Assembly (NCBI GenBank): GCA_043803765.1
Contig: JAZDJQ010000012.1
Coordinates: 109,194 to 173,193 of the forward strand
Source: Candidatus Iainarchaeum sp.
Lineage (GTDB): Archaea; Iainarchaeota; Iainarchaeia; Iainarchaeales; VGJJ01
Reading direction: 5' to 3'
Length of the DNA: 64,000 nt
The notes below the pieces were generated by a model. It was not told the DNA's origin and made no database searches. It was given only the letters and a program-made list of their open reading frames with translations. Position numbers and translations under genes: made by a program. Below, piece by piece: positions 1-64,000 of this stretch. Positions within the stretch are counted from its first letter, which is position 1; each line of letters begins with the position of its first letter.

Positions 1-4
1 AAAA

Positions 5-478
5 ATGAATAACAAAGGACAGGCGTTTGAGGCCTACCGTGTTCTCATTGCGATGGTTATTTCTCTTGCCATCCTTACCATTATTCTTTCCGCGGTAACG
101 TATTTTGACACGTTGCGTGAAAAAGTAAGCATTGATACATTGTATTCCTCGTGGAAGAGTGCGGTTGATTCTCCTAATGGAAAAGTCGTGTTGGCTAAGG
201 ACTTGTATTTTACCTCTCAAACCACTTTTGGCAAACGCCAGTTTGCATTACAAGCGGGGTTGGATGAGGCCTGCATTGGTTTTGATGCGGAAAAGGCGGC
301 CGGATTCATTTTGAATGATGCTAATCCCGATAAGCCGGTTGTGACGTTAACGCGCGGAGTAGTAGGAAACGTGTACATGGAGTGCCAGACTGAAAACTTC
401 CTCCTTGAGCCGGCTCCCCCTGATTGTTATGCGTACTGCCTGATTTCTTTTGGAAAGCTCATTGCCGGACCTATCTAA
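5..478 (+). CDS. class III signal peptide (pilin-like) protein
   Basis: MNNKG|QAFEAYRVLIAMVISLAILTII: KG-Q cleavage site followed by a hydrophobic helix. Confidence 0.75.
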   Translation: MNNKGQAFEAYRVLIAMVISLAILTIILSAVTYFDTLREKVSIDTLYSSWKSAVDSPNGKVVLAKDLYFTSQTTFGKRQFALQAGLDEACIGFDAEKAAGFILNDANPDKPVVTLTRGVVGNVYMECQTENFLLEPAPPDCYAYCLISFGKLIAGPI

Positions 479-654
479 TCAAGGGATGCTGGCATAAACA
501 GGCTTTGCCCATATGTGAATAAAAAAAATTAATGGGATATTTGGGCATCCCGCCATTGTTTTAGTTATTTTGTCCATACTTTACAGGCAAGCCGGGCAAA
601 CGTGAACCTTTTTATAGACCCAGACTCTCGTTAAACGCTATAGGTGATGCATGC

Positions 655-1176
655 ATGAATACTCGAGGACAGGCCTTTTCCACATTCCAGTTGCTTATTG
701 CCGCAGTAGTAGCGTTGGCAATACTAGTATTATTGTTGAATATTATTGGTAGTCTCCCTAATTTGGGTGGGCAGAAACCCAACAAGGTAGCATCGGATTT
801 GGTTGCAAGTCAAGTGAATGCTCCTTCTGAATTGCGTACGAGCAACTCGGTTACGTTTACTCGGGAGGATTCCCTCAATGCTCAGGCGATTGCATCCGCT
901 TCTCAAGTAGTAACACAGGGACAATTATGCTTGTCGTTGGGTGATTTTCCTGAAGATGGGGATTTTACTACGAATGATAGCGGGAATATTATCAAGTATG
1001 CCGGCTCGTCCAATTTGCGCGTGCGGTTATCCGTTATTTGCGACACGGGAACCGAATTAATAGATGATTTGACTGATAATGGAATTGTGGATGATTGGAC
1101 ATCCAGTAATTCGGCATGCGGTGATGTCACCAGTTTGAGTCAAACCGCGTGTATTGTTGCACTCCGCTTTGCGTAG
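655..1176 (+). CDS. class III signal peptide (pilin-like) protein
   Basis: MNTRG|QAFSTFQLLIAAVVALAIL; GGTGA SD upstream; similar N-terminus and Cys pattern to the previous ORF. Confidence 0.75.
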   Translation: MNTRGQAFSTFQLLIAAVVALAILVLLLNIIGSLPNLGGQKPNKVASDLVASQVNAPSELRTSNSVTFTREDSLNAQAIASASQVVTQGQLCLSLGDFPEDGDFTTNDSGNIIKYAGSSNLRVRLSVICDTGTELIDDLTDNGIVDDWTSSNSACGDVTSLSQTACIVALRFA

Positions 1177-1190
1177 GATTGAGAGAGGGT

Positions 1191-1358
1191 ATGATTTCCA
1201 TCTGGAATGAAACAAGAGCGCAAGGGGAATTCAATTCCCTGTATATGATTCTAGTCCTAATTATTGCCGCATTGTTGCTCATTACGGTCGTGAAGCCCAT
1301 GTTTCGCCAGTCACAGCAATTAGGAAGCAAGGTTCCTGTGGTAGGCGCAAGCAGTTAG
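1191..1358 (+). CDS. small pilin-like protein
   Basis: MISIWNETRA|QGEFNSLYMILVLIIAALLL; GAGGGT directly before ATG 1191. Confidence 0.6.
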   Translation: MISIWNETRAQGEFNSLYMILVLIIAALLLITVVKPMFRQSQQLGSKVPVVGASS

Positions 1359-1390
1359 GAACAACAGACGAATTCATTATAAAAAAAATA

Positions 1391-1422
1391 AAAAGGCGGG
1401 ACATTTTATTCCTGTCCCTTTC
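1391..1422. terminator. hairpin between convergent genes
   Basis: GGGACA/TGTCCC stem flanked by A-run and T-run. Confidence 0.35.
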
Positions 1423-1454
1423 CTTATACTATTATTCGATGTGTAACATCACAT

Positions 1455-1712
1455 TTAGTAGTACGTGTTGCAGCATGTCTTGTTTGACCACACCTTTCCA
1501 TACCAGATGAGGGCAATTCCCACAACATACCATAATGCGACCCACCAGTCGAATGTTCTACCAGTCACATTGAATTGGGTTACAAATCCTCCAATCAGGA
1601 ACCAGAGACCTAATGCTTTTAACACAACGGAAATAATAGCAGATGTCCAATCGATCCCCATTCCTCCCATCATGTCCATTTCCATTAATTTGCTTGTTTT
1701 TGCTCGCGCCAT
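1455..1712 (-). CDS. small membrane protein
   Basis: two hydrophobic segments, AGGAGG SD. Confidence 0.6.
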   Translation of the reverse strand: MARAKTSKLMEMDMMGGMGIDWTSAIISVVLKALGLWFLIGGFVTQFNVTGRTFDWWVALWYVVGIALIWYGKVWSNKTCCNTYY

Positions 1713-1918
1713 ACTTGAGTATTCCTCCTTTTCACCAATTGGCGGTTTATGGAGTGAGGCAACCGTTTCGGGTTTATTAAGGAAACGGATTTTCCAGATT
1801 TTCCAATAAAGTGAATTTAAAAAAAATAAACGTGGAATTGGGCTAACACCCTTTTTTTGGTTCTTTTTTCCAATGCATTGCAGGCAAAGCCGGTTTTTTC
1901 TCTGGAGAAAAAAAGTAT

Positions 1919-2374
1919 TTATTTTTCTTGGAATGCCCCAAGATAGTGCAATGTAAAAAATAATAGTAAAATGCTCCCCGCGTTCAACCAGATCGTATAT
2001 TCATATAGAAAAGTGAGTGCGCTCACGGGGAGGAATAATGCTCCTAATGAAGCACAGGCAGGACACTGTGCTACAAGGAATATGCTTAATGCGCCAATAC
2101 CTCCAATACTGCGACCCTTTGTTTTTTTAGCTGGAGTGCACACGGCAGGGGAACGCCATAAATAGGTTTGATAGGCAAAAGTAATCCCGAATAGTGCGAG
2201 AAAAATAACCAGTAGGATTGCATTAATGAGTGGAGTGTTCGCCACCCACACGTGAATATTGTTTAGGTTTCCCAATACTTGCGTGTACAAATATAGTAAA
2301 AAAAAGAATATTGCGGAGAAAAATGCAATAATAGGATAGGAACGATTTTCTTTGAAAACGAGAAGGAGGCGCAT
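1919..2374 (-). CDS. membrane protein with CxxC (CPAC) motif
   Basis: about 4 TM segments, AQCPACASLG. Confidence 0.6.
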   Translation of the reverse strand: MRLLLVFKENRSYPIIAFFSAIFFFLLYLYTQVLGNLNNIHVWVANTPLINAILLVIFLALFGITFAYQTYLWRSPAVCTPAKKTKGRSIGGIGALSIFLVAQCPACASLGALFLPVSALTFLYEYTIWLNAGSILLLFFTLHYLGAFQEK

Positions 2375-2613
2375 CCAATGAAGCGAAACACGAACATTGT
2401 TTTAAGGATTGTCCTCATGGGACGGTAAACGCCCACATTACCCCTTCAATCTAAACTAAGTTGAGCGGGTTGATAATGGTATTATTGGGTGAGTGTTTCA
2501 ACCAGTGCAATTTGATGGTATTTTTCTAGCTTCTTGGCCAAGGATGAAAAATCATTTTTAATGCGTAAGACAAATTGGCTCATTCCTGTGTTTCGTAATG
2601 TAGAGAAGGAGGG

Positions 2614-3078
2614 TCATTCTAATTTTATTTCAAATACTTTTTCCCACTCTTCGTATTCTTTCTTGTTCATCTCCCTATATGCAAGTTTGTCGATTGCCTT
2701 TCCAATGAGTTCCATTCTTTCCCGTATGACGCTTCGTTCTTCATTCACTTTTCTACATGTGATAAAATTTTTCATCAATCGTTCATATTCCTTGGAAAGG
2801 GCTTTGTAAACAGGATCGTTTAACGTGGCTTTATCTCGCATTAATTGTCCTAGACCGGAGGGACGATAATCAGTATGCGGGGGGCGTTTTTCTGGGCGCA
2901 TTTCTTTCATTTTACGTTGACTTACAAACAACTCAATCTTTCGTAACATGTCTCTTGTTTCCCATAATTTGAAACGTTCTTCTTCTCTAATTACTTCAAT
3001 GGTTCGTCTTCGATTCTTTGCAGAAAGAACTTTTTTAGCTAATCGCTTAAAGGGAGAGGCCTGCGGTTTTCCAACCAT
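2614..3078 (-). CDS. hypothetical basic protein
   Basis: 154-aa ORF, K/R-rich N-terminus, helical C-terminus. Confidence 0.55.
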   Translation of the reverse strand: MVGKPQASPFKRLAKKVLSAKNRRRTIEVIREEERFKLWETRDMLRKIELFVSQRKMKEMRPEKRPPHTDYRPSGLGQLMRDKATLNDPVYKALSKEYERLMKNFITCRKVNEERSVIRERMELIGKAIDKLAYREMNKKEYEEWEKVFEIKLE

Positions 3079-3255
3079 AAGTCTCTAAACGTTCTTGTAT
3101 TTTTTAATGTTCCGTCTTGCCGATGTAACACTCGCTGGTATTGGTGTGAAAAGTTGTATAGGGTATCTTCATCTTTTTAGTGTTGGTGCATTTCATAATT
3201 CATACGTGTTTACCTATCCTAAAAAGAAATAGGGGGCGTTGAACCCAGCACCTTA

Positions 3256-3327
3256 CGCCCACTGCGGGAATCGAACCCGCGCCTCCACCGTGACAGGGTG
3301 GAATCCTAACCGCTAGACGAAGTGGGC
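3256..3327 (-). tRNA. tRNA-Asp(GTC)
   Basis: GCCCACT/AGTGGGC acceptor stem, CCACC-CT GTC AC-GGTGG anticodon arm, GGTTCGATTCC T-loop. Confidence 0.95.
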
Positions 3328-3380
3328 ATCCGCAAACGTATTTCGCGTGAAAAAGCATTAAAAACACGCCGTCCAGCCCG

Positions 3381-3845
3381 CTAGTTTCCAAGTGCCTGAA
3401 TCACTTCTTCCGCGTGCCCTTCCGGTGAGACGCGGGGAAAGACTTTCATTATTTTTCCATCTTCATCGATGATAAATGTTGAACGGATGATTCCCATGAA
3501 TTTTTTACCATAGAGTGATTTTTCACCCCATGCCCCGTACTTTTCTAACACGATACATTGGGGGTCGGAAAGGATGGGGAAATTTAATTGGTATTTTTCA
3601 GTAAACCGTTGATGACTTTTTTCATCGTCTTTTGAAATCCCGAAAACCAATGCTCCTTTTCGTTTTACTCGTTCTAAGTTATCCCGAAACTCACATGCTT
3701 CTTTAGTACAGCCGGGCGTGTCATCCTTGGGATAGAAATACAACACTATTTTTTTCCCCTTGAAATGGGAAAGAGTAACATTATTTCCATTCGTATCCTT
3801 CAATGTAAAATCGGGTGCTTTTGTTCCTTCTTTTGGCATCGGCAT
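3381..3845 (-). CDS. bcp: thioredoxin-dependent peroxiredoxin BCP
   Basis: [21 protein letters not shown] motif. Confidence 0.95.
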
Positions 3846-3914
3846 TTTAGTCCACTATCCCATCGTTTTCTTTTTTGACTGCGAACTACTTTTTTCTTTT
3901 GCAAAAAAAAAAGC

Positions 3915-4322
3915 TCAGCTCCAGCTCTTCCCGCACCCGCAAACCGAATGCGTATTGGGGTTCCGCAGTTTGAATCCGGTTCCCTGTGGTGATTCCATAA
4001 AATCAATCACGCTTCCCCGTAATAACGATTCGGATTCCTTATCAATATACAATGTAATTCCATTGGATTCTATTTTCATGTCATCTTCCTCTTTCCGATT
4101 GTTCAACGTGATGGAGTACGTGTACCCGCAACACCCACCGGATACTACCCGCACGCGCAGTCCAATGTTTTCTTCCCCTTTCTTCAGAATGAATTCCTTT
4201 ATTTTAACAGCAGCCTTCATGGTGAGGGAAATCGTTTTCTCATTAATTTCTTTCTTCTCCATCTTTTCAGCCCAAACGGTTCCGCTCGCGTTGCATGTAT
4301 CCTCCATATCCTTTTCCTCCAA
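3915..4322 (-). CDS. HesB/IscA family Fe-S cluster carrier
   Basis: GGCCGYTY and CGCGKSW motifs; true start may lie downstream of 4322. Confidence 0.9.
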   Translation of the reverse strand: MEEKDMEDTCNASGTVWAEKMEKKEINEKTISLTMKAAVKIKEFILKKGEENIGLRVRVVSGGCCGYTYSITLNNRKEEDDMKIESNGITLYIDKESESLLRGSVIDFMESPQGTGFKLRNPNTHSVCGCGKSWS

Positions 4323-4434
4323 TCATAATCAACAATTACTATTCCGTTCCACGTAATCCAAAAAAAAATTATGGAATTCTAAAAAAAAAAAGAAAAATGG
4401 GATTGTTGATTAAACGCCCCCATTTCATTCATTG

Positions 4435-4593
4435 TTATTTGCTTGACAAGTTGTTTTTCTTGACGTATTCCCAAATCTTTTTGGTCATCATGGAAGGTGC
4501 GATGGGCTTGCTTCCCATAATACTTTCAATCGTATCCTTTTTACCGGAAAAACTGATGCTGTAGCCACCGAAGGCGGGTTTCTTTCCTAGCAT
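4435..4593 (-). CDS. SWIB/MDM2-like microprotein (52 aa)
   Basis: IMGSKPIAPSMMTKKIWEYVKKNNL resembles the SWIB core; GAGGAG SD before ATG 4593. Confidence 0.65.
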   Translation of the reverse strand: MLGKKPAFGGYSISFSGKKDTIESIMGSKPIAPSMMTKKIWEYVKKNNLSSK

Positions 4594-4759
4594 AATCTCC
4601 TCATTACTCCCTTGCGCGGTTCGCGCAAACTCGTTAATGCCAACCAAACCCAGAAGCCTTTTTAATGCTCGCGCCTCAAAAACGGGATTTTCCCTTAGGA
4701 AAAAATCATTTCTCCTTTCCCGCACTCATTTTTAAGGGTGTTTTGACTTGGGAGTAGGT

Positions 4760-6082
4760 ATGGAAAAATTCCATGATGTTGGTTCTTTTCTCTCGCAGTA
4801 TGGCTTATCGAATGGTTCTCGTGTTCGTGTGAATTGGAAAGACCAAACGTTAAATGGATTAATTATTCCCCAATCTAAAGTAGGAGATGTGCTCACGTTG
4901 AAATTAGATAGCGGGTATAATGTTGGATTGCGTCTGGTGCACATTCGTGATGTAGAGAAGATAGGAGAAGCCATTCCGTGTGAGTCGGTTCCCAATCCTC
5001 GTATTGAGGAAAAGCATCATTCTTCTACTAGGCCCGGATTTGTATTGATTGGAGTGGGCGGAACGATTGCAAGTAAAGTGAATTATGAAACGGGCGGGGT
5101 TATTGCTAGAATGACTCCTGATGAATTATCTGGAATGGTTCCGGAGATTAATGATTTTTCTCATATTGTGAGGATTCGTTCTCCTTTTACTAAGATGAGT
5201 GAGGACTTGCTTCCTGAGGATTGGATTAGTATTGCTAAGATTTGTCATGAGGAATTAAACAAGAGTGATGTGGAAGGAATTATTCTTACGCATGGGACGG
5301 ACACGTTGCATTATACGGCGGCTGCTCTTTCATTCATGTTGCAGGATGTTTCGAAACCGATTGTATTGGTTGGGTCGCAGCGTTCGAGTGACCGTGGAAG
5401 CAGTGATGCGGTAATGAATCTTGTGTGTGCGGCACGAGTTGCTATTAGTGATATCGCCGAAGTTGGGATTTGCATGCATGGAACAACGTCGGATGATTAT
5501 TGTTTGTTTAACAAAGGAACCCATGTGAGAAAAATGCATACAACCCGTCGAGATGCTTTCCGTCCGATTAACCGGGTGCCTATTGCTCGTGTTTGGAGTG
5601 ATGGAAAAATAGAGAAACTGAGCCCTCATGTCCACCGCACGAGTAAGCCGGTGGTGTTGGATGCCGTTTTTGAGGAAAAAGTTGCCCTTGTTAAAATGCA
5701 TCCCGGATTAACACCGGATGTTTTTCACTTTTATGCGGATAAAGGATACAAGGGAGTAGTGATTGAGGCAACAGGATTAGGGCATGTTCATACAACACGT
5801 ATTATTCCTGTGGTTAAGGCATTGACCGAGAAGGGAATATTTGTTTTTATCACATCTCAAACGATTTATGGGAGGGTTGATTTGAACGTATATACTAATC
5901 TTCGTCTCCTTCAGAATGCGGGAGCAATAGGATTAGGGGACATGACGACGGAAACTGCTTTTGTTAAACTGGGTTGGGTTCTTGCGCATACGCAGGATAG
6001 GAAAAAAGTCATTGAGCGGATGACCCAGTCGATAGTGGGAGAGATAACCGAGTACAGTGACCCTTCTACTTTCCTGTATTGA
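4760..6082 (+). CDS. gatD: Glu-tRNA(Gln) amidotransferase subunit D
   Basis: LKLDSGYNVG N-domain, GGTIASKVNYETG, HGTDT, SQRSSDRGSSD. Confidence 0.95.
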   Translation: MEKFHDVGSFLSQYGLSNGSRVRVNWKDQTLNGLIIPQSKVGDVLTLKLDSGYNVGLRLVHIRDVEKIGEAIPCESVPNPRIEEKHHSSTRPGFVLIGVGGTIASKVNYETGGVIARMTPDELSGMVPEINDFSHIVRIRSPFTKMSEDLLPEDWISIAKICHEELNKSDVEGIILTHGTDTLHYTAAALSFMLQDVSKPIVLVGSQRSSDRGSSDAVMNLVCAARVAISDIAEVGICMHGTTSDDYCLFNKGTHVRKMHTTRRDAFRPINRVPIARVWSDGKIEKLSPHVHRTSKPVVLDAVFEEKVALVKMHPGLTPDVFHFYADKGYKGVVIEATGLGHVHTTRIIPVVKALTEKGIFVFITSQTIYGRVDLNVYTNLRLLQNAGAIGLGDMTTETAFVKLGWVLAHTQDRKKVIERMTQSIVGEITEYSDPSTFLY

Positions 6083-6106
6083 TTTTTATAGGGATAATAC
6101 ATCCCT

Positions 6107-6754
6107 TTGAGAATGGAACCATTACTCTCGATTGACCGGATGGTTATCAATTCGCTGCATTCTTTTTCATGGCAGGATGTAGGAGTGTGGTTTTCGTATG
6201 CGATTATTCTTGCTGTTTATGTTATTCTTATTTGGAATTTTTATCGTTCGGTTGCGCGCCGGGATATTTTTGCTCGAACGTTTACCTTTCATCATCCGGG
6301 AATCGTTGGTTTTCTTGAGGATTTCATCTTGGCGGTTCTGCGTTTGGTAAAATACGGGGTGTTCTTTCCCGTGTTTTCCTTTCTTTGGTTTGGAGGATTT
6401 GTAGTATTATTATTGGTCGTCGCGCAAAATCAAACGGTTTCCCAAGTTGTTTTGCTTTCCATCGCCATTGTTTCAGGGGCGCGCATTCTTTCTTACTACA
6501 ATCAGGATACTGCTCAAGAGTTGGCTAAGATTATTCCAATGGTTGTTTTGGGTATCGCACTGGTTGAACCGGACTTTTTTGAATTAAATAAAGTCGTTTC
6601 CCGTTTGGAAACCATCCCAACATTGTGGAATAGTCTTCTTCCGTTCATTCTGTATCTTTCATTGCTTGAGCTCACATTGCGTATTTTGCTTTACACGAAG
6701 TGGATGATACTGGGAAAGAGTGTGAATGAAGATAGGATTGTTAAACAAAAATAA
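6107..6754 (+). CDS. multi-pass membrane protein
   Basis: 5-6 hydrophobic segments; ATG at 6113 is an alternative start. Confidence 0.65.
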   Translation: MRMEPLLSIDRMVINSLHSFSWQDVGVWFSYAIILAVYVILIWNFYRSVARRDIFARTFTFHHPGIVGFLEDFILAVLRLVKYGVFFPVFSFLWFGGFVVLLLVVAQNQTVSQVVLLSIAIVSGARILSYYNQDTAQELAKIIPMVVLGIALVEPDFFELNKVVSRLETIPTLWNSLLPFILYLSLLELTLRILLYTKWMILGKSVNEDRIVKQK

Positions 6755-6820
6755 AGGTATCATGACAGCATTCTTTCTTTTCATATGGAAATGACAGGGT
6801 AGTAGAATAACGTGATTGAT

Positions 6821-9800
6821 TTAGAATCCAATCAATCGGAGGAAGAATTGGAATAATAGGATGAGTGGATTCAGTGCCGCAATGAAAAAAAGTGAAGTCG
6901 ATTCAGGAATAGGTAGGTAACATGATTGACTGCATACGCCTCCGCAATCAATTCCAAGTTCTCCCCTATCATATTGTCCATTCTCGCATGGAGACAAACT
7001 TTGAACAATACACCCTTCGTCTATTTCCAAATCGCAGTCATCATCTATTCCATTGCATAACTCAATAGATGGAACGCACGATAGAGAAGGATTGTCTCCA
7101 CCCCCTCCGCTGTTGCCGCTTCCACTATCTCCATCTCCGCCACCGTTTCCGCCATCTCCTTCTCCTGAATCAGAGTAATCGAAATCATCCTCATCGTCAT
7201 CATCCTCATTTCCGCTATCGGGTGAAGTGACTTCGAAATTCAATAAAACGAAGTTGTCGGTGATGTCGGTTTCGACTATGTTTGAATTTCCACCAGAAAA
7301 ATCATAGATAATGGGGAAAAGAGACCCGATAAAGCGGTAGGTTCCCTTGCTTAGATTGAGTGCAGTCGGTTCTACCGTGATGGCGAGTGATGTGGTTCCT
7401 TCTGGAATGTCTATTCCCTTTTCCACGGAGGTAACGGGAAGCAATGGTTGTGGATAAATGGAATTGTAGTTGTATGTCCGGGCGTTAAAGAAACTTCCAA
7501 GAACGAACGGGTCGGGAGACAAGTAGAAAACTTCTGCCATTTTCCAGAAATCATCCAGTTCCTGGCAGTGGAACGCCCGTTGAGGATCCGGATGGTCGAT
7601 TCGGCAGAATACCCCAAATATCATACTGCGTGAGTGCGTGTACCCTTCTCCTGCACTGTGTAGTTTTTGGATAATAAGTTGGAGAGTGGCTTTTTGTCCT
7701 AGGGATACGCTGTCAAAGGCCGTGTTTGTTGTGAGGCTTCCTACATTAGGTTCTATGTTCGTGGATCCTCCTATAGTGATGCTGGCAACATTGGAATAGG
7801 GGGATAATCCAATGACGGATCGGGCGGCGATGCGGTAATAATAGGTTCCTTGTTGCACCGTGCCATCTGCATACGTAATCGTTCCGGGTGGCAACCCGTT
7901 TTTGATAATGCTCCAATTGAAGTTGTCCGTGCTCCGCTCTACAATGTATTCGATTTCATCATCCGCATTGTCATTCCAAATTAGTGTCACGATTCCTCCT
8001 TGGATGGTAGCAGTCAAATTGGATGGGGCATTAGGTAAGGGGTCGTTTATCTGCAAAAACAATGATCCTGATTTCATTCCATTGGGGTGAATCACATACA
8101 CTTCATGCTGTCCGTTTCCTAGGGAATTTATTTGATTTAGGGAAAGAGTATACGTGAGTTGTCCGGATGTAACCCATAATGGAGTAATATCTCCCAGACT
8201 TCCTATGTGAACTTTGGCGCTCATCTTGAAATTGGTTCCAGTAAATGCGAGCAAGGAAGCAGTGTCGGATTCGATATTGTTGGGGGTTATCGCATTCAAT
8301 GTGGGGGAAATATCTGCAAATAATACTGGAAGGGAATTGCTGTATTCTGTTCCTTGTTTTATTCTCACGTTGTGCGTTCCGAGTCCCAGTTGTTGCTGGA
8401 ACGATGCGGATAATCCTGCCTTGACTTGGGTGGAGTTGACAAAGGAGCTGAGCGCGAGAACTTTTCCATCGATATCCACTTGATCGGTTGCCGTAAAATT
8501 GGACCCATTCAACGTGAGCGTGGTGCCAATCTCATAGGCAATCGTTGTAGGAGAAAGGGAAGTGAGTGCTAATGTTTGGTCGACTCCCTGCACTGGAACA
8601 GCGTTTGAATTCTGTCCACTTTGCGTAACCTGAACAAAGTGGGTTCCTATTCCAAGCGAGTTGGTTTGGGAAATTGATAGGTTTACCGTGAGAGTAGTTG
8701 AATCCACAAAAACGGGAGTCAGAGTCAAACTTCCAATTTTTACTGTAGCACTGGGTGTGAATCCTACTCCTTTGAGAGTAAGAGAAGCTGTTTTTCCTAC
8801 TCCAAATTCAGATGGAATGACTTGTCCAAGATAAAAAGTAGCGCTTGAGGAATATTGGCATCCTTGATAGAAGCTAGTGAAAGCAGGAACACACGTGTAA
8901 GGGGGAATAGGATTGATAGCGGTTCCATAGGATTGTAATGGAACCACATCGCATGTTTCCCCTGAGTCCAAAACGGAATTTCCGCAATAGGGTTTTCCCG
9001 AACAGGAAGCGGAATCAATCACCCAAGAAGATGTAGCCCAGTGATAAGTACCGCATCCGATATCTTGGCAATCGGTTAAGAGATTGCAATTGTCATCCGT
9101 TCCATTATTGCATGACTCTGCCACGTTGGGATTGATGTTGGGATTCCCATCATGGCAATCCCCTGCACAAGTAGTAACGCCATCTCCATCTGCATCCGTA
9201 CAGGATGGAGTATAATTGGTTGAAAAATAACCATTAAGAAAACCCTGATTGGCGGCATTGGGAACCCCCATGAAATAAGTGATTCCGCACACTTCATCAT
9301 CATTCAGCGATTGGATTTGAATTCCTTTTTCGCTCGTCCGGGTGCGTTGATTGTGAATAGCTTGAAAGCTTTCGGCAAAATCTTGGAAATATTGGTCATA
9401 CTCTGGAATGAAAGACGGGTCTGTTTTGCGGATGGATTCCGCTAACGCCAATGTGGGGCATAGCCCTATTTGCTCCTGCGAGTCGGAGCCTTTCTCTCCA
9501 TCAAAAAGGGTGTATTTTTCTCCTTGCGTGGAAGTAGCCGCCTTGTAAACGAACATGTAATAATCGGAGTCGAATCCCTTCCCTTCATTCAACGGATAAT
9601 CATTGTAGAGAATTCCATTCCGCACAGCAGTAGGATTCTTGTAGAGATAATGATACACAAAATAGAGTCCATCCTGCACATACTGCCGAATAGTGGCATA
9701 TTGGGCATCCGTAGTACGGAACACGTCTTCCCCTGCCGCGGCAATACCCATCATGACAAGATAGTGATGAAACGGGTGAAGGGTGTTATACTCATATGTT

Positions 9801-11782
9801 CCAACTAGGGATGGAAAGTATTTCACAGGAAAGTTTTCTCCCGTGTACGGATTCACTCCTTGGGATCCTTCTTCTCCTTTGTTCCGGGCTAAATCAATCC
9901 AATCGAGTACTGCACTTGCAATCTGCTTGTATTCCGGATTCAGTGTAAGGGAATACGCCATGCTTGCCTGCTTGAGTGAACGGCCATCACTTCTTCCTTG
10001 GGAAGACCCTCCAGTAACCCCTCCTCCATTTTTCCAAAACCAGTAAAAGGAAAGAGAGCCCGTCTGGGCTTTGGCATCCCCTATGTACCACGCCATTTGG
10101 TCATCGGTTAGCATGTACCGATACCATAATACCCCATTAGAAAAGTGGGCAGTCTCCCATGCGTTCCAACCATGATGATACGGATTCTGACCGCTGGCCT
10201 GAGCATAATCCCAAATGTTTTGTCCATAAGCATCAATGCGATGCGAAAGAGGAGTTCCCTTCGTTGGATGACAAAAACCAAGAATATCAGGAGCATTATA
10301 GGTTTGGCCGCACTTCGTTGGACTGGTGGGACCTGTTCCTACTCCTTCGATAAGGGGAGCGGCATACGCATTGGGAAGAGCTTTAGGATTCTTGATCGTG
10401 GAATACCCTACTACGTAATTGGAACCATATGTTTCACTATACATTTGGAACCGCATGGCATCCACTGCTCTTTTTTGGCAATGGTCCTGGCAACTGTAAA
10501 GGTAAGCCACCAATTGGGGTGGTTCAGCTTGGTAGTAGTCATAGTATCCTCCCGAGCGGAGGTCCTTATTCAATAAATTGGGGGAAAAACGATAACCTTT
10601 GTTCCCGTTGATCGTGTCCGTGTAGATAGTAGTATATTGTGATGTAGCCAGTCCTTTCACATCAAGGGATGGATTCACTTTCAAAGGGTTGGGGACTTCC
10701 GAAAAGAAATAACCGCTTATTTTGTTCCAGCGGGAAAGAGTTTGACCCGAATTAATCACATATTCTTCTATTGGATGCTGGACGAATGGCACGCCAAACG
10801 TTATCACAAATCGGGTTAGGAAACCCTGTCCGGATCCAATGAAGTTGCTTTGCTGGGCTAGACTCGGCCCCTCATTATGAGTGTCTTTCAATAATTGTTG
10901 TCCATTTGCAGGCATGATTACTAATTCGGTGTGCGTAGAAGTGGTCTCCACCTCATTGATGGCCGTAGGAAAAATGAATGATTCATCCATCAAATAGGTA
11001 GTGTGCGCGTCGCCAGGAGTATCCACTACTATTTTTGCATCCGTGTAAAAAATAGCCCCATAATTTGGATTCTCATACAAGTAGCCATTATTGAATCCTC
11101 CTGTTGGCTGCGGCTCGGGGTCTTCATCCAAGTTATTTGAATTGACTAGGAAATGGTCCACCGTAACATAGGGTTTTCCCGAGTAGGCGGTGATGAGGAA
11201 AACGGAAGAAAAAAGATGAGTCAACTCTTCGCTACCAGTTGCCGGGTCATGCCGTTTAACGATACGCCATGTTTTTTCCACGGGACCATTACGCACCAGC
11301 GTAACATTCCCAGAATAGGATGGACTGTCCACATCCACAAAAGTAGTATATAACCCTCCTTTGATATCATGCACTTCTACTTTCATTTTGCCATTTGTAA
11401 GAAAGGAATTAACCCTCGAATCCATCACAAAAGAAGGAGGGCTTCCTGAGTAAGTACCAATAGTGAAAATCTTTTCTTGATTTGGATTTAGTGTGACTAA
11501 AACTTTGGCAACGGCCGTTTTGACATAGCCGCTCTTATAGAAACTCGTGGCATCTGCTTGCGTGATAAGATTCCCCGTTCCGCTCTGCAATTGGATTCCT
11601 GAAATTTGATCGGGTGTTTTTTCCCCATCCGAAAAGGATAGAGGAACGTGCACGGGATGATCGGTTACTAATCCCCCGGCGTTTTGAATAAACACCTCGG
11701 AGTCGGTTAAGGCCGAAACAGAAATGCTCCAACAGAACCAAAAAAATAAGACGATCCAAAAAAAATGGGGAAACGTTTTCAT
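6821..11782 (-). CDS. very large secreted/surface multidomain protein (1653 aa)
   Basis: signal peptide; about 850-aa aromatic-rich region; DCHDGNPNINPNVAESCNNGTDDNC and ELCNGIDDDCD repeats; 3 IPT/TIG-like repeats; FN3; D/G-rich linker; C-terminal hydrophobic anchor. Confidence 0.85.
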   Translation of the reverse strand: MKTFPHFFWIVLFFWFCWSISVSALTDSEVFIQNAGGLVTDHPVHVPLSFSDGEKTPDQISGIQLQSGTGNLITQADATSFYKSGYVKTAVAKVLVTLNPNQEKIFTIGTYSGSPPSFVMDSRVNSFLTNGKMKVEVHDIKGGLYTTFVDVDSPSYSGNVTLVRNGPVEKTWRIVKRHDPATGSEELTHLFSSVFLITAYSGKPYVTVDHFLVNSNNLDEDPEPQPTGGFNNGYLYENPNYGAIFYTDAKIVVDTPGDAHTTYLMDESFIFPTAINEVETTSTHTELVIMPANGQQLLKDTHNEGPSLAQQSNFIGSGQGFLTRFVITFGVPFVQHPIEEYVINSGQTLSRWNKISGYFFSEVPNPLKVNPSLDVKGLATSQYTTIYTDTINGNKGYRFSPNLLNKDLRSGGYYDYYQAEPPQLVAYLYSCQDHCQKRAVDAMRFQMYSETYGSNYVVGYSTIKNPKALPNAYAAPLIEGVGTGPTSPTKCGQTYNAPDILGFCHPTKGTPLSHRIDAYGQNIWDYAQASGQNPYHHGWNAWETAHFSNGVLWYRYMLTDDQMAWYIGDAKAQTGSLSFYWFWKNGGGVTGGSSQGRSDGRSLKQASMAYSLTLNPEYKQIASAVLDWIDLARNKGEEGSQGVNPYTGENFPVKYFPSLVGTYEYNTLHPFHHYLVMMGIAAAGEDVFRTTDAQYATIRQYVQDGLYFVYHYLYKNPTAVRNGILYNDYPLNEGKGFDSDYYMFVYKAATSTQGEKYTLFDGEKGSDSQEQIGLCPTLALAESIRKTDPSFIPEYDQYFQDFAESFQAIHNQRTRTSEKGIQIQSLNDDEVCGITYFMGVPNAANQGFLNGYFSTNYTPSCTDADGDGVTTCAGDCHDGNPNINPNVAESCNNGTDDNCNLLTDCQDIGCGTYHWATSSWVIDSASCSGKPYCGNSVLDSGETCDVVPLQSYGTAINPIPPYTCVPAFTSFYQGCQYSSSATFYLGQVIPSEFGVGKTASLTLKGVGFTPSATVKIGSLTLTPVFVDSTTLTVNLSISQTNSLGIGTHFVQVTQSGQNSNAVPVQGVDQTLALTSLSPTTIAYEIGTTLTLNGSNFTATDQVDIDGKVLALSSFVNSTQVKAGLSASFQQQLGLGTHNVRIKQGTEYSNSLPVLFADISPTLNAITPNNIESDTASLLAFTGTNFKMSAKVHIGSLGDITPLWVTSGQLTYTLSLNQINSLGNGQHEVYVIHPNGMKSGSLFLQINDPLPNAPSNLTATIQGGIVTLIWNDNADDEIEYIVERSTDNFNWSIIKNGLPPGTITYADGTVQQGTYYYRIAARSVIGLSPYSNVASITIGGSTNIEPNVGSLTTNTAFDSVSLGQKATLQLIIQKLHSAGEGYTHSRSMIFGVFCRIDHPDPQRAFHCQELDDFWKMAEVFYLSPDPFVLGSFFNARTYNYNSIYPQPLLPVTSVEKGIDIPEGTTSLAITVEPTALNLSKGTYRFIGSLFPIIYDFSGGNSNIVETDITDNFVLLNFEVTSPDSGNEDDDDEDDFDYSDSGEGDGGNGGGDGDSGSGNSGGGGDNPSLSCVPSIELCNGIDDDCDLEIDEGCIVQSLSPCENGQYDRGELGIDCGGVCSQSCYLPIPESTSLFFIAALNPLILLFQFFLRLIGF

Positions 11783-12032
11783 GGGCAGGAAAACGATCTT
11801 CTTTTAGAATATAAACAAATGCAGTATTCCGGCTTTCCCCGCAACATATTAAAAAAAAGAACTTAAAAAAAAGGCATTAGCCCAATACTGCATTTAATTT
11901 TTTTTAATTCACTTTTATGGACAAATCGCGGTATTCCAGAGGCTTCCAATACCCAGTATAATCCAACGATACGTTAAGAATTAACACATGAAAAACACCC
12001 CTTCTTAAAAAGAAAGAAAATTCCCCTTGCCT

Positions 12033-12548
12033 ATGCAGAAAAAAAATGGGCAGGGAAGTATCGAATACTTACTCTTGATTGGAGGCGTAATATTAGTAGG
12101 AGTCATTATCCTCGTGATGGTGTTCGACGTTGCAGGGAAGGGAAAAGACATTTTACAATACAACTTGTACGCCAGCACTAAAATCACCGACACAACATTT
12201 GATAATACTTTTATTCCTCTCACGGATTTGTTTTTTGACGCGATGGGTGCCCCGGCATCCGTGATTTTCACATATTCCGCTCCGGGGGCGAATGAGTTTT
12301 TACTTGTAGTGGAAAAAGGAGAACATGGAAAAATTGATGTATATGATACTTCCATCGCGTTCACAGAAAATGCAGATGAACTCATCATGTATTCGCTCCC
12401 ATTTTTTGAAACAAGCGCCACGTTGGGAGGATTAGAAGACTGCACTCAATATTATTTCCGTCTACGCGCTTGCAGCAGCAGTGGCATTTGCAAAGTATCC
12501 GAAGTGGTATCGGCGACCCCTGCGTCAATAGGATATCCCTGCTCATGA
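12033..12548 (+). CDS. class III signal peptide protein with FN3-like C-terminus
   Basis: KKNG|QGSIEYLLLIGGVILV; LEDCTQYYFRLRAC. Confidence 0.8.
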   Translation: MQKKNGQGSIEYLLLIGGVILVGVIILVMVFDVAGKGKDILQYNLYASTKITDTTFDNTFIPLTDLFFDAMGAPASVIFTYSAPGANEFLLVVEKGEHGKIDVYDTSIAFTENADELIMYSLPFFETSATLGGLEDCTQYYFRLRACSSSGICKVSEVVSATPASIGYPCS

Positions 12549-12551
12549 TAA

Positions 12552-13283
12552 TCAATCAATCATGCGAAAAAATAATACGAATCCTACTAAAATGGGTTGG
12601 TGAATGAGATAGATGAGAAGTGATTTTCTTCCCAACCATGCAATAATGGAAGCGCTCTGTCGAGTAAGAAAAAAACATTCTCCCACCCTACCATATCGTT
12701 TATACCAATAATGACCAAACCCCATTCCAAGCAACATCAATCCAAACCATGGCAGTAAGGGAAAATAATCAAACGTGGTAAAAATGAAAGGAAAAATTCC
12801 AATCCAGTGGGGAAAAGAAAAAAGAGAAGGAGTAAGTGATAATCCTATTCCAATAAGTAAGACTATTGTTCCTATTCCTATTGCAACGCGAGGATGTTGC
12901 GCAAAAGGAATGGATAATATCATTCCTGCTCCTAAAAAGTGAAGAATGCCAAACCAGATAGTATACGCAGGGAATAGAAAGTATGTTACAAGGGTGATAA
13001 TTCCTCCTAATCCAATCAAAAATAGTCCTCTTCTCAAAAGATAGGTTGTTACATTTTTTCCTTTTCGATTAAAAGCAAGCGGAATCGTTATTCCTGCAAG
13101 AAAAACAAACATTCCTGCAATGATGCGTGCAAACCAAAACCATGCACCCGTATGGATGCTTATTTCCAACACGTTAAAATAATTCAAATCAAAAAAAAAA
13201 TGAAATAGTATCATCCCTAGCACCGCAAGACCGCGAAGAAAATCAAAAAAAACGATTCGTCCCAGAAAAATACCTACCGGCAT
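12552..13283 (-). CDS. DUF1624/HGSNAT-like membrane acyltransferase
   Basis: DFLRGLAVLGMILFHFFFD, FGILHFLG, DYFPLLPW, GRKSLLIYLIHQP. Confidence 0.85.
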   Translation of the reverse strand: MPVGIFLGRIVFFDFLRGLAVLGMILFHFFFDLNYFNVLEISIHTGAWFWFARIIAGMFVFLAGITIPLAFNRKGKNVTTYLLRRGLFLIGLGGIITLVTYFLFPAYTIWFGILHFLGAGMILSIPFAQHPRVAIGIGTIVLLIGIGLSLTPSLFSFPHWIGIFPFIFTTFDYFPLLPWFGLMLLGMGFGHYWYKRYGRVGECFFLTRQSASIIAWLGRKSLLIYLIHQPILVGFVLFFRMID

Positions 13284-13290
13284 AACTTTC

Positions 13291-13593
13291 TCACACAACA
13301 CCCATGAATATCCACACAAACCGTTGTCGTGCTACTTTATACACGCGCTTCTCCTCATCTGTGAGAGAATACACAACTTTTTTTCCCTCTTTTTCCTCGT
13401 GAATAAGACCTATTTCTTTGAGTGACTTTAATGCAGGGTAAATGGTTCCCGGGCTGGGTCGTTCTCCTTTTCTTTTTTCCAGTTCAATGGCAATTTCCTG
13501 TCCGTGCATCGACTTTTTAGAAAGGAGAAAAAGAATAAGGAAAGAGAGCAATCCCCGCATGTCGCAGCAAGTCTTTTCTTTTGTTTTCACCAT
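13291..13593 (-). CDS. PadR family regulator
   Basis: HGQEIAIEL...SPGTIYPALKSL...YSLT. Confidence 0.9.
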   Translation of the reverse strand: MVKTKEKTCCDMRGLLSFLILFLLSKKSMHGQEIAIELEKRKGERPSPGTIYPALKSLKEIGLIHEEKEGKKVVYSLTDEEKRVYKVARQRFVWIFMGVV

Positions 13594-13654
13594 GCTGTCT
13601 ATCGGGCACCCGACTTATATAAAGGGGATTGTTGCAAACAATCAGTTGCTCAGA

Positions 13655-14803
13655 CTAATTTATTTTCTTCCCATTTTCATAAACAGTCATTTTGCGTTTG
13701 CGTAATTCTTTGAAAAAGTACACTGGAGGAACCACTGCTTCTGGAGCAAAACTTCCTCTTTCAGAAATTACTTTTTCCTTTATCATTTGAGCGATAATAC
13801 TTGCTGGCATGCCCGTGTCAATGTTACACCCGGCATCCATCCAACCAGGAAGCGTATTTACAATACACTCAATCAGCAACATTTTTCGTTCGTGGTTTTT
13901 CTTTCCGTAGATACGAAGCCACAAGTTTTCCTTTTCTTTATAACCTTTTGGAAATTCAATATCTTTGAATGTTTGAGTTACAACATCGATTGGACGAACG
14001 TATTTCCCATCAACTAAAACTTTATCTTGGCGGCCTAATCCAACGTCAATTATTTTCTTGATGACGTCAAATGAATGTGGTGGAAATTCAGCAAAAAAAC
14101 GGACATTTTTCAATCCCTTATGCTTAAAATAGTGATAAAACGTATACGTTTCCGGATGTCGAACATAAAAACAATACTCTTTTCCTACGAATGGTTCTTT
14201 TGTTCGTTTCAATGAATCCATTGGGCGGGATTTAACGAATTTTCCACCCTCAACATTAGTAGAGGGTTCGGTAAACTCCTCGATTATACTTTCCATCGAA
14301 AATGGAACAACAAATTTCTTTATGTTCGAATTCCATGCAAAACCGACTTCAATCTAATAAAGTGAGTCAAATTTTTGTGCAGCATGATTGAGCATAACGT
14401 TACCGATGCCCGGAACCGAACCGCACCCCGTAATATGGGTGAGGCCTTTACGTTTCAACGTGCCGTGAAGTGCAAATTGTTTTCGTGTCATGGGTATTTC
14501 AGAACCCAAATCAATGGAATGAATTCCTGCTTTGACGCTTGCCTTCAGGATGTTTAAATTCCAATCTCCTTCAACACAGTTTACAACCACACTCGCTCCA
14601 GATTGACGAAATGTTTTAACCATTTTTGGAATGTTACGAGCATCAAGATACTCAAATTTTGTTTTTTTATAACGACCTAATAAATGCTTGACTCTTTCCT
14701 TATCGCGTCCGCATAATAAAACTGCACACCCATTTTCTAAAAGGTCACGTGCAACAATACGTCCTTGTATCCCGGTCGCTCCAATCACAACGAAATCAAA
14801 CAT
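13655..14803 (-). pseudogene. saccharopine dehydrogenase-like oxidoreductase interrupted by an in-frame TAG (14354-14356)
   Basis: GATGIQG, GCGSVPG and HPETYT motifs; the two ORFs share a frame: ...DSLY*IEVGFAWNSNIKKFVVPFSMESIIEEF. Confidence 0.8.
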
Positions 14804-14963
14804 TACCACCAGGCGATAGTTTACTAGAATATAAAAATATGTTTAGAAAATGAAGACGGATACCTATAAACGGGTTGTTGGCATACTCATCCTGCCTATT
14901 AGAATCAAAAATAATGACCGGAAAGACAAACCTTTTTACAACTGCCTATTATGGAAATACATT

Positions 14964-15857
14964 ATGCCTTTGATTGAGGGTTTCGATATTGGTGGAACTT
15001 CTATTCGTGCAGCACTTATTAGAAATGAAAAAATGATTGCAAAAAAAACCATTCCAAGCACAAAAGAGGGACATGAAAAACTTTTTTCGACCATCCAAAT
15101 CCTTTCAAAGGAAATTAGAAGCAGCCTTGTTGATGAGAAAGTAGACTATACCGTGATTGGCCTTCCGGGCCCAACGCAAGATAGGGTGTTGCTTAATTCT
15201 GCAACACTTGGAATTGCCTCTCCTGTCTCGCTCGAACCGCTCTTTCATTTTTTTCCTAATCCCCTGCGTTTTGAAAATGATATGAAACTAGCAGTAAAAG
15301 CCGAGTATTTTCATGAACAAGGAAAGAAACAGGACTCATTTTATGTCCTAACATTTAGCACAGGGATTGGTGCTGGACTCGTATGGAATAAGAAAGTATT
15401 GGAAGGAACCATGGGAGAATTTGGCCATATCATATTGAACACTCACACAAAGTCTCCTGCATGTTCATTAGGGCACACGGGTTGCTGGTTTGCATATTCT
15501 TCTGGGTTTGGAATCCAGAAACGTGCTGAAAAAGAAATGAATCAGTCACTTTCCACGATCGATGTTTTTTCGTTAGCCAAAGAAGGAAATGCGATCGCTT
15601 CATCAATCATTTCAGATGCACGAAGAGCAAACGCTCAAGGGATTGGCACCATGTTGAATGTATTTGCAGTTGAACGGATAGTCGTGATGGGAAGTATTGG
15701 ATTGTCCCAATTTACTGAAATTATTCCAACGGTAAAAGAAATCCAGCCCTACACGATTCACCCTATTCCCTCCATCATTCCTACGAGTCTAGGAGATGAC
15801 ATTGGATTGTGGGGGGCATACTATTCGGGTGTTTCTTCTCTTTTAAAAAAAAGTTAA
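14964..15857 (+). CDS. ROK family sugar kinase
   Basis: GFDIGGT, GLPG, END, STGIGAG, GEFGH, CxxGHxGC. Confidence 0.9.
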   Translation: MPLIEGFDIGGTSIRAALIRNEKMIAKKTIPSTKEGHEKLFSTIQILSKEIRSSLVDEKVDYTVIGLPGPTQDRVLLNSATLGIASPVSLEPLFHFFPNPLRFENDMKLAVKAEYFHEQGKKQDSFYVLTFSTGIGAGLVWNKKVLEGTMGEFGHIILNTHTKSPACSLGHTGCWFAYSSGFGIQKRAEKEMNQSLSTIDVFSLAKEGNAIASSIISDARRANAQGIGTMLNVFAVERIVVMGSIGLSQFTEIIPTVKEIQPYTIHPIPSIIPTSLGDDIGLWGAYYSGVSSLLKKS

Positions 15858-15882
15858 AGGTAATGAAAAAAGCATAGAAATG

Positions 15883-16467
15883 TTATTTTAGGCATTGAAA
15901 ACGATAATACCCATATCCTTTCATTCCTAGGTATTTTACGTTGTCAAGTTTGAACCCTGCTTTTTGAAAAATAGATTTAATGTCTTTATCAAAAAACATT
16001 CGTGGATGCTCATCATATTGAACATTGTGAGTAGTCATAAAAAGTAATGAGAGATAGTTTCGCCAATTATTCAATAATGGAATTCCAATCACAATTACCG
16101 CACCCTTTTTACTTACACGGGTTAATTCTTTCAAAAATCCGTTTACTTGCCCCAAGTGTTCAAAAACATCAATAGCAATAATTTGCTCAAAAGAATTGTC
16201 GGGAAAAGGCCATTCATTGCGGGCATCAAAGCACACCGCTTCAATTCCTTCGGACTGAAGCAGCTTGACGGACGCACTCGAAATATCTCCACAAACTAAC
16301 TTGTGTATATGGGGTGTCTGTAATCGAGTCGTGATGCCCGAACCGATATTTAAAGTCGGAACATCGGCCAATCCGCTAAGAAATTTTTCATCGATTTTAG
16401 CTTTTCGCAACGCATGTTCCCGCTTTTCAGGACGATCAAAGTACTTCTCATAATCATAGTCCAGCAT
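15883..16467 (-). CDS. class I SAM-dependent methyltransferase
   Basis: LNIGSG, PFPDNSFE, DVFEHL. Confidence 0.85.
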   Translation of the reverse strand: MLDYDYEKYFDRPEKREHALRKAKIDEKFLSGLADVPTLNIGSGITTRLQTPHIHKLVCGDISSASVKLLQSEGIEAVCFDARNEWPFPDNSFEQIIAIDVFEHLGQVNGFLKELTRVSKKGAVIVIGIPLLNNWRNYLSLLFMTTHNVQYDEHPRMFFDKDIKSIFQKAGFKLDNVKYLGMKGYGYYRFQCLK

Positions 16468-16569
16468 ACTCTACGTAGACGCACTATCTTTTTTACACTA
16501 TCGATAACCCCAAAAAAATCGAATAACGATCGTATTCTCTAGCGATTCCCATGCAATAGAAAAATAAGG

Positions 16570-16589
16570 AGTCCCGCCTCCGGGACTTC
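16570..16589 (-). repeat. tRNA-Tyr 3'-end copy (att-like site, distal end of array)
   Basis: AGTCCCGCCTCCGGGACTTC. Confidence 0.8.
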
Positions 16590-16610
16590 ATCTCTAAAAA
16601 TACTCATTTT

Positions 16611-16769
16611 TCAAAATAAGGCATACACAAATGAGGAAACAGCTGCTGATTGTCCAATAAAAATAAGCAGTGCCACCAGCATAAGCAATACCACAATAGG
16701 CACTAACCACCATACTTTTCGCTTCCACAAAAACTGAAGTAGCCCATTTAAAACAGTTAGTCTGCCCAT
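16611..16769 (-). CDS. DUF5989 (SxtK-like) small membrane protein
   Basis: FLWKRKVWWLVPIVVLL...SSFVYALF. Confidence 0.85.
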   Translation of the reverse strand: MGRLTVLNGLLQFLWKRKVWWLVPIVVLLMLVALLIFIGQSAAVSSFVYALF

Positions 16770-16781
16770 AATGAAGATAGT

Positions 16782-17165
16782 ATGTCCTCCCATTTTAAAA
16801 ATCTAGGGATTTTGCTTGGATTTCTCCCCATTGGGATAATCATTTATGGATTTGTTTTTTCTTCCCCCTCTTTGGTTTTGCCATTCCTTTTGAGTGCCGT
16901 GGCAGTAAATATCCTGCTATTAGTTATTGCGCCGCGAATTTGGAAAAATCCTGCTTTATCCAAAATTAAAATGGGTGCGATGAGTGTTTTTAGTCTATTG
17001 AATAACATTATTGTTTCAGCGGTACTAGCAGTGGCATACGTTTTCAGCGTAGGCATCGTTTTTATTTTCTCCCGCATTATCGGAAAAAAATTCATGAATC
17101 TTTATCCAAAAAAAACGAGCTGGGTGAAAATTGAAAAAGCAAAAGAAGACTATTTGGAGATGTAG
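16782..17165 (+). CDS. SxtJ-like membrane protein
   Basis: hydrophobic, RIIGKKFM...TSWV tail, next to a carbamoyltransferase. Confidence 0.6.
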   Translation: MSSHFKNLGILLGFLPIGIIIYGFVFSSPSLVLPFLLSAVAVNILLLVIAPRIWKNPALSKIKMGAMSVFSLLNNIIVSAVLAVAYVFSVGIVFIFSRIIGKKFMNLYPKKTSWVKIEKAKEDYLEM

Positions 17166-17173
17166 GTGGCGCA

Positions 17174-18916
17174 ATGTACATACTTGGAGTTTCTGCATTT
17201 TATCATGATTCGGCTGCCTGCCTGATTAAAGACGGTGAGATTGTCGCCGCCGCTCAAGAAGAACGTTTCACGAGAAAAAAACACGATAACTCATTCCCAA
17301 AAAACGCAATTGCATATTGCCTCCGGCAGGCAGGCATTTCTCCCAAGGAGGTGAATAAAATTAGTTTTTATGAAAAACCTTATGTCAAATTTGAACGCCT
17401 TCTCTATCAATTTATTGAAACCTATCCAAAATCTTTCTCCACATTCATTGAAACCATCCCTATTTGGCTGAATGAACGGTTAAATGTACCCCAGCATTTT
17501 GAAAAAGAAGGTTTTCGTGCACCCATTCAATATGTGAGTCATCATCTTTCGCATGCAGCAGCCAGTTATTACACTTCCAAATTTGATAATGCGGCCATTC
17601 TCACTATGGATGGTGTAGGAGAATGGGCTACCACCACGATGGGTTTTGCAGAAGGAAATAATATCACACTCACCCATGAAATCCATTTTCCCCATTCGCT
17701 GGGATTGTTATATAGTGCCATTACTGCATATCTTGGTTTTTCAGTGAATAATTCCGAATACAAAGTCATGGGCTTAGCCCCTTATGGAAAACCCAAATAT
17801 AAGAGTGAATTTGACAAGCTCGTTCATGTGTATCCGGATGGCAGTTTCTCCCTCGATATGGATTATTTTGCCTTTACGTATGAAAAAAAAATGAATTCAA
17901 AAAAAATGGAGGAATTATTCAACCATCCCGCTCGAAAAAAAGAATCCGAAGTCACCCAATTCCACAAAGATGTGGCAGCCTCTCTCCAAACCAAAACTGA
18001 AGAAATCGTCATCAAGTTATGCAATGAATTATTTCATCAGACTAAAAAAGAAAATATTTGTTTGGGCGGGGGCGTGGCGCTAAATTCGGTTATTAATGGA
18101 AAAATTTTGACGCAAACGCCTTTCAAAAAAATATGCATCCAGCCCGCAGCAGGAGATGCCGGCAGCGCTATGGGCGCCGCGCTGCATGTATGGCACCATT
18201 ATTCTCCTCAGTCCCTGCGCCTTCCTTTCTCACACGCTTTCTGGGGACCGGGTTTCTCACAGGAAGAAGTAAAAAAATTTCTGGACCAGAAAAAAATAAA
18301 TTATTCCATGCTCAAAAATACACGGGAAATTGCTTCGCATACCGCTAAATTGATTCACGAAGGAAATATTGTGGGTTTTTTCCAAGGGAGAATGGAATGG
18401 GGCCCCCGCGCATTAGGGGCGCGAAGTATTTTGGCCAATCCTACAGACCCAAATATTAAAGATATATTGAACCAGAAAGTCAAGCACCGTGAACATTTTC
18501 GGCCGTTTGCACCGGTGATTCCTGTAGAGGATGCAAAAAATTGGTTTGATTGTGATTTGCCTCTCCCTGAGCCCGCTGATTACATGCTTATGGTGTACCC
18601 TGTCAAAAAATCCAAGCGCGAAAAAATTTTGGGAGTAGTCCACGTGGACGGCTCTGGAAGGTTACAAACCATTCGCAAAAACCAACACGCATTGTATTAT
18701 CAGACCATCCGCGAATTCGAAAAATTATCGGGGGTGCCGATTCTCATTAATACTTCTTTCAATATCCGTGGTGAACCCATTGTGTGCACTCCTGAGGATG
18801 CCTATCGCTGCATGATGGGAACAGGCATTGATTATTTGATGATTGAAAACTTCCTCGTGGCACGAAAAGACAACCTTCAAGATGCTTGGGATAGTGAAAA
18901 ACTAGCAAATGATTAA
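17174..18916 (+). CDS. NodU/CmcH family O-carbamoyltransferase
   Basis: YHDSAA, EERFTRKKH, HHLSHA, EYKVMGLAPYG, GPRALGARS, LINTSFN. Confidence 0.95.
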   Translation: MYILGVSAFYHDSAACLIKDGEIVAAAQEERFTRKKHDNSFPKNAIAYCLRQAGISPKEVNKISFYEKPYVKFERLLYQFIETYPKSFSTFIETIPIWLNERLNVPQHFEKEGFRAPIQYVSHHLSHAAASYYTSKFDNAAILTMDGVGEWATTTMGFAEGNNITLTHEIHFPHSLGLLYSAITAYLGFSVNNSEYKVMGLAPYGKPKYKSEFDKLVHVYPDGSFSLDMDYFAFTYEKKMNSKKMEELFNHPARKKESEVTQFHKDVAASLQTKTEEIVIKLCNELFHQTKKENICLGGGVALNSVINGKILTQTPFKKICIQPAAGDAGSAMGAALHVWHHYSPQSLRLPFSHAFWGPGFSQEEVKKFLDQKKINYSMLKNTREIASHTAKLIHEGNIVGFFQGRMEWGPRALGARSILANPTDPNIKDILNQKVKHREHFRPFAPVIPVEDAKNWFDCDLPLPEPADYMLMVYPVKKSKREKILGVVHVDGSGRLQTIRKNQHALYYQTIREFEKLSGVPILINTSFNIRGEPIVCTPEDAYRCMMGTGIDYLMIENFLVARKDNLQDAWDSEKLAND

Positions 18917-19012
18917 CTATCAAATACGGAGATTCCTTCTCTTGGAAAAAAAGTTGACAGATTAAAAATCCAAAAGCCACCCATTATAAAATTATAGATT
19001 TTTATAGGGTTT

Positions 19013-20113
19013 ATGCGCTCATCTGAGTATCCTACTCTTGTCATGGTAGTGCTTTTTTCATTTATTATTGGATTGTTTCTCGCCGAAGGACTGTTGATCG
19101 TTCTCAACATAGAACCTGCTCCCAATTTACTTTGCACATATATATCGGATGAAACACGCGGTCACGCATTATACCCAAATCTTTCCGGTCATTTTGTTTA
19201 TGAACCTGAAATCGACATGAACTTCACTATCAATAAATTAGGTATGCGCGGAAGTGAACCAGACGAAAAACTAAAAAAAATATTTTTGGCAGGAGATTCC
19301 GTTTCTTTCGGATACAGTGTGGATCAAAATGAATCGTTTGCCGCAAAAACAAATCAAGAAATAAAGAAATTCGGATATGAACTGCTCAACTTGGGAACCC
19401 CCGGTTATGGTTTGACACAATCACTTATTACCATTAAAAAAAATCTTGTGTTTAATAATCCCGAAATTGTAGTATTGGAAATAACTACTCCGAATGATTG
19501 GTCGGATGATTATACCTTCACCACTGTTGGACCTACTAACTGGGTGGATGAACAGCACTGTATGGTCAGCAAGCGCCCTGCTGGAGTCATTACCACAATC
19601 AAATCAATCGCTTACCGGAATTCAAGGCTGGCGCGGCTTATTAACAAAAACTTTCGCCAGGAAAATCTGATAGAATCCAACAATGTGATATCTGACAGCC
19701 TGTTGAAAGACCCAACCCAAATTGTGGTTCAGGCAAGACAGATACAACGCCAGCGTCTGAACGAATTTCGCGAGTTACAATCGCAATATCATTTCAAATC
19801 ACTCATCTTGCTTATTCCAAGTCGTATTGAAACCGATGAGGTTTTTTTTAATCAGACCATCCAGAATACTCGCCCGGCCAATGAATACAATCGTCGAGAA
19901 CAGATTGAATTTTATCTTGGGATTTGCAAGGAGATGGGTTTTGAATGCATTGACATGGGAAAGGCATTTGAGGAAGAATACCAATCCGAATCCGCATCAA
20001 CCGAATATTATAACCATAAAATTGACCATCATCCCAACAAAAAAGGAAACCTGTTCATTGCCGAAACACTGATACCGGAAATTGTCCAAAAAATTCAAGA
20101 AGATACAAATTAG
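19013..20113 (+). CDS. membrane-anchored SGNH/GDSL hydrolase
   Basis: N-terminal TM, GDSVSFG, NLGTPGY, ND, DHHPNKKG. Confidence 0.85.
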   Translation: MRSSEYPTLVMVVLFSFIIGLFLAEGLLIVLNIEPAPNLLCTYISDETRGHALYPNLSGHFVYEPEIDMNFTINKLGMRGSEPDEKLKKIFLAGDSVSFGYSVDQNESFAAKTNQEIKKFGYELLNLGTPGYGLTQSLITIKKNLVFNNPEIVVLEITTPNDWSDDYTFTTVGPTNWVDEQHCMVSKRPAGVITTIKSIAYRNSRLARLINKNFRQENLIESNNVISDSLLKDPTQIVVQARQIQRQRLNEFRELQSQYHFKSLILLIPSRIETDEVFFNQTIQNTRPANEYNRREQIEFYLGICKEMGFECIDMGKAFEEEYQSESASTEYYNHKIDHHPNKKGNLFIAETLIPEIVQKIQEDTN

Positions 20114-20167
20114 AATGGTTCATTTCTCAATAGCGTCATGCGTCATTCGTCAATAGCATAAAAGAGA

Positions 20168-20206
20168 TAGTCCCGCCTCCCGGACTCGCACACGGGTATC
20201 TTCCGG
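20168..20206 (-). repeat. tRNA-Tyr 3'-half copy (att-like site)
   Basis: TAGTCCCGCCTCCCGGACTCGCACACGGGTATCTTCCGG, matches tRNA 26606-26643. Confidence 0.9.
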
Positions 20207-20310
20207 CTTTATTCAAAGGTTCGGCTGTGGCCTCACAATTAGTGAAGTTAGTGCACATAGTGAATAATGGGATAGGCAAGCTCTTTATATGAAAATAATG
20301 CAATAGGGCT

Positions 20311-20937
20311 ATGTTTGAAAAATATCGCCCATTTTTACTGGGAGTTTCTCATTCTAAGGAAATGCTGTGGGATGTTTTTCAAGAGATTGACAAGGTAAAG
20401 CCAAAATCAATTGGAATAGAAGAATCAAAATGGTCTGTTGAGAACTGGAGACAAATTGGGTTGAACCCCCACCACGCTGGATTTTGGCGAGTATTGATTA
20501 GAGAGTGTAGAGCGCGAGGTATTGAAATAACGTACCTTACTCCTGATAGAGTTGCCCAACAAAATATCCGAGAACAACTTCGGTTGAAAAAACTGGGAAT
20601 TACCGCACAAAAGGTTCTTGAAAATCCACAAGGGCACACAGAAGGAAAGGAACTGTTACGACATATGCGCGATAAAACTACGGATGTCGTTGAAATGACT
20701 GCTCGGAAAAGACGTCCACAGATGCTTGTTTTGGGCTTATTTCATTCTGCTATTTTACGAAAAAACTTGGGCATTCCAAAAGCTCGATTTAGTGTCCATG
20801 TAGTCCCTTCGCCACGTGCGATAAGAGAGATGGGTGTTCGCGTTCCAAGAAGAAAATTAGAAGCGAGAAAAAAACAATTAATTGAAGGAATGCTTTTTCA
20901 TGTCAAAGGATACCGAAGAGCCGCTCGAAAAAGATAG
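20311..20937 (+). CDS. hypothetical protein, weak TraB/GumN-like N-terminus
   Basis: LLGVSH...KPKSIGIE, LGLFH; TTTATA 27 nt upstream. Confidence 0.6.
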   Translation: MFEKYRPFLLGVSHSKEMLWDVFQEIDKVKPKSIGIEESKWSVENWRQIGLNPHHAGFWRVLIRECRARGIEITYLTPDRVAQQNIREQLRLKKLGITAQKVLENPQGHTEGKELLRHMRDKTTDVVEMTARKRRPQMLVLGLFHSAILRKNLGIPKARFSVHVVPSPRAIREMGVRVPRRKLEARKKQLIEGMLFHVKGYRRAARKR

Positions 20938-20949
20938 AATTATTCTCAA

Positions 20950-21022
20950 TCCGGTCGTCGGGACGAAAGCGAAGCTTGAGTGTGTGAATGGATTAGTCCC
21001 GCCTCCCGGACTCGCAACCGGG
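20950..21022 (-). repeat. att-like site, near-identical to tRNA-Tyr 3' end plus trailer
   Basis: differs from 26562-26633 by 3 substitutions and 1 indel. Confidence 0.95.
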
Positions 21023-21029
21023 CTTTTAC

Positions 21030-21353
21030 TCACTTTCTCACCGGCGGGTTCGATTCGGCAATGAGGTCTATGCTGGCGAGTACTATCATCTTTTCCAAAA
21101 ACTTCTCATGCTCTTTCAGAATGACGTCTCCATTTGGAAGTTTTGTGATTTCGGCCATCGCACGGTCTCGACATGGCTTACTTTCCCAATCTGCAATAGC
21201 ATACAAAATGGATGGATTCTCCAAACTGCGGAACAGTTTTGTTCCCCTTGCACCCGGGTAAGTTTGAATAATGTCACTCCCCCACTGCCACTGCCGGATA
21301 AAGTCGGTTTCCTTGCCAGGAATGGGATGGTGCTCAAAAATAACGCGATACAT
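21030..21353 (-). CDS. ABM (antibiotic biosynthesis monooxygenase) domain protein
   Basis: PGKETDF...YPGARGTKLFRSLENP...ADWES. Confidence 0.8.
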   Translation of the reverse strand: MYRVIFEHHPIPGKETDFIRQWQWGSDIIQTYPGARGTKLFRSLENPSILYAIADWESKPCRDRAMAEITKLPNGDVILKEHEKFLEKMIVLASIDLIAESNPPVRK

Positions 21354-21369
21354 AGGTTCCTTCGCTTAA

Positions 21370-21594
21370 CTAAGCCATTTTCATAAACTCGTCTCGCTCC
21401 ATCTTGAGTTCGAACTTAATGATTTTGTTTAACAATCCAGGCGGAATGGGCTTGTTCGAATGAAAGGCAACTGTTAGAATTCGCCCATCCAAATGTTCAA
21501 ATGTTTTGTGTGACCCTTTTTGTCGCACTTCCAAAAAACCAAGTTTGTGCAGAATTTTGATTAAGTCTTGGGGATACAGAACGGATAATTTCAT
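21370..21594 (-). CDS. hicA: HicA toxin
   Basis: KLGFLEVRQKGSH...GLLNKIIK. Confidence 0.9.
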   Translation of the reverse strand: MKLSVLYPQDLIKILHKLGFLEVRQKGSHKTFEHLDGRILTVAFHSNKPIPPGLLNKIIKFELKMERDEFMKMA

Positions 21595-21608
21595 TTGAAA
21601 TCACCTAT

Positions 21609-21830
21609 TTACACAACCACTTTAACCATTCCAATAACCGATTCAACATCCACTTTGACTTTCTTTTTGACAAGCGTTTCTAAGTGCAAGGAAATTGCTT
21701 CCTTCATATTTTCTAACAATTCTTCAACAGTATCCGCATAGGAATAGCAACCGGGCAAAGCAGGGACTGAACCATAGTATTGTCCAGTTTCTGCATCTTT
21801 TTCGATAACCACATCGTAAGGTCTTGTCAT
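21609..21830 (-). CDS. hicB: HicB antitoxin (short form)
   Basis: VPALPGCYSYADTVEELLENMKEAI. Confidence 0.9.
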   Translation of the reverse strand: MTRPYDVVIEKDAETGQYYGSVPALPGCYSYADTVEELLENMKEAISLHLETLVKKKVKVDVESVIGMVKVVV

Positions 21831-21903
21831 AATACTACCCATACTACTATGAGAATAAAACCTTGCTTCCAGTAAACCGCCAAAAAGTGCTATTCATCCA
21901 TTC

Positions 21904-21960
21904 GGCGGGACGATTCATAAGCCTCAGGTGGTGATGGATTAGTCCCGCCTCCCGGGACTT
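21904..21960 (-). repeat. att-like site with inverted left arm
   Basis: GGCGGGACGATTCAT...ATGGATTAGTCCCGCCTCCCGGGACTT. Confidence 0.9.
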
Positions 21961-22085
21961 CAATGGAAAATATTCAGTATTATTCTTTTCCTCGCCTAAA
22001 ATATGTGCAGTGTACATCGTCCGCCGAATTTGACTGATGATCCCATCCATATATCTCTTTTATACCCAGAAACAATTGATTGGCC

Positions 22086-22835
22086 ATGGATTGGGTATTA
22101 TTGTTCATTGTTTTTCTAGTGGGACTCGGAACAACTTTCATCGGCGCGATTAGTGGGGGAGGGGGGCTTCTCATGCGACCCATTCTAATTTTTTTAGGTG
22201 TGCCCACCATCACTCTGATCGGCACTCCACGCGTGGCAGGAATATTGGGCGATTGGCCTGGATTGTTTTTGTTTCACAAGCATAAAAAAATCGATTGGAA
22301 TCTGGCCATATTCCTGACCATCCCTAACTTGATTGGAACCATCATCGCGGGGATGGTAGTCATAAGCTTGCCGACAGAGGCATTGGAATTATTTTTAGGA
22401 ATACTGCTCATCGTCTCGGGAGTGGTATTTTCGTTCAATAAAAATTTCGGATTGCTTGAACAAAAATCTCCCTTTTCCAAAATTGGACAAAACATCCTCG
22501 GATTTATCGGGACGAATGTCATATCCTTCGTTGGAACCATTACCGGTGGACTTGGCACACTCTACATCTCGTTCTACACGTTGATTTATGGTAAAAATTA
22601 CATCAACGCGGCTGGGTTGTGGCGCATCTCTTCCTATTTCGGAGGATTGGGCAGTTCGGTGGTATTTATCTGGAGTGGAATTGTCGACTGGCAACTCTGT
22701 CTGGTGCTGAGTGCAGGATTTTTGATCGGCTCCTATTTTGGGACGATTTACGGATTAAAAAAAGGGGTCGCGCGGGTCCGCTACCTTGTGATAGCACTCG
22801 CATTTGGCGCTGGAATAAAACTAATCCTATTTTAG
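22086..22835 (+). CDS. TauE/SafE (TSUP) transporter
   Basis: GAISGGGGLL, about 8 TM segments, GSYFG. Confidence 0.9.
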   Translation: MDWVLLFIVFLVGLGTTFIGAISGGGGLLMRPILIFLGVPTITLIGTPRVAGILGDWPGLFLFHKHKKIDWNLAIFLTIPNLIGTIIAGMVVISLPTEALELFLGILLIVSGVVFSFNKNFGLLEQKSPFSKIGQNILGFIGTNVISFVGTITGGLGTLYISFYTLIYGKNYINAAGLWRISSYFGGLGSSVVFIWSGIVDWQLCLVLSAGFLIGSYFGTIYGLKKGVARVRYLVIALAFGAGIKLILF

Positions 22836-22870
22836 GGAAAACGCCCAACCATAGATCAACGTATATTCAT

Positions 22871-22945
22871 CTCCCAAACCAGCACGCGAGGATTCTTTGT
22901 TCGAGGCCTCGCCTGAGGGCTCGCTGACGTTAGTGTAGTTAGTGC
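22871..22945 (-). repeat. degenerate att-like site plus shared cassette-end motif
   Basis: CTCCCaaACcaGCAC, then TTTGTTCGAGGCCTCGCCTGAGGGCTCG...TTAGTGTAGTTAGTGC (cf. 20208-20254). Confidence 0.6.
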
Positions 22946-22966
22946 TGTTCAACGAATGCATCTGTC

Positions 22967-23320
22967 TTACCTTTTCTTTATCTTGAACCGTTTATCATAA
23001 TCGGGGTGCGACTCAATAACTAACACGAAGCAAATGACTTCGATTTCTTGGCGGCGAATGGTAAAAAGCATTCGCCAGTATTGAGCGAGTCGAATTTTGA
23101 ATAGATTATCTACATCCAATTCTTTTGGAATATCTTTTTTGGAGACTACTTCTCCGCGCAGAGGGTCTTCTTTCAACCATTCAATCTTTTCATTAATCGA
23201 ACGCCAGAGGGTTTGATTTTCTGAACTCTTGATTCCTTTAGATTCTTCTTCAGTTACAAGTTTCTTCAGGCGTTCGTACTCTTCGAGAGCCTGACCAGTA
23301 AGGCGGACGCGTGCTTTCAT
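22967..23320 (-). CDS. RelE-like toxin
   Basis: LKEDPLRG...NLFKIRLAQYWRMLFTI...HPDYDKRF; ATGA overlap with upstream gene. Confidence 0.7.
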   Translation of the reverse strand: MKARVRLTGQALEEYERLKKLVTEEESKGIKSSENQTLWRSINEKIEWLKEDPLRGEVVSKKDIPKELDVDNLFKIRLAQYWRMLFTIRRQEIEVICFVLVIESHPDYDKRFKIKKR

Positions 23321-23583
23321 ACTTCCACGCTCGCATCCATCAATCGCTTCATTTTGTCTTTCGGAACATACACCCAAATAATGCCTTTGGGAGTGTCTAA
23401 AATCATAAAGCGCTTCTCCAAGTAATCTAAAATAACATCAAGAGTTGGGCGCATAATACGATTACCCGCTCGCTTTAGCAATTCATAACGGGAAAGAGGC
23501 TCTTTCGCCTCTTTGAGAATCTCTTCGACTAAAAGAACGGTTTTGAGAGTAGGGTAGTGTAGGACCTGCATAAACGTCACCAA
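23317..23583 (-). CDS. putative antitoxin / small winged-helix protein
   Basis: PTLKTVLLVEE...TLDVILDYLE; coupled to the RelE-like gene; ATG at 23571 is an alternative start. Confidence 0.65.
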   Translation of the reverse strand: MVTFMQVLHYPTLKTVLLVEEILKEAKEPLSRYELLKRAGNRIMRPTLDVILDYLEKRFMILDTPKGIIWVYVPKDKMKRLMDASVEV

Positions 23584-23644
23584 CTACACTACGATAGACA
23601 TATAACGCATATAAAGATATACCCTTAAACTCGCATTTCCAGTA

Positions 23645-24325
23645 TTACTTTATTGCCTTTAGCATTTCCACTGCACGTTTAGGGTCTCCCCTTCCTACTG
23701 GGAAATAACACGGGACCACATTGGTTTGATGATTGCCCACTTTTAATGGATAAGTTGCTAGTTTGCGTGATTGAACGAATTTATCATAATAGTCCTGTAA
23801 CCTGATTGTTTCTTGTGTGAGAAATGTAAATGGAATCAGCCCAAATGTGACAATGGTTTTGGGTTGAACTATCTCAATCTCCCTTCTCAAAATAGGTAGA
23901 AATAACTTAACTTTCTGTGCATCTGGCAATGTGGCGTCAGCTCCTGTCCATTTTACAATGTTAGTAAAGTAAAACGATTTTGAATCCAAGAAAGACCTAA
24001 CTTTTTCAGTAAATTCCAATGACCAATTAGGTTCTTTCTCAATTTGTTTCATCAGTTCGTCGTCAAATAATTCTGCACGATTAAAAATTCGCCAGACGGG
24101 CTTGGTTCCAATAAAAGGAAAACGAGGACCTTTCCATAAAGGACTTGAGCTAATATTATGGTGCGTTGGATTAATGAAAACAAACATGTAATTCGGACTC
24201 TCAACATGGCCGTTTCCTACAATGGGCATCAACCGATTTTCTGGAAAAAACGGTGTATGTGTGTCATTCACTATTTTCCATAAATCGTCTAACGAATGGC
24301 AATCTTCAGGACTCATAGGATACAA
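23645..24325 (-). CDS. uracil-DNA glycosylase superfamily protein (atypical)
   Basis: FVFINP, YFTNIVK, REIEIVQPKTIVTFG, CYFP. Confidence 0.75.
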   Translation of the reverse strand: MYPMSPEDCHSLDDLWKIVNDTHTPFFPENRLMPIVGNGHVESPNYMFVFINPTHHNISSSPLWKGPRFPFIGTKPVWRIFNRAELFDDELMKQIEKEPNWSLEFTEKVRSFLDSKSFYFTNIVKWTGADATLPDAQKVKLFLPILRREIEIVQPKTIVTFGLIPFTFLTQETIRLQDYYDKFVQSRKLATYPLKVGNHQTNVVPCYFPVGRGDPKRAVEMLKAIK

Positions 24326-24344
24326 ACCGTTCTTTGATATTTAA

Positions 24345-24410
24345 TCCGTCCGGCGGGACAAGTCTGAAGTGTGAAAGTTTGAGGTAATAGTCCCGCCTCC
24401 CGGTCCTGCA
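24345..24410 (-). repeat. att-like site with inverted left arm
   Basis: TCCGTCCGGCGGGACAA...TAGTCCCGCCTCCCGGTCCTGCA. Confidence 0.9.
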
Positions 24411-24419
24411 GTTATTTCT

Positions 24420-25394
24420 CTATTCAATGGATTCACCCAGCTTTTTGACAATAATCTCTTTATTTTCCTCAATAATTTGATGAATTTCTTTTCCACGATT
24501 CTCAAGGCACAAGTAAATGAATTTGGAGAACTTTGCATACTCTTTGGAAAGCTGAACCCGTTCAAGCAATGTAATGTAGCTCGCGCGATTGGAAAGGTTC
24601 ACAATCGCACGTGGAAAACCTTTTTTTTGGAGCATTCGATTGAGGATTTCCCTTCCTGTGCGTCCATTTCCATCCTCAAACGGGTGAATAAACTCAAAGC
24701 GGGCGTGAAATTCGGATGCTAATTCAAGCGGGTGCACTCTTTCGCTATTTTTCTCCATCCAATCTAACAATTTTTTTATTCCGCTTTCGACTTTATCAGC
24801 TGGAACTGGCCTTACTTTTGATGCAGTAATGAACATCGGCCCTGTTCGATACTTTCCAGGATGTTTCTCCGGAAATCCATCTAAAATAGCCGCATTGATT
24901 TTTTTGATGTTACGTTCATTGATTTCATTAATTTTCTTGGAAACCATTGCCGCTTTTTTCATATTTTCAATTTCTCTTATCTCATCTACTTTCTTTCCGG
25001 CAACGGAAGCCCCTTTCGTCAAAACTAACAGTGCTTCCTGCAAACTGAGCGAGTTTCCTTCCACAGAAGCACTTCCCTGTGCGTAACGCACGAATTCGTC
25101 TTCTTTAAATGATTCAAATCCGCTGGGAAAAAAATCCTCTAGGATAGAATAGTCTACTTTCAGTCGTTCCAAAGATAGAATTTCAGGAAAAGAGAGGATG
25201 TGCGACCGAAACTGTTCATGTGTTTGCTTAGCCCGTTCCAGTGCCTTCTTTTGAATGAACGTTTCAAGTCCTTCTTTCATTCTTCCGAAAGCCAGCCCCT
25301 TGTTTCCAAGAAGGACACTTATCCTCTTCTTTTCTACTCGGTCTTCTAAATAGAAGTAAGCCGTCCCCTTGATTGTGCGCTTTGAAATGAACAT
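24420..25394 (-). CDS. Fic family protein with N-terminal beta-rich domain
   Basis: HPFEDGNGRTGR; SASVEG inhibitory helix; KRTIKGTAYFYL N-terminus. Confidence 0.92.
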   Translation of the reverse strand: MFISKRTIKGTAYFYLEDRVEKKRISVLLGNKGLAFGRMKEGLETFIQKKALERAKQTHEQFRSHILSFPEILSLERLKVDYSILEDFFPSGFESFKEDEFVRYAQGSASVEGNSLSLQEALLVLTKGASVAGKKVDEIREIENMKKAAMVSKKINEINERNIKKINAAILDGFPEKHPGKYRTGPMFITASKVRPVPADKVESGIKKLLDWMEKNSERVHPLELASEFHARFEFIHPFEDGNGRTGREILNRMLQKKGFPRAIVNLSNRASYITLLERVQLSKEYAKFSKFIYLCLENRGKEIHQIIEENKEIIVKKLGESIE

Positions 25395-25459
25395 AGAACA
25401 AGTTAACACCAAAAAGGTTAAAAAATGGTATTTTTAGTAAATATGGTGTTAACCCACAA

Positions 25460-25609
25460 TTAGTTTTCCAAACCTAATTTGACGCCCTCTCTGATAATAC
25501 CATAAACGTGCCAAATATCACAGACTCCACAGGACGGAAAATAATCCGGGCAACGTTTTCCCCAGTATTTTCGAATATGTTTATTCAATTCAAGCAGAAC
25601 TTTCTTCAT
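25460..25609 (-). CDS. small Cys-containing protein
   Basis: MKKVLLEL...KRCPDYFPSCGVC; GGGAG SD. Confidence 0.45.
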   Translation of the reverse strand: MKKVLLELNKHIRKYWGKRCPDYFPSCGVCDIWHVYGIIREGVKLGLEN

Positions 25610-25904
25610 CTTCCTTAACTCCCTCGTCGAAGCACTTGTTGCATTCCCAATACTCAACCTTTCTCACCTTCCCAGTCCACCTGACTACATTGTGGCTTTT
25701 TCCACCCATTCGAAAAGTTCCAACTTTCACATGCTCACCCGTTCCCTCAATGGGAAATTTTAGTTTACTAAAGAAATGTCCTTTATCATAATGACCTGAT
25801 TTTGTTAGTCGAACCCACATCCACTTTCCACAAATCAAACATTTACGACGAATTTTTCGGACAAATTTAGCATTCTCGCGCGCATGAAAATGTTTTTCAG
25901 ACAC
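25590..25904 (-). CDS. small Zn-ribbon-like protein
   Basis: CLIC...WECNKC. Confidence 0.55.
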   Translation of the reverse strand: MSEKHFHARENAKFVRKIRRKCLICGKWMWVRLTKSGHYDKGHFFSKLKFPIEGTGEHVKVGTFRMGGKSHNVVRWTGKVRKVEYWECNKCFDEGVKEDEESSA

Positions 25905-25988
25905 CTTTTAAAAAGACCCCATTCAAAATAAAATCATATGCAAATTAATACACTATAGACGAATACCAGTTCGACAGTTAGACGGTTA

Positions 25989-26045
25989 TTATACTTCCAC
26001 GCTTCCATGGATCAGCTTCTTCATCTTATCGTTCGGAGCATACAA
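25989..26045 (-). pseudogene. 3' remnant of a paralogue of the 23317-23583 gene
   Basis: LYAPNDKMKKLIHGSVEV* vs VYVPKDKMKRLMDASVEV*, 11/18 identical. Confidence 0.75.
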
Positions 26046-26100
26046 CCTCCTGATACTCGCAACCGGGAAATTATATCCGAAGCCTCGTCTGCGGACTCGG
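26046..26100 (-). repeat. degenerate att-like site plus shared cassette-end motif
   Basis: CCTCCtgatACTCGCAACCGGG then TATATCCGAAGCCTCGTCTGCGGACTCGG. Confidence 0.7.
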
Positions 26101-26107
26101 AGGGCAT

Positions 26108-26530
26108 TTAATTATCCATCTTAAGCGCTTTAAGTTCAGTTTCAAGTTTTTTTACAAGGTCATTTAAGTCAGTATATTGGATGATTTTGTGTAAATTAGG
26201 AATACCCAAAACCATAGTTGATTTTGATAAATCAACAGTGTCTTTGGCAATGAGAATGAGTGGAATATCATTTTCGTATCCCATTTGAAGTTCCATTCCA
26301 ACACCATGAGAAGGACTACTTACTTCGGCGATAAATAAGTCGCATTTTGTAATGGTGTCAATTGTTCGCGTGTAAAACTGTTTTGGAGTTTCTTTTGAAT
26401 CCCAAAAATCGGGATAAGTACCTATAACTTTGTCATAGTATTTGCTACAAAGTTTAGCTATTCTTTTGTAAATAGGGAGATAATCCTGCCCAAAAAGAAA
26501 GATTGGTCCGAACACGTAAACGCTCGTCAT
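26108..26530 (-). CDS. nucleoside 2-deoxyribosyltransferase-like (Rcl/DNPH1-type) protein
   Basis: VYVFGPI, CDLFIAEVSSPSHGVGMEL. Confidence 0.85.
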   Translation of the reverse strand: MTSVYVFGPIFLFGQDYLPIYKRIAKLCSKYYDKVIGTYPDFWDSKETPKQFYTRTIDTITKCDLFIAEVSSPSHGVGMELQMGYENDIPLILIAKDTVDLSKSTMVLGIPNLHKIIQYTDLNDLVKKLETELKALKMDN

Positions 26531-26608
26531 AGTACTGCCACCTCAACCATGTATTTAACTGTCCGGTCGTCGGGACGAAAGCGAAGCTTGAGTCGGTGAA
26601 TGGATTAG

Positions 26609-26681
26609 TCCCGCCTCCCGGACTTGCACCGGGGATCTTCCGGTCTACAGCCGGACGCATTAGCTACTATGCTAAGGCGGG
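26609..26681 (-). tRNA. tRNA-Tyr(GTA), intronless
   Basis: CCCGCCT/AGGCGGG-A acceptor, TCCGG-CT GTA GA-CCGGA anticodon arm. Confidence 0.93.
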
Positions 26682-26850
26682 GACGATTTTATGTGGTTCG
26701 CCTCCCCGTTTGGTTATTTTTTCCCAAAAAGGGGGGGTATAGTCCGGCAGACTATTTGTTTCGGGATAGGCTTTTTAAGCCTCCGAATGGGGGGCGTTTT
26801 GAGTCATTCCCCACGCGTCTTTAAAATGATTTTTCCCAGTAGGAGTCCAC

Positions 26851-27465
26851 ATGCCTGTTGAAAAAATCACCATTTGGTATGCCCCATCTAAGTGTATTGG
26901 TGCAGGGGAGTGTGTGAAGAACAATCCTGCCGTATTCGGGTTTGATGACCGTACAAAAAAGGCGATGCTGATTGGTGGAAAAATAAATGATAAAAAGGAA
27001 TTCACTCGTGAAATTACGGGCGATTCTACACATATTGGGTATGCGATTACGGCTGCTGCTTCTTGTCCGGTAAATGCGTTCATCGTAAAAGATTCTGCCG
27101 GAATAGTTCGTGTGGGAAATAAAATAGAAATTGCTGAAGCAAAAGAATTGCATCCGGTTTATGATGATGCAAAGGATTTTGTGTTAGACCCGAAAGGTTA
27201 TTTTCTCATTCGCGTGAATGCACAAAAAAAAGAAATCGAAGTTGGTTTTTGTAATACTAAAAACATTGTTGTGTTGAAAGTAATAGGAAAAAAGCCTATT
27301 GATATTTACACAGCAGTTGCTCGTAAAGAACCGTGTTTGCGTCCTGAGCATTATGCGTATCTTGGAAGAGAGTTGGAGAAAGCATATCATTGTATTCAAA
27401 CAGGATTAGTGTATGTTCAGGATGGTGAATTGCACGAAATGAAGTTAGTAGGAAAAAAAGAATAA
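26851..27465 (+). CDS. ferredoxin-DUF4346 fusion protein
   Basis: CIGAGEC...SCP N-terminus; DPKGYFLI...HYAYLGRELEKA C-terminus. Confidence 0.8.
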   Translation: MPVEKITIWYAPSKCIGAGECVKNNPAVFGFDDRTKKAMLIGGKINDKKEFTREITGDSTHIGYAITAAASCPVNAFIVKDSAGIVRVGNKIEIAEAKELHPVYDDAKDFVLDPKGYFLIRVNAQKKEIEVGFCNTKNIVVLKVIGKKPIDIYTAVARKEPCLRPEHYAYLGRELEKAYHCIQTGLVYVQDGELHEMKLVGKKE

Positions 27466-27630
27466 TTCGGCTTTTTCCTAGTGGCTTGTTAATGGTTCAA
27501 ATGCTTAGGCTTTTTGCTATAAATCGCTTGGGAAATGGTTTTTCGATTGTCATACTTTTCTTATTTTATTATTCCTTTTTTTTAAGATAGGTTGAAACAA
27601 ATCCCTTTTTTGTATTGAAAAACACGCAAT

Positions 27631-27755
27631 CTAAACTACGGCGGGCTTCAGCCCGCCGGGTTCACTTCCCGCGAACGACTTGTCGAGAACCCAACACAAA
27701 GCCGATTCATCCACCCGCTAAAAGCAGGCGGGGTTCTCGGCAAGGGGTTCCTAAA
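27631..27755. mobile_element. probable non-autonomous IS200/IS605-type miniature element
   Basis: GC-rich island with hairpins CGGCGGGC-TTCA-GCCCGCCG and CCCGC-TAAAAGCAG-GCGGG; no ORF. Confidence 0.55.
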
Positions 27756-27781
27756 TTAAGTGGTTCATTCTAAAGAGTAGA

Positions 27782-28810
27782 ATGGATTCTTTTCAAGTAA
27801 GTAAGTTGTTGGAATGGTTTTCTCATGCTCAACGAAAATTGCCTTGGAGGGAGAATTATTCCCCGTATGAAGTGTGGTTGTCCGAAGTCATGGCTCAACA
27901 AACCCGTATTGAGCAGATGCTTCCCTATTATGCTCGTTTTCTTAAAAAATTTCCGACCGTGAAAGTGCTGGCGGATGCAGATGAGGAAAAAGTATTGAAG
28001 GAATGGGAAGGATTAGGGTATTATTCTAGGGCACGGAATGTGCAGGCGGCGGCTAAACAAATAGTGAATGAAAAAAGTGGAAAGATTCCTACAACAAAGG
28101 AAGAATTGGGAACATTGCGTGGTTTTGGTCCTTATATTTCAAGCGCGGTAGCAAGTATTGCCTTTAATCAGGATGAAGTAGTGGTGGATGGAAATGTTTT
28201 CCGTGTGATGAGTCGTTTTTGGGGGAATAAGGAAGATGTTTCTCTTCCTAAAACACGCCGATTGTTTGAAAAAAAACTACTAAAAATTCTTCCGAGAGGA
28301 AAAGCAAGGGATTTTAATCAGGCATTGATGGAGTTAGGTGCATTAGTATGCGTTCCGGAAAAGCCGTTGTGTGAAAAGTGTCCTCTTTCTAAAGCGTGTT
28401 TTGCAAATATAGAGAGTAAACAATCCTTTTTTCCAGTGAAAAAGAAGAAAGGAAAAATTCCCTTGCGTCACTTTGCTGCGATTCATGTAGAAAATGATGC
28501 GCGTATTCTTCTCTTTCCGAGGAAAGAGAAATTGTTGAATGGAATGTATGAGTTTCCGATGGTGGAATACAATCCATTATCGGATAGCGTGAAGGATATT
28601 GAAAAGAAAATAGGAGAAAAATTTGGTTGGCGTGTGCATTTGTCTAAAAAAATAGGGGATGCGACACAGCAGTACTCTCATTTCAAACAGCACGTATGCT
28701 TGTTTGATGCGGTGATTGAAAAAAAGGATAGTATTCCTTGGGTGAGAAAGGAAAGCGTTTCTTCCCTTCCATTATCGCGTATTCAGCAGAAATTGTTGCG
28801 TGATTTTTAG
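27782..28810 (+). CDS. mutY: A/G-specific adenine glycosylase
   Basis: RKLPWR, SEVMAQQT, WEGLGYYSRARN, VDGNV, CX6CX2CX5C. Confidence 0.95.
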   Translation: MDSFQVSKLLEWFSHAQRKLPWRENYSPYEVWLSEVMAQQTRIEQMLPYYARFLKKFPTVKVLADADEEKVLKEWEGLGYYSRARNVQAAAKQIVNEKSGKIPTTKEELGTLRGFGPYISSAVASIAFNQDEVVVDGNVFRVMSRFWGNKEDVSLPKTRRLFEKKLLKILPRGKARDFNQALMELGALVCVPEKPLCEKCPLSKACFANIESKQSFFPVKKKKGKIPLRHFAAIHVENDARILLFPRKEKLLNGMYEFPMVEYNPLSDSVKDIEKKIGEKFGWRVHLSKKIGDATQQYSHFKQHVCLFDAVIEKKDSIPWVRKESVSSLPLSRIQQKLLRDF

Positions 28811-29112
28811 CGTTTCTGTGATGCGTCTTCTTTCATGATGAGTTTCACGATCCAGAAAACCACTAATGCGATAATGAGAAAGTCGATTACCGCTCCAGCA
28901 AAGTCCCCGATTAGAAACTTGACGGGCCCCACATCGAGTGTAGCAAGGCGCCATTCTCCTCCCGGGGTGAGTGCTCCCACAATGGGCATGACTAAATCAT
29001 TCACAATGGCCGTTACCAGTTTGGTGGATGCTGCTCCAATGATGAATGCAACCGCTAATCCTAATACTTGGTATTTTTTCAAAAACGCTGAGAACTCTTG
29101 GATAATCGACAT
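28807..29112 (-). CDS. mscL: large-conductance mechanosensitive channel
   Basis: EFSAFL...LAVAFIIG...VNDLVMP...IDFLII. Confidence 0.9.
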   Translation of the reverse strand: MSIIQEFSAFLKKYQVLGLAVAFIIGAASTKLVTAIVNDLVMPIVGALTPGGEWRLATLDVGPVKFLIGDFAGAVIDFLIIALVVFWIVKLIMKEDASQKR

Positions 29113-29227
29113 GCTGTTTTCTCTCCTAGGATGCTATACTATCATCCCTATCATCCATTGTTTTTTAATCCTCTTCATTAAAACATGGTAGAAAGGAAAA
29201 AAAAGAAAAAAATAGGCCAGTGATTAC

Positions 29228-29464
29228 TCACTGACCGTATCTCTCAAAAAAATCGCTTACTGAAATAGGTTGTTCATGAGGAAACTTGTTCAATTCCCGT
29301 CCACCCACAACAGTCCGAAAATCTTGGTTAAGTATTTGTCCTCGCCCAGCAGGATCAACTACTTTACCTATTACTTGCCCGGTATTGGATGGTTCAGAGG
29401 TTGTTCCAATGCAGCCAAGCAATAAGAGTAGACCCAATATGCCAATGATGGTTAGCATTTTCAT
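29228..29464 (-). CDS. small putative lipoprotein
   Basis: LLLLLGC lipobox-like; GGAGG SD. Confidence 0.55.
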   Translation of the reverse strand: MKMLTIIGILGLLLLLGCIGTTSEPSNTGQVIGKVVDPAGRGQILNQDFRTVVGGRELNKFPHEQPISVSDFFERYGQ

Positions 29465-29476
29465 TTTTTATACCTC

Positions 29477-29905
29477 CTAACCACACTTGGCAGCAATCGG
29501 ATTACAATACGACTGTGCGTTTATGTCGTTGCAGTTGTATTTTGCTGCAATTATATAATTGTAGTACTGTTTTCCATTTATTTTGAAATCTCTTGTGCAG
29601 CCCAATTCAATCAAAGTAGTATTGGTATCACAAAAGTCGGAATACACATACGTGTTCTGGTCGGTTGGGTCGGTCCACGTCATGGTTCCTTTTGCAAATG
29701 GATTAAACCCATTATCCGTGTCAAAACATCCACCGTTTTCATCTCCATATGCTAATAATGATGCGTTTCCATCTCCTCCAATATAATTATTTTTCCACAT
29801 GAATGGAAAATCATTTCCTAGATAAAAATTACTGAATACGAATGGCAGAGTCATCAAGAATGTGATTCCCAATACCAGCAACCATCGTGTTATTTTTGGT
29901 TTCAT
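29477..29905 (-). CDS. secreted Cys-rich protein
   Basis: signal/TM then CFDTDNGFNP...DFC...LIELGC; GGAGG SD. Confidence 0.7.
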   Translation of the reverse strand: MKPKITRWLLVLGITFLMTLPFVFSNFYLGNDFPFMWKNNYIGGDGNASLLAYGDENGGCFDTDNGFNPFAKGTMTWTDPTDQNTYVYSDFCDTNTTLIELGCTRDFKINGKQYYNYIIAAKYNCNDINAQSYCNPIAAKCG

Positions 29906-29951
29906 ATACAACCCTCCTGCCGTACTACGTCCTGTGGAGGTATATAATGCT

Positions 29952-31211
29952 TTATTCGTTTTGTTTCCACACATAATAGCCCAGCATTCCAACAAACACG
30001 AAGGCGATACCGAATAATAGCGCGTTCACTTCCACGAAGAATAGCATTCCTGCATTGAGGATACTTCCAACAACAGCGGGGATGGGTATTTTTCCCCAGC
30101 GTAATGGTATTTTGAATCCAGTGAATGTTTTCTTGTCATCTAAACTAATTTTGATGATAGCCGCATTCATGATGGCAAACACGGCAAATAGTAGTCCATC
30201 CGTTACATGGGCCACAAACATAATGTCTTGGTATAGTACGAGCAATCCTACTCCTATCGTAGAAATAATAAGAGCATTCCTCGGTTGCGAGTGATGCGTT
30301 TCTCCTAGAATGCGGGGGAGTGTTTTTTCAGAGGATAATCCATACACTAAACGGGAGGTTGCAAGCAAGAGCAATAATACCGTGTTTCCTGTGGAGAACA
30401 ATGCCACGATGGCCAGCACCCAAAATGCGTCTCCTCCAAATCCGCGTGCCGCTACTTCAGCGAGAGGAGCATGGCTTTGTCCTAGGGCTTCTCCTCCTAG
30501 TATGGAAACCGCAGAGGCCGCGACTAGAATATACAAAATAGTTGAAATAACAATGGCCAGCAGTAATGCGATGGGCATTATTTTTTGGCTGTTTTTGGTA
30601 TCTTCACTCAACCTGACTAAATCCTCGAACCCCAAAAAGGCAAAAAAGATGAGTGCTGCAGCGGATAATATTCCGGGAACGATAACAAAGTTAGGAATAG
30701 GAAAACCGTTTGAGATAGTGGGAATTCCAATGAAAATAATAGCAAGAAGTCCTCCAATTTCAACAATGGAAAGCAATCCTGCAATGGATGTGCTTATTTT
30801 TGCCCCAAACCAGATGACGGCAAAAGAGAGAAGCAGAATAAGCATCGTTCCTATAATAGAAGGAAGATGAAAAATAGCAGAAAAGTATCCTCCGAATCCT
30901 AATGCAACGGTAGCACTCGAAGCAATTCCAACTAAAAGCAAAGCAAATCCTATTCCAAATGCCCATTTTTTTCCAAAAGCAGATTTACCATACACATACT
31001 CGGCTCCTGCCTTTGGAAAGCGCGCACTCAACTCGGCATAGCTTAATCCAGTAAGAATGGCAATGAGTCCTGCTGCTGCAAAGGAAACCCAAATGTAGTC
31101 TCCTGCGATTCCTGCCGCCTTTCCTACTAATACGTATATTCCTGCTCCCAAGATAACGCCGATTCCCGCAAGGGTTAACTCAAGCAATCCTACTTCTTTT
31201 TTCAGCCCCAA
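29952..31211 (-). CDS. APC family amino acid permease
   Basis: ILGAGIY, SYAELSARFPKAG, FFAFLGFE. Confidence 0.92.
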   Translation of the reverse strand: MGLKKEVGLLELTLAGIGVILGAGIYVLVGKAAGIAGDYIWVSFAAAGLIAILTGLSYAELSARFPKAGAEYVYGKSAFGKKWAFGIGFALLLVGIASSATVALGFGGYFSAIFHLPSIIGTMLILLLSFAVIWFGAKISTSIAGLLSIVEIGGLLAIIFIGIPTISNGFPIPNFVIVPGILSAAALIFFAFLGFEDLVRLSEDTKNSQKIMPIALLLAIVISTILYILVAASAVSILGGEALGQSHAPLAEVAARGFGGDAFWVLAIVALFSTGNTVLLLLLATSRLVYGLSSEKTLPRILGETHHSQPRNALIISTIGVGLLVLYQDIMFVAHVTDGLLFAVFAIMNAAIIKISLDDKKTFTGFKIPLRWGKIPIPAVVGSILNAGMLFFVEVNALLFGIAFVFVGMLGYYVWKQNE

Positions 31212-31217
31212 TCTGCA

Positions 31218-31613
31218 TCACATCCTTTTCCATGAAAAATAGGCGATGAGGGCATACATGACAAGCCCGTAGATGCATGTTGGAACAATCAGAGAATAGG
31301 TGCAGGGCGGCAATAAACAAGAGGGATTCATCAATTCATTTAGGGTATATCCTCCTGAGAACAATACTCCAAAAATGGAAACGTAGCGGATGATTTTCAC
31401 ATTTTGTTTTGTATGAGTAAATTGTTCCATGAGGCTCACAATAAACAAAATACCAAACATGAGCAATCCATACGCGCAGATGGGCCAACCTAGCAAATAG
31501 GAACACCCCTCTGTTAGTGGACATGCTCCCTCAATCAGCTTTCCATAGGTCAACCAACCCGAAAAGAGGACGCCGGCGAGGGATAATAGTAGAATGATTT
31601 TTTTGGATTCCAT
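31218..31613 (-). CDS. VKOR-like membrane thiol-disulfide protein
   Basis: 4 TM segments, paired Cys in loops (CPLTEGC, CLLPPC). Confidence 0.55.
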   Translation of the reverse strand: MESKKIILLLSLAGVLFSGWLTYGKLIEGACPLTEGCSYLLGWPICAYGLLMFGILFIVSLMEQFTHTKQNVKIIRYVSIFGVLFSGGYTLNELMNPSCLLPPCTYSLIVPTCIYGLVMYALIAYFSWKRM

Positions 31614-31703
31614 ATTCGATATAATCCAAATAGGAGAATATAAAACAGGGGGCGCATCCCACGACATTTCCATACGAATGGAATACATGGAAACGGTTGC
31701 GAG

Positions 31704-31776
31704 TGGGCTCGCTCGGATTTGAACCGAGGTCGACAGCTCCCAAAGCTGCCATCCTACCAGGCTAGACGACGAGCCC
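31704..31776 (-). tRNA. tRNA-Pro(TGG)
   Basis: GGGCTCG/CGAGCCC acceptor, GCAGC-TT TGG GA-GCTGT arm, GGTTCAAATCC. Confidence 0.95.
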
Positions 31777-31808
31777 CGTCGCATATATTCATGGGTTAGG
31801 AGACTTTC

Positions 31809-32327
31809 TTAAACCAAAGCCGTTCTTTCGCCTAGTTGGGCGTGGTGGGACTGGATTTTTTCAACAATAAGGGCGGGGTTTTCTACTCCCACAATGGATA
31901 TTTTCTTCGTGTTGTTTTCTTTCATATAGGTGATTTCTATTTCATCCACGTGTAACCATTTCTGCATCCAGTCCTCTTTTACTTTAACGTTCGAAATGGA
32001 AAGATAGGAGACAAAAATTTCTCCGCTGGGAGATTGAATCCATATTCCTAAATTGGTTAACCATGTATTTCGTTGGGATACATCCACGCGCCACAACCAC
32101 CTTGTTATCACTCCTATTAGCATGGCAAACCCTGCAAGCGCAAGTGCTTGCAGAATAAGCATGGCGGGTTTTCCATTGTTTTGTTTGAATGAATATATGA
32201 GAAAAACGAGTAATCCAACAAACCATACTCCAAACAATGGGGCGGCTTTCAGTGCGTAATAGGATAGGGTGTTTTGAGAAGGCGGAACTTCCAACTCGAT
32301 CCGCTCGTCCAGTGCAAGGGAAAGCAT
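31809..32327 (-). CDS. membrane protein with bacterial PH-like domain
   Basis: 2 TM segments then WLTN...ISNVKVKEDWMQKWL...I.GVENP. Confidence 0.65.
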   Translation of the reverse strand: MLSLALDERIELEVPPSQNTLSYYALKAAPLFGVWFVGLLVFLIYSFKQNNGKPAMLILQALALAGFAMLIGVITRWLWRVDVSQRNTWLTNLGIWIQSPSGEIFVSYLSISNVKVKEDWMQKWLHVDEIEITYMKENNTKKISIVGVENPALIVEKIQSHHAQLGERTALV

Positions 32328-32382
32328 GGGGGAGGAAGGGAGTCCACCCTATAAATGACGGGTGGATGGAAAGGAAATGGTA

Positions 32383-32889
32383 TTACCATCCTTTCGCACG
32401 GCTAATACACCCGTTGACGTAGTCCTCGAACAATGCGGGATTGTGCAATAGGCGGTCTACCATCGCTTCCCGTTCTTCATAGCTTTTCAGGATTTTTGCT
32501 ATTTTCCCCCAAACACGCTCTTCTTCATTAGGGGATGGAAAAGTAGTGTAAACGGTATGATAGACTTGTAGGATGGCCCACTTCCTGAAAATGGGGTAGC
32601 GTCTTTTATCGGCAATTAATAATCTGCGCATGAGACGGGCAGCCTGTCTCTTCATTTCGGGTGAACGCATGGAATGGGATTGTACATAGAAAGCGAATTC
32701 TGTTTCGCATTGCTTCTCCATGTCCAGCCACTTTGTCAGGTTTTTTTGTACGTGATGGAACTGATGATTGATTTCATCGACTCGCTCGAGAGGATTCGTT
32801 TTACGCGGGCGAACCTCATCAATAAGTCGGGAACGCCGGACAAATCCTTTTCGTCTCCGTCGAATTTCATTCGGGGCCATGGTAACCAA
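32383..32889 (-). CDS. hypothetical protein, Arg-rich N-terminus
   Basis: ORF of about 165 aa, TATA upstream; ATG 32880 is the likely start. Confidence 0.55.
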   Translation of the reverse strand: MVTMAPNEIRRRRKGFVRRSRLIDEVRPRKTNPLERVDEINHQFHHVQKNLTKWLDMEKQCETEFAFYVQSHSMRSPEMKRQAARLMRRLLIADKRRYPIFRKWAILQVYHTVYTTFPSPNEEERVWGKIAKILKSYEEREAMVDRLLHNPALFEDYVNGCISRAKGW

Positions 32890-32919
32890 TTCGGAAGGAA
32901 ACAGGACTATAAAATGGGT

Positions 32920-33219
32920 CTACTTCTTTCCCCTTCTTTTAGCGAGCGCATCTCGAAATAATTTTTGTTGCTCGGGAGGAAGGCTTGAGAGGCGCACCCA
33001 TTTTCCCCTGCCGAGACCATGTCCGCTCACGCGAACCCAAGGGTCGGTGATATCATCAACGGTTTTAGGGATAGTGACTTTGGGCAAGCGTTTGCGGATG
33101 CGGATTCCTTTTCCCTTAGAGAGAACGCCATCATCGTGAAAAGCACGGTACAACCGCAAGAAAGGTCGAGAAAACATGCGGTAAAGAAAACGAGGAATGC
33201 GCCGTCGTGGTTTCATCAC
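32920..33219 (-). CDS. hypothetical very basic protein
   Basis: 99 aa, R/K-rich, TATA upstream. Confidence 0.5.
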   Translation of the reverse strand: MMKPRRRIPRFLYRMFSRPFLRLYRAFHDDGVLSKGKGIRIRKRLPKVTIPKTVDDITDPWVRVSGHGLGRGKWVRLSSLPPEQQKLFRDALAKRRGKK

Positions 33220-33259
33220 AAAAAGGAAACCGTTTCCCTCTATATATTCTTTGGCTATC

Positions 33260-34126
33260 CTACTTCTTTTTCAATAATCGTTTCAGCCCGGGTATTTCCA
33301 CTTGAGAGTATAGACAAAATAGTTTGCATGGTTCCAGGAGTTTTCGTGCCGTGTACACGTAGAGGGTGCTTTCAATCTTTCCTTTTTCTTTTGCAGTGGA
33401 AGCAAGGGCTATTTCCCTAATCGTGTTTTTCGTTTCATCAGAGGCATAGAATTGGGATAGTTTTTCTAAATCATTTGCTGTTTTTCCTTTTGGCGCGTTT
33501 GCAATAAAAGAATCCAGTTTTTTTATGTCAGCGGTTTCACGCAAATAGGACTCTAGTTTTTTTTCCATGCTTACCGAGAACGATCCCAAAAATTCCATGA
33601 ATGTGCGGGGTTGCGTTTGACTCGTTACCACATATTTTTTTACGCATTGCCACCCAGAATAGTTGGCGATTAATTGTATTTTTCCTTCTTCGAATTTTTT
33701 TATTTCAGAAAAATGAGCAGCATAATTGAGATGCACGTGATAGTTGGAAAGTATTTTGCGTGTGGCGTATAATCGAATAAATTGTCCTAGTTCTCCCTGC
33801 TCTTTTTTTTGCAATCCTTCTATTGAGGAAACCGTATTCACGAGTTGGGAAAACTTTCGAGTGTTGAGGAATGCAAGCGTTTGACCAAAATTCCTTGTTT
33901 CACTTGAGTGGGGGGCTTCTTTCAATGCTTCGTTGATAGGAGTAATATCAATCCATGCGGCGAGGGAACTTTCGATGAGCCCGTCTATTTCTTTTGTTGT
34001 TTGGGATAACCATTCGATGAATTCCCAAGGAGAAGTGGCAGAGGTTACCTCTCGTGTGAGGGTAGATTTCCATCCCGGAAAGTCGGCTTGAAAGAAAAAG
34101 GTGTTTTCATTAGGCATATTCTCCAT
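33260..34126 (-). CDS. protein with two DUF2666-like repeats
   Basis: internal duplication: ADFPGWKST...PWEFIEWLS and ANYSGWQCV...PRTFMEFLG. Confidence 0.6.
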   Translation of the reverse strand: MENMPNENTFFFQADFPGWKSTLTREVTSATSPWEFIEWLSQTTKEIDGLIESSLAAWIDITPINEALKEAPHSSETRNFGQTLAFLNTRKFSQLVNTVSSIEGLQKKEQGELGQFIRLYATRKILSNYHVHLNYAAHFSEIKKFEEGKIQLIANYSGWQCVKKYVVTSQTQPRTFMEFLGSFSVSMEKKLESYLRETADIKKLDSFIANAPKGKTANDLEKLSQFYASDETKNTIREIALASTAKEKGKIESTLYVYTARKLLEPCKLFCLYSQVEIPGLKRLLKKK

Positions 34127-34209
34127 TCCTTCATTCGTGTATGTTATAAACCTTCGGAGGGTGGGACACCTATTCATTTATAGGGGAGTTCGGGGTTCAA
34201 CCATTTAGT

Positions 34210-34488
34210 ATGAGTGCGCGGATGAATCCTTTGGAAAAGTTCAAGCATTATGAGCACCAAGTGTTAACGTTTGAGAATAAGAGAGGGTGGTCGCTTGGCA
34301 GGCATACGCTCTCTGAATATGTGTTTCTTGTGATAGTAGGATTTTGGTTTGCTTTTATTGGACCCCAATTTATTGGGGCGAATATTCTACTGGCGATTGC
34401 TATAGTACTTACTATTCTATACGTGTTGTATATGCTCGTCCTCTTTTTTTTATCCGGTGGGTTAGGAAGACCCGTGGATGTAATGTAA
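34210..34488 (+). CDS. small membrane protein
   Basis: 2 TM segments. Confidence 0.55.
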   Translation: MSARMNPLEKFKHYEHQVLTFENKRGWSLGRHTLSEYVFLVIVGFWFAFIGPQFIGANILLAIAIVLTILYVLYMLVLFFLSGGLGRPVDVM

Positions 34489-34745
34489 AAAAAAGCATTA
34501 TTTCGTGTTTAGTCGTATTCTTGTTAAGTGCAAGGAGAGGGTTTTTATTAGAGAGACGCAGTTGTAGAGGTGTATGTATCAAAGTGTTTCCCTCATTTGC
34601 TCTTCTTCTTTCACTTTGATTAATAATACGAATATGCACTAATTTTCCCCTATCCCAAGCCAATTGGCATGGTAGTGGTGATGGGCCTATTTTTGAATTT
34701 TAAAAAAAAAGCGCGCAATGCGCTAAAACAAGGAGGTAGAACAGT

Positions 34746-34925
34746 ATGCGATTAAGCAAAGAAAAAAGAACCCAATTACGAAGCAGGATTCGCACCAAAT
34801 CGGATAGATTGGTTCGCAATATTAGTGTAGATGATATTGCCCCTGAATATTTTTATCGAATGCGCAAGAAAGAAATGAATAACGATCCTTATTGGCAGGA
34901 ATATTCTACTCCCATCAATGGGTAG
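34746..34925 (+). CDS. 59-aa protein absent from the ORF track
   Basis: AGGAGGT SD 8 nt before ATG; MRLSKEKRTQ...STPING*. Confidence 0.55.
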   Translation: MRLSKEKRTQLRSRIRTKSDRLVRNISVDDIAPEYFYRMRKKEMNNDPYWQEYSTPING

Positions 34926-34972
34926 GGAGGAATTGCCTCCCTGTTCGTTTTGGTATATGGAATAATTATCCC

Positions 34973-35674
34973 TTATGCGGTGCCTAGAAGGTATTTTTCT
35001 CTCTTGTTTTTTGGAAATCGTTCAATGGAGTATCGCAGCATGGTGCGGGGCATTTTCAAGTGGTGTTTTTTCAAAAATGTTTCCAGCGCCTTTTCATCCC
35101 GCTTTCCTATTTCTCGCAGCATCCAACCGCACGCTTTGTGCATCAAATCCTCTTTATCGGAAAGGAATTTTTCACACAATAGGAACGTATCATTAAACTG
35201 GTCTTCTTGAATGGATGCATACGTGGATAGGATGGCAATTCGTCTGTCCCAAAGAGAAGGGGATTTTGCTAACGTGTGTAGTATTTTTTTGTCTTGGTGC
35301 AACAAATAGTTTCCAAGTATTTTATATGCGGATAAATCCACTAAATCCCAATTATTCACTTTTTCTTTGTTTTTCAAATAGAAGTCCACTATTTTTTTCT
35401 TTTCTTTTTCAGTAATCGCTTTTCTGTATTTTTCCACGAGAATGAATAATCCCACTAATCGTTCCTCGTGCAGAGGAGAGTGTAGTGTTTTTTTTAGTTG
35501 GATAATAGGAGTGTCCAAGAATGTGCTCGCTACTTTTCGGCATTCCGGCACGGTGACCCCGATGAATTGGTCTCCTTCTCCATACTCTCCTTTTCCTGTT
35601 TTGAAGAAGCGGATGTTGACTTTTCGTCTTTCCTCGGAAGCATACTTTTTCAATTCTTCTCGTAGTGCGTTCAT
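34973..35674 (-). CDS. DNA alkylation repair protein (AlkD-like)
   Basis: FFKTGKGEYGEGD, NNWDLVD, KACGWMLREIGK, RTMLRYSIE. Confidence 0.93.
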   Translation of the reverse strand: MNALREELKKYASEERRKVNIRFFKTGKGEYGEGDQFIGVTVPECRKVASTFLDTPIIQLKKTLHSPLHEERLVGLFILVEKYRKAITEKEKKKIVDFYLKNKEKVNNWDLVDLSAYKILGNYLLHQDKKILHTLAKSPSLWDRRIAILSTYASIQEDQFNDTFLLCEKFLSDKEDLMHKACGWMLREIGKRDEKALETFLKKHHLKMPRTMLRYSIERFPKNKREKYLLGTA

Positions 35675-35787
35675 TATTCCTATTAATTCCTCTTTCTGGA
35701 ATTAAAAATGCCCCTACCTTTCATTTTTAGGGGAATGATTTATTAGGAGAAGGGGAACTCTTGATAGCAATAAGGGGAGGTTATTCC

Positions 35788-36360
35788 ATGGATCGAATTA
35801 TTCCAGTTATTGCGATTGGTGTCGTCGTGATACTCGTCGCCGGCTTATTGGTGATGGGCATTTACAATGGGGAGGTTTCCCGTGATCAAGGCGTTCAATC
35901 GCAATGGTCCAACGTAGAAACCGAATACCAGAAACGGTTTGATTTGGTTCCTCAGCTCGTAAGTGTGGTAAAAGGTGCAGCGTCATTCGAGCAGGAGACG
36001 CTCAACCAATTAACAGCTCTGCGTTCCCAATGGCAGACCCAAACAAGCGTGAGTGACCGGATGGATACGGCAAACCAGTTTGAGTCCACGTTATCAAAAC
36101 TCTTGCTGATTACGGAGAATTATCCCGAGTTGAAGTCGAATGAACAATTCCAAACATTGCAAATCCAATTAGAGGGAATTGAAAACCGTGTCTCCGTTGA
36201 GCGCAAAAAATACAATGATTCTGCACGAGAATACAATACCTATATTCGTGTATTTCCTAATACGTTTTTCTTAGGAGGAAAAGAATTGAAGATATTCTTT
36301 GAATCAACTGCGGGATCGGAAGTTGCCCCTATTGTGCCGGACGACTTTACGAATAATTAA
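35788..36360 (+). CDS. lemA: LemA family protein
   Basis: QKRFDLVPQLV, ENYPELKSN, ENRVSVERKKYN. Confidence 0.95.
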   Translation: MDRIIPVIAIGVVVILVAGLLVMGIYNGEVSRDQGVQSQWSNVETEYQKRFDLVPQLVSVVKGAASFEQETLNQLTALRSQWQTQTSVSDRMDTANQFESTLSKLLLITENYPELKSNEQFQTLQIQLEGIENRVSVERKKYNDSAREYNTYIRVFPNTFFLGGKELKIFFESTAGSEVAPIVPDDFTNN

Positions 36361-36372
36361 AGGAGACGCATC

Positions 36373-37308
36373 ATGCGTGCGTTTCCTTTCCTTCTTTTTT
36401 TTCTTCTTCTTTCTTCGATTACATGGGCACAGGCAGTTCCTCCTTCTCCAATTGGATATGTACTTGATACGGCAGGTGTTCTAACTTCTGCACAAATAGG
36501 AGACATCGAATCACGATTAAATGCATTGGAACAATCCGCTACGGTAGAGATTGCCGTCTACATTTTTCCTTCTCTTGAGGGAGGAGACATGTTTGAGTAT
36601 ACGCAGCGTGTTTTCGATACATGGAAAATTGGTCAGAGTGGAAAAAACAACGGCCTCCTCATTACGATAGCAACGCAGGATAGAGCGTGGCGCATTCATA
36701 CAGGGTATGGGGTTGAAGGAGCCGTTCCAGATGCATTGGCATACAAAATAGGGCAAAAGAAAATGGTCCCCTTTCTTGCAGAAGGAAAATACTACGATGG
36801 CATAATGGCAGCATTGGATGATATCGAAGGAATCGTGAAAGAAAACCCTGAAGTGGTAGCGGAATACACGGATGCGCCTGTTGAATTCGAGTTGTTCGAT
36901 TTGGGTTTCCGTATGGCCATACTCGCAGTTCTCCTGCTGGTAGGTATTGTATGGAAAATAAGGAAGCAGATACCAAGTAAGAATTGGGTCACAGTAGGAA
37001 CCCCCAATTTCATTTTGCTCCTCCTCATAGGCTTCGTCATTTCCTTTTTTCTCACAGCTTGGGGATTTTTCCTTTTCAATGGATTATACCCATTCACATT
37101 CCTATCTGGAATTTACGCATACTGGTTGCTCTTCTCTTCATTCCCATGGAAGATGATTAGTGGTAAAAATACGGGAATGGGCAGTGGAATGTTCATTGGT
37201 GGAATGGGTGGTCGGCGTGGAAGCGGAGGATTTGGTGGAGGAAGTTTTGGCGGGGGAGGATTTGGCGGCGGAATGAGTGGCGGCGGTGGCGCGGGTGGAC
37301 GTTTTTAG
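36373..37308 (+). CDS. TPM-domain (YgcG-like) membrane protein
   Basis: WKIGQSGKNNG, TGYGVEG, Gly-rich tail GGGMSGGGGAGGRF. Confidence 0.93.
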   Translation: MRAFPFLLFFLLLSSITWAQAVPPSPIGYVLDTAGVLTSAQIGDIESRLNALEQSATVEIAVYIFPSLEGGDMFEYTQRVFDTWKIGQSGKNNGLLITIATQDRAWRIHTGYGVEGAVPDALAYKIGQKKMVPFLAEGKYYDGIMAALDDIEGIVKENPEVVAEYTDAPVEFELFDLGFRMAILAVLLLVGIVWKIRKQIPSKNWVTVGTPNFILLLLIGFVISFFLTAWGFFLFNGLYPFTFLSGIYAYWLLFSSFPWKMISGKNTGMGSGMFIGGMGGRRGSGGFGGGSFGGGGFGGGMSGGGGAGGRF

Positions 37309-37485
37309 ATTTTAGAGTAAAAACTTTTTTTTTTATTCGCTCAAATTCCCAATATGAAAAGCAGATAGGGTTTCACGTGCACAAAATAAATGCAGTACTC
37401 CTTCTCCCATGAGTCAGAGATAATTCTTTGCTATACTCGTTTTGGAAACCGATGAAAAAAGAAAGTAATTTCCACCTAAAAAATA

Positions 37486-37557
37486 AGCCCTCGGTGGGAT
37501 TCGAACCCACGGCCTGCGGTTTACAAAACCGCTGCTCTACCACTGAGCCACGAGGGC
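37486..37557 (-). tRNA. tRNA-Thr(TGT)
   Basis: GCCCTCG/CGAGGGC acceptor, GCGGT-TT TGT AA-ACCGC arm. Confidence 0.95.
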
Positions 37558-37571
37558 GGTATTTATTTTTT

Positions 37572-37650
37572 CAACGACCTTTCTGTAAAAGGTCGAGGTG
37601 GCTACATTGCGGGGTTTCCTTTCGTCAACCCGGCGGTAGGCCTACTCATG
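37572..37650 (-). ncRNA. candidate structured RNA upstream of tRNA-Thr
   Basis: GC-rich; long imperfect hairpin plus perfect 8-bp hairpin; TTTAATA about 25 nt upstream. Confidence 0.3.
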
Positions 37651-37707
37651 ACAAGATTGAGAAATCAATATTAAAGCAAGTGGTTGTGTTGTTCAAAAAA
37701 TAGGGAA

Positions 37708-37730
37708 AAGCGGTCTCCGGAAGACCGCTT
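37708..37730 (-). terminator. hairpin terminator
   Basis: AAGCGGTCT/AGACCGCTT 9-bp stem followed by T-runs on the minus strand. Confidence 0.6.
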
Positions 37731-37742
37731 AGGTTCAGTTAC

Positions 37743-37925
37743 TTATTTTCGGCGGATTTTACGCTTGGTTGAGCGTCTTTTCACCGAACGCACTTTTCGC
37801 GCGACTTTTCGAACAGCTTTCACTGTTTTTGTAGTGCGCGTAGCGCGGATGGTTTTACGGCTTGTCTTTCGACGAGTCGTTTTACGAGTGCTTTTATGCA
37901 CGCGTACTTTTGTTTTTGTTTTCAC
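37743..37925 (-). CDS. histone H1/protamine-like basic protein (60 aa)
   Basis: almost only K/R/T/V; GGAGGT SD; own terminator. Confidence 0.7.
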   Translation of the reverse strand: MKTKTKVRVHKSTRKTTRRKTSRKTIRATRTTKTVKAVRKVARKVRSVKRRSTKRKIRRK

Positions 37926-38064
37926 GTTGTTTTACCTCCAACGTATGTTATGTATATACATTATGTTGACATTTCGTATTTAAACGTTACGAATCCCTAA
38001 ATGTTCGCAAAATAACGTATTTTAGCACAAAATAAAAGAAAAAAACAGGTAATGGAAAAATAAT

Positions 38065-38736
38065 ATGCCACTCGCATCTGCTGAAAAAATTACGGCATGT
38101 CAAAAGTGTGGAGAGTGTTGTAGGCGCTATGCCATTTCTGTTCTTCCCAATGAAGTGCGTAAGCAAGCAAAGGCATTGAACATTTCGAAAGAACAATTCC
38201 TGCGCATTTACACCCAGCTTTTGTTGCAAATCACATCGGCTCACTCGGGAGAGCATCCGTTATCCATTCATACCAGTATGCTTCCTAAAGATTTTGTAGA
38301 AATATTACAAAAAAGAGGCATTGATACAGAATATGTAATGCTGCTTCCCATGATTGGATTCAAGAAAAAAGAATACTGCGTTTTTTTTGACCATGATTCT
38401 TTTGGTTGTGCGATTCATCCGGTGAAACCATTGCAGTGTTCTCTCTTTCCTTTTGTCGGGATTAATGTGGATGATTATGCTAAAGAGTATACTTTCTGCG
38501 AGATGGCGCGCATCACCAGTCCAACTAAATATACGTATGCCCAAGTTGGATTGCATGGAAAGAATATGAAAGAGTATTTTGATACAGTTGCGAGTGAAGG
38601 AATGGAAAAAGTATGGCCTTTTATTCCAGCAAAAGGAGTATTATTAGTGAAGGGAAATCCCATTGGGACTATTTATTGGGCTGCTCTCAAAGAATGGTTG
38701 GATGCGGCGCGCACCAAAAAAAAGAATGATGCCTAA
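38065..38736 (+). CDS. YkgJ family cysteine-cluster protein
   Basis: CQKCGECC...CVFF...CAIHPVKPLQCSLFPF. Confidence 0.9.
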   Translation: MPLASAEKITACQKCGECCRRYAISVLPNEVRKQAKALNISKEQFLRIYTQLLLQITSAHSGEHPLSIHTSMLPKDFVEILQKRGIDTEYVMLLPMIGFKKKEYCVFFDHDSFGCAIHPVKPLQCSLFPFVGINVDDYAKEYTFCEMARITSPTKYTYAQVGLHGKNMKEYFDTVASEGMEKVWPFIPAKGVLLVKGNPIGTIYWAALKEWLDAARTKKKNDA

Positions 38737-38870
38737 ATGGCGCATCTGCTATCATGATCTTGCTCCCATCGTAGTGTGAAGAAGACTCGTATTTGGGTAT
38801 ATTTCAACCAAACCATTCCTAAAGGAATATAACTTCTTCATCTTGATTATTCTGGAGGGAGGATAATACT

Positions 38871-39488
38871 ATGAAAAAAAATTTGGTTCTAATAAAAGTC
38901 TTTATGCTCGCGCTGGTAGTCATGGGAGTGGCTCCTTCGGCGGCTGCGGCGCCCGAGGCGATTTTCGGATGGAATGCACACGTTGATGACATCGTGTTTG
39001 CGGCGGCACCCGGCGGAGCCCCTTCGACGGTCGGCTTCGAAATAGGATACAATAAGGGGAACACAATCGATAAGTTCACCATCACCGAAACAGGGGAGTA
39101 CACCCATAGTATCACCGAGGGTGATGGGGATACCCTCAAAGTGGTGATAAAGGAAACGAATGATAAACTGAAGAATGCGAATGGCATTCTTATCAAGAAA
39201 AACGAGTTCACGGTTCGCCGTCTAATTTACAACGGTGAAAGAGTTGATATCGACAAGAAAATCCTCAAAGTGAGGATACGGATGGGCATAGATGGTAAAA
39301 AAGATGAAATCGTCCAAAGACTTGTCAGGAAAGCGAATGGAAGGGAATTAGTGAGAATGGAATATAATGTCAAAAAAGACCAGACTAAGGTCTTTGAAGA
39401 CGATGAACTGGTTGCCACAATCAATCATTATTATCCATTGTATGTAACCACCAGTAATGGGAAAATAAAATGGGCCGGAATCATCTAA
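38871..39488 (+). CDS. secreted hypothetical protein
   Basis: Sec signal ending AAA; GGAGG SD. Confidence 0.7.
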   Translation: MKKNLVLIKVFMLALVVMGVAPSAAAAPEAIFGWNAHVDDIVFAAAPGGAPSTVGFEIGYNKGNTIDKFTITETGEYTHSITEGDGDTLKVVIKETNDKLKNANGILIKKNEFTVRRLIYNGERVDIDKKILKVRIRMGIDGKKDEIVQRLVRKANGRELVRMEYNVKKDQTKVFEDDELVATINHYYPLYVTTSNGKIKWAGII

Positions 39489-39644
39489 CGGCCTTATTCT
39501 TCCTTTCCTGGAATGGTTTCCATTGGAAGTAGTAATCGATTCAGACGGTCTTATGAATTTTTCTTTTTCCGGATGACGAATCGATTCGTTTTTTCATTTT
39601 TTTTATCTACCTATTCAAACAGGCAGAATTCTAAGCGAGCGAAT

Positions 39645-40070
39645 CTAATACTGGACGCTGCCGAGTCCTTGGTCCGTTCCAGGAGATATCGGCTGGTTAA
39701 ACTTTAGCGTGAGTTGGAATCCATTTTTGGCAATGGCTTTAACAAGCGTCCCGTCCCACATCTGCATTCCTAACAAAAATCCAACGTGCAAGTCACCATA
39801 AATTCCTTCCTTGAGATTCATGAACCGTCCTGAGCAGGAAACGATGCGCCCATTCTTTAGTTCGGTTGAATTAAATCGGTTTCTTGTGAAGTAATTAATC
39901 GTGGCTTCCTTTAATTGTCCATCCGCTCTCACGGCCGAGGCTTCGCGTAATCCATGTTGTCGCATGGCATCTTTCAAACCTGATAATACGTTATCTCCTT
40001 CATCAAAAACAAGTGTTAACTCTCTTTCGACACTTTTTCCCGTAAAAACCGTTGTGTCAACCTGACTCAT
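39645..40070 (-). CDS. PPC/DUF296 domain protein
   Basis: LVFDEGDNVL...IVSCSG...LHV...DGTL. Confidence 0.75.
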   Translation of the reverse strand: MSQVDTTVFTGKSVERELTLVFDEGDNVLSGLKDAMRQHGLREASAVRADGQLKEATINYFTRNRFNSTELKNGRIVSCSGRFMNLKEGIYGDLHVGFLLGMQMWDGTLVKAIAKNGFQLTLKFNQPISPGTDQGLGSVQY

Positions 40071-40189
40071 GATGGTATTCCCCCTGCGCCAAACTCATTA
40101 GTTTACCCATACACGCTTGAACTTTATAGACTCTCCGCGCATAATGTAGAAACAATTGTTTTTAGAGGAGAAACTCCCTTCCTGCTAGT

Positions 40190-40741
40190 ATGTCCATTAT
40201 TGCCCTTCACGAAAAGTGCTCCACGTGTCAATTATGTCCGCTTGGAAAAACGCGTAGTCATGCCGTTCCGGGAGAGGGCCCCTCTACTCCTTCTGTTATG
40301 CTTATTGGTGAAGCACCCGGTCGTAATGAGGATGAGCAGGGAAGACCATTTTGCGGTGCTGCTGGAAAAAAATTGGATATGTTGCTTGAAAACGCGGGTC
40401 TTCAACGGAGCAATGTGTTTATTACTTCGGTTGTAAAATGTCGTCCTCCCAATAATCGTGTTCCAACAGAAAACGAGGCGTTTACATGCAAATCAACTTT
40501 TTTACTTCCCCAAATCCAATTACTTAAGCCAGTGGTTATTGGTCTTATGGGTAGAACCGCTATTCAACATGTGTTAGGTGAGGATGTTTCCCTCACGCAG
40601 ATGCATGGAAAAATAATAACCCACAACGGGCAACAGTATGTAATATTATACCACCCTGCCGCGATGATTTATAATGCATCGTTACAGTCCGTACTAGAGA
40701 AGGACTTCAAGGAACTTGGGGTGTTCTTGCGCACGATGTAA
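40190..40741 (+). CDS. family 4 uracil-DNA glycosylase
   Basis: CxxC, GEAPG, PFCGAAG, KCRPPNNR, YHPAA. Confidence 0.93.
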   Translation: MSIIALHEKCSTCQLCPLGKTRSHAVPGEGPSTPSVMLIGEAPGRNEDEQGRPFCGAAGKKLDMLLENAGLQRSNVFITSVVKCRPPNNRVPTENEAFTCKSTFLLPQIQLLKPVVIGLMGRTAIQHVLGEDVSLTQMHGKIITHNGQQYVILYHPAAMIYNASLQSVLEKDFKELGVFLRTM

Positions 40742-40851
40742 AAAAAATAAAGCAAATAAAATATTGTATAAAATAACAAGGAACGTGCCCTTTTTTCTCT
40801 TCTTTTCCTAACGAATAATGGGAACGTTTTTAGGCAGAGGAAATACTCCTT

Positions 40852-41489
40852 ATGCCTATGACTTCAAGACGACGAATCTTCAATCAGGGTGTAGGAAGGT
40901 GGTTGCGTCTCTTGCAAGCGCGGCCGAAAAGCCGAATTCCTGAAAAGGGCCGGTATTCCCTCCAATACCCTTTCATGCTCATCCAGTAAGTCCGGCAGAA
41001 AAGGTTTACGCGGCGCAGGTGCATCAAAACACGCTGGCATTTTTGCGCAAGGAAAAAGAAAGAAATCCATATAACTTAAACGAACTCCGTTGGGATGTTT
41101 CATCGGCGGATCGAACGAATTTTAATTTACAGAAAGGAAACGTAATTAAATTCATGGCAAGGGAAATAGCCAAAAGGAGGTTTCATTCTATTCTACAAAG
41201 AAATCTGATAAAAACAATTGAGTATGCAATCAGTATCGGCGCTTTCAGTGGGAATGTTGATACGATGTGGAAGACAATCGAACAAAATAGGGAAAGAATT
41301 CAACAAAACACGATTAGTATTCCGACGGAACAATGGCAGGCAATACGCCGTCAGCTTGCATCTATTTTTCATCCACTTGAAGCAGATTCAAGGCTTCGTA
41401 AAGACCAGACTGCGTGGCACACGTATGTTTGGTCAGTCGTTCTCTTTGGTGGATTTATAGAAGTATTTGCATCCCAAGAAAAAAAGTGA
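40852..41489 (+). pseudogene. hypothetical protein with probable frameshift near 40943-40946
   Basis: ATG 40852 frame closes at 40989; the 41019 frame opens just after TGA 40941-40943; one extra A fuses them. Confidence 0.45.
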
Positions 41490-41608
41490 TAAGTGATTCG
41501 TCGAGTATTTTATTGTATTGAAACGCGGGCAGGAATCTTCCAAAAAAAATCTTCACTAGAAGAAAAAAAAATGGGGAGTTCATTCCCCCCATGAAAAATA
41601 AAAGATAA

Positions 41609-42031
41609 TTATACGCATTTCCCGAATGAACATACTTTATTCTGGTCACCACAATTGTAAGTGAACGCGTATACGTTCAAATCGGAGATGAACGGACCGG
41701 AAATATCCGCACCGCACGCAAACTCAACGAGGGTATTGGCATCCGCACAGTAGTCGAATTTGTTTGCCTTCGTCATGTTGGCATCCGTAAAGGTCACATT
41801 TAAATCTCCCATCAATAGTGGATTAAATCCATCATCGGAATCCACGCATAAGGAAGCATTGGTATCGCCTACCGCTACAATAACAGCAGAATACGACTGA
41901 TTATTGTCCGTCACGGTCGTAGGAATCCCTGGAACGACTCGATTAAAGCCGGCCAATACCATTGGAACCATCACCAGGGCTATTAGTGTAAGACTACCTA
42001 AAAGGTAGAAAAAATTATTTCTTTTCAACAT
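41609..42031 (-). CDS. secreted Cys-rich protein (paralogue of 29477-29905)
   Basis: CVDSDDGFNP...DYC...LVEFAC. Confidence 0.75.
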   Translation of the reverse strand: MLKRNNFFYLLGSLTLIALVMVPMVLAGFNRVVPGIPTTVTDNNQSYSAVIVAVGDTNASLCVDSDDGFNPLLMGDLNVTFTDANMTKANKFDYCADANTLVEFACGADISGPFISDLNVYAFTYNCGDQNKVCSFGKCV

Positions 42032-42117
42032 ATTTAATCATCACTCCTCACTCCCAAAAGGGTAGTACATTCATCTAATCCAAATTGATATAATAATGTT
42101 CCTATAAAAAAACAATC

Positions 42118-42807
42118 TTATGCACGTGACACAAGTTGAATAACGTTCAAATCGCTTCCGTTTTTAACAGAATATTTTCCTTTTGCTGCGTTCACGATTA
42201 TGTTTCCTACTTTGCTTGGTTTCATTCCCTTGTAGTGTGTCATTCGTGTAGCCGTATAATCCGGATTTACTGCATACCACCTAATTTGCGGATAATCAAT
42301 CGCCATTCCTTTTGTGAAACCCCGTACGCCGAATTTTGTAGCACAATACACGGACATTTTGGGATATGCATTCCTTCCCGCTTCGCTTGCAACATTCACA
42401 ATACATTCTTTTACAAATGGAAGAAATATTTTTGTTACACGTATGGGGCCAAGCAGATTTACGAAAACTTCTTCTTCTATGCTTTCCATGGGATGTTCCA
42501 ATAATGGTTTGTGCACAAATATTCCGGCATTATTCACTAACACGTCGATTTTTTTCCTTTTTTTCAACACATTTCGTTTTAATTGTTGAATGCTTCCTTC
42601 TTTTTTCACGTCTAATGAAAAAATATGCGCGCTTTTTGCTCCTTTTTTTAGGCATTCTTCTTTTGCTTGCCGTGCCTCCTCTTCATCTTGGTAATAAGTT
42701 AACAGCACGTGACATTTCTGTCGTGCAAACGCAAGAGCGGTAGCCCTTCCTATTCCTAACGAAGAACCGGTAATGAGAACGGTCTTTCCTTCGAGTGCAG
42801 ATGCCAT
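42118..42807 (-). CDS. short-chain dehydrogenase/reductase
   Basis: TGSSLGIG, NNAG, YCATK. Confidence 0.93.
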   Translation of the reverse strand: MASALEGKTVLITGSSLGIGRATALAFARQKCHVLLTYYQDEEEARQAKEECLKKGAKSAHIFSLDVKKEGSIQQLKRNVLKKRKKIDVLVNNAGIFVHKPLLEHPMESIEEEVFVNLLGPIRVTKIFLPFVKECIVNVASEAGRNAYPKMSVYCATKFGVRGFTKGMAIDYPQIRWYAVNPDYTATRMTHYKGMKPSKVGNIIVNAAKGKYSVKNGSDLNVIQLVSRA

Positions 42808-42885
42808 AAAAAAAGCAGTGTTCCCTCCTTTATTACTATTTCCCTGCCCCCTCCTTTTTCTACTTGAAACACGTTCAAAAGATGC

Positions 42886-43203
42886 ATGCACGAACAACGT
42901 ATTATCAACAAAGTCATCCAGCTAGGAAAACTAGCCGGTGCCAAACGAAAAGTTCGGATAGAAGTAGGCGAATTATGTGATATTTCCCCTGAACATCTAA
43001 AGGAACACCTCAAAGGGCAAATTGTTGAATGGGAAATAGAAACCATTTACAGAAAAGCCAAAGTAAAATGTTCGTGCGGTTATAGTGGAACGCCTCGCAT
43101 TATTGAACGCGGGCATGATTTTGTGTTGTTCAATTGTCCTTCTTGTGGGGAAAAACCTATTGTAGTAGAAGGTGGAGAAATTAAGATTGTTGGAGTGGAG
43201 TGA
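42886..43203 (+). CDS. hypA: hydrogenase nickel metallochaperone HypA
   Basis: MHE start, VGEL, CxC and CxxC, GGE. Confidence 0.9.
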   Translation: MHEQRIINKVIQLGKLAGAKRKVRIEVGELCDISPEHLKEHLKGQIVEWEIETIYRKAKVKCSCGYSGTPRIIERGHDFVLFNCPSCGEKPIVVEGGEIKIVGVE

Positions 43204-43210
43204 GCGTAAT

Positions 43211-43420
43211 ATGTGTCTTGCCGTTCCGGGAAAAATCATTTCGATTGAGAATAGCATTGCCACGGTAGACTATGGAAGTGAAAAACGCCGGGCTAAAATC
43301 GTGGTGGGCGATTACCATATTGGGGATTTTGTCCTCGTACAAGCCAAATTAGTTGTAGAAAAGATTCCTCGCGAGCAGGTGCAGGCGTGGTTGGATGTAG
43401 TGAGACAAAATGAAACCTGA
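43211..43420 (+). CDS. hypC: hydrogenase chaperone HypC
   Basis: MCLAVPG start, GDFVLV. Confidence 0.92.
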   Translation: MCLAVPGKIISIENSIATVDYGSEKRRAKIVVGDYHIGDFVLVQAKLVVEKIPREQVQAWLDVVRQNET

Positions 43421-43883
43421 AATTCTTTTTGTAAAGTATGCTTTCCCTTGTGCATTCATTCTTCGTGAGCGGAATGAAATAACAGAAGAAGAATTATCCA
43501 TGATTGAACAGGCGGCGTTGCACGAAAAAATACTCCCGCGTGATTTTCTTGAACGTGTTTTTTTTCGTGCGTTTAATAGAATCGATAGACTTGCAAACGA
43601 AATGAAGAAAAGAAGATGGGACTATGAAGTGATTCATTCCTATTTTGTTTCTCGTCATAATGAGATTATTTCGAATGGTAGCGAAGCGTATGAACATGCC
43701 CCTGACTCCTTGCGTGAACTATGTAAGGTATATTCTGCCAAAATTCAATCTATTCAGGATACCACTCTTGTGGTAAAATATGGGGATAAAATCCGTCCTG
43801 TGTGCGGAGAGATGATTCCTTTCCCAAAAATTGGGGAAAACGTCACGATTCATTACGGGTATGCAATTGAGCGGGTGAAATAA
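43410..43883 (+). CDS. hydrogenase-associated protein (DUF6390-like) with HypC-like tail
   Basis: FVKYAFPC N-terminus; GENVTIHYGYAIERV C-terminus. Confidence 0.6.
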   Translation: MKPEILFVKYAFPCAFILRERNEITEEELSMIEQAALHEKILPRDFLERVFFRAFNRIDRLANEMKKRRWDYEVIHSYFVSRHNEIISNGSEAYEHAPDSLRELCKVYSAKIQSIQDTTLVVKYGDKIRPVCGEMIPFPKIGENVTIHYGYAIERVK

Positions 43884-44763
43884 CAGGGAAGGAATGGGCA
43901 TGCGCCTGTAAGGCGAGCACTATTCCTATTCCCACTAATAAAATGCCAATCACCTGCGAAAGAGAAATAGTAGTTCCTCCGACAAGAGTAGACAAAAGCA
44001 GGGTGATAGGTGATCCTAATAACAAGATACTGGTGGCGACGGAAACCGGAACGAGTTTGAGTCCATTATAGTACGTGTACACGTACAGGAAAAGCATTCC
44101 GGATGTGAATGCGACCCACATCCATGCATCCGCCGTTAAAGAAAAAATACCGGATATTCCGCCAGTGTACAGCAAATACAACAAAATGAATCCCCCTCCT
44201 AATGTCATACGTGCTGCCCCAACGATGTTCCCCGAAAGAGTCTGCAATGCGTGTTTTGAAATTATGTTTTCCAATGCCCAAAATAATGTAGCTAGGAGAA
44301 TCAACCATTCTCCTTCCCCAAAAGTAAAAGAAGATATATTCAATAACAAAAAGTTTCCTGCTAATAATGCTGAAGCGGCTCCGACCATTTTCAAATTCAT
44401 CTTTTCACGCAGTAATACAACGGCAAGTATGGATGAAAAAAGAAAGAGTGTTTTTTGAATAAATGCACCGGATGCTGCTGTTGCAATAGCTAATCCCTGA
44501 AAAAAAAGAACAAAGGGAATCGCCCCTCCTACTAATCCAATCAATACTAATTGCCCCCATTTTCTTGGAGAAAGAGTCCGGACTTCTTTCCATTCTTTTA
44601 GAAAAAGTATCAAACCGATGAGTAATATCCCCACTATTGCATTCTTGAGAAATGTGAAAAGGGTCGGGTTGATAGTAGCGAGGGCAAATTTGTTTAGAAA
44701 CACAGCAAACCCGCTCAGTAATGCAGTAGTAAAAACGAGGAGAATTCCTTTTTGTTCCGACAT
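43843..44763 (-). CDS. DMT/EamA transporter
   Basis: 10 TM segments in two EamA repeats, LLREK. Confidence 0.9.
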   Translation of the reverse strand: MSEQKGILLVFTTALLSGFAVFLNKFALATINPTLFTFLKNAIVGILLIGLILFLKEWKEVRTLSPRKWGQLVLIGLVGGAIPFVLFFQGLAIATAASGAFIQKTLFLFSSILAVVLLREKMNLKMVGAASALLAGNFLLLNISSFTFGEGEWLILLATLFWALENIISKHALQTLSGNIVGAARMTLGGGFILLYLLYTGGISGIFSLTADAWMWVAFTSGMLFLYVYTYYNGLKLVPVSVATSILLLGSPITLLLSTLVGGTTISLSQVIGILLVGIGIVLALQAHAHSFPVISPAQLHTRNES

Positions 44764-44812
44764 ACCCTGAACAACAGAATAGTCATATATATGCGTTCAC
44801 ATTCCATTCCGC

Positions 44813-45292
44813 ATGCCCCATAAGCTTGCGATAGGGTGGTTTTCCTTTTCCTGCTGCGAGGATTCAACCATTGTTTTTACGGAGTTGCTAAACGACCATT
44901 TTGACGAATGGTCCAAGGTCGTGGACTTCCAGCATGTCCGCATTCTAAAGAAGAACAACAAAATCCACAACTTGGACGTGGCCTTCGTTGAAGGGGCCAT
45001 TGCCTCGGATGAGGATGCTCTTAAGCTTAAGGAAATTAGGAAAAACTGCAAGAAGCTTATTGCCATTGGTTCCTGTGCTATTAATGGAATGCCTTCTGCT
45101 CAACGGAATACGTTTGATGAGGGGAAATTGAAAGAGATTGAGTTTCTCATTGAAAAATTTCATCAAGCAAAAAAAGTGCGTACGATTGGGGAAATTGTTA
45201 AAGTGGATGACCATGTTCCCGGATGCCCGATGAGTGAGACCGCTTTTTTGGATGTGTTGAATAAAACGTTGAAGGAGTTCAAAATAGTATGA
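44813..45292 (+). CDS. [NiFe]-hydrogenase small subunit, short form
   Basis: SCCED, VEGAI, IGSCA, VPGCP; ends before the medial/distal cluster ligands. Confidence 0.88.
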   Translation: MPHKLAIGWFSFSCCEDSTIVFTELLNDHFDEWSKVVDFQHVRILKKNNKIHNLDVAFVEGAIASDEDALKLKEIRKNCKKLIAIGSCAINGMPSAQRNTFDEGKLKEIEFLIEKFHQAKKVRTIGEIVKVDDHVPGCPMSETAFLDVLNKTLKEFKIV

Positions 45293-46566
45293 AGGACGTT
45301 GATATTGGGATTCAGAATATTTCCAAGATTGAAGGACATGCCTCGCTTGATATTAAAGTGAGAAACCGAGAAGTGAAGCATGTCAAATTAATGTTTACGG
45401 AGAACAAGCGTTTTTTTACACAGGCGATTAAGGGAAGAAGTATTGATGTGTTGTCTCAGTCCGTTGCGCGTATTTGCGGTACGTGCAGTATTGCCCACAC
45501 CATGTGTTGCATTGAGGCAATTGAGAAAGCCATGAATATTGAAGTGAGCGAGCAGACTCAATTGCTGAAAAAACTCACCATGTATGGTTTGATGATTCGC
45601 GACCATGCACTGCATATCTATCTTTTTTCCCTTCCTGATGTTTTTAGTGTTGATTCCGTCCTTGATTTTACTCCTGAACATGCTCATTTTTTGCACGATT
45701 CTTTTGATATTAAGCGGGCGGGAAACAAATTGGATACGGTAGTTGCTGGTCGTGCCGTTCATGCTCCTTTTCCCCAAGTGGGGGGATTTGCTCAAGTTCC
45801 AACAAATCAGGCATTGAAAGCCATTATCCCTGATTTGAAGAAAGCGCGTGAAAAACTCTTTCCTGTTTTAGAGGAATATTATAATTGTCCGGTGGATTAT
45901 TCTCGTTCAACTGATTTTGTTTCCCTTGTTGCGCGTGATTTTGATTTTTTGGAAGGAGACATTCGAAGCAGTGATGGGGACGTGATTAAGGAAAAGGAGT
46001 ATTATTCTCACCTTCAGCGGAATGTTATTCCTTATTCCCAATCAGTAGGATACAAGTTTGGCGGGAACACGTATATGGTGGGGGCATTGGCTCGGTTGAA
46101 TTTGAACAAAAATGGGTTGCATAAAGATACGCGGAGGGATGCGAAAAAATTTCTAGGGTTGTTTCCCTCTCATAATATTTTTCATAACAATTTAGCCCAA
46201 GGGATTGAAATTCTTCATTCGATTGACCATGCATTGGAAATTATCGAGTCGCACGATTTCAAGCCGGAGGAAAGACATATCATCGATAAGAAAGCCTGTG
46301 ATGGAGTAGGCGTGATTGAGGCTCCTCGCGGAACGTTATACTATCATTTGGATATTGATGATGAAGGGATGATTAAGGAGGGAAATATTATTGTTCCCAC
46401 GCAGCAAAACCAAATCAACATGGAACAGGATATCAAGGCGCTCGTGGAAAAAATAATCGAAACGCATTCAAAAGAACAGATTAAGTATGAGATTGAGAAG
46501 CTCATTCGAGCGTATGACCCTTGTATTAGTTGTGCGACTCATTTTTTGGAAGTGAATTGGAAATAG
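45289..46566 (+). CDS. [NiFe]-hydrogenase large subunit (group 3b-like)
   Basis: KIEGH, RICGTCSIAH, EAPRG, DPCISCATH plus 7-aa extension. Confidence 0.93.
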   Translation: MKDVDIGIQNISKIEGHASLDIKVRNREVKHVKLMFTENKRFFTQAIKGRSIDVLSQSVARICGTCSIAHTMCCIEAIEKAMNIEVSEQTQLLKKLTMYGLMIRDHALHIYLFSLPDVFSVDSVLDFTPEHAHFLHDSFDIKRAGNKLDTVVAGRAVHAPFPQVGGFAQVPTNQALKAIIPDLKKAREKLFPVLEEYYNCPVDYSRSTDFVSLVARDFDFLEGDIRSSDGDVIKEKEYYSHLQRNVIPYSQSVGYKFGGNTYMVGALARLNLNKNGLHKDTRRDAKKFLGLFPSHNIFHNNLAQGIEILHSIDHALEIIESHDFKPEERHIIDKKACDGVGVIEAPRGTLYYHLDIDDEGMIKEGNIIVPTQQNQINMEQDIKALVEKIIETHSKEQIKYEIEKLIRAYDPCISCATHFLEVNWK

Positions 46567-46942
46567 CATTCCTTAATTCACTCAAAATTTCTTCTTCATC
46601 CCCATTGGAAGGGGTTCCAAAAATAGTTACTCGTTCTATTTTTCCTAATTTTTTCATTAGTTTGAGTGCCATTCCTAAATCAAAATCGTGCAAGGAATAA
46701 TTCGGGGATGTTTGAATGGATTCGATGTCCTCCCATACGACAACGTTAGTAGCGTTCCGAATCGTGTCGATGATAAAGAGGTGTTTTTCTTCTGGAAAAT
46801 TCTCTGCAGGGTCAATCTCAATAAATTGGATAAATGGAAATGCTGATTCTAATTTTGGAATCAGCCGAATGGGGATGGAATCCTCTTCGATGAATGGATT
46901 TCCGAGCACGTAAATGTTATACGATGGGTTTCCCTTTTTCAT
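46526..46942 (-). CDS. hydrogenase maturation protease-like protein
   Basis: VLGNPFIEED, IIDT, SLHDFDL. Confidence 0.75.
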   Translation of the reverse strand: MKKGNPSYNIYVLGNPFIEEDSIPIRLIPKLESAFPFIQFIEIDPAENFPEEKHLFIIDTIRNATNVVVWEDIESIQTSPNYSLHDFDLGMALKLMKKLGKIERVTIFGTPSNGDEEEILSELRNAISNSLPKNESHN

Positions 46943-47138
46943 CTTTAATCACAATCGCATGAGTAGGACATCCTGTTGCGGCGTCCACGTTCTTTTGTAA
47001 GTCTTTTTCGTCGAATGTTTTGATTCTACAATCCGCCAGCCCGTCTGCCGCAATCACCCATGTTTCGGGGGCAATTGCCGCACAGTTAGCTGCTCCGATG
47101 CATTTGCTCCGATCATACTCAATCGTGTATTTTCCCAT
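46917..47138 (-). CDS. monocluster ferredoxin
   Basis: CIGAANC...GCP. Confidence 0.9.
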   Translation of the reverse strand: MGKYTIEYDRSKCIGAANCAAIAPETWVIAADGLADCRIKTFDEKDLQKNVDAATGCPTHAIVIKDEKGKPIV

Positions 47139-47201
47139 CGTTCGATACCCCCCCTTCCATCCTCGTTCACACAGAAATCTTTTATGATTAAAAATATGCC
47201 C

Positions 47202-47441
47202 CTATTTGGTTGGTTTTTCACTATCGCTGTCACTCATGTCTTCTTCATCGAACACCACTCCTTCCTTGATGATAAAGTCCCCTAACACGTTTTCGCAAAC
47301 GCTGCAATACATTATTTTCGGGAAGTCTGATTCTTCGGCAGGTGTAAGAAAAATGTCTTCTTTTTTGTGCGAAATGTTCATCTCATTCAGTTCTTTTATT
47401 ATTTCTTCTTTTGTTCGATGGCAAATCCAGCATTTTTCCAT
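47202..47441 (-). CDS. small Zn-finger-like protein
   Basis: CWIC...CSVC, acidic tail. Confidence 0.6.
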   Translation of the reverse strand: MEKCWICHRTKEEIIKELNEMNISHKKEDIFLTPAEESDFPKIMYCSVCENVLGDFIIKEGVVFDEEDMSDSDSEKPTK

Positions 47442-47463
47442 AACGAGCAACTCCTTTCATTTT

Positions 47464-48672
47464 TTACAAGAGTACCGATGCCAGTCCCAAAAAAGTGAAG
47501 AAGCCGAAAACATCCGTCGCAGTGGTGATGAAAACGGCAGCGGAGGAAGCAGGGTCTTTTCCAAGCCCTTTCATAATAAGCGGGATAATGGTCCCAAAAA
47601 ACCCAGCCATGACCAGGTTCACGACCATGGCAACCCCTACAATTAGTCCCAGCAAGATGTTTTGGTTCCACATGATTGAGATTAATGTTACCACGATCCC
47701 TACAATAATTCCATTAACTGCCCCGGCCGTCACTTCGTTCACCAATACGGATCTTCCCCTTTTCCAATCTAGTTCACCCAATGCAATCCCCCGAACGGCC
47801 ACTGCTAATGTTTGGGTTCCCGCATTCCCTGCCATTCCGGCAATAACCGGCATGTAGATTGCCAGGAGGGTGAACGCGGCAATCGTGTCCTCAAACAATC
47901 CAACTACGGCGGCCACTATAAACGCCGTTCCCAGATTGAGAATCAGCCACTTGTACCGGTTGCGCACCTTGTCCAAAAATGAATCTAATATATCCTCCTC
48001 ATGGGAGACGCCTGCAAAATTATACAGCCGGCGATTTGTTTGTTCGTGCAGCATATGTAAGACGTCTGCGGAATAAATTACTCCTAAAATGCTTTCATCG
48101 TTATCTAATACGATTACTTTGTTGTGTCTTCGATTCCTTAATATTTCAACCAGTTTGTGTGTTGAATCGGTATATTGTATGGTAGACACTTTCCGAGTGA
48201 AATTTCCTACTTTTTCCCTTGCTCGGCGATGCACGATATCGGTTCCTTCTATTTCTCCTATGGGAAACCCTTTTTCGATAACAATGATGGTGGGAAATCT
48301 TCCCAATGCTTTCTCGTGCTTTGCAATCATTTCTTCTAATTCTCCAAATGGAGTGTCATATTCCACTTCAATGAAATCAAAGCTCATCATGGATGAAATG
48401 GATTTGTGGTGAATCCTTAGAATCGTTTCTACTTTTTCTTTTACATCATCTTCGAGTCTCCGTGTTACTCTCCTTCGTTGTGTTTCGGGAAGGAAAAGAA
48501 GTAGTTTGGCAATCGTATCCGTGTCTAGGAAGTGAAAAAGGTGCACGATATCCGAAATGGACATCTTCCGCAGGAGGATGCCTTGTTTCCTCCTAGACAT
48601 ATGAAGTAATGCGAATGCTTGTTCTTGCAGGGGGAGCAATTCAAAGTCTACTTCTTTTTTTGGAATAGGCAT
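47464..48672 (-). CDS. mgtE: magnesium transporter MgtE
   Basis: CBS pair, GNAGTQT, DPASSAAVFITTATD. Confidence 0.93.
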   Translation of the reverse strand: MPIPKKEVDFELLPLQEQAFALLHMSRRKQGILLRKMSISDIVHLFHFLDTDTIAKLLLFLPETQRRRVTRRLEDDVKEKVETILRIHHKSISSMMSFDFIEVEYDTPFGELEEMIAKHEKALGRFPTIIVIEKGFPIGEIEGTDIVHRRAREKVGNFTRKVSTIQYTDSTHKLVEILRNRRHNKVIVLDNDESILGVIYSADVLHMLHEQTNRRLYNFAGVSHEEDILDSFLDKVRNRYKWLILNLGTAFIVAAVVGLFEDTIAAFTLLAIYMPVIAGMAGNAGTQTLAVAVRGIALGELDWKRGRSVLVNEVTAGAVNGIIVGIVVTLISIMWNQNILLGLIVGVAMVVNLVMAGFFGTIIPLIMKGLGKDPASSAAVFITTATDVFGFFTFLGLASVLL

Positions 48673-48787
48673 CCTTCGAATAAACAGGGGTTGTTTTTAT
48701 TCTTCCCTGCGCGCCGCAGGATATTTTCCCTCTTTGAAAGAAAAAATACTGTTTTGGGCGAAAACCGCATCGTGAGTATTAATGCCT

Positions 48788-49753
48788 TTATTCAAATAAT
48801 TGGCTCAAACTGCTTCCTTCATTTGTCCGATAAATGGCTTCGGCGAATAGGTTTTCTAATGGAATTACTTCCACGTTTCCACTAGGCTGTTGAGGAATAG
48901 AATTGGTTACAAACATTCCATCTACGACTCGTGCAATGTTTTCACGTCCACTGCTGAACAACCCGTGCGTACAATACACATACACGCGTTTTGCCCCCAT
49001 TGCTCGCACTCCTTTCACGGCTTCAATAATCGTTCCCCCTGAATCAACCATATCATCAATAATTAACACGTTTTCTCCTTTCACTTCTCCTACTACTTTG
49101 AATTCGTGAATTTCTCCTTCTTTTTTCCTATACTTGTACCCAATCACGATATTTTCAATACCCAGTTTGGTGGCAAATCCTTTTGCACGAGATGTTCCTC
49201 CTGCGTCGGGTGACATGATAATGGCATTCTCCAAAAGAGTGGGGTGGTTTTTCTTTAGGTATTCGTACAGCATTCTTGAACTATACAAATTGTCAAATGG
49301 AATACGGTAAAAGCTGGGCAATAATGATGAGTGCGTGTCAATCGTAAGAATGCGGTTAGTATAGAGTGATAATATGTCCGATACGGCACGTGCGTTTACC
49401 GCAACTCTGGATTCGTCTTTCCTGTCTTGTCTGGAAAATTTCATGTACGGCAAAACGTCAATGAGTTCGTTAGCCGAAGATGAGTGCACGGCCTCGTTCA
49501 CCAATGCAAGCTGTAAAAACCAGTCGGCTGGTTTGAGTGATGAATCATGAATGAAGAAGCAGTTTTTTCTCCTGATGTTTTCCTTAATTTTGACTTTAAT
49601 TTCGTGGTCTCGGAACTCTTTGATGCTTATTTCATTCAGCTCGAATGTCCCATTCCGCTTGCATAGGTTTTCATAAATCTTTTTTGCGAATTCCCATGCC
49701 CCTCCGTTTGGATCAGCCAGAATAGAACATGGATTGTCAATGTGATTTGGCAT
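48788..49753 (-). CDS. prs: ribose-phosphate pyrophosphokinase
   Basis: PYMKFSRQDR, SPDAGG, IIDDMVDSGGT, THG. Confidence 0.95.
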   Translation of the reverse strand: MPNHIDNPCSILADPNGGAWEFAKKIYENLCKRNGTFELNEISIKEFRDHEIKVKIKENIRRKNCFFIHDSSLKPADWFLQLALVNEAVHSSSANELIDVLPYMKFSRQDRKDESRVAVNARAVSDILSLYTNRILTIDTHSSLLPSFYRIPFDNLYSSRMLYEYLKKNHPTLLENAIIMSPDAGGTSRAKGFATKLGIENIVIGYKYRKKEGEIHEFKVVGEVKGENVLIIDDMVDSGGTIIEAVKGVRAMGAKRVYVYCTHGLFSSGRENIARVVDGMFVTNSIPQQPSGNVEVIPLENLFAEAIYRTNEGSSLSQLFE

Positions 49754-49867
49754 GAATTACCCTCTCCAAACTAACCATGTGTAAAGAGGAATATAATGCA
49801 GGTGGTAGCAATCCAATTAGCCAGAAAAATGATACCCCATTATAAACAAGGAGGGAATCCTTCACCC

Positions 49868-52800
49868 ATGCTCCCTTCCTATATAAGGCTGCTTTGGATT
49901 GGTTTTTTTCTCCTTATTTTTTTCTCGCAGGCGTGGGCGGCCACCTCTTCTCTCACAGTAACTACCTGTTCTCAAGAGTTAGGAACAGTCATCATTGCCA
50001 ACTGTAGTGGATTGAATACAAGTAACGATACTTCCGACGTCACAATAGCCAAAAACGCAAGTCTGGGATTGGCTTGGAGTGATACCACTTTTTCTGGAAC
50101 TATTAGCAGTGTTACCATAACGATTCGGCACAGTGGGGCATCGGGCATTTCAGGAAGGGTGGGGCTTATTCTGTATGATGGTCAAAATAGTAGTGTGAGC
50201 AGCCCATTTTGTACCGAAAACACGAGCATATCAAACACGACTTCGTATACAACGCATACGATAACCGCATGCACTCCCACAGGAGGGTGGGACACAACAA
50301 AACTCAATAATTTGAAAATAAATGTGAATAATAATGATATAGGCATGCCGCAGAATATGTTTGTTTCCTATGTTTCCGTAGGCGTGACGTACACTCCTAT
50401 TGTCTGTGGAAATAGTATAGTTGAGAGTGGTGAAACATGTGATGATGGGGGTACGACCAGCAATGACGGTTGTTCTTCCACATGTCAAACGGAAACAGGA
50501 TGGACCTGTTCGGGAACCCCTAGTTCATGCACTCCTATTTGTGGGGATACCCTCATCAAAGGAAGCGAGGCATGCGATGGTGCCAATTTGAATTCCGCAA
50601 CATGCGTCACTCAGGGTTTTTCAGGAGGCACGCTCACGTGTAATGGAACATGCACTGGGTTTGTTACGAGTTCCTGTTATACGTGTGGAAATGTTACCAT
50701 TGAACTAGGGGAAACGTGTGATGGAACCTCATTAAATGGACAAACATGCAGTTCCCAAGGATACACGGGGGGAACACTCACATGCGCGGCTAATTGTTTG
50801 TCGTTTAATACGTCCGCGTGTACCTCCGCAACGTGCGGTAATAATATTATTGAAGGAAGTGAAACATGTGATGGAACCTCATTAAACAGTCAAACATGTT
50901 TCTCGCAAGGATACTTGAGTGGAACACTAGCATGTGCGGCAAACTGCAGTTCATTTGACACGAGTGCATGTGTTGCTATGGTCTGTGGAAACAATATAAT
51001 AGAAGGAAGCGAGGTCTGTGATGGAACCGCGTTAAACAGCGAGACGTGCACATCATTAGGTTTTGACTCGGGTTCCCTTGCATGTGAAAGCGATTGTTCC
51101 GCATACCAAACATCTTCCTGTGTAACAAGTGAAATATGTGGGAATAGCACTATCGCCGGTCCTGAAGTATGTGATGGATCTAATTTGGACAGCGAGACAT
51201 GCGTTTCTCAAGGATTTGAGTCAGGAACATTGACATGTGAAAGCGATTGCTTGAATTTTGATACGAGTTCGTGCGCCGCACCTATTACGACTACCACTCC
51301 AACATGCGGGTATGGTTGCTGTGGCTCTAGAACGTGTGATATTCCAACAGGTGAGGACTATTACACATGTCGAATTGATTGTTCATCTCCCTATTTGATT
51401 GTAATTCACTCTCTCTTACCCTCTTCTCTAGATGAGTTTTCTGTTGGTGACCAGGTTATTATTCGTATTTCTATTGATGCCGATTCGCAGCAGAATGTTC
51501 GTGCAGATAGCATTAAGATGATTGGCGAATTTGGAGAATTAGAATTGTTGGATGATGGCCAGCATGGCGATTTGGCAGCAGGAGATTTTATTTACGGAAA
51601 CTTTCTCACGGCGGAAAAGAGCAATACGCCTATTCTTTACCCTTTTACCATAAAGGCAACCATTGCTCAAACCACGCAAACATTAGAAAGCGGATATCAA
51701 ATTGTTCCATTGTTATACGTGAATGTGACGACTCCTCGCAAAAAGTATTCGCAGGGGGACATTATTACTTTTTCCGGCCGCCTTACTCAGAAAATGAAGC
51801 CCGTGCAGTACCCGGTAGATATTATTCTTGAAGCAGGAGACAAAATTTTGTTCACAAAGCAGATTATCCCAGACCAACAGGGAAAATTTTCATTTGACTA
51901 TCAAATATCTACAATTGACCCATTGGGAGAATGGAAACTTACCGCTACATCAAGGGATGATGGAGGCAATTTTGGATTCATCATTAAAAAATTGCAGATT
52001 TTTGAGCCTCAAACATTTGTTAATTTGGGTATTGAATTATTAACGAATAGTCAGACGATTTGGGAGCGAGGAAGCATACAAACAATCGTTGTGCGTGTTC
52101 GTGACCAATTAGATGAACTGGTTGAAAATGCAACCGTACAATTTATCCCCCCAGTAGGAAATCCCATTCCACTCATCGAGACGGAGTATGGCAATTATTC
52201 AGCAAAGTATTCCATTCCACAGTCCATTCCTAAAGGAAAACAACCCTTCATTGTTCGTGCGACACAGCAGACAGCTTTTTCAACAAAGCAGGGATCTAAA
52301 ACATTTGACATTCCTATTGGAGAAGCCTCCTTGACTATTCTCCTGCTTGAACCATCTTCATTCCTTACACAGGTGGGAGAAGAACTCTCTATTAGGTTGC
52401 GTGTTTCATATCCTCAGGGACAACCATTAAATGATATTGCATTCAATGCTTACCTGAATGGAAAAGAAGTTTCTTTTTTAGGGGTAGAACCCGGCATATT
52501 TGTTGGAAAATATGTAGTGGAATTAGGCGATTTGGGAAGACCTATTTTGAGCATTGCATTTGCAGACCAATATGACAACACGGGAACGCTTGACCTTCCA
52601 TTGATAGTGAATGGTATTTCCCCCCTCTATTATGTTCGCACGTACTTCCTAATCGTAGTGGGACTACTTGTAGTAATGAGTTTCCTATTCCAATCCAGTG
52701 CGAAATCATACCTTATTTCATTTCGAAGGAGAATGCTTGAAAGCAAAGAGAGACAGCTCTTGGCTAAAATAAAAGAGTTGCAGACGCAATACTATCAAAA

Positions 52801-52912
52801 AGGGGCGCTAAGTAAGGAGAGTTATCAAAAACTATATGCCCCTTATGCTATTGAATTACAGACTGTTCGTAACGAAATCATTAAAAACGCCGAAAAGGAT
52901 ACTAAAAAGTGA
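49868..52912 (+). CDS. large Cys-repeat surface protein
   Basis: signal peptide; 6 CG(N/D)xxxxxxExCD repeats; LLDDGQHGD; Ig-like beta domains; C-terminal TM and coiled-coil tail. Confidence 0.85.
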   Translation: MLPSYIRLLWIGFFLLIFFSQAWAATSSLTVTTCSQELGTVIIANCSGLNTSNDTSDVTIAKNASLGLAWSDTTFSGTISSVTITIRHSGASGISGRVGLILYDGQNSSVSSPFCTENTSISNTTSYTTHTITACTPTGGWDTTKLNNLKINVNNNDIGMPQNMFVSYVSVGVTYTPIVCGNSIVESGETCDDGGTTSNDGCSSTCQTETGWTCSGTPSSCTPICGDTLIKGSEACDGANLNSATCVTQGFSGGTLTCNGTCTGFVTSSCYTCGNVTIELGETCDGTSLNGQTCSSQGYTGGTLTCAANCLSFNTSACTSATCGNNIIEGSETCDGTSLNSQTCFSQGYLSGTLACAANCSSFDTSACVAMVCGNNIIEGSEVCDGTALNSETCTSLGFDSGSLACESDCSAYQTSSCVTSEICGNSTIAGPEVCDGSNLDSETCVSQGFESGTLTCESDCLNFDTSSCAAPITTTTPTCGYGCCGSRTCDIPTGEDYYTCRIDCSSPYLIVIHSLLPSSLDEFSVGDQVIIRISIDADSQQNVRADSIKMIGEFGELELLDDGQHGDLAAGDFIYGNFLTAEKSNTPILYPFTIKATIAQTTQTLESGYQIVPLLYVNVTTPRKKYSQGDIITFSGRLTQKMKPVQYPVDIILEAGDKILFTKQIIPDQQGKFSFDYQISTIDPLGEWKLTATSRDDGGNFGFIIKKLQIFEPQTFVNLGIELLTNSQTIWERGSIQTIVVRVRDQLDELVENATVQFIPPVGNPIPLIETEYGNYSAKYSIPQSIPKGKQPFIVRATQQTAFSTKQGSKTFDIPIGEASLTILLLEPSSFLTQVGEELSIRLRVSYPQGQPLNDIAFNAYLNGKEVSFLGVEPGIFVGKYVVELGDLGRPILSIAFADQYDNTGTLDLPLIVNGISPLYYVRTYFLIVVGLLVVMSFLFQSSAKSYLISFRRRMLESKERQLLAKIKELQTQYYQKGALSKESYQKLYAPYAIELQTVRNEIIKNAEKDTKK

Positions 52913-52916
52913 CGAT

Positions 52917-54107
52917 ATGAAAAAAATAGTGGGCATCGCACTTATTTTCTTTCTTATAGGGATTTTTCCATTTGTGAATGCAGAAATAACTCTCTCAACA
53001 AATCAAATGGAATACACGAAAGGAGAGACTATCATTTTTCATGTGGAAGGAGCCCCTTTTCAATCAACCGTCATTAATGGGAAAATGGATAATCGTATTC
53101 AATTTAGTCTAAATGTGGTGCTAGACGATGCGGGAAAAGCGGATGTGAATTACACGATCCCCTTTACAAACGTTTCAGGGGAATGGGAACTTTCTTTGAG
53201 TGGAGAAAGCAAGTCCAATTATGTGATGATTTCTCCTTCCAACGCATCATCTATTTTTATCATCACATTCAACAGTCCAACCCCATCAAAATATGCGCGG
53301 CTAGAGACGATTCCCATCTCGGTGAATGTGACGAATGCAGGAATAGGGGTGAATAATGCAGTCGTACATGCATGGACTCCTGAAGGAAAAGAAATCATCC
53401 TTCAAAATATTATGGATGGACGATATGAGGGGAGTTTTCATGCTCCTCCATCGCAACTATTAGAAAACTGGCTCTTTTTCGTTACCGCAGAAGCAGAAAC
53501 GGAAAATGGGTTGCGCGGTGGAGAGAATTCTATTGCATTAGAGTTCAAGCCTGCCATATTACAATTAGATGTTCTCACTCCCCTTCCTTCTGTTATTGGT
53601 TTTCAGGAAACCATTTCTATCACTTTCCAGTTTTCTTACCCTGAAGGAAAAACGATTGATGTTGTTTCCGATATTACATTTGGAGAAGAAAAGTTAACAG
53701 CTACTCCAATTGGAAATGGAAAATACACGGTTGAGTTTTCTCCTAAAAAAGATGGACTAAACATATTGAAAGTAAGTGCTTTTGATGAGTTTGGAAACAG
53801 TGTGTTGCGGGATTTTCCATTCCAGGTTCGTTCACAACTTGAAACGATTTGGGAACAAAATAAAATGCTTATTTTTGTCGTTGGGAGTGCATTAATTCTG
53901 TTGCTCATCTTTGTAGGATACCGCAGGGAAAAATCCATTGCTAAAAACAAAAACAATGAACAAATACAAAAGTTACAGAAAGAACTTCAAATATTGCAAA
54001 AAGCATACTACAAGGAGCAGACGGTCGACCGTAAAACGTTTGAGAGTGAATCATCTCGAATACAGAATGAAAAAAAAGCTCTCGAAACCAGGATACAAAA
54101 GGAATAA
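52917..54107 (+). CDS. surface protein with Ig-like domains, TM and cytoplasmic tail
   Basis: same architecture as the C-terminal half of the previous gene. Confidence 0.8.
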   Translation: MKKIVGIALIFFLIGIFPFVNAEITLSTNQMEYTKGETIIFHVEGAPFQSTVINGKMDNRIQFSLNVVLDDAGKADVNYTIPFTNVSGEWELSLSGESKSNYVMISPSNASSIFIITFNSPTPSKYARLETIPISVNVTNAGIGVNNAVVHAWTPEGKEIILQNIMDGRYEGSFHAPPSQLLENWLFFVTAEAETENGLRGGENSIALEFKPAILQLDVLTPLPSVIGFQETISITFQFSYPEGKTIDVVSDITFGEEKLTATPIGNGKYTVEFSPKKDGLNILKVSAFDEFGNSVLRDFPFQVRSQLETIWEQNKMLIFVVGSALILLLIFVGYRREKSIAKNKNNEQIQKLQKELQILQKAYYKEQTVDRKTFESESSRIQNEKKALETRIQKE

Positions 54108-54116
54108 ATAGCTCAA

Positions 54117-55082
54117 ATGGATGGACATGTTATGAGTTTCTTTGGAAATGCTACTAATGGACCTAAAAAAGACCCGTCCAAAAAGGCTTCCATTGGGGTG
54201 GTTATTCCTCCTGCTGAATTGAAAGAAATCGCCATGAATCGTACAAACGTTCAAGTTACTCCTCACAAGAATGCTAAAATAAGTGAGGTGAAGGCCTTTC
54301 AAAAGGAAATCCTATCTCCTTCCCTAGCAAAAAGCAGTACTCCTACACAGAATGTTCTCCCCACGTATATTCCTGGTTTAGATGAAATGATTGAGGACAA
54401 TGGATTTGAGCGCGGTTCTACTATTCTTATAACAGGTGGCGCGGGTTGTGGAAAAACAACTATTTGTTGCCAAATGCTCTATAATGCTATTAAAGATGGG
54501 GAAAAAGTAGTGTATATTTCATTAGAAGAGGAAGTGAAAAAGCTCAAGGCCCACATGAAAAAGAATTTTGGGTGGGATTTTAGTTTATATGAAAAAAACA
54601 ACCAGGCTACATTCATCCAGATGGACCCCATTGATGTGGCGAGAAAAATAGAGAGTCAAGTTGCTGCGCAGAAAGGAAAATTACTCATTGAGATGGAGGA
54701 TTTTGATTTTCCATTCAAACCAGACCGCATCGTGCTTGACTCTCTTTCCGCGCTGAGTATTGCGTTTGAAAACTCGGAGAGTTATAGAAAATTCATTCGT
54801 CATTTGTTCAAACGATTTGAAGAGACTAACTCTCTTGTTTTTATGATTGGAGAGAATGAACAAAATCCAAGGATGTATTCTCATGCGGGCGTAGAAGAGT
54901 ATTTGGTAGACGGTGTTGTTGTTTTATATAACATCAAATCAGGTTCGCAGCGAATAACAGCCCTGGAAATTCTCAAGTTGCGTTCTTCTAAACATGCCAA
55001 AAAGATTGTTCCATTCAACCTGACGAAGACCGGTATTGAAGTTTTTCCCGACCAAGAAATTTTTGAAGAGCCCAATTCTTAG
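54117..55082 (+). CDS. KaiC/RAD55-like ATPase
   Basis: GGAGCGKT, ISLEE, RIVLDSLS, EILKLR. Confidence 0.92.
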   Translation: MDGHVMSFFGNATNGPKKDPSKKASIGVVIPPAELKEIAMNRTNVQVTPHKNAKISEVKAFQKEILSPSLAKSSTPTQNVLPTYIPGLDEMIEDNGFERGSTILITGGAGCGKTTICCQMLYNAIKDGEKVVYISLEEEVKKLKAHMKKNFGWDFSLYEKNNQATFIQMDPIDVARKIESQVAAQKGKLLIEMEDFDFPFKPDRIVLDSLSALSIAFENSESYRKFIRHLFKRFEETNSLVFMIGENEQNPRMYSHAGVEEYLVDGVVVLYNIKSGSQRITALEILKLRSSKHAKKIVPFNLTKTGIEVFPDQEIFEEPNS

Positions 55083-55115
55083 AGAATGACAAAAGAATGA
55101 AAACAGAAAAAAAGA

Positions 55116-55458
55116 TTAAACCTTAATCACTTGGTCGCATAATTGGGCTATTTCAGATCGAATCTCTGGGTTTACTTGGTCGCGCAGGGAAAGTAAAACA
55201 CCCCCCATTCCTTGGATGCGGAGCTTCGTGAGAGTACCGTGAATAAATCGCCCGTTGTTATTAATGGCAGCAACATCATTGCTATTCAAATAGGCTGGAT
55301 TGACCATGGGATTAACATTACCAATGTTGCGCATGTTATTCGCATTGCCCATATTCATATTTGGATTACCACGGGCATTTCCCCTCGCAGGATAGTTACC
55401 CCCATAGTCGTTTTGCGAGTAGCCCGTTTCATACGGGGGGGCGGGGGGCGTCTTCCAT
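55116..55458 (-). pseudogene. N/G-rich protein frameshifted in a G7-C-G6 tract
   Basis: ATG 55458 reads MEDAPRPPV*; removing one G gives a 113-aa ORF MEDAPAPPYETGY... Confidence 0.55.
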
Positions 55459-55512
55459 AAATAACCTAAAAATTCCCTCTTTATATACTCTTTGCGGACG
55501 ATTTGATTCAGT

Positions 55513-57081
55513 ATGGATATCCTATTCAAACGTTTTTCTATTAGCTTGGGCAAAACCGACTTGTTCCACGATGAGAGTTTCGGCATTTCGTATGGTAGCA
55601 AAGTCGGGTTGATTGGCCGAAATGGTTCGGGGAAAACCACGATGCTTAAGGCGATTATTGGAAAGGCTGATTTTAATGGAAAAATAGAATGCGCTGGAAG
55701 AATAGGGTATTTTGCCCAGCATATTGATGTCGATTCTAATCTCACTTTTCTTGAAGAATTGGAAAGAGGAATTAATCATTCAAAGTATGCGGATAAGATT
55801 ACCCAAATCGAGTCTCAAATGGCCAATCCTATTGTATACAATGATATGACTAGACTGGCCGCTCTCACGGAGGAATATACGCTTCTCCAGTCAAAGATGG
55901 CTCGTGAAACGCAATCCTCGAATGCGGTAAACGTAAAAGAGGTATTGAAAAAACTCCGTGTGGATGAAAGTTTGTTTTCGATGAAAGTTGGGAATCTTAG
56001 CACGGGACAAAAAGCCATTCTTTCATTAGCGCGGATTTTTTGCGCCGATACGGACATTTTGCTATTGGATGAACCAACCAATCATCTTGATTTTGCACGC
56101 CTCCATATTCTGGAAGACCATATCAAACAATTCAATGGAACGGTTATAGTAGTAACCCATGATCGTTTTTTCCTCAATCGTATTGCAGACACTATTCTCA
56201 AAATAGAAAATGGAAAAGTAATAAAATATAATGGTAATTATGATGTCTACAAGCGTGCGCAATTAGAAAAATTCCACGCGCAACGAAAGGCATACGAAAA
56301 CGAGGAAAATTATCGCCGTATTCAGTTAGAAAAAATAAACAAGATTGGCACCGCGCCCAAAAATATTAGGCAGAGCGAGTATCGGAGACGTATGTTGGAT
56401 GCCCGTGAGGAAGTCGAAGCACCCGATTTGGATGAAAGCTCTTTTGAAGTGCATTTTAACGCTAAACCGATGAAAGCGCCCTATGTAGTAGAAACGAAAA
56501 ACTTGAGCGTAGGGTATGAATCTCCTCTCATTAAGGATATTGAGCTTGCTATTGGCGCACACCAGCGATTTGTTATTATTGGGGAAAATGGGTGCGGAAA
56601 AACAACACTGCTCAAGACGATTGCGAATAAAATTTATCCGCTGAAAGGAGAAATCAACCTTGCGAGTGAAGCAAAAATAGGATACATGGACCAGGATTTG
56701 AAAAATTTGAATGAGGAAAACACGCTGTATGAGGAAATTTTTGCCATGCTTCAAGACAAAGGAGTAGCCCGCCAAAATCTTTCCATGATTGGCTTTCGTA
56801 AAACGTATGAAGTGGAAAAGAAAATCTCCTCGTTGTCTATGGGGGAAAAGATGCGCCTCCAGTTGTTGAAAATCCTTCTCGACCAGCCCAACTTTTTGCT
56901 TTTAGATGAACCAACCAATCACTTGGACATTGATGCAAGGGAAATAATTGAAAACGCTTTTCTGAATTATGATGGAACCATTCTTGCCGTTTCCCACGAC
57001 CGGTATTTTATCCAAAAAGTAGCCAACCGCATTGTGAAAGTACAGAATAAGAAGCTCGTGCATATAAGAAAAATAGAATGA
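55513..57081 (+). CDS. ABC-F family ATPase
   Basis: two NBDs (GRNGSGKT, GENGCGKT), LDEPTNHLD twice, HDR, no TM. Confidence 0.95.
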   Translation: MDILFKRFSISLGKTDLFHDESFGISYGSKVGLIGRNGSGKTTMLKAIIGKADFNGKIECAGRIGYFAQHIDVDSNLTFLEELERGINHSKYADKITQIESQMANPIVYNDMTRLAALTEEYTLLQSKMARETQSSNAVNVKEVLKKLRVDESLFSMKVGNLSTGQKAILSLARIFCADTDILLLDEPTNHLDFARLHILEDHIKQFNGTVIVVTHDRFFLNRIADTILKIENGKVIKYNGNYDVYKRAQLEKFHAQRKAYENEENYRRIQLEKINKIGTAPKNIRQSEYRRRMLDAREEVEAPDLDESSFEVHFNAKPMKAPYVVETKNLSVGYESPLIKDIELAIGAHQRFVIIGENGCGKTTLLKTIANKIYPLKGEINLASEAKIGYMDQDLKNLNEENTLYEEIFAMLQDKGVARQNLSMIGFRKTYEVEKKISSLSMGEKMRLQLLKILLDQPNFLLLDEPTNHLDIDAREIIENAFLNYDGTILAVSHDRYFIQKVANRIVKVQNKKLVHIRKIE

Positions 57082-57198
57082 GCACAGCGGCTTTGCTCCC
57101 ATGACCTTGCGTTTCCCTCACTCCGCTAGTGAGAAACTAATTCGTAATCAAATTAATCATATGTATCTTGTTTGGATTTCGTATTGGACATTCCCAAC

Positions 57199-58122
57199 TT
57201 ATGAGAGGGCATCTCGGAGAAACAAAATAATCTCCTTTTCATATTTGGTGACCATTCCAATGTAACTGTGTCCGAGTAATCGGTCTAGAATGAGAGTGGA
57301 ACTCACACCATTGGACAACAATTGCTGATGGAACGCCTTACTCATCGTGTAATCCAGCGTCGAATCCGGAACACCATGCAAAATAAGGAAGGGCGAGTCT
57401 CCCCCACTCACATGAGTAACAGGACTGGCAAGAGCCCAAGCACTAGGGCAATCACGATAGGCACATCCCATGTAGGTAGTAATGGGTCCAGAACCACTAA
57501 GGGCAGGGAAATCCACGACCCCAAATAAGTCCACCACGGCCTGAACGTTACTTCTTTGTTCCAAATTTCCCCCAACCGTTCCCTCCAATTCGGATATTCC
57601 ATAACTCGTTCCTACCAGCGAGGCCAAATTTCCTCCGGAAGAACTACCAACCACAGCAATTCGGGTTGGATCTATTTTGTATTCGGCTGCGTGAGCCCTA
57701 ATCCAGCGAATGGCTCCCTTCGAATCATGAATGGCGGCAGGGAAATGATTGGAGGAAGAAGTCGATAACCGATAATTGATGCTAATGGCCACAAATCCCT
57801 CTTCCGCAAGGGCACGACAAAAATTCCCGCACAAACTCTTGTCCCCACCGGTCCAACCGCCGCCATGAATGTATACAACCGCAGGGAAAGCATTCGTTGG
57901 CTTCCCAGGAGTGACCTTTGGGATTTCACGGGTGTAAACGTCCAACTTCAAGGTCTCCGTGCCAACGGTAGCGTAGGGAATGTCGTATATCACTTTCACC
58001 CCTGAAACCCCTTTCTGAACAATCGCTTGCCCCGCTGGAACGGATTGTGCAGCCACCATAATAGCGAAGACTATCAAAAGAACACCCGCATATACCAAAA
58101 ATTGCATGCCCTTCTGCCACAT
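57199..58122 (-). CDS. secreted alpha/beta hydrolase (HGGG-type esterase)
   Basis: HGGGW, INYRL, GSSSGG, LHG..D, H. Confidence 0.9.
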   Translation of the reverse strand: MWQKGMQFLVYAGVLLIVFAIMVAAQSVPAGQAIVQKGVSGVKVIYDIPYATVGTETLKLDVYTREIPKVTPGKPTNAFPAVVYIHGGGWTGGDKSLCGNFCRALAEEGFVAISINYRLSTSSSNHFPAAIHDSKGAIRWIRAHAAEYKIDPTRIAVVGSSSGGNLASLVGTSYGISELEGTVGGNLEQRSNVQAVVDLFGVVDFPALSGSGPITTYMGCAYRDCPSAWALASPVTHVSGGDSPFLILHGVPDSTLDYTMSKAFHQQLLSNGVSSTLILDRLLGHSYIGMVTKYEKEIILFLRDALS

Positions 58123-58398
58123 GACACCGAAACATAGTCATAGGCAAATATATAAATCGTGCCCATTTATAACGAACTTTGGCCGTATTACATCGAACGA
58201 CAGTCTCATGTACATAATGGGGAAAATAGTCGTATCCTCTTTGGACGATTACTCCCTAAAAAGAAAATGAGTGCACTTTGACTTTACAGGAAAATGCTCT
58301 AAGCGGAAGCCGAAATAAAAAACATTTCAAGCCGCTTATCCAAGATATTTCTTGAACCATTGCATCATCAACTCAATCTCACACCCGTTTCAAACCGG

Positions 58399-59544
58399 TC
58401 ATGTCTTCAACAGCCAGTCGAATATTTCTTTCTCTCCGCATAGCAGAGTCGTTTTGGCCTTCTTGAATTCAGTGGAGAATTCCTTTAGCGATTCGTTTTC
58501 ACGAGCAGGGGGGGTTTTCTCCCAACAAACATTTACGGCGCGAACAGCTTCTCCTTCTTTCATCACTAAATCCACTTCATGCTTCCCCTTCCAGTAATAC
58601 AAATCATGGTTTCGGCGCTTACATTCAATAGCGACTGCATTCTCCGCCAACCGACCCGTATCAGGAGTAAACGACTTGGTGGCATACTGCTGCATCCCCA
58701 AATCATAGGCATACACTTTTCGCGGCCGCGTAAGAGATTGTTTCATGGAATAGGCGAAAAAAGGAACCTGAAAAACCAAAAAGGATGTTTCCAATGCATC
58801 TAAATACTGCCGAATCGTGTCATAGCTCAACCCCGTAAATGAACGGAGCTGTTTCAAACTGGTTTCCTTCCCCGTATTAGTCAAAAGATAATAGGCAAAA
58901 TTCCGCAATCCTGTTATGTCACGAATATTGTATCGCGACGCAATATCTTTAACCAGTGCCAGCTCAAAATAGGATTGAAACAGTTTTTGTTTTTCATCCG
59001 GATGCAACGTTACTTCAGGATAACCCCCCGCGCGCAAATAATCATCTAACTTTCTGCCCGTGACGCGTTGATACTCCTTAAATGATAAAGGCAAAACCTG
59101 AAATCCAATCCCTCTCCCACCCAAAGATGTAGCAAATTCACCACTCAACAATTTGGCGCTCGAACCGGTCACAATGACTTGACACTGGCGCGTGTCCACC
59201 GCTCGACGAACCCATTTCTCCCAACCATCAATCAATTGAATTTCATCCAAAACAATCGTATCCTTCGCACTCAAACCAAAAACAACATCATCCAGCAAGG
59301 ACACATTCAATTCACCCACCAACGAAGGATCTTCCAGATTCACATATCGGCGAGTGGTTTTGGACGGGAGTTGATCCAGAATTCTGCGCGCCAGCGTGGA
59401 TTTTCCAGCTTGCCGAGGGCCATAGAGGTAAACCACATGCCGGTTGCTCACATATCGTAAAACATCCGACTCAATATCACGAGCAAACGTGGAACCCTTC
59501 AATTTCCACTTTTCCAGCAACTTATCCAATTGGGCAGAATCCAT
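58399..59544 (-). CDS. AAA ATPase with DUF4143 domain
   Basis: GPRQAGKS, LDEIQ, TGSS, GGYP, KVYAYDLG, ENAV, EVD. Confidence 0.92.
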   Translation of the reverse strand: MDSAQLDKLLEKWKLKGSTFARDIESDVLRYVSNRHVVYLYGPRQAGKSTLARRILDQLPSKTTRRYVNLEDPSLVGELNVSLLDDVVFGLSAKDTIVLDEIQLIDGWEKWVRRAVDTRQCQVIVTGSSAKLLSGEFATSLGGRGIGFQVLPLSFKEYQRVTGRKLDDYLRAGGYPEVTLHPDEKQKLFQSYFELALVKDIASRYNIRDITGLRNFAYYLLTNTGKETSLKQLRSFTGLSYDTIRQYLDALETSFLVFQVPFFAYSMKQSLTRPRKVYAYDLGMQQYATKSFTPDTGRLAENAVAIECKRRNHDLYYWKGKHEVDLVMKEGEAVRAVNVCWEKTPPARENESLKEFSTEFKKAKTTLLCGEKEIFDWLLKT

Positions 59545-59742
59545 AGACCAAAAAGAGAGTAAAAGGACTTAAAAAAGGTTACGTTATATCGTAATCGTTT
59601 ATAAAAGAAAGAATCGCTAACATCACAAAAGAGCCACACGAAAGGGATTGATTAATGGCTATTCGGAATGAAATAACAGCATTGTCAAATCTCCAAACCA
59701 CATGCATGACGAAAAGGGGACGAGCATGTTGTTTCGCATTTT

Positions 59743-59796
59743 ATGCCCCTGGCAGGGTAAGAGTATTGGGATAGGAGCCCGCGGTTTCCTCTATGA
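59743..59796. repeat. 54-bp intergenic repeat, copy 1
   Basis: 43/54 identical to 63860-63913. Confidence 0.85.
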
Positions 59797-59843
59797 AAAA
59801 ACTACGGAAAATGAAGAGTATTAATACCTATTCTATAGACAAA

Positions 59844-60806
59844 TCAGTATGATGTCGTGCGAACCAGGTGATAGGGTCTCCAATCTGGATGCTTGATTTG
59901 GGTAGCTAACCACAAATGGTCATTCACGTGTATAGGTGTGATAGCAGGATATTTCTTCCTCACTTCATCCGCAATTTTTTCTAAGGCGTAAACGGTATTA
60001 CCCCTAATTTCATTCTCCTCTTGACTATCACGTATCAGCAACTTTTGATTATCCACTTGGTTGGCAAGTGGCTTGGAGTAAAGAAGAATTCCCTTTTCCC
60101 TGAGAATTTGAGGCACTTTGTAGTCCGCAAGTCCTGTTAGCAAGTGAAGATTCTTCAATTTTCCAATCTTTTTCTTTTGGAACACATTTGCGATGTCCGA
60201 GACAAGCAACTGAGCACGTTTATGAAAAAAACACGTTTTTCCCTTGAACGTGCTGGTATCGTTAAAAGAAGGAAATCTATTAATTATTTTTTCGAGTAAA
60301 AGCATAGCATCGTAGTTGGATTGCTCAATTATCTCTGATAAATCCCTCGATTTTGAGGCAAGGAGTCCAGCACCGCACTCACGAATGTGTTTCAGTCGTT
60401 CATCCAGGAGTGGTATCTCAACATTGCCACGCAAAATATGGGAAAACTTGGTTCGATTCAATTTCGACAGCGATTCAGGAGTGAGCTCGAATTCCTTTTC
60501 TTCGATTCTGCGGAAGAGTGCAGCCATCATACCATATGCTCCATCTAACGGTCTGCCTTGATATTGAATGGTCCACTTTGGGCGCCCCCAATAACTAAAA
60601 CTTACCGCGTTGCATACTAGAAGAAAGTTCAAGCGTTCCGACTCGGACAAGCATGAAATATCAATTGGTGCTTGATTGAACCAGTGCGCGACGTGTTCTT
60701 CGGAGAAGGTCTGGGCAAACCGTTTGGCTGCAGCATCGTCGATTTGAACTAAATCCGAATTTTCAGCAATAAATTTAGCGCTAGTCAAAACCGGATTCAT
60801 CATCAA
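59844..60806 (-). CDS. queuosine salvage (DUF2419/QNG1-like) N-glycosylase
   Basis: FHKRAQLLVSD, ADYKVPQIL, ENEIRG, DHLW, PYH.VRTTSY. Confidence 0.9.
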   Translation of the reverse strand: MMMNPVLTSAKFIAENSDLVQIDDAAAKRFAQTFSEEHVAHWFNQAPIDISCLSESERLNFLLVCNAVSFSYWGRPKWTIQYQGRPLDGAYGMMAALFRRIEEKEFELTPESLSKLNRTKFSHILRGNVEIPLLDERLKHIRECGAGLLASKSRDLSEIIEQSNYDAMLLLEKIINRFPSFNDTSTFKGKTCFFHKRAQLLVSDIANVFQKKKIGKLKNLHLLTGLADYKVPQILREKGILLYSKPLANQVDNQKLLIRDSQEENEIRGNTVYALEKIADEVRKKYPAITPIHVNDHLWLATQIKHPDWRPYHLVRTTSY

Positions 60807-60813
60807 TCATTCC

Positions 60814-61080
60814 TCAGAAGAATTGTCGATACCATCGTTCATATTCCTTGTGGTTTCCCACGAAATAGAATCGGACTTCCTTGTTCTCTTCGAACACACG
60901 ATAAATTATTCGGTCGGAACCAGATTCATCCACGAAAAACCGTGCGCCTTTCTTGAGATGACGCTTTTGAGGAAACTCCAGAATCTTCTTAATCTTCTTG
61001 GCTACACGCTCTTTGGCAGTGGAGTCCAACGTATCAAAGTATTTCGGCCATTCTTCAACAAAGGTGGGATGGTAAGAAAT
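60814..61080 (-). CDS. RelE-like toxin, start codon unclear (ATT?)
   Basis: EEWPKYFDTLD...RIIYRV...FVGNHKEYERWY. Confidence 0.75.
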   Translation of the reverse strand: MSYHPTFVEEWPKYFDTLDSTAKERVAKKIKKILEFPQKRHLKKGARFFVDESGSDRIIYRVFEENKEVRFYFVGNHKEYERWYRQFF

Positions 61081-61086
61081 GCAGCA

Positions 61087-61329
61087 TCACTTCACGTGTT
61101 TCGAATACTTACCCAATGCTTCATCTGCATTTAGAAGCTTTCGCTTTCCTGCCTTGATGTCTGCGTCAATTTGGTCCAGCTTCCGATTAACCAACTCGAC
61201 CTCACCCAAATGATGCTCTCCAAAATTGATTAAGGCCAATCTCACGGCTTCAGATTGTGTATTGGCATACCCCTCTTCCACCATCGTTTCCGCAATCGCC
61301 TTGGTTTTCCCTTTCAAAATAACATTCAT
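61087..61329 (-). CDS. ribbon-helix-helix antitoxin-like protein
   Basis: MVEEGYANTQSEAVRLAL; GGTGA SD. Confidence 0.8.
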   Translation of the reverse strand: MNVILKGKTKAIAETMVEEGYANTQSEAVRLALINFGEHHLGEVELVNRKLDQIDADIKAGKRKLLNADEALGKYSKHVK

Positions 61330-61396
61330 ACAGTCACCAATATTCATAACCGATTAAATGATTTAAATATGTATCGATTATGATTCAAAATGAATT

Positions 61397-61423
61397 ATGC
61401 CCTATTCGGGATTTGAACCTGCA
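61397..61423 (-). repeat. degenerate tRNA 3'-end fragment
   Basis: minus strand reads GCAGGTTCAAATCCCGAATAGGGCA (T-loop plus acceptor 3' strand). Confidence 0.65.
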
Positions 61424-61465
61424 TTTCGCAGTAGGTGCCATTTTATGGGCTACTTATCCGCTAAA

Positions 61466-61633
61466 TTAGTCAAAAAATCGATCTTTTGGCTTTCGTAAAA
61501 AGTTCTCCACATCCAACGGATAGTAATCAATAGACCCATCCTTATTCTTCCCAACTGTTTGACCATACATAAATTTTTGGAAAGCATTCCAACGATTTTT
61601 GCCAATTCGTGCAATGACTTCTTTTTTGTCCAT
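61466..61633 (-). CDS. 55-aa protein absent from the ORF track
   Basis: GGAGTGGTGAT SD; MDKKEVIARIGKNRWNAFQKFMYGQT...DRFFD*. Confidence 0.65.
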   Translation of the reverse strand: MDKKEVIARIGKNRWNAFQKFMYGQTVGKNKDGSIDYYPLDVENFLRKPKDRFFD

Positions 61634-61646
61634 ATCACCACTCCTT

Positions 61647-62624
61647 TCAATTGAGTCTCCGATGCTTTATCTGACTAAGGAATTCTTCATAGCAAAATTT
61701 AACAAAAAACGATTCGTTTCCCGATTCAACCGATCGAATAAGTTCTTTGAAGTAAGCCGCGGTATTCTTTGAAATATTCAGGATAGGATAGCCCGCATCT
61801 TGGAGAACTTTATTGAACAACAATCGGCACATGCGCTTGTTCCCATCCTTAAATGGGTGAATGAGATATAATTTCAAATGCACAAGCCCGGCCAGTTCTA
61901 ACGGATGAATATTCTTATTTTTATCCAACCATACAAAAAAAGTATCCAGCTCCTTCTCCACTTTGGCAGGAGCAGGCGGACGATAATCAATCTCCTCGCT
62001 TTTCATTGTCAATGGATTAAATCTGGCGATTATGCGTTGGTCGTCACGCAGCTGCCCAGGACTTTTGTCTTCGAAAGTTGTCATTACGATTCCATGTAAG
62101 CGCAGAATATCTTTCTTGTTCCATTGAATACTGGGTAAATAGTTGAATCCTGTAATCATCGAACTCGAAATAATAACTTTACTATCCATGGTTAGTTTCT
62201 TTTTTCGCTTATCAATAATTTCAAACGCGGTCTCGACATCGGCATAATCGACGTCCACTCCTTCCGTACGAAGAGTGGTAAAAACAAAATGAACGACTTG
62301 ATTCTTATCATATTCTTCTCTTTGTTTCTTGCTTAGTTTTTGAAAACGAGAAATAAAGTTATCCTTTACTTGCTCAACTCCGGCCAGTTCTTTTCTTGAA
62401 AGAATATAAAATTGATATTGATCAAGAATTTTATCGTATAGAGAAGTAAGAGTTTGTTTTACTTTCTCTTGCAGCTCTTTTTCTTTTTTCTTAAATTCAG
62501 TTTCAGAAGGCTTCGTTCTCCCAAGATAGAGACGAACCTTACGAACTTTTTTCCCGATACGATAACTTTTTCCCAAATAATAGTATTTGTTTCCTTTCAC
62601 CGTTCTTTCGATTATTTTACCCAT
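61647..62624 (-). CDS. Fic family protein with N-terminal beta-rich domain
   Basis: HPFKDGNKRMCR; ERTVKGNKYYYL. Confidence 0.92.
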   Translation of the reverse strand: MGKIIERTVKGNKYYYLGKSYRIGKKVRKVRLYLGRTKPSETEFKKKEKELQEKVKQTLTSLYDKILDQYQFYILSRKELAGVEQVKDNFISRFQKLSKKQREEYDKNQVVHFVFTTLRTEGVDVDYADVETAFEIIDKRKKKLTMDSKVIISSSMITGFNYLPSIQWNKKDILRLHGIVMTTFEDKSPGQLRDDQRIIARFNPLTMKSEEIDYRPPAPAKVEKELDTFFVWLDKNKNIHPLELAGLVHLKLYLIHPFKDGNKRMCRLLFNKVLQDAGYPILNISKNTAAYFKELIRSVESGNESFFVKFCYEEFLSQIKHRRLN

Positions 62625-62631
62625 AACAATA

Positions 62632-62704
62632 TGACTACATTTAAGTATATAAAATGTAGTCACAACTTGGAGACTACGTCATTTGAAACAAGTTGTAGTC
62701 ACAA
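62632..62704 (-). promoter_or_regulatory. TATA box flanked by inverted-repeat operator
   Basis: TGACTACATTT-9-AAATGTAGTCA; second TGTAGTCACAA at 62694. Confidence 0.7.
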
Positions 62705-62824
62705 TTGCCCCAAGCGTGGGATGTTCTATCTTGTTCATTAGTAATGCACACTATTGTATAAGGTTGAATTTGTAGATAGTATTAGCGCATAAAGTCTAAC
62801 ATCGTAAAACAAATTGTTATCCGC

Positions 62825-63775
62825 CTAGTTTTCTTTTTTCATTTGAGCATAGTTTTCTTTTAGCTGTTCGACCAGAAAGTGAGTAAACGGGCCATATTCA
62901 GTACGATGCCCCTTTTCTTGGGTTTCAAAATAGGGATCACGTTTCAATACGGGAATATTGGTAAAGGGAAATCCATTGAACTGCAAAATATAGTTCATGA
63001 TTAATCGTGCCATTCGTCCGTTTCCATCCGCAAAGGGGTGAATAGTAGTGAACATGCAATGGGTCATGGCTGCGAGTTCAACAGGGTGTATTAAATCATT
63101 ATTTTTCTGATAATCTTCCATCATTTCTTTCATCATTTTGGGAACTTGAGAATGGGGAGGAAAATGAAACGAGCTCACACGAAGGAAAACGTTAACCGGA
63201 CGCCAGATTCCTTTGTATTGGTCGTAATCCGGAATTTTGTTTAGCAGAGTCGTATGCCATTCCAAAATGAGTTTTTCGTCTAACTCTCGTTTTTGAGTCA
63301 AGCTTTCTTCAAATTGAACGAGACACCGCTCCATGTTCAATACTTCCAAGCGTTCACGTTGGCTCCCCAACCGCGCCCCCAACCGAAGTATTCGCTGGGT
63401 TTCATCTAACGAGAGAGTGCTTCCCTCAATCGCATTCGTGTTAGTTATAAATTTATCTCGTTCGCGCTCAACCCATTGCTTCTTTTGTTTAGCACTTAAT
63501 TGATCGAGAAACAATTGTGTTTCTTGCTTAATGGCTTCCAGCTTGACTGCAGTCTTGACATCAATAAAACGAGTTTTGGATTTTAATAATTGTTCTCGAT
63601 AAAAAGATTTAACTTTTTGGTCGAGCTTTTTTCTAAACGACGCTAATTTTGATTTAGCCGGATTAATAGCCCCTAAATAGAGATACACCTTTCGAACTTT
63701 TTTCCCGATGCGGATACTCCGTTCCAGATAGTAGTATGGTTTCCCTTTCACGGTTCGCTGAATGACCTTTCCCAT
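62825..63775 (-). CDS. Fic family protein with N-terminal beta-rich domain
   Basis: HPFADGNGRMAR; TNAIEG; QRTVKGKPYYYL. Confidence 0.92.
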   Translation of the reverse strand: MGKVIQRTVKGKPYYYLERSIRIGKKVRKVYLYLGAINPAKSKLASFRKKLDQKVKSFYREQLLKSKTRFIDVKTAVKLEAIKQETQLFLDQLSAKQKKQWVERERDKFITNTNAIEGSTLSLDETQRILRLGARLGSQRERLEVLNMERCLVQFEESLTQKRELDEKLILEWHTTLLNKIPDYDQYKGIWRPVNVFLRVSSFHFPPHSQVPKMMKEMMEDYQKNNDLIHPVELAAMTHCMFTTIHPFADGNGRMARLIMNYILQFNGFPFTNIPVLKRDPYFETQEKGHRTEYGPFTHFLVEQLKENYAQMKKEN

Positions 63776-63778
63776 AAT

Positions 63779-63858
63779 AGTTATACCCACAAAGAAGTAT
63801 ATAAAATGTGGTTATAACTTTTGTAACTACAATTCTTCTTCTATTTTATAGTTATAAC
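63779..63858 (-). promoter_or_regulatory. TATA box flanked by inverted-repeat operator
   Basis: AGTTATACCCACA / TGTGGTTATAACT (12/13) plus a second weaker pair. Confidence 0.65.
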
Positions 63859-63859
63859 G

Positions 63860-63913
63860 ATGCCCCGAGCGGGGTAGGCACATTGGGAAAGGAGCCCGCG
63901 TATTACTCTATGA
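63860..63913. repeat. 54-bp intergenic repeat, copy 2
   Basis: ATGCCCCGAGCGGGG...AGGAGCCCGCG...CTCTATGA. Confidence 0.85.
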
Positions 63914-64000
63914 TTCCATTAAGACGCACGAGGTAAATAACCCTTTCGTGATGTCCGTTAGTGTCCGATTTCTCAAACCCGTCAGGGACGTCAACCATTT

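Follow-up and report, generated by a model that had tools for sequence, protein, structure and literature searches.

Cis-mobilizable elements (CIMEs), as described for ICESt1-type elements of Streptococcus thermophilus, are att-flanked units without integration genes that undergo accretion with integrative elements (PMC5704250). In Dehalococcoides, tandem islands are reported downstream of ssrA, a single-copy tRNA-like gene, with a 20-bp direct repeat of its 3' end, and 15 islands without an integration module were suggested there to be cis-mobilizable (PMC3146451). Integrons have been reported in Archaea too (bioRxiv 10.1101/2022.02.06.479319). As described in PMC4383910, island finders of the Islander type demand an integrase for each island, and tandems of at least three make up 4 of the 3919 islands in that survey. 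Arrays like the one analyzed here would therefore be systematically missed by such finders.

The window is a stretch of 64,000 nucleotides from Candidatus Iainarchaeum sp. (contig JAZDJQ010000012.1). In DPANN archaea, genomes are about 1 Mb in size and, to our knowledge, few routes of gene exchange are recognised. A sequence-only reading of the window had described an integron-like cassette array on the 3' end of tRNA-Tyr and had known of no description of this architecture; however, integrase-less att-flanked units stacked by accretion are already known, as the published accounts present them (PMC5704250, PMC3146451, bioRxiv 10.1101/2020.12.28.424599). We consider it probable that the locus is a tandem accretion array at tRNA-Tyr, whose integrase-less cassettes are moved by the integrase of rare autonomous relatives.

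The attachment core and the units of the window

The window array is built on repeats confined to this locus (Table 1). The 12-mer AGTCCCGCCTCC was found at 16570, 20169, 20995, 21941, 24389 and 26607, always on the + strand (6 copies vs. 0 expected, with matches in 0 of 100 shuffles), and no further copy exists in the rest of the genome (19 contigs, 1,022,810 bases). From the position and strand of the tRNA it follows that the 12-mer covers its 3' end. A relaxed genome search with a 20-mer (up to 4 mismatches) added only one isolated fragment (contig C9) and one weak match (C14). The conserved core of about 20 nt, AAGTCCGGGAGGCGGGACTA, corresponds to the T-loop/acceptor 3' end of tRNA-Tyr, in which it forms an imperfect inverted repeat, AGTCC-N8-GGACT. 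When the copies are compared with the tRNA, identity jumps to 79-100% across the last 18 positions, 7 of which were unused in the copy search; because copies were located via their 11-mer, decayed ones are under-counted. Among the 46 tRNAs of the genome, only tRNA-Tyr has its 3' 14-mer repeated at least three times. Downstream of the intact gene, its 3' part recurs as co-oriented direct repeats (6 exact and 2 degenerate), and all copies in the window sit between long ORFs.

Table 1. Features of the tRNA-Tyr locus, in window coordinates
Feature	Position	Strand	Remark
Conserved chromosomal neighbour, Fer4/PterinBD protein, 204 aa	26851..27465	+	upstream of tRNA; Pfam
Intact tRNA-Tyr(GTA), 74 nt	26608..26681	-	attachment target; att core in its 3' end; ARAGORN
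att core copy 0, AAGTCCGGGAGGCGGGACTA, inside tRNA	26606..26625	-	
Arm downstream of core 0: 29-nt spacer and inverted core GTCCCGACGACCGGAC	26561..26605	-	
Unit 1: NDT-like gene 26108-26530	26069..26560	-	Pfam Nuc_deoxyrib_tr
Degenerate junction: upstream arm and core truncated at GGAGG	26040..26105	-	
Unit 2: putative wHTH gene remnant, 104-aa ORF 25590-25904, Fic gene 24420-25412	24408..26039	-	
att core copy AGGACCGGGAGGCGGGACTA, 2 mismatches; inverted core 24348-24359	24388..24407	-	
Unit 3: UDG-like gene 23645-24325, 88-aa putative winged-helix gene 23317-23583, 136-aa ORF 22967-23377	22890..24387	-	Pfam UDG
Degenerate junction: upstream arm, CACTAACTACACTAA motif 22930-22944, GCGAG repeats	22860..22950	-	
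Unit 4: TauE/SafE-family permease 22080-22835	21960..22859	+	Pfam TauE E 7e-29
att core copy AGTCCCGGGAGGCGGGACTA; inverted core 21900-21911	21940..21959	-	
Unit 5: HicB 21609-21842, HicA 21370-21594, ABM-domain protein 21030-21353	21014..21939	-	Pfam
att core copy GAGTCCGGGAGGCGGGACTA; inverted core 20950-20964	20994..21013	-	
Unit 6: 208-aa hypothetical protein 20311-20937	20188..20993	+	
att core copy GAGTCCGGGAGGCGGGACTA	20168..20187	-	
Unit 7: 127-aa ORF 16782-17165, carbamoyltransferase 17174-18916, GDSL/SGNH-like protein 19013-20113	16589..20167	+	
Terminal att core copy AAGTCCCGGAGGCGGGACTC	16569..16588	-	chromosomal flank next, no cassette arm

The core copies bound seven units of 0.5-3.6 kb with 1-3 genes each, four of them in the tRNA direction and three opposite. 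Recognisable att copies lie on both sides of five of the seven, and no integration or transfer genes were found; neither an integrase nor an integrase remnant was detected in the seven units by Pfam or by tblastn of integrases. The match of the NDT-like gene is below the curated cut-off (E 2.9e-5), while Fic is clear (Pfam, E 5e-20). The 208-aa protein of unit 6 has zero matches in Pfam, NCBIfam and PHROGs. In unit 7 the carbamoyltransferase has the Pfam domains Carbam_trans_N and Carbam_trans_C, and the GDSL matches of its neighbour are weak (NCBIfam). The 88-aa protein is predicted to adopt a winged-helix fold.

Two of the eight window junctions are degenerate, which means that the units concerned, at least, are immobile today. 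At 26040-26105, the core cut at GGAGG is fused to the last 11 codons of an 88-aa gene, a remnant (25991-26047) with 77% identity to 23319-23375 (repeat family D6), and at 22860-22950 the upstream arm is kept while the core is truncated to GGGAGA. Beyond the terminal core, ROK and saccharopine-dehydrogenase genes form the flank that is syntenic in three relatives (G016, G003 and G001). These results bear out most of what had been read from the letters, namely the six co-oriented 12-mers including that in the tRNA-Tyr 3' end, their intergenic position, the degenerate copies near 22871 and 26046, which are real junction remnants, the gene content of each unit, with which Pfam agrees, and the array without integrase.

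The core is accompanied by structured arms. An inverted core lies 29-33 nt downstream of 19 of 41 copies (95 of 20,000 random windows), and a CACTAAC..CACTAA motif lies 58-95 nt upstream of 10 of 41 (353 of 20,000 random windows). These arm features are common to different cassettes. In the window, the arm next to copy 0 is 91% identical to that at 20950-20993 (repeat family D2), and unit 6 carries the upstream-arm motif TTAGTGAAGTTAGTG at 20239-20253. The CACTAAC..CACTAA motif is also found on the integrase-bearing element of G001 and, in inverted form, upstream of the 88-aa putative winged-helix gene itself, which 7 of the 17 genus genomes have in their arrays.

Variation of the array and integrases in relatives

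The array varies across the genus, and unoccupied sites occur. The 204-aa Fer4/PterinBD gene served as anchor for finding the locus. Of the 61 genomes searched, 16 (counting G000) have this gene, as do 12 of the other 16 genus genomes, and the anchor protein shows 49-62% amino acid identity within the family. In nine relatives the tRNA-Tyr is nearly identical and the neighbouring 204-aa gene is the same each time. The exact 12-mer was counted in 18 family genomes, 17 of them from the genus. At least two copies are present at the same tRNA in 8 of the 17 genus genomes (6, 8, 6, 4, 3, 2, 2 and 2 copies), one copy in another eight and none in one genome (79% complete). Copies are co-oriented inside each genome, and arrays reach 11 copies. 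Ten array stretches contain 28 core-to-core intervals of 595-8129 bp, with a median of about 1.6 kb. Of these, 27 are 3613 bp or shorter, and an integrase is found only in the 8129-bp one. At least three genomes (G013, G010 and G012) show an unoccupied site, where the tRNA is directly followed by the native flank, and in both G016 and G001 a motif of this flank comes back beyond the final core copy. In the window, the flank itself resembles the native flank weakly, and the genes beyond are syntenic.

Cassettes common to different species have far higher identity than core genes. Unit 3 of the window matches G016 (L023, 9443-10951) with 88% nucleotide identity over 1511 bp and 93-99% amino acid identity, while core flank genes show about 65-72% and 49-75%, respectively. 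The match begins 3 nt before the core in both genomes, the neighbours differ on both sides, and this UDG-like cassette takes a different array position in each. Further shared segments start or stop 0-28 nt from the core (G002/G004a, twice, and G002/G015). Additionally, the arrays of G002, G004 and G007 contain HicAB-type cassettes.

Two relatives bear integrase elements at the same core, one of which is present or absent exactly there. In G016 a tyrosine integrase (PF00589, E 1.8e-19) starts no more than about 65 nt from the tRNA. It belongs to an element of 8.1 kb that has just the 20-nt core in common at its far junction; the integrase of G001 is 61% identical and lies in the same position. 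An integrase next to att is carried by only one element in each of these genomes. Metagenome contig L055, 99.96% identical to G016, has the tRNA joined directly to the next cassette, and contig L056, 100% identical, contains the integrase element; the difference falls exactly at the 21-nt shared core, on short assembled contigs and for the integrase-bearing element only. In SSV-type ('suicidal') elements the att site lies within the integrase gene, which is split on integration. This type was rejected for G016, whose integrase has an unbroken frame after the core; a TAG stands two codons upstream of the core in the integrase frame at the far junction.

Three PF00589 genes were found in the genome of the window. 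One is XerA (272.6 bits vs. a cut-off of 220), and the others encode integrases of 430-450 aa with 31-39% identity to the G016 integrase, one of them beside tRNA-Met, where large tandem elements are located (17.5 kb with integrase and 8.8 kb). In 4 of 5 relatives searched, the best PF00589 match is a Xer-like frame of 294-342 aa. When 18 integrases were searched by tblastn (E<=1) against the window array and the array loci of 10 relatives, only a trivial tRNA-derived match was obtained, and remnants of integrase or of other G016-element genes were absent from the units.

Explanations of the array

In the accretion reading, the last ~20 bp of tRNA-Tyr would be the attachment core of a family of tyrosine-integrase elements. 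Each integration would restore the tRNA and place a core copy at the insert's distal end; inserts would thereby pile up, the most recent one adjoining the tRNA. The seven minimal units of the window may be att-flanked cassettes of cis-mobilizable type, which would be excised, carried between species and re-inserted by the integrase of an autonomous relative, acting in trans or on a cassette travelling in tandem with the autonomous element. The small units themselves would thus move as units by site-specific recombination, and the acting integrase would be that of such relatives. The serial insertion at the tRNA that the sequence-only reading had proposed is supported, because the array varies across the genus, and its recombinase in trans is plausible, since two relatives carry a tyrosine-integrase element at this exact site. 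Gene order is not fixed, shared segments break off at the repeats (some other breakpoints lie off the core), the 12-mer shows no genome-wide scatter and the units hold no integrase remnants, so none of these four signs against it was seen. Several findings stand against the accretion reading: no integrase of the tRNA-Tyr type was found in this genome (93.5% complete), two of the eight window junctions are degenerate, the far arm of the G016 element is without the cassette arm motifs, the type of the 31-nt spacer tracks neither neighbouring cassette consistently, and some mosaic breakpoints lie off the core, at the 3' end of the 88-aa gene or in the inverted core.

A more elaborate version is offered tentatively. 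The locus might be an integron-like cassette store in a DPANN-type genus, in which non-autonomous cassettes (0.6-3.6 kb) with a structured site of ~130 nt (CACTAAC direct-repeat upstream arm, 20-bp tRNA core, 31-nt spacer and inverted core) are captured, stacked and exchanged among species, the integrase for this being encoded only by rare autonomous elements and the 88-aa putative winged-helix protein serving as accessory or directionality factor on the arms.

It is rather unlikely that the array is fixed debris, that is, full-size integrase-bearing islands which integrated serially and then lost most of their DNA with the integrase, so that nothing is mobile now. Loss of the integrase after integration is the usual account of integrase-less archaeal elements as given in PMC8371274, and the two degenerate window junctions (one with a deletion scar into a gene), the genome without cognate integrase and its ordinary large tandem elements at tRNA-Met all fit such decay. 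However, the units of 11 array stretches contain zero integrase fragments, 27 of the 28 intervals are small, and the arms common to the cassettes are unlike the integrase-side arm of the G016 element. Furthermore, the 1.5-kb cassette has identical ends in two species beside different neighbours (88% nucleotide identity vs. about 70% for core genes), which is not expected from independent decay.

Homologous recombination is less likely still. The att copies with their conserved arms of ~100 nt would then be portable homology, through which general host recombination swaps, deletes and imports cassettes without a site-specific recombinase. Arms of 45-80 nt are at least 90% identical between some junctions (family D2), several breakpoints lie in arms or inside genes, and most array-bearing genomes have no integrase; but a first insertion at a naive tRNA would have the tRNA sequence as its sole homology, the sharp conservation step lies at an 18-21-nt core shaped like a tyrosine-recombinase site, and the integrase element is precisely present or absent with only 20-21 nt in common with its target.

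Bacterial elements that exploit Xer at dif are known (IMEX, whose att mimics chromosomal dif), and the XerA equivalog is encoded in this genome and in the relatives searched. Movement of the cassettes by a host recombinase such as XerA is nevertheless very improbable, for the site is a tRNA 3' end and not a chromosome dimer-resolution site, and two relatives have dedicated integrases at this very core. The likeness to integrons drawn by the sequence-only reading does not make the array one, and we give practically no credence to a true integron with IntI, attI and attC: small cassettes in array, toxin-antitoxin cassettes as in chromosomal integrons and 19 of 41 junctions folding as single strand into an imperfect palindrome with bulges recall one, but the best match to NCBIfam integrase_gron (213.8 bits vs. 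a cut-off of 265) is on the protein that passes as XerA, the repeats are tRNA-derived, the GTTRRRY core is absent by inspection and gene orientation is mixed.

Comparison with described systems

At one tRNA, 1-2% of the genome forms a variable store of small accessory cassettes, with toxin-antitoxin pairs, Fic, nucleotide repair/salvage enzymes, a permease and a carbamoyltransferase cluster as cargo, and different species have the same cassettes. Provided that the units move as such, the accretion array would be a compact platform of gene flux dependent on a recombinase in few cells, and a functional convergence on integrons from an ordinary tRNA attachment site.

By analogy, the array appears to match cis-mobilizable elements, Dehalococcoides ssrA islands and tycheposon islands, with the integron excluded. 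Like CIMEs as described in PMC5704250, it consists of attL/attR-flanked units without integration genes, stacked at the 3' end of a target gene and, in two relatives, in tandem with an integrase-bearing element, an arrangement proposed there to permit mobilisation. The units here differ from those elements as described in their archaeal host with a 1-Mb genome, in a much smaller size (median about 1.6 kb), in their greater number (up to 11 copies), in the structured arms common to cassettes and in having no conjugation genes in sight. CIMEs originate by deletion from an autonomous element; no sign was seen that the cassettes here are decay products of larger elements, and one arm motif is shared with the autonomous element of G001.

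The Dehalococcoides ssrA islands, in the account of PMC3146451, are likewise repeat-bounded tandem units with conserved bases beside the repeat in a small host genome, but use a serine recombinase and are multi-kb islands with reductive dehalogenase cargo, whereas here a tyrosine recombinase and units of 0.6-3.6 kb are concerned. In the tycheposon islands of Prochlorococcus (bioRxiv 10.1101/2020.12.28.424599), successive insertions at one tRNA similarly push older ones inward, with partial tRNAs between elements, integrase-less remnants and a streamlined host genome. Unlike the cassettes here, tycheposons are described there with their own integrase and replication modules; pieces without integrase are presented as degenerated remnants rather than a recurring class of small cassettes. 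The outline of integrons, as generally presented, is similar in the stockpile of small cassettes, the many toxin-antitoxin genes and the sites with an imperfect palindrome; the array differs in having no IntI, no attC consensus by inspection, sites made from a tRNA end, mixed orientation and, in this genome, an insertion point without an adjoining resident integrase. What is new here is that the units are very small and numerous, that the att sites have structured flanks and that the host is a DPANN-type archaeon.

Repeat array at tRNA-Tyr and its variation across the genus

Six copies of the 12-mer AGTCCCGCCTCC are present in the window, all on the forward strand, and no match to it was obtained in 100 shuffles of the window. 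Given the position and reverse-strand orientation of tRNA-Tyr(GTA), whose length is that of the archaeal form, the 12-mer is the complement of the tRNA 3' end. The co-oriented repeats described in the sequence-only reading were therefore confirmed, and the two copies it called degenerate proved to be genuine junction remnants, the second of which is a deletion scar. Nor is the 12-mer scattered through the genome, as that reading had allowed for: a search of the whole 19-contig assembly of the window's genome (G000; 1,022,810 bases, 93.5% complete) found it only in the array at the tRNA-Tyr locus, and tRNA-Tyr is the only one of the 46 tRNA genes with at least three copies of its own last 14 bases. 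The window corresponds to C12:109194-173193 of this assembly. An assembly artefact was ruled out, the array lying inside a 173-kb contig and comparable ones occurring both in a contig of 446 kb and in a genome assembled as a single contig.

Four of the seven units are oriented along the tRNA and three opposite to it, and none of the seven contains a recombinase gene. When 18 integrases of the genus were compared by tblastn (E up to 1) with the array of the window and with ten array stretches from relatives, no integrase remnants were detected; the sole match was trivial and is explained by two integrase frames that run back, without a stop, into the tRNA sequence. The 136-aa ORF behind the 88-aa gene in unit 3 may be a RelE/ParE-type toxin, a label that no library supports.

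Features of the array, of the window and of the G000 recombinases
Feature	Position	Strand	Remarks
12-mer copies	16570, 20169, 20995, 21941, 24389, 26607	+	exact
tRNA-Tyr(GTA)	26608-26681	-	ARAGORN; 74 nt
Junction remnant	22860-22950		core truncated, upstream arm retained
Junction remnant	26040-26105		core cut at GGAGG, fused to final 11 codons of 88-aa gene
Unit 1			NDT-like gene
Unit 2			Fic gene, small ORF
Unit 3			UDG-like gene, 88-aa gene, 136-aa ORF
Unit 4			TauE permease
Unit 5			HicB, HicA, ABM protein
Unit 6			208-aa protein, no family match
Unit 7			127-aa ORF, carbamoyltransferase, GDSL-like protein
tRNA-Asp	3255-3328	-	
tRNA-Pro	31703-31776	-	
tRNA-Thr	37486-37557	-	
AAA_14/DUF4143-type ATPase homologue	58426-59475		tblastn; near window end
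Two Fic-like paralogues	61689-63766		tblastn; 26-28% identical to array's Fic; near window end
XerA equivalog	G000		272.6 bits, cut-off 220
Two integrases	G000		430-450 aa; only 31-39% identical to G016 enzyme; one adjoins tRNA-Met

With the 204-aa gene upstream of tRNA-Tyr as anchor (49-62% amino acid identity), the same locus was located across the genus. Copies of the exact 12-mer were counted in 18 genomes of the family, 17 of the genus and one of its sister genus. At least two copies were present in eight of the 17 (6, 8, 6, 4, 3, 2, 2 and 2), a single copy in another eight and none in the remaining one, which is 79% complete; the sister-genus genome had none. Within each genome the copies are co-oriented. 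The array is variable across the genus, and its gene order is not fixed among the relatives. With one mismatch allowed, one relative (G002) has 10 copies in 11 kb and another 6.5 kb beyond, and a second (G004) has nine across two contigs. The 28 core-to-core intervals have a median length of about 1.6 kb (range 595-8129 bp), and 27 of them are at most 3613 bp. The cargo of the relatives is of the same kind as in the window (HicAB, a MazF-like toxin, NUDIX, SurE, cytidylyltransferase, an Ldh-like protein and an AAA_14/DUF4143 ATPase). In three genomes (G013, G010 and G012) the native flank follows tRNA-Tyr directly, and its motif recurs behind the last copy in two others (G016 and G001), as expected if elements integrate serially at the tRNA.

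In two further genomes the 3' part of tRNA-Tyr is about 200 nt away from the 5' part (G015:C1:399938-400148, locus L058; G008:C9:21289-21485, locus L066), implying an intron of roughly 125-135 nt, and these genes were called neither by ARAGORN nor by Rfam at its gathering threshold.

A collection of genome contigs scanned with core-plus-arm patterns gave 22 matching stretches. Four of them, on three contigs labelled 'uncultured archaeon', were genuine, and two of these contigs were already among the compared genomes, and the third has the length and copy positions of a G001 contig; the other 18 stretches were chance matches in high-GC bacteria. Three short contigs matched among the metagenome contigs scanned, and the junction pattern had no match among the viral contigs scanned.

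Anatomy of the core and arms, and the 88-aa protein

The repeats extend beyond 12 nt. We aligned 34 non-tRNA copies from G000 and its relatives without gaps, one row being the intron-containing tRNA-Tyr of G015, which had passed the identity filter. Identity to tRNA-Tyr is at most about 60% upstream and steps sharply to 79-100% across the last 18 positions, seven of which (AAGTCCG) lie outside the pattern used for finding copies. Because of this jump the core is estimated at about 20 nt, AAGTCCGGGAGGCGGGACTA, a stretch covering the T-loop end, the 3' strand of the T-stem and the 3' acceptor strand. Inside it lies the inverted repeat AGTCC-N8-GGACT, and inverted repeats of this kind are the usual shape of a tyrosine-recombinase core.

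Arm motifs were counted over 41 copies, the tRNAs included. An inverted core, GTCCCG[AC]CG, stands at a fixed 29-33 nt downstream in 19 of the 41 copies (95 of 20,000 random windows), and many junctions, as single strand, fold into a long imperfect hairpin. The direct repeat CACTAAC..CACTAA is found 58-95 nt upstream of the core in 10 of the 41 copies (353 of 20,000 random windows) and is followed by a diverged tRNA-like stretch. The 31-nt spacer between core and inverted core falls into about three types, which track neither neighbouring cassette consistently. That these types are inversions of each other was ruled out by inspection.

The 88-aa gene is present in the arrays of seven genomes with 78-98% amino acid identity and with different partners. 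Its product matches nothing in Pfam, NCBIfam or PHROGs. The structure modelled from seven sequences (mean pLDDT 74.9) shows a bundle of three helices plus a beta-hairpin wing, and a fold search with it returned only generic winged-helix regulators (best E 5e-3). In five genomes the inverted arm motif CACCAACTACACTAC stands at the start of the gene, which suggests that the protein may bind both the cassette arms and the region upstream of its own gene. There are 299 homologues at E<=0.001, and those with a named source are labelled Candidatus Diapherotrites, Micrarchaeota, Woesearchaeota and Nanohalarchaeota, labels on account of which we call the host a DPANN-type archaeon.

Integrase-bearing elements and the proposed movement of units

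In G016 an 8.1-kb element lies between tRNA-Tyr and the next cassette. Its tyrosine integrase (PF00589, E 1.8e-19) begins within about 65 nt of the tRNA, and the 20-nt core is all that its far junction has in common with the tRNA. An integrase 61% identical to it occupies the same position in G001, where the element runs on into a second contig and bears, on its far arm, the motif CACTAACTACACTAA, also found on cassettes. Among the viral contigs scanned, neither the predicted junction of the G016 element nor a relative of its integrase was found. In both genomes the integrase frame is open back to an ATG inside tRNA-Tyr (L023:1275-2327 in G016 and L070:1486-2538 in G001, 350 aa each); this may be fortuitous, or integration may supply the gene with a start and a promoter. 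A split integrase of the SSV type, considered on account of these frames, was rejected, there being a stop codon just upstream of the far-junction core.

G000 has three tyrosine recombinases. A cognate integrase is present in the genus and was not found in the G000 assembly, which is 93.5% complete. The G000 integrase next to tRNA-Met is 429 aa long and is accompanied by three further genes related to those of the G016 element. Downstream of this tRNA-Met, at 17.5 and 26 kb, stand two degenerate copies of its 3' end (C14:7237-33591), the arrangement being that of an ordinary large tandem pair within G000.

Two metagenome contigs bear on movement. One (L055) matches G016 at 99.96% identity over 2560 bp and has the tRNA joined straight to the UDG-like cassette; the other (L056) is 100% identical to G016 and contains the terminal part of the 8.1-kb element. 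The two forms differ precisely at the common 21-nt core. This is good evidence that the integrase-bearing element comes and goes at the core, but not final, because both are short assembled contigs. As for the cassettes, window unit 3 matches G016 (9443-10951) with 88% nucleotide identity over 1511 bp (proteins 93-99%), and the match begins 3 nt before the core in both genomes. Its neighbours are the Fic and TauE units in the window and the 8.1-kb element and native flank in G016. Core genes of the two genomes show 65-72% nucleotide and 49-75% amino acid identity. Further common segments start or end 0-28 nt from a core (G002/G004a twice, 84% and 77%; G002/G015, 83%). Independent movement of the small units, and the enzyme responsible for it, are inferred; the comparative evidence supports serial insertion at the tRNA by a recombinase located elsewhere, as first proposed from the sequence.

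Other tRNA sites and comparison with known systems

Not every breakpoint coincides with the core: some fall where the 88-aa gene ends (3') or at the inverted core. A HicB-type cassette directly downstream of tRNA-Ser(cga) in G000 (C5:28385-29010) is 82% identical in nucleotides to array cassettes of G002 and G004, and the homology begins inside the inverted core; the contig ends 0.9 kb beyond. No array was found at tRNA-Ser(cga), which is single-copy in the seven of 18 family genomes that matched. The off-core breakpoints, the C5 cassette and the spacer types point to processes beyond a core-only model; the arrays must also be shaped by general recombination or by recombination at the inverted core.

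Elsewhere in G000, an isolated 22-nt fragment of the tRNA-Tyr 3' part with one mismatch (C9:5752-5773) has no tRNA, integrase or array-type gene nearby, and a 14-mer of the tRNA-Arg(ccg) 3' end lies at C14:42519. For four tRNAs on C1 and C18 (Lys-ctt, Lys-ttt, Leu-cag and Pro-cgg) the final 14 bases recur once, only 69-211 nt downstream, and these duplications could be excision scars or very short inserts. The Asp, Pro and Thr tRNAs of the window have no extra 3' 14-mer copies in the genome.

The integron label of the sequence-only reading was not sustained, the region failing both the IntI test and the cassette-orientation test. Its view that the architecture is undescribed is not supported either. 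Archaea are known both to re-use a single attachment site in tandem and to carry integrated elements without an integrase, a condition mostly attributed to integrase loss (PMC8371274, PMC6563490). The closest concept is the cis-mobilizable element (PMC5704250), which keeps attL and attR, has no integration genes and is stacked with an incoming integrative element by accretion. [quoted passage not shown] Tycheposon islands of Prochlorococcus (bioRxiv 10.1101/2020.12.28.424599) resemble the array in that newcomers push older elements inward and in their partial tRNAs and remnants. Islander demands an integrase in every island, and arrays like that of the window therefore go undetected; among its 3919 islands it lists four tandems with at least three members (PMC4383910). 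In the literature on DPANN or Diapherotrites, supplements aside, no description of such an architecture was found. We class the window array as an accretion array, set apart by unusually small, numerous and integrase-less cassettes, by structured att flanks and by its DPANN-type archaeal host.

What the first reader, a model, noticed from the sequence alone, without database searches (positions are those of the whole stretch)
20208..26100. Conserved tRNA-distal end motif shared by cassettes with unrelated cargo
Seen: just inside three sites lies a homologous 29-mer: TTTATTCAAAGGTTCGGCTGTGGCCTCAC (20208), TTTGTTCGAGGCCTCGCCTGAGGGCTCGC (22896) and TATATCCGAAGCCTCGTCTGCGGACTCGG (26072). Two copies continue into TTAGTG(A/T)AGTTAGTGC (20239, 22930). 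The same three units also share the tRNA-proximal end motif. Three sites read ACTCGCA where the tRNA has ACTTGCA, suggesting the T-arm mimic arrives with the cassette. Inference: a cassette chassis with two conserved ends (arm-type recombinase sites or a transfer/packaging signal) and exchangeable cargo.
Basis: partly seen in the sequence, partly recalled or inferred. Interest (0 to 1): 0.75.

Follow-up and report, generated by a model that had tools for sequence, protein, structure and literature searches.

The report
Integrase leader remnant in tRNA cassette array
The shared motif is the start of a small gene that mobile DNA cassettes leave at their far end when they insert next to a tRNA gene in a tiny archaeon, and these cassettes, which carry no integrase of their own, form an integron-like array that is swapped between species.

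Summary
A profile built only from relatives hits this 1.02-Mb genome at sites A and C and nowhere else; site E rests on weaker evidence.

The region 16569/20168-26606 is a tandem array of 0.5-3.6 kb units at the 3' end of tRNA-Tyr in a DPANN archaeon. No unit carries an integrase.

The motif is coding. On the tRNA-sense strand it lies in a short ORF with a ribosome-binding site and ATG. TTAGTG reads as (S/C)TN repeats and the 29-mer as an acidic stretch. The ORF always crosses the tRNA-like core in the frame SPGGGT, and length differences are multiples of three.

In two sister genomes a Xer-like tyrosine integrase sits directly after tRNA-Tyr, open in that same frame. One such 8-kb element carries the motif at its far end. 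So the motif is most likely the 5' leader, Int(N), of that integrase gene, probably overlapping arm-type binding sites.

The cassettes also share a hairpin-forming proximal end. They recur in other species at 82-88% DNA identity (flanks 65-69%).

This is a new variant of archaeal gene capture or cis-mobilizable elements, with integron-like traits. Mobility in trans and translation of the ORF are inferred, not shown.

The parts
26608..26681 (-). Intact tRNA-Tyr(GTA), intronless. Its 3' part is the integration target that anchors the array.
   Evidence: ARAGORN; Rfam tRNA 63.2 bits.
16569..16597 (.). Probable distal-most att copy. It matches the 21940 copy, including GGGACTTCA, if a 1-nt gap is allowed. 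It has no proximal arm on its left, so chromosomal flank probably follows.
   Evidence: Scored 66% without gaps; the gapped match is my reading of the printed sequences.
20168..20207 (.). att copy A: the core TAGTCCCGCCTCCCGG plus the longest tRNA-like stretch (T-arm mimic reading ACTCGCA, variable region and CTTCCGG).
20208..20265 (-). Distal-end motif A: 29-mer (20208-20236) and three 9-bp TTAGTG-type units (20239, 20248, 20257).
   Evidence: (E 8e-5).
20136..20258 (-). Micro-ORF A (40 aa, MCTNFTNCEATAEPLNK..ASPGGGT..), which reads across att copy A.
20946..20993 (.). Proximal (P) arm of unit A. It holds an inverted imperfect copy of the core (CCGGTCGTCGGGAC) and the GCGAAGC mini-hairpin (20969). 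It is 91% identical to the arm at 26562.
   Evidence: D2.
20994..21022 (.). att copy B (reads ACTCGCA).
21030..21060 (-). Degenerate fourth copy of the 29-mer (..IEPAGEKVSKSPVASPGGGT in the core frame). No TTAGTG repeats and no ATG.
   Evidence: The comparison with site C was made by eye.
21892..21939 (.). P arm of unit B (subtype b), followed by an att copy at 21940-21968.
   Evidence: D4.
22868..22895 (.). Decayed att copy C. Only the part from CTCC rightwards and the T-arm mimic survive.
   Evidence: Alignment A1.
22896..22945 (-). Distal-end motif C: 29-mer plus two TTAGTG units.
   Evidence: E 3.5e-15.
22827..22961 (-). Micro-ORF C (44 aa, MHSLNSTNYTNVSEPSGEASNKESS..). It starts 6 nt after the stop of the toxin-like gene.
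24339..24416 (.). P arm of unit C (subtype c, GGCGGGAC..GTCCCGCC) plus an att copy (24388-24416).
26044..26067 (.). Decayed att copy E (CCTCCTGATACTCGCAACCGGG), fused on its left to a fragment of an antitoxin/toxin-like gene pair (25991-26047).
   Evidence: D5.
26072..26100 (-). Distal-end motif E (29-mer only, no TTAGTG units), inside micro-ORF E 26021-26107 (28 aa, MPSESADEASD..).
26558..26605 (.). P arm of unit E, directly 3' of the intact tRNA. GCGAAGC is at 26581.
   Evidence: D2.
20311..26530 (.). Unrelated cargo. 208-aa unknown protein (20311-20937 +). ABM (21030-21353 -). HicA/HicB (21370-21842 -). TauE (22080-22835 +). Toxin/antitoxin-like pair (22967-23583 -). UDG-like (23645-24325 -). 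Fic (24420-25412 -). Two small ORFs (25460-25904 -). Nucleoside 2-deoxyribosyltransferase-like, below Pfam cut-off (26108-26530 -).
   Evidence: Pfam; NCBIfam. No integrase among the 79 window ORFs scanned.

Best explanation
The region is a tandem array of small integrated units at the 3' end of tRNA-Tyr. It was built by a tRNA-Tyr-specific, Xer-like tyrosine integrase carried on an ~8-kb plasmid-like element.

Each unit brought an attP made of three parts. The first is a proximal arm (P). The second is a tRNA-identical core. The third is a distal arm (P') made of a T-arm mimic, the 29-mer and the TTAGTG repeats. After integration P' lies at the tRNA-distal end of its unit.

The 29-mer and TTAGTG motif is the beginning of a short translated ORF on the tRNA-sense strand. 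It has a ribosome-binding site and an ATG. It then has (S/C)TN repeats, an acidic E..E(P/A)..K stretch and the core read as SPGGGT.

In the circular, excised form of the autonomous element this ORF runs in frame into the integrase gene. It is therefore the integrase's 5' leader, or Int(N), split off by integration as in SSV-type ('suicidal') integrases. The TTAGTG units inside it probably double as DNA-level (arm-type or regulatory) binding sites.

The window's units have lost, or never had, the integrase part. In its place they carry a ~45-nt arm that pairs with the core. They are non-autonomous cassettes that can only move if a cognate integrase is supplied in trans. In this genome, which lacks that integrase, they are captured.

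Shown: the anatomy, the reading frame, the conservation, the link to the integrase in sister genomes, and the sharing of cassettes between species.

Inferred: translation of the ORF, its fusion to the integrase in the free form, protein binding at TTAGTG, and mobilization in trans.
For: 1. Array. Core copies are at 16569 (weak), 20168, 20994, 21940, 24388 and 26606, the last being the tRNA itself. Two decayed copies were also found.

2. Variation between congeners. 17 of 17 congeners have the core, with copy number from 1 to 11. Empty sites, where the tRNA is directly followed by a DinB-like gene, occur in G010, G012 and G013. The same flank follows the distal-most copy in G016 and G001.

3. 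Coding signal.
- An ATG-started ORF in the SPGGGT frame was seen in 12 aligned copies.
- The distance from the last CACTAA unit to the core is in frame in 12 of 12 contiguous-type copies. Seven distinct lengths occur: 37, 58, 61, 64, 73, 76 and 97. This count is my curated subset; over all 20 hits of the script the frames were 16:3:1, and several of those hits are spurious.
- GGTGA/GGAGG-like ribosome-binding sites lie 5-9 nt before the ATG (sequences).
- Third codon positions are somewhat more variable: 0.39/0.38/0.48 over 45 codon columns.

4. Link to the integrase.
- In G016 a 350-aa integrase ORF starts inside tRNA-Tyr and reads ..GASPGGGT|ITIKS.., the same frame. No ATG, GTG or TTG lies between the core and the conserved DIY motif.
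- G001 has the 62%-identical homologue in the same place.
- The G001 element is collinear with the G016 element. Its far end (contig C35:1603) carries the motif ORF MNHMLNSTNYTNSTKSVDSAPRPQSPGGGT with a GGAGGTG ribosome-binding site.

5. Specificity. The motif profile hits only att copies in this genome. The protein profile hits 13 of 196 genomes of the order, 12 of them in this family.

6. Mobility of cassettes.
- Window 22897-24403 is 88% nt identical to a G016 cassette. The toxin-like protein is 99% aa identical in G016 and 97% in G017, which is another genus.
- The Fic unit is 82% nt identical to a stretch in G004.
- Flanking chromosomal genes are 65-69% nt and 51-60% aa identical.

7. No integrase in the arrays here. 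None was found in the window. The cognate integrase is found only in G016 and G001 among the 18 family genomes. G000 has only 39% and 36% relatives (genome search; 38% and 31% by tblastn), on other contigs.
Against: No contiguous P'-core-integrase gene (free form) was found.
- The 'longer' protein search with the ORF alignment returned nothing (the tool itself calls this weak evidence).
- All 31 genomic hits to the ORF profile have open frames of 88 aa or less.
- The viral-contig scan found none.

In the closest metagenomic relatives the integrase appears to start with ATG or GTG only 5-8 nt after the tRNA end (L055, L058, L050/51). G001 has a possible TTG start there. The integrase may therefore not need the leader at all.

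The far end of the G016 element carries no motif, and a TAG stop sits two codons before the core.

The C-terminal part of the micro-ORF is not conserved as protein. P-arm subtypes are read in different frames.

The ACT AAC units are nearly invariant even at third positions. In two copies (L035_7975, L037_8624) they lie upstream of a new ribosome-binding site and ATG. This indicates DNA-level constraint.

The codon-position signal is weak.
Confidence: 0.6

Rival explanations
1. The motif is purely a DNA-level signal. The TTAGTG repeats and the CTCG..CTCG 29-mer are arm-type binding sites for the integrase or a directionality factor, or a regulatory region. The open reading frame is incidental.
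For: - The TTAGTG units vary in number (1-4) and are nearly invariant in sequence.
- Two copies have the units outside the ORF.
- A related integrase locus (L055) has GTTAGTG-like repeats on the other side of the core.
- A TGAAT-type unit also sits in the P arm next to the core (my reading).
- The micro-ORF tail is not conserved, and no fused long protein was found.
Against: - Seven different spacer lengths between the repeats and the core are all in frame. A fixed helical phasing would not favour steps of 3 bp.
- The ATG with a ribosome-binding site at the right distance recurs in most copies.
- Wobble-type variation occurs at conserved D/E, K, N and T codons.
- The frame equals that of the integrase in G016 and G001.
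Confidence: 0.2
2. The array is an integron-like system. The functional site is the whole junction, made of the P arm, the core and the P' arm. Its hairpin (the P arm's inverted copy pairing with the core) is recombined as folded single-stranded DNA with the tRNA gene acting as attI. The distal motif is simply part of this attC-like site.
For: - 25 of 43 att copies have the inverted core copy about 30 nt to the left.
- The proposed structure pairs in 92.7% of cells, against 87.7% in shuffles (0/500 shuffles as high).
- Compensatory changes occur in the 4-bp C-GNA-G mini-hairpin (GC:5, AU:3, CG:2). A core mutation is compensated in the P arm of L035:4421.
- GCGAAGC is the stable DNA mini-hairpin motif (PMC13037366, abstract in search listing).
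- The units are 0.5-3.6 kb with toxin-antitoxin-rich cargo.
- The integrase is Xer-like, with a weak match to IntI4.
Against: - Hairpin stabilities are modest (z -0.7 to -2.5).
- RNAalifold over all 24 arms keeps only 4 pairs and finds no covariation.
- The 11 arms used for covariation are related to each other, so the shuffles overstate support.
- The autonomous elements of G016 and G001 lack this arm.
- No integron integrase was found. TIGR02249 scores 41.7 bits against a cut-off of 265.
- No canonical attC was reported; the Rfam scan found only the tRNA.
Confidence: 0.15
3. The micro-ORF is an independent small gene of the cassettes, for example a regulator or an excision helper, and not an integrase fragment.
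For: A ribosome-binding site, ATG and intact frame are kept even in units without an integrase. The ORF is often the last gene of the cassette operon, directly after the toxin gene.
Against: The ORF is 28-66 aa, of low complexity, and has a non-conserved tail whose frame differs between arm subtypes. It has no Pfam or NCBIfam family (two ORFs tested). Part of it is encoded by tRNA-derived sequence.
Confidence: 0.05

Closest known systems
SSV-type ('suicidal', type I) archaeal integrases and the 'gene capture' they cause (reviewed in PMC8371274; Badel et al. 2020, PMC7253208; She et al. 2001 seen only as a reference entry)
   Same: The target is the 3' part of a tRNA gene. The recombination core lies within an open frame that continues into the integrase. 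After integration the 5' piece sits at the far junction and the catalytic piece next to the tRNA. Elements become trapped when no intact integrase is around.
   Different: The catalytic domain is PF00589 and Xer-like, not PF16795. The split-off piece is only about 30 low-complexity residues, and relatives may start translation just after the core. The host is a mesophile-type DPANN genome, whereas the review describes the system as one of hyperthermophiles (passages read). Tandem arrays are the rule here, whereas Badel et al. state that tandem integration was never observed for suicidal-integrase elements (passages read).
Cis-mobilizable elements (CIMEs) and tandem accretion of genomic islands at one att site in bacteria (term found in PMC6323972 and PMC5704250, search listings only). 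Tandem islands at ssrA in Dehalococcoides (PMC3146451, title and abstract start from the listing; that they lie in tandem is my recollection).
   Same: Units are flanked by att repeats, lack their own recombinase, share the att site with an autonomous element, and accumulate side by side at one tRNA-like gene.
   Different: This is an archaeal case. The units are much smaller (0.5-3.6 kb). Both ends are conserved over 45-100 nt, including a leader ORF and a hairpin arm. Mobilization is not shown.
Integrons, including those reported in Archaea (Ghaly et al. 2022, PMC9668308, passages read)
   Same: An array of small cassettes with unrelated, toxin-antitoxin-rich cargo. Each cassette ends in an imperfect inverted repeat whose outer box is the crossover site. 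Most arrays lack an adjacent integrase (compare CALINs). The recombinase belongs to the Xer/IntI branch.
   Different: The recombination core is a tRNA 3' end rather than the attC R box (the consensus is recalled, not tested). There is no IntI and no attI next to an integrase gene. Cassettes carry a long conserved 5' end with an ORF. Genes lie on both strands, and two cargo genes have TATA-like boxes of their own by my eye, not scanned. Single-strand recombination is untested.

Membership tests
SSV-type / suicidal (type I) archaeal integrases | attP lies inside the integrase ORF, so integration splits it into int(N) and int(C). | tested here: inconclusive
   For: the frame is open from the P' ATG through the core and equals the integrase frame in G016 and G001. 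12 of 12 spacers are in frame. G016 has no canonical start after the core. Against: no contiguous free form was found. Close relatives start 5-8 nt after the tRNA.
SSV-type / suicidal (type I) archaeal integrases | Catalytic domain of Pfam PF16795 (Phage_integr_3), in the monophyletic superfamily named in PMC8371274. | tested here: not met
   Only PF00589 matched, at E 1.8e-18 (G016) and 1.3e-18 (G001). The best solved relatives are Xer proteins (4a8e, 1a0p, 5jjv, 5hxy). No SSV1 integrase chain was listed at E <= 0.01.
SSV-type / suicidal (type I) archaeal integrases | Integration into the 3' part of a tRNA gene, leaving direct repeats of the core. | tested here: met
Integron (IntI, attI, attC cassette array) | An integron integrase next to the array. 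| tested here: not met
   No tyrosine recombinase among the 79 window ORFs. The genome's three PF00589 genes are on other contigs. The cognate integrase of sister genomes scores 41.7 bits against the 265-bit cut-off of TIGR02249.
Integron (IntI, attI, attC cassette array) | attC: an imperfect inverted repeat at the cassette's 3' end that folds as a hairpin, with the crossover at its outer box. | tested here: inconclusive
   An imperfect inverted copy of the core is present in 25 of 43 copies. It is paired in 92.7% of cells, with some compensatory changes. However, the sequence is tRNA-derived, stability is modest, and no attC model could be run.
Integron (IntI, attI, attC cassette array) | Small cassettes with unrelated cargo. 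| tested here: met
   Units of 561-3599 bp with 1-4 genes of unrelated families.
Cis-mobilizable elements / tandem accretion at a tRNA gene | Units bounded by att repeats that lack a recombinase but share the att site with an autonomous integrase-bearing element. | tested here: met
   Window units have no integrase. Autonomous ~8-kb elements with the integrase occupy the same tRNA-Tyr in G016 and G001.
Cis-mobilizable elements / tandem accretion at a tRNA gene | Excision and transfer driven in trans by the autonomous element. | not testable with these tools
   Only indirect evidence: cassettes are 82-88% nt identical between species whose flanks are 65-69% identical. No sequencing run was listed.
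tRNA intron or pseudo-tRNA remnant | The motif is homologous to the tRNA-Tyr intron or to the 5' half of the tRNA. | tested here: not met
   13 intron-bearing tRNA-Tyr genes of relatives were read (introns of 47-214 nt). None resembles the motif by eye. Rfam finds only the intact tRNA.

The most novel reading that the evidence does not exclude
This DPANN family may run a tRNA-anchored analogue of an integron. In it, tRNA-Tyr serves as the attI. Integrase-less mini-cassettes each end in an attC-like hairpin, formed by an inverted copy of the tRNA-derived core together with a C-GNA-G DNA mini-hairpin. A Xer-like integrase, delivered in trans by a small plasmid-like element, would shuffle and exchange the cassettes between species, possibly on folded single strands. 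The conserved leader ORF across the site would couple the integrase's expression to the state of the site, free or integrated.
Probability: 0.2. Interest if true: 0.85.

Novelty: new variant of a known kind. Interest (0 to 1): 0.6.

Why it matters
It would extend the split-integrase ('suicidal') arrangement to DPANN archaea and to a different, Xer-like branch of tyrosine recombinases. The passages read in the 2021 review and the 2020 study tie that arrangement to one family, mostly in hyperthermophiles.

It also shows tandem arrays, which those authors report never seeing for such elements. It shows that tiny units without an integrase but with two conserved ends are exchanged between species with ~1-Mb genomes.

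For organisms this reduced, a hot spot of this kind may be a main route for gaining toxin-antitoxin, DNA-repair and defence-type genes.

For annotation, the result explains a set of recurring 'intergenic' repeats and short ORFs next to tRNA-Tyr.

Tried and rejected
1. tRNA intron remnant. Relatives do have 47-214-nt introns in tRNA-Tyr. Their sequences do not resemble the motif by eye, and sites C and E lack the anticodon-stem piece. Rejected, though not formally aligned.

2. Known RNA family. Rfam at E <= 1 over 15500-28000 found only the tRNA.

3. Full-length integrase with this N-terminus. The 'longer' search with alignment A2 found none at E <= 10 (weak evidence by the tool's own note). 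The order-wide six-frame search found only short frames.

4. Free forms in viral contigs. None found.

5. The metagenome scan gave 80 loci. I gave 68 of them to the script (12 with a truncated match were dropped). 30 of the 68 have a same-strand tRNA just upstream. None shows a motif-type P' arm joined to the integrase.

6. Sequencing runs. None was listed, and no RNA holder was listed. Excision junctions could therefore not be sought and read laying was not used.

7. RNAalifold on all 24 P arms gave only a 4-bp consensus. The structure test was then done on 11 of the 24, those of subtype a, chosen by eye.

8. My regex count of motif-bearing copies (6 to 9 of 35) clearly undercounts. By eye, about 19 of the 35 non-tRNA copies listed there carry the 29-mer and/or the repeats, three of them degenerate.

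9. An early note of mine said site E was off by one. That was my misreading of the ruler.

10. No DinB-like flank gene exists in this genome, so the ancestral flank could not be matched directly.

Full report
**What is there**

The window is part of contig C12 of a 1.02-Mb, 19-contig archaeal genome.

tRNA-Tyr(GTA) lies on the minus strand at 26608-26681. Its 3' end (plus strand TAGTCCCGCCTCCCGG..) is repeated at 20168, 20994, 21940 and 24388, and more weakly at 16569. In the whole genome the core occurs only here and once on contig C9. Alignment shows two further, decayed copies at 22868-22895 and 26044-26067.

The copies divide the region into units of 0.5-3.6 kb with unrelated cargo:
- an unknown 208-aa protein;
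- ABM plus HicAB;
- TauE;
- a toxin/antitoxin-like pair plus a UDG-like gene;
- Fic plus small ORFs;
- a deoxyribosyltransferase-like gene.

None of the 79 window ORFs scanned is a recombinase.

**The observation**

The 29-mers share 19-21 of 29 bases. That is only slightly above the best chance match in simulated windows, which was usually 18-19 and at most 21.

The wider motif is beyond doubt. A profile made only from 12 copies in other genomes, without the tRNA-like part, finds sites C (E 3.5e-15) and A (E 8e-5) and nothing else in the genome. Site E is shorter and was not reached by that profile. A fourth, degenerate copy follows the att copy at 20994.

The proximal ends are also real. They hit the genome at four places, all immediately left of a core.

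**Which end belongs to which unit**

In serial integration into a tRNA, the sequence to the right of each core (plus-strand view) comes from the unit on its right. The sequence to the left comes from the unit on its left.

This fits the data. Three congeners have the tRNA followed directly by a DinB-like gene, which is the empty site. In G016 and G001 the same gene follows the distal-most core copy.

The homologous cassette in G016 aligns from window 22897, the first base of the 29-mer region, to 24403, the end of the next core. So a unit consists of the distal motif, the cargo, the proximal arm and the core.

**The motif is coding**

Read on the tRNA-sense strand, nearly every copy shows four features in order:
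- a GGTGA/GGAGG-type ribosome-binding site 5-9 nt before an ATG;
- codons (S/C)-T-N repeated, which are the TTAGTG units;
- an acidic stretch E-x3-4-(E/D)-(P/A)-x-x-K, which is the 29-mer;
- the T-arm mimic and the core, always read as ..SPGGGT..

The spacer between the last repeat unit and the core has seven different lengths: 37, 58, 61, 64, 73, 76 and 97 nt. All are in the same frame, in 12 of 12 contiguous-type copies. The raw script count, which includes spurious hits, was 16:3:1.

Third codon positions vary a little more than first and second, 0.48 against 0.39 and 0.38.

The ORF ends 3-37 codons (mostly 10-20) into the neighbouring proximal arm. Different arm subtypes are read in different frames, so that tail is not a conserved protein.

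**Link to an integrase**

In G016 and G001 a 350-aa PF00589 integrase lies directly 3' of the intact tRNA-Tyr. Its open frame passes through the tRNA in exactly the SPGGGT frame.

In G016 there is no ATG, GTG or TTG between the core and the conserved DIY motif where all homologues begin to align.

The G001 element is split over two contigs but is collinear with the 8.1-kb G016 element. Its far end carries a motif ORF with a strong ribosome-binding site. In the circular form that ORF would run straight into the integrase.

This is the arrangement described for SSV-type 'suicidal' integrases (PMC8371274, passages). Here, however, the enzyme is Xer-like and lacks PF16795.

**Caveats**

- No free, contiguous form was found.
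- The far end of the G016 element has no motif.
- In the nearest metagenomic relatives the integrase seems to start 5-8 nt after the tRNA. The G-rich core could then serve as the ribosome-binding site (this last point is my inference).
- The leader may therefore be dispensable for catalysis and matter for expression only.
- The TTAGTG units look constrained as DNA. They are almost invariant, their number varies, and in two copies they sit outside the ORF. I therefore read them as binding sites embedded in the leader.

**The cassettes**

Arrays with 2-11 core copies occur in 8 of 17 congeners. The cognate integrase occurs in only 2 of 18 family genomes, and not in this one.

About half of the non-tRNA copies carry the distal motif: about 19 of 35 by eye (listing). 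25 of 43 copies carry the proximal arm.

Cassettes recur between species at far higher identity than the chromosome:
- cassettes: 88% and 82% nt; toxin-like protein 97-99% aa;
- flanks: 65-69% nt; neighbouring gene 51-60% aa.

They are therefore exchanged horizontally as units. The closest bacterial concept is the cis-mobilizable element. Movement in trans is inferred, not shown.

**The proximal arm**

It holds an imperfect inverted copy of the whole core about 30 nt away. In subtype a it also holds a 4-bp stem closed by C-GNA-G, which reads GCGAAGC in the window (20969, 26581).

On 11 subtype-a arms the structure pairs in 92.7% of cells. Compensatory changes occur at two pairs of the small stem and at two pairs of the outer stem; at one of these a mutated core base is matched by a change in the arm (L035:4421).

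Stabilities are modest, and the sequences are related to each other. I therefore treat this as a lead. It is the basis of the integron-like reading, which I put at about 0.15-0.2.

**Verdict**

The finding is real.

This is a new variant of known archaeal gene capture and tandem accretion. Tandem integration was reported as never observed for suicidal-integrase elements (PMC7253208, passages read).

Noticed in passing
L017-L031 (relatives); L022, L023: tRNA-Tyr carries an intron of 47-214 nt at the anticodon loop in other genera of the order, and in two congeners (G008 with 120 nt, G015 with 134 nt). It is intronless in this genome and in most congeners.
   Followed up: partly
window 20969 and 26581: The proximal arms contain GCGAAGC, the sequence known as an extraordinarily stable DNA mini-hairpin. 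In related arms the stem covaries (AAGC/GCTT, AAAC/GTTT, AACC/GGTT, AAGT/ACTT) while the C-GNA-G loop closure is kept.
   Followed up: partly
window 22868-22895 and 26044-26067: Both decayed att copies have lost the proximal arm and the GTCCCG part of the core, and both begin at ..CTCC. The second is fused to a 57-nt fragment (25991-26047) that is 77% identical to the toxin/antitoxin gene overlap at 23319-23375. The shared break point may mark a preferred cleavage or deletion site.
   Followed up: no
window 16569-20168: The weak core copy at 16569 matches the 21940 copy, including GGGACTTCA, if one gap is allowed. The 3.6-kb stretch with DUF5989, carbamoyltransferase and SGNH-like genes may therefore be a further, distal unit. 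These genes have no homologues in the fetched loci of relatives.
   Followed up: partly
window 26454-26660 (minus strand): The tRNA-Tyr gene itself contains an ATG that opens the frame MRPAVDRKIPGASPGGGT. In G016 and G001 this frame continues into the integrase, so gene callers start the integrase inside the tRNA (P0001 and others).
   Followed up: partly
G000 contig C9, about 5750: Another fragment resembling the tRNA-Tyr 3' end (ATGTCCCGCCCCCCGGACTTGCA), with neither a proximal arm nor the motif.
   Followed up: no
L049-L128 (metagenome loci): This integrase clade sits immediately 3' of many different tRNA genes on the same strand (Tyr, Asp, His, Asn, Glu, Thr, Ser, Pro, Cys, Val) in 30 of 68 loci examined. 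The distance from the tRNA end to the conserved DIY motif is typically 40-125 nt.
   Followed up: partly
window 61647-63790: Two more Fic-domain genes lie side by side near the end of the window, in addition to the Fic cassette at 24420-25412.
   Followed up: no

Follow-up and report, generated by a model that had tools for sequence, protein, structure and literature searches.

The tRNA-Tyr island and its junctions

The 64-kb window (the whole stretch of DNA analyzed) contains an island of about ten kilobases behind the tRNA-Tyr gene of a tiny DPANN archaeon, in which the repeats are the joints between small mobile gene cassettes. The intact gene (26608-26681), whose sequence presents an archaeal-type C1-G72 acceptor pair, is followed downstream by five more copies of its own 3' end that bound inserted DNA, and the core shared by all of them corresponds to the last ~21 bases of tRNA-Tyr. 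The island junctions comprise six direct copies of the tRNA end and one decayed copy, with cargo-type genes in between; at least six cassettes are stacked behind the gene, each one without an integrase, and the Pfam search revealed no integrase in the island or elsewhere in the 64-kb window. At four sites (26606, 24388, 21940 and 20994) the minus strand shows the same order: the tRNA-Tyr 3' end, a spacer of 30-31 nt and a 15-nt inverted copy of the core (hereafter IA), with 10 to 12 of the 15 bases matching. From the tRNA gene outward, the following features were found.

26608-26681, minus strand: tRNA-Tyr (GTA), the island anchor (ARAGORN; Rfam RF00005, 63.2 bits; sequence)
26562-26622, minus strand: junction J0 (site 26606); core 26622-26608 (the tRNA end), type A spacer 26607-26577, IA 26576-26562
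24405-26561, minus strand: cassette a, between J0 and J1; nucleoside deoxyribosyltransferase-like gene 26108-26530, 104-aa ORF 25590-25904, Fic/DOC gene 24420-25412 (Pfam)
24345-24404, minus strand: J1 (site 24388); core 24404-24390, type B spacer 24389-24360, IA 24359-24345
22866-24344, minus strand: cassette b; UDG-family gene 23645-24325, 88-aa ORF 23317-23583, overlapping 136-aa ORF 22967-23377; 88% identity over 1511 nt to locus L037 (Pfam; alignment)
21957-22865: cassette c; TauE/SafE-type membrane protein gene 22080-22835, plus strand (Pfam)
21897-21956, minus strand: J2 (site 21940); core 21956-21942, type C spacer 21941-21912, IA 21911-21897
21011-21896, minus strand: cassette d; HicB 21609-21842, HicA 21370-21594, ABM-domain gene 21030-21353 (Pfam)
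20950-21010, minus strand: J3 (site 20994); core 21010-20996, type A spacer 20995-20965, IA 20964-20950
20181-20949: cassette e; 208-aa ORF 20311-20937, plus strand (sequence)
20168-20180, minus strand: J4 (site 20168); core copy, preceded by ~40 nt that resemble the tRNA
16582-20167, plus strand: cassette f; 366-aa ORF with a weak GDSL-like match 19013-20113, carbamoyltransferase gene 17174-18916, 127-aa ORF 16782-17165 (Pfam)
16569-16588, minus strand: J5 (site 16569); outermost tRNA-end copy, AGTCCCG GAGG CGGGACT

Beyond J5, chromosomal genes were observed, a methyltransferase gene (15883-16467) and a ROK gene (14850-15857), and the ROK flank gives a 75% match to L037. Cassette b, also found in congener G016, terminates in a left arm that contains CACTAAC repeats (22930-22944) followed by the decayed core (about 22880-22866). 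The HicAB portion of cassette d is 77% identical to locus L013 of G006. Cassette e, whose 208-aa ORF had no family match in Pfam, has a terminal left arm in which three 9-bp repeats of CACTA type occur (about 20239-20262), together with a copy resembling the tRNA anticodon-stem and T-arm. The exact left-arm pattern CACTAAC-NN-CACTAA had six matches in 17 genomes, all of them beside array junctions.

With up to one mismatch, TAGTCCCGCC occurs eight times in the window (six direct and two inverted copies) against 1.57 expected, and none of 100 shuffles reached eight; the one at 26606, a direct copy, corresponds to the 3' terminus of tRNA-Tyr(GTA) on the minus strand. At each junction, an inverted copy of the last 15 tRNA-like bases was searched for within 90 nt downstream and compared with 5000 shuffles. 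The best matches were 12/15 at +31 in both J0 and J3 (equalled by 4 and 8 shuffles, respectively), 11/15 at +30 in J1 (6 shuffles) and 10/15 at +30 in J2 (138 shuffles). J4 and J5 have no inverted arm downstream, their best inverted repeats (7/15 and 6/15) being inside the shuffle range. An earlier, sequence-only reading of this DNA, which had described four sites with an inverted copy of the core about 30 nt away, was therefore borne out, except that the arm placed at 20956 starts at 20957. The four differences that it counted between 20950-21022 and 26562-26633 are three substitutions and one indel; J3 is near-identical to J0, and both diverge directly after IA. The AGTCCCG/CGGGACT mini-hairpins that it had seen at 16570 and 21941 are also present, and the latter, a local dyad in the core of J2, is the minimum-energy fold there.

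Arrays, empty sites and integrases in related genomes

Of 16 congeners, 15 have the core 11-mer (controls with the reversed pattern were close to zero), and clustered copies of the core are present in G002, G004, G016 and G001, the G002 array having at least eight junctions. Cassettes common to several genomes stand in different array contexts there. Empty sites, formed by the tRNA gene and its native trailer, were observed at congener loci L020 and L024; both have the same tRNA end, and IA is absent from both. At locus L083, the tRNA is directly followed by spacer A, IA and the UDG cassette, and at a position that is uninterrupted in L083, loci L084 and L037 carry an 8.1-kb element with a gene for a 350-aa Phage_integrase. 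With flanks 100% identical and a shared block of 21 bp, this recent insertion can be placed in the 21-bp core at the tRNA end; the inserted element has no inverted arm.

The empty sites bear on the possibility that IA acts in RNA, where the tRNA-Tyr trailer would pair with the acceptor 3' strand or otherwise guide 3' processing or termination. Spacers begin like native trailers, the type A spacer (not IA) holds a 4-bp mini-hairpin with three of its four pairs changed on both sides, and a small AGTC-TTCG-GACT hairpin lies at a similar distance from the tRNA in the native trailer of the empty sites. However, spacers of types B and C do not have the mini-hairpin of type A, IA is also present at three internal junctions where no functional tRNA exists, and base pairing between IA and the acceptor strand would compete with tRNA folding. 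Apart from tRNA, no Rfam family matched in 16000-27500 with E up to 1. The proposal of the sequence-only reading, in which pairing of the trailer with the 3' strand of the tRNA affects pre-tRNA processing, fails because L020 and L024 carry the same tRNA end without IA, and we regard any such RNA role as extremely improbable.

Congeners G016 and G001 present a tyrosine integrase (Phage_integrase) immediately after tRNA-Tyr. The tRNA-Tyr-linked integrase family is present in 82 of 196 genomes of the order, and ARAGORN placed a tRNA-Tyr beside 10 of the 30 best integrase loci. The archaeon's own genome has two relatives outside the window (38% and 31% identical), one of which adjoins tRNA-Met. 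The integrase-bearing elements at tRNA-Tyr of G016 and G001 do not have IA, and the inverted copy of the tRNA end is missing in 22 of 24 integrase-adjacent tRNA trailers of the order; therefore, there is no known helper with an IA-type site. A possible exception is the distant element L109, where 11 of 11 bases are found within the first integrase codons.

Conservation and possible roles of the inverted arm

In the alignment of 24 related sites from several genomes, IA appears as 15 conserved columns followed by a sharp fall in information. Its positions are conserved mostly in 22-24 of the 24 sites, with the consensus GTCCCG-M-CG-RM-CGGA, and directly beyond it the DNA of different cassettes is unrelated. 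IA also reads as a dyad, GTCC-N8-GGA, the mirror image of the core. The exact IA pattern had 13 matches in 17 genomes, 11 of them ~30 nt after a core, and the reversed control had one. The arms were said before to be conserved and the spacers to differ: the former holds, while the latter is half true, given that the spacers belong to a few homologous types of 28-33 nt (mode 30-31 across the aligned set of 24) in which several positions never vary (T33 and A43 in 24/24) and whose start can be aligned with the native trailer of the tRNA. Spacers of one type, with identities of 87% or more, reappear between flanks that are unrelated.

Where cassettes are shared between genomes, their homology starts at IA. 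The UDG cassette of the window and of G016 begins there (90% identity over the first 200 nt from IA), as does the NUDIX cassette of G002 and G006 (86% identity); identity falls to 53% and 63%, respectively, in the spacers ahead of them, and the DNA farther upstream is unrelated. This boundary evidence consists of two clear cassette pairs and a fuzzy one, and homologous exchange at short conserved blocks could give the same pattern. Since IA always accompanies a core, marks the sharp edge of the conserved site and starts two shared cassettes, it looks like a second recombination junction, which could be an accessory recombinase site on duplex DNA.

It is also conceivable, though rather unlikely in our opinion, that IA has no function and is a relic of an ancestral element, for instance the first codons or the promoter of a lost integrase gene, inherited by the whole family, the mosaic of flanks, spacers and cassettes being due to ordinary homologous exchange at short conserved blocks. 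In the related integrase element L109, GTCCCGACGAC is found ~50 nt beyond the tRNA end, where it spans the P-D-D codons of the conserved N-terminal DDIY motif; integrase genes of this family start 12-90 nt after the tRNA end, and a TATA-like TTAAATA follows IA at 26606 and 24388. Nevertheless, the L109 likeness is a single case, and 20 array sequences (the window region and 19 loci) contained no integrase remnant after IA, giving only tRNA-encoded artefact matches. A neutral relic should, in addition, decay like its surroundings, whereas IA is conserved next to unrelated DNA.

A further interpretation is that, in single-stranded DNA, IA pairs with the arm at the tRNA end and that the resulting hairpin is the recombinase substrate, the island being an integron-like cassette array with the tRNA gene as anchor in place of attI. 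The inverted repeat of 10-12/15 bases at a constant distance, the short integrase-less cassettes with toxin-antitoxin and Fic cargo, the start of shared cassettes at the right arm, like integron cassettes in the right-hand core site, and the shuffling of spacer modules relative to both flanks are all consistent with this. When both strands were folded as single-stranded DNA, the long arm-to-arm helix was part of the minimum-energy fold in 6 of 8 strands, but the z-scores were modest (-0.8 to -2.7). Covariation over the larger set of 24 sites went against folding: none of the 15 stem pairs changes on both sides, only 71.9% of the cells pair, two central positions never pair, and it is the sequence that is conserved, unpaired positions included. 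The G at alignment column 64 is invariant in 24/24 sites though it is unpaired in the hairpin model, where it faces an A, and a core mutation in L034 (G to T) has no compensation in the IA of L034. Moreover, the left arm is fixed by the tRNA itself, the loop has a fixed length, invariant bases and a trailer-like start, the genes lie in both orientations, cassette homology begins at the loop-side edge of IA and not at the stem base as in attC, and the recent insertion used the core in an element without an inverted arm.

Integrons are recognized by an IntI with an extra domain, RYYYAAC/GTTRRRY ends, a single-strand fold preserved despite sequence change, a centre of variable length and recombination of one folded strand. 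In 16000-27500, on both strands, no RYYYAAC...GTTRRRY pair with a gap of 40-130 nt was found (shuffle mean 2.3), nor was any pair present within 120 nt of the six junctions. The search of the archaeon's own genome (93.5% complete) with the integron integrase model TIGR02249 gave no integron integrase: the best match, an Xer-like gene of 294 aa whose alignment leaves out model positions 183-236, scored 115.8 bits against a cut-off of 265. The earlier idea of structure-based recombination sites can be kept as far as att-type sites and a conserved inverted arm are concerned, while recombination of a folded single strand finds no support here and is, in our view, quite improbable. A broader proposal, a tRNA-anchored, integron-like gene-capture platform with bipartite sites of ~65 bp around non-autonomous cassettes, exchange at either dyad, possibly by way of a folded or cruciform form, and shuffling of cassettes and spacer modules without an integron integrase, also seems doubtful to us. 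Such a platform would belong to a DPANN (Iainarchaeota-related) genus and combine a tRNA-end dyad with its mirror image 30 nt away.

We consider it moderately probable that the island grew by repeated insertions at the tRNA-Tyr 3' end and that IA is an accessory duplex recombinase site serving as exchange point between cassettes. Small circular elements would have inserted site-specifically, again and again, into the tRNA-Tyr 3' end (window 16569-26626); each insertion would restore the tRNA end and move the older inserts outward, so that every junction keeps the last ~20 tRNA bases, that is, the core. The core reads as an AGTCC-N8-GGACT dyad, the form expected for a duplex tyrosine-integrase site with a crossover region of 7-8 bp, and its sequence is compatible with the inverted half-sites around 6-8 bp that characterize tRNA-targeting tyrosine-integrase junctions. 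Most inserts are non-autonomous cassettes with one to three cargo genes which, having no integrase, would depend on one acting in trans; the candidate suppliers are the integrases linked to tRNA-Tyr in the congeners or either of the two relatives encoded outside the window. One cassette family shares a conserved composite site, made up of a left arm (two or three CACTAAC repeats 9 bp apart, then a tRNA-like stretch), the core, a spacer of 28-33 nt with a start like the native trailer, and the 15-nt IA. The latter would be a putative second, accessory recombinase-binding site on double-stranded DNA that marks the cassette-side edge of the site and could itself act as an exchange point between cassettes. 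The data show the island and its junctions, the empty site, the integrase in relatives, a crossover inside the core for the one recent insertion, and how IA is conserved and bounded; from them we infer recombinase binding by IA, its duplex state during binding and the movement of cassettes in trans. It should be noted that a gap of 30 bp between binding dyads is, to our knowledge, not a standard tyrosine-recombinase layout, which speaks against an accessory site. Two more observations point in the same direction: the window has no integrase, and the known tRNA-Tyr integrase elements do not have IA.

Relation to known systems and significance

Att-flanked, integrase-less elements are known as CIMEs beside streptococcal ICEs, where they are moved by the enzyme of the neighbour, and the cassettes described here would resemble them in being att-flanked and without their own integrase. 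In the resolution site of Tn4430 TnpI, in turn, the motif bound by the recombinase is repeated in additional copies to one side of the crossover core. Both systems are bacterial and, as far as we know, neither is linked to a tRNA 3'-end dyad mirrored at +30 nt, so the resemblance may be taken as a lead only.

In archaea, tRNA genes harbour integrated mobile elements that use non-partitioning tyrosine integrases of the pNOB8 type, some of them in tandem and some reduced to remnants without an integrase, according to the part of the review available to us (PMC8371274). As in that material, the 3' part of the tRNA is targeted here, direct tRNA-end repeats flank the inserts, tandem inserts occupy one locus, many of them without an integrase, and bases outside the shared block matter for the site (PMC8371274). 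Unlike those elements, the inserts here are very small (0.8-3.6 kb) and form a family with a conserved composite site with an inverted second core copy at +30 nt, a motif that we did not find in the available part of PMC8371274.

Tycheposons build islands at Prochlorococcus tRNA genes and, in the accessible portion of their description, share with our locus the tRNA anchor, successive insertions that displace older elements outward, partial tRNA copies between units, the retention of degraded elements and niche or defence cargo (bioRxiv 10.1101/2020.12.28.424599). In contrast, they have their own integrase and often replication genes, whereas the units described here mostly have neither; the host here is a DPANN archaeon, and an inverted-arm site was not found in that portion (10.1101/2020.12.28.424599).

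With integron attC arrays, archaeal integrons and CALINs, as presented in the part of PMC9668308 available to us, the island shares short cassettes between imperfect inverted repeats of ~60 nt, arrays that may have no integrase, and toxin-antitoxin cargo. It differs from integrons (PMC9668308, same part) in having no IntI, no attC consensus and no covariation, as well as in an arm that is a tRNA end, a centre of fixed length and mixed gene orientation. The words tRNA and Iainarchaeota are absent from the main text of PMC9668308.

This locus represents a variant of the way in which islands are built on tRNA genes. Gene acquisition is poorly understood in DPANN archaea, whose genomes are tiny. 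Numerous small cassettes have gathered at one tRNA gene in this genus, with toxin-antitoxin pairs, Fic proteins, DNA-repair glycosylases, transporters and sugar-modifying enzymes; the cassettes vary from genome to genome and, therefore, the locus is a main site of gene flux. The integrase-less cassette family has a conserved and unusually built site. If the second dyad is a working exchange point, it would provide a simple, integron-independent route to cassette shuffling; otherwise, the locus still offers a clean example from nature of how islands anchored on a tRNA gene expand.

The tRNA-Tyr island and its cassettes

GatD and class III signal peptides are among the archaeal markers of this small genome (1.02 Mb in 19 contigs, completeness 93.5%). 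Eight sites in the window match the motif TAGTCCCGCC, which is complementary to the 3' end of tRNA-Tyr, at no more than one mismatch, compared to 1.57 expected, and none of 100 shuffles reached eight.

Features of the tRNA-Tyr island
26608-26681, minus strand: tRNA-Tyr(GTA)
16569, 20168, 20994, 21940, 24388 and 26606: six direct copies of TAGTCCCGCC (26606 is the tRNA itself)
21904 and 24352: two inverted copies of TAGTCCCGCC
about 22866-22990: seventh, decayed junction, with CACTAAC repeats in its left arm and a core that has degenerated
First unit outward from the tRNA (Pfam): nucleoside deoxyribosyltransferase-like gene, 104-aa ORF, Fic
Second unit (Pfam): UDG and two small ORFs
Third unit (Pfam): TauE
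Fourth unit (Pfam): HicB, HicA, ABM
Fifth unit: 208-aa ORF
Sixth unit (Pfam): weak GDSL-like ORF, carbamoyltransferase, 127-aa ORF

The decayed junction, which the sequence-only reading had not listed, divides the 21950-24388 interval into the UDG cassette and the TauE cassette. No recombinase was detected by Pfam between the tRNA-end copies, where the genes are of the cargo type, and when 14 unassigned ORFs of cassettes and elements were compared with PHROGs the integrase of genome G016 was the sole match. Chromosomal genes follow past 16569, first one for a methyltransferase and then ROK; the ROK flank has a counterpart beyond the G016 array.

Many cassettes end in a conserved left arm, in which two or three CACTAAC repeats at 9-bp spacing are followed by GCGAG-rich DNA and by a tRNA copy from the anticodon region onward. 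The exact double repeat has six matches in the 17 genomes of the genus, all of them beside junctions, and related integrase elements of other genera present 9-bp periodic GTTAGTAGT-type repeats directly past the tRNA. The arm-type binding sites of complex att sites have this appearance, and by analogy the 9-bp-spaced repeats look like such sites. The left arms of some cassettes of the genus also contain 7-9 extra bases directly past the anticodon, and these look as though they came from a tRNA-Tyr with an intron; in other genera of the order, the tRNA-Tyr genes beside related integrases (L117, L119-L122, L126, L128, L132) have introns of 37-120 nt.

Among the cargo, an 88-aa ORF (23317-23583, minus strand) is found at 80-87% DNA identity in the arrays of at least five other genomes (L034, L035, L039, L040, L041), and in genome G001 it lies upstream of a ParE-toxin gene. 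Together with its partner (22967-23377, minus strand), which had no Pfam match in the window, it probably forms a toxin-antitoxin pair that travels with the cassettes. The 64-kb window has three Fic/DOC-domain genes, one inside the island (24420-25412) and two that adjoin each other near the end of the window (61647-62663 and 62825-63790).

Repeated tRNA ends were observed elsewhere in this genome. Seven other tRNA genes (Lys-ctt, Lys-ttt, Arg-tct, Arg-ccg, Leu-cag, Pro-cgg and Gln-ctg) are followed by an insert, at C1:48830-49080, C1:49979-50380, C7:2800-3061, C18:91702-91960, C18:92891-93190, C18:114210-114486 and C2:10421-10650. The insert measures 60-110 nt in six cases and about 210 nt past Lys-ttt, and in each a GC-clamped A/T hairpin (..CCCCGGG..TTTT..AAAAGGCCGG) precedes a second tRNA copy that starts at the T-loop and runs to the 3' end. 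In appearance the inserts are att scars or miniature elements that target the T-loop. Past tRNA-Phe (C1:55758-56700), a copy of roughly its last 30 bases lies about 770 nt downstream, and the pair encloses one small cassette with its ORF on the opposite strand and no inverted arm. Two further copies resembling the tRNA-Tyr end, at C9:5752-5767 (with T-arm-like bases upstream) and at C15:3606-3616 (a bare 11-mer about 190 nt before tRNA-Leu(gag)), may be what is left of old att sites, or else fortuitous matches.

Insertion at the tRNA end and the candidate integrases

The core, that is, the last bases of tRNA-Tyr repeated at the junctions, is a common feature in the genus: 15 of 16 congeners have the exact 11-mer, as do 5 of 24 genomes from other families, with reversed-pattern controls near zero. 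Clustered copies form at least eight junctions in G002 (L034), four (L035) and three (L036/L153) in G004 and three in G016, and more were found in G001, G006, G007, G011 and G015. Two congeners present the empty site (L020, L024), in which the tRNA is followed by its native trailer with no insert.

One insertion event could be followed through both of its states. In the metagenome contig L083 the tRNA is followed at once by a spacer of type A, the inverted arm and the UDG cassette, while in L084 and G016 DNA 100% identical to L083 is preceded by the end of an 8.1-kb integrase element, whose other joint is seen in L087 and L015. The block common to the three joints is 21 bp long, CAAGTCCGGGAGGCGGGACTA, and therefore the crossover of that event lies within the tRNA-end core. 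The inserted element itself is devoid of the inverted arm. No free attP was found in viral contigs, since the 30 loci recovered with the exact core 15-mer were all GC-richer (0.44-0.68 vs 0.42 in the window) and lacked the flanking sequence of the site.

A 350-aa Phage_integrase gene lies directly past tRNA-Tyr in G016 and G001, and its family was detected in 82 of 196 genomes of the order (E up to 1e-30). Beside 10 of the 30 best integrase loci ARAGORN called a tRNA-Tyr, often with an intron, and at three more the call was Asn with an intron, although the ends are Tyr-like. The window's own genome encodes three tyrosine recombinases: a 294-aa Xer-like gene and two homologues of the G016 integrase (38% and 31% identity, the former beside tRNA-Met). 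In the same genome the Resolvase family of serine recombinases had no match and no integron integrase scored above the cut-off.

A partitioned integrase of the SSV type was considered and rejected: in the circular form the core codons (GGA GGC GGG) have an in-frame TAG three codons ahead of them, and the core is not preceded by a start codon. As a separate observation, the integrated frame (L037:4275-5327 in G016, L042:2691-3743 in G001) runs back through the 3' half of tRNA-Tyr to an ATG inside the tRNA; in G001, a TTG 12 nt past the tRNA end, which precedes the conserved DDIY motif, is an alternative candidate start.

The inverted arm and its conservation

Four junctions share one layout on the tRNA strand: after the last 15 tRNA-like bases come 30-31 nt and an inverted copy of those bases, 15 nt long, here called the inverted arm (IA). 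The shuffle test bore out the inverted copies that the sequence-only reading had described at these four sites; the same search found no such arm at 20168 and 16569. The sequence-only reading was also correct in counting four differences between 20950-21022 and 26562-26633, and in placing local AGTCCCG/CGGGACT dyads at both 16570 and 21941.

Inverted match at the four junctions
26606: 12/15, offset +31, equalled by 4 of 5000 shuffles
24388: 11/15, offset +30, equalled by 6 of 5000 shuffles
21940: 10/15, offset +30, equalled by 138 of 5000 shuffles
20994: 12/15, offset +31, equalled by 8 of 5000 shuffles

The IA consensus is GTCCCG-M-CG-R-M-CGGA, of the form GTCC-N8-GGA, and its dyad layout is the mirror image of the core dyad AGTCC-N8-GGACT. 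In its own genome the motif occurs at these four places only, the other near-matches being reverse complements of tRNA-like cores. Across the 17 genomes of the genus the exact pattern gave 13 matches, 11 of them about 30 nt past a core, and no solo copies; the other two (L143, L148) lie outside arrays with no core upstream and look unrelated.

These sites had been proposed to recombine as folded single strands, in the manner of integron attC sites. We aligned 24 distinct sites with core, spacer and IA from the window, congener loci and metagenome contigs, leaving out as doubtful 3 of 27 candidates (L009, L011 and position 6623 of L034), whose IA matches combined three mismatches with an odd spacing of 22 or 25 nt, or whose spacer was unrelated, and counted the changes pair by pair. 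Of the 15 pairs of the arm-to-arm helix none changes on both sides; seven vary on one side only, seven depart solely by unpaired cells, and 71.9% of cells pair. The left arm is tRNA and for this reason is unable to vary. At the single site where it is mutated (L034, G to T), the IA carries no matching change. Columns 10/65 and 11/64 never pair, with G64 present in 24 of 24 sites, and the conserved block occupies exactly 15 columns before a sharp fall in information content. The conservation of the IA is thus one of sequence, not of pairing. On folding, the GGCGGGAC/GTCCCG helix appears in the minimum-energy ssDNA structure of 6 of 8 strands, with z-scores from -0.8 to -2.7; a single-strand fold is possible, not striking.

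The spacers, which the sequence-only reading had found to differ, fall into three or four homologous types; their length is fixed at 28-33 nt and several positions are invariant. Over their first 12-20 nt they are similar to the native tRNA trailers of G012 and of the outermost junctions in the arrays. Type A spacers contain a 4-bp mini-hairpin with changes on both sides in three of four pairs, and in the empty-site trailers a small hairpin stands about as far along. These likenesses suggest that the spacer imitates a tRNA trailer; they give the long helix no support. Neither attC-type end motifs nor any Rfam family other than tRNA were found. Folded-strand recombination is an unlikely model with one positive point, the inverted repeat itself, against which stand the lack of co-changing pairs, the invariant unpaired G64, the fixed-length centre and the missing end motifs. 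The other proposal, that the trailer pairs with the tRNA 3' strand and affects pre-tRNA processing, is contradicted by the empty sites.

Two further candidates were discarded. As a general promoter element the IA has a TATA-like box directly past it at two sites, but about 40 nt further at 21940. Spacer inversion between the inverted dyads does not fit either, all spacers keeping the same end (TAAT..) beside the core.

Cassette boundaries and the composite site

Comparison of shared cassettes placed their edge at the IA. Between the window and G016 the UDG cassette shows no difference from the first IA bases through the next 40 or so non-coding bases and is 90% identical over 200 nt, with spacers of different types (53% identity) and unrelated upstream DNA. 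The NUDIX cassettes of G002 and G006 share 86% identity from the IA onward, with spacers at 63% and again unrelated upstream DNA; the HicAB cassette of the window and G006 behaved in the same way, but with a fuzzy edge at 77% identity. The window junctions J0 (at the tRNA) and J3 have core, spacer and IA in common and are unrelated directly past the IA. Conversely, spacers with 87% identity or more are seen between flanks that are unrelated, and type A is found with both IA variants. These comparisons make the junction a three-way mosaic (flank | core | spacer | IA plus cassette). A crossover at the core alone does not account for it; the mosaic would come either from the IA as a second exchange point or from homologous exchange at short conserved blocks.

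The main sober rival is that the IA is a relic left over from an ancestral element. One lead favours it, a distant integrase element (L109) in which GTCCCGACGAC covers the first conserved integrase codons. In this single case the motif keeps its GTCCCG.. form instead of following the local tRNA end. No integrase remnants were found past the IA in the window region and the 19 array loci searched, the short integrase-like matches there being a tRNA-encoded artefact of an over-extended ORF. No inverted copy of the tRNA end is present in 22 of 24 integrase-adjacent tRNA trailers of the order, and a helper integrase with an IA-type site was not found.

In kind, there is nothing unusual about the island and its joints: integrative elements have accumulated in tandem at a tRNA gene, as reported for archaea in PMC8371274 and for the tycheposons of Prochlorococcus in bioRxiv 10.1101/2020.12.28.424599. 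The less ordinary part is the cassette family, whose units lack an integrase and share a conserved composite site with a mirror copy of the core at its end. In this family we take the IA to be, with about even chances, an accessory recombinase-binding site on duplex DNA, which could also act as an exchange point.
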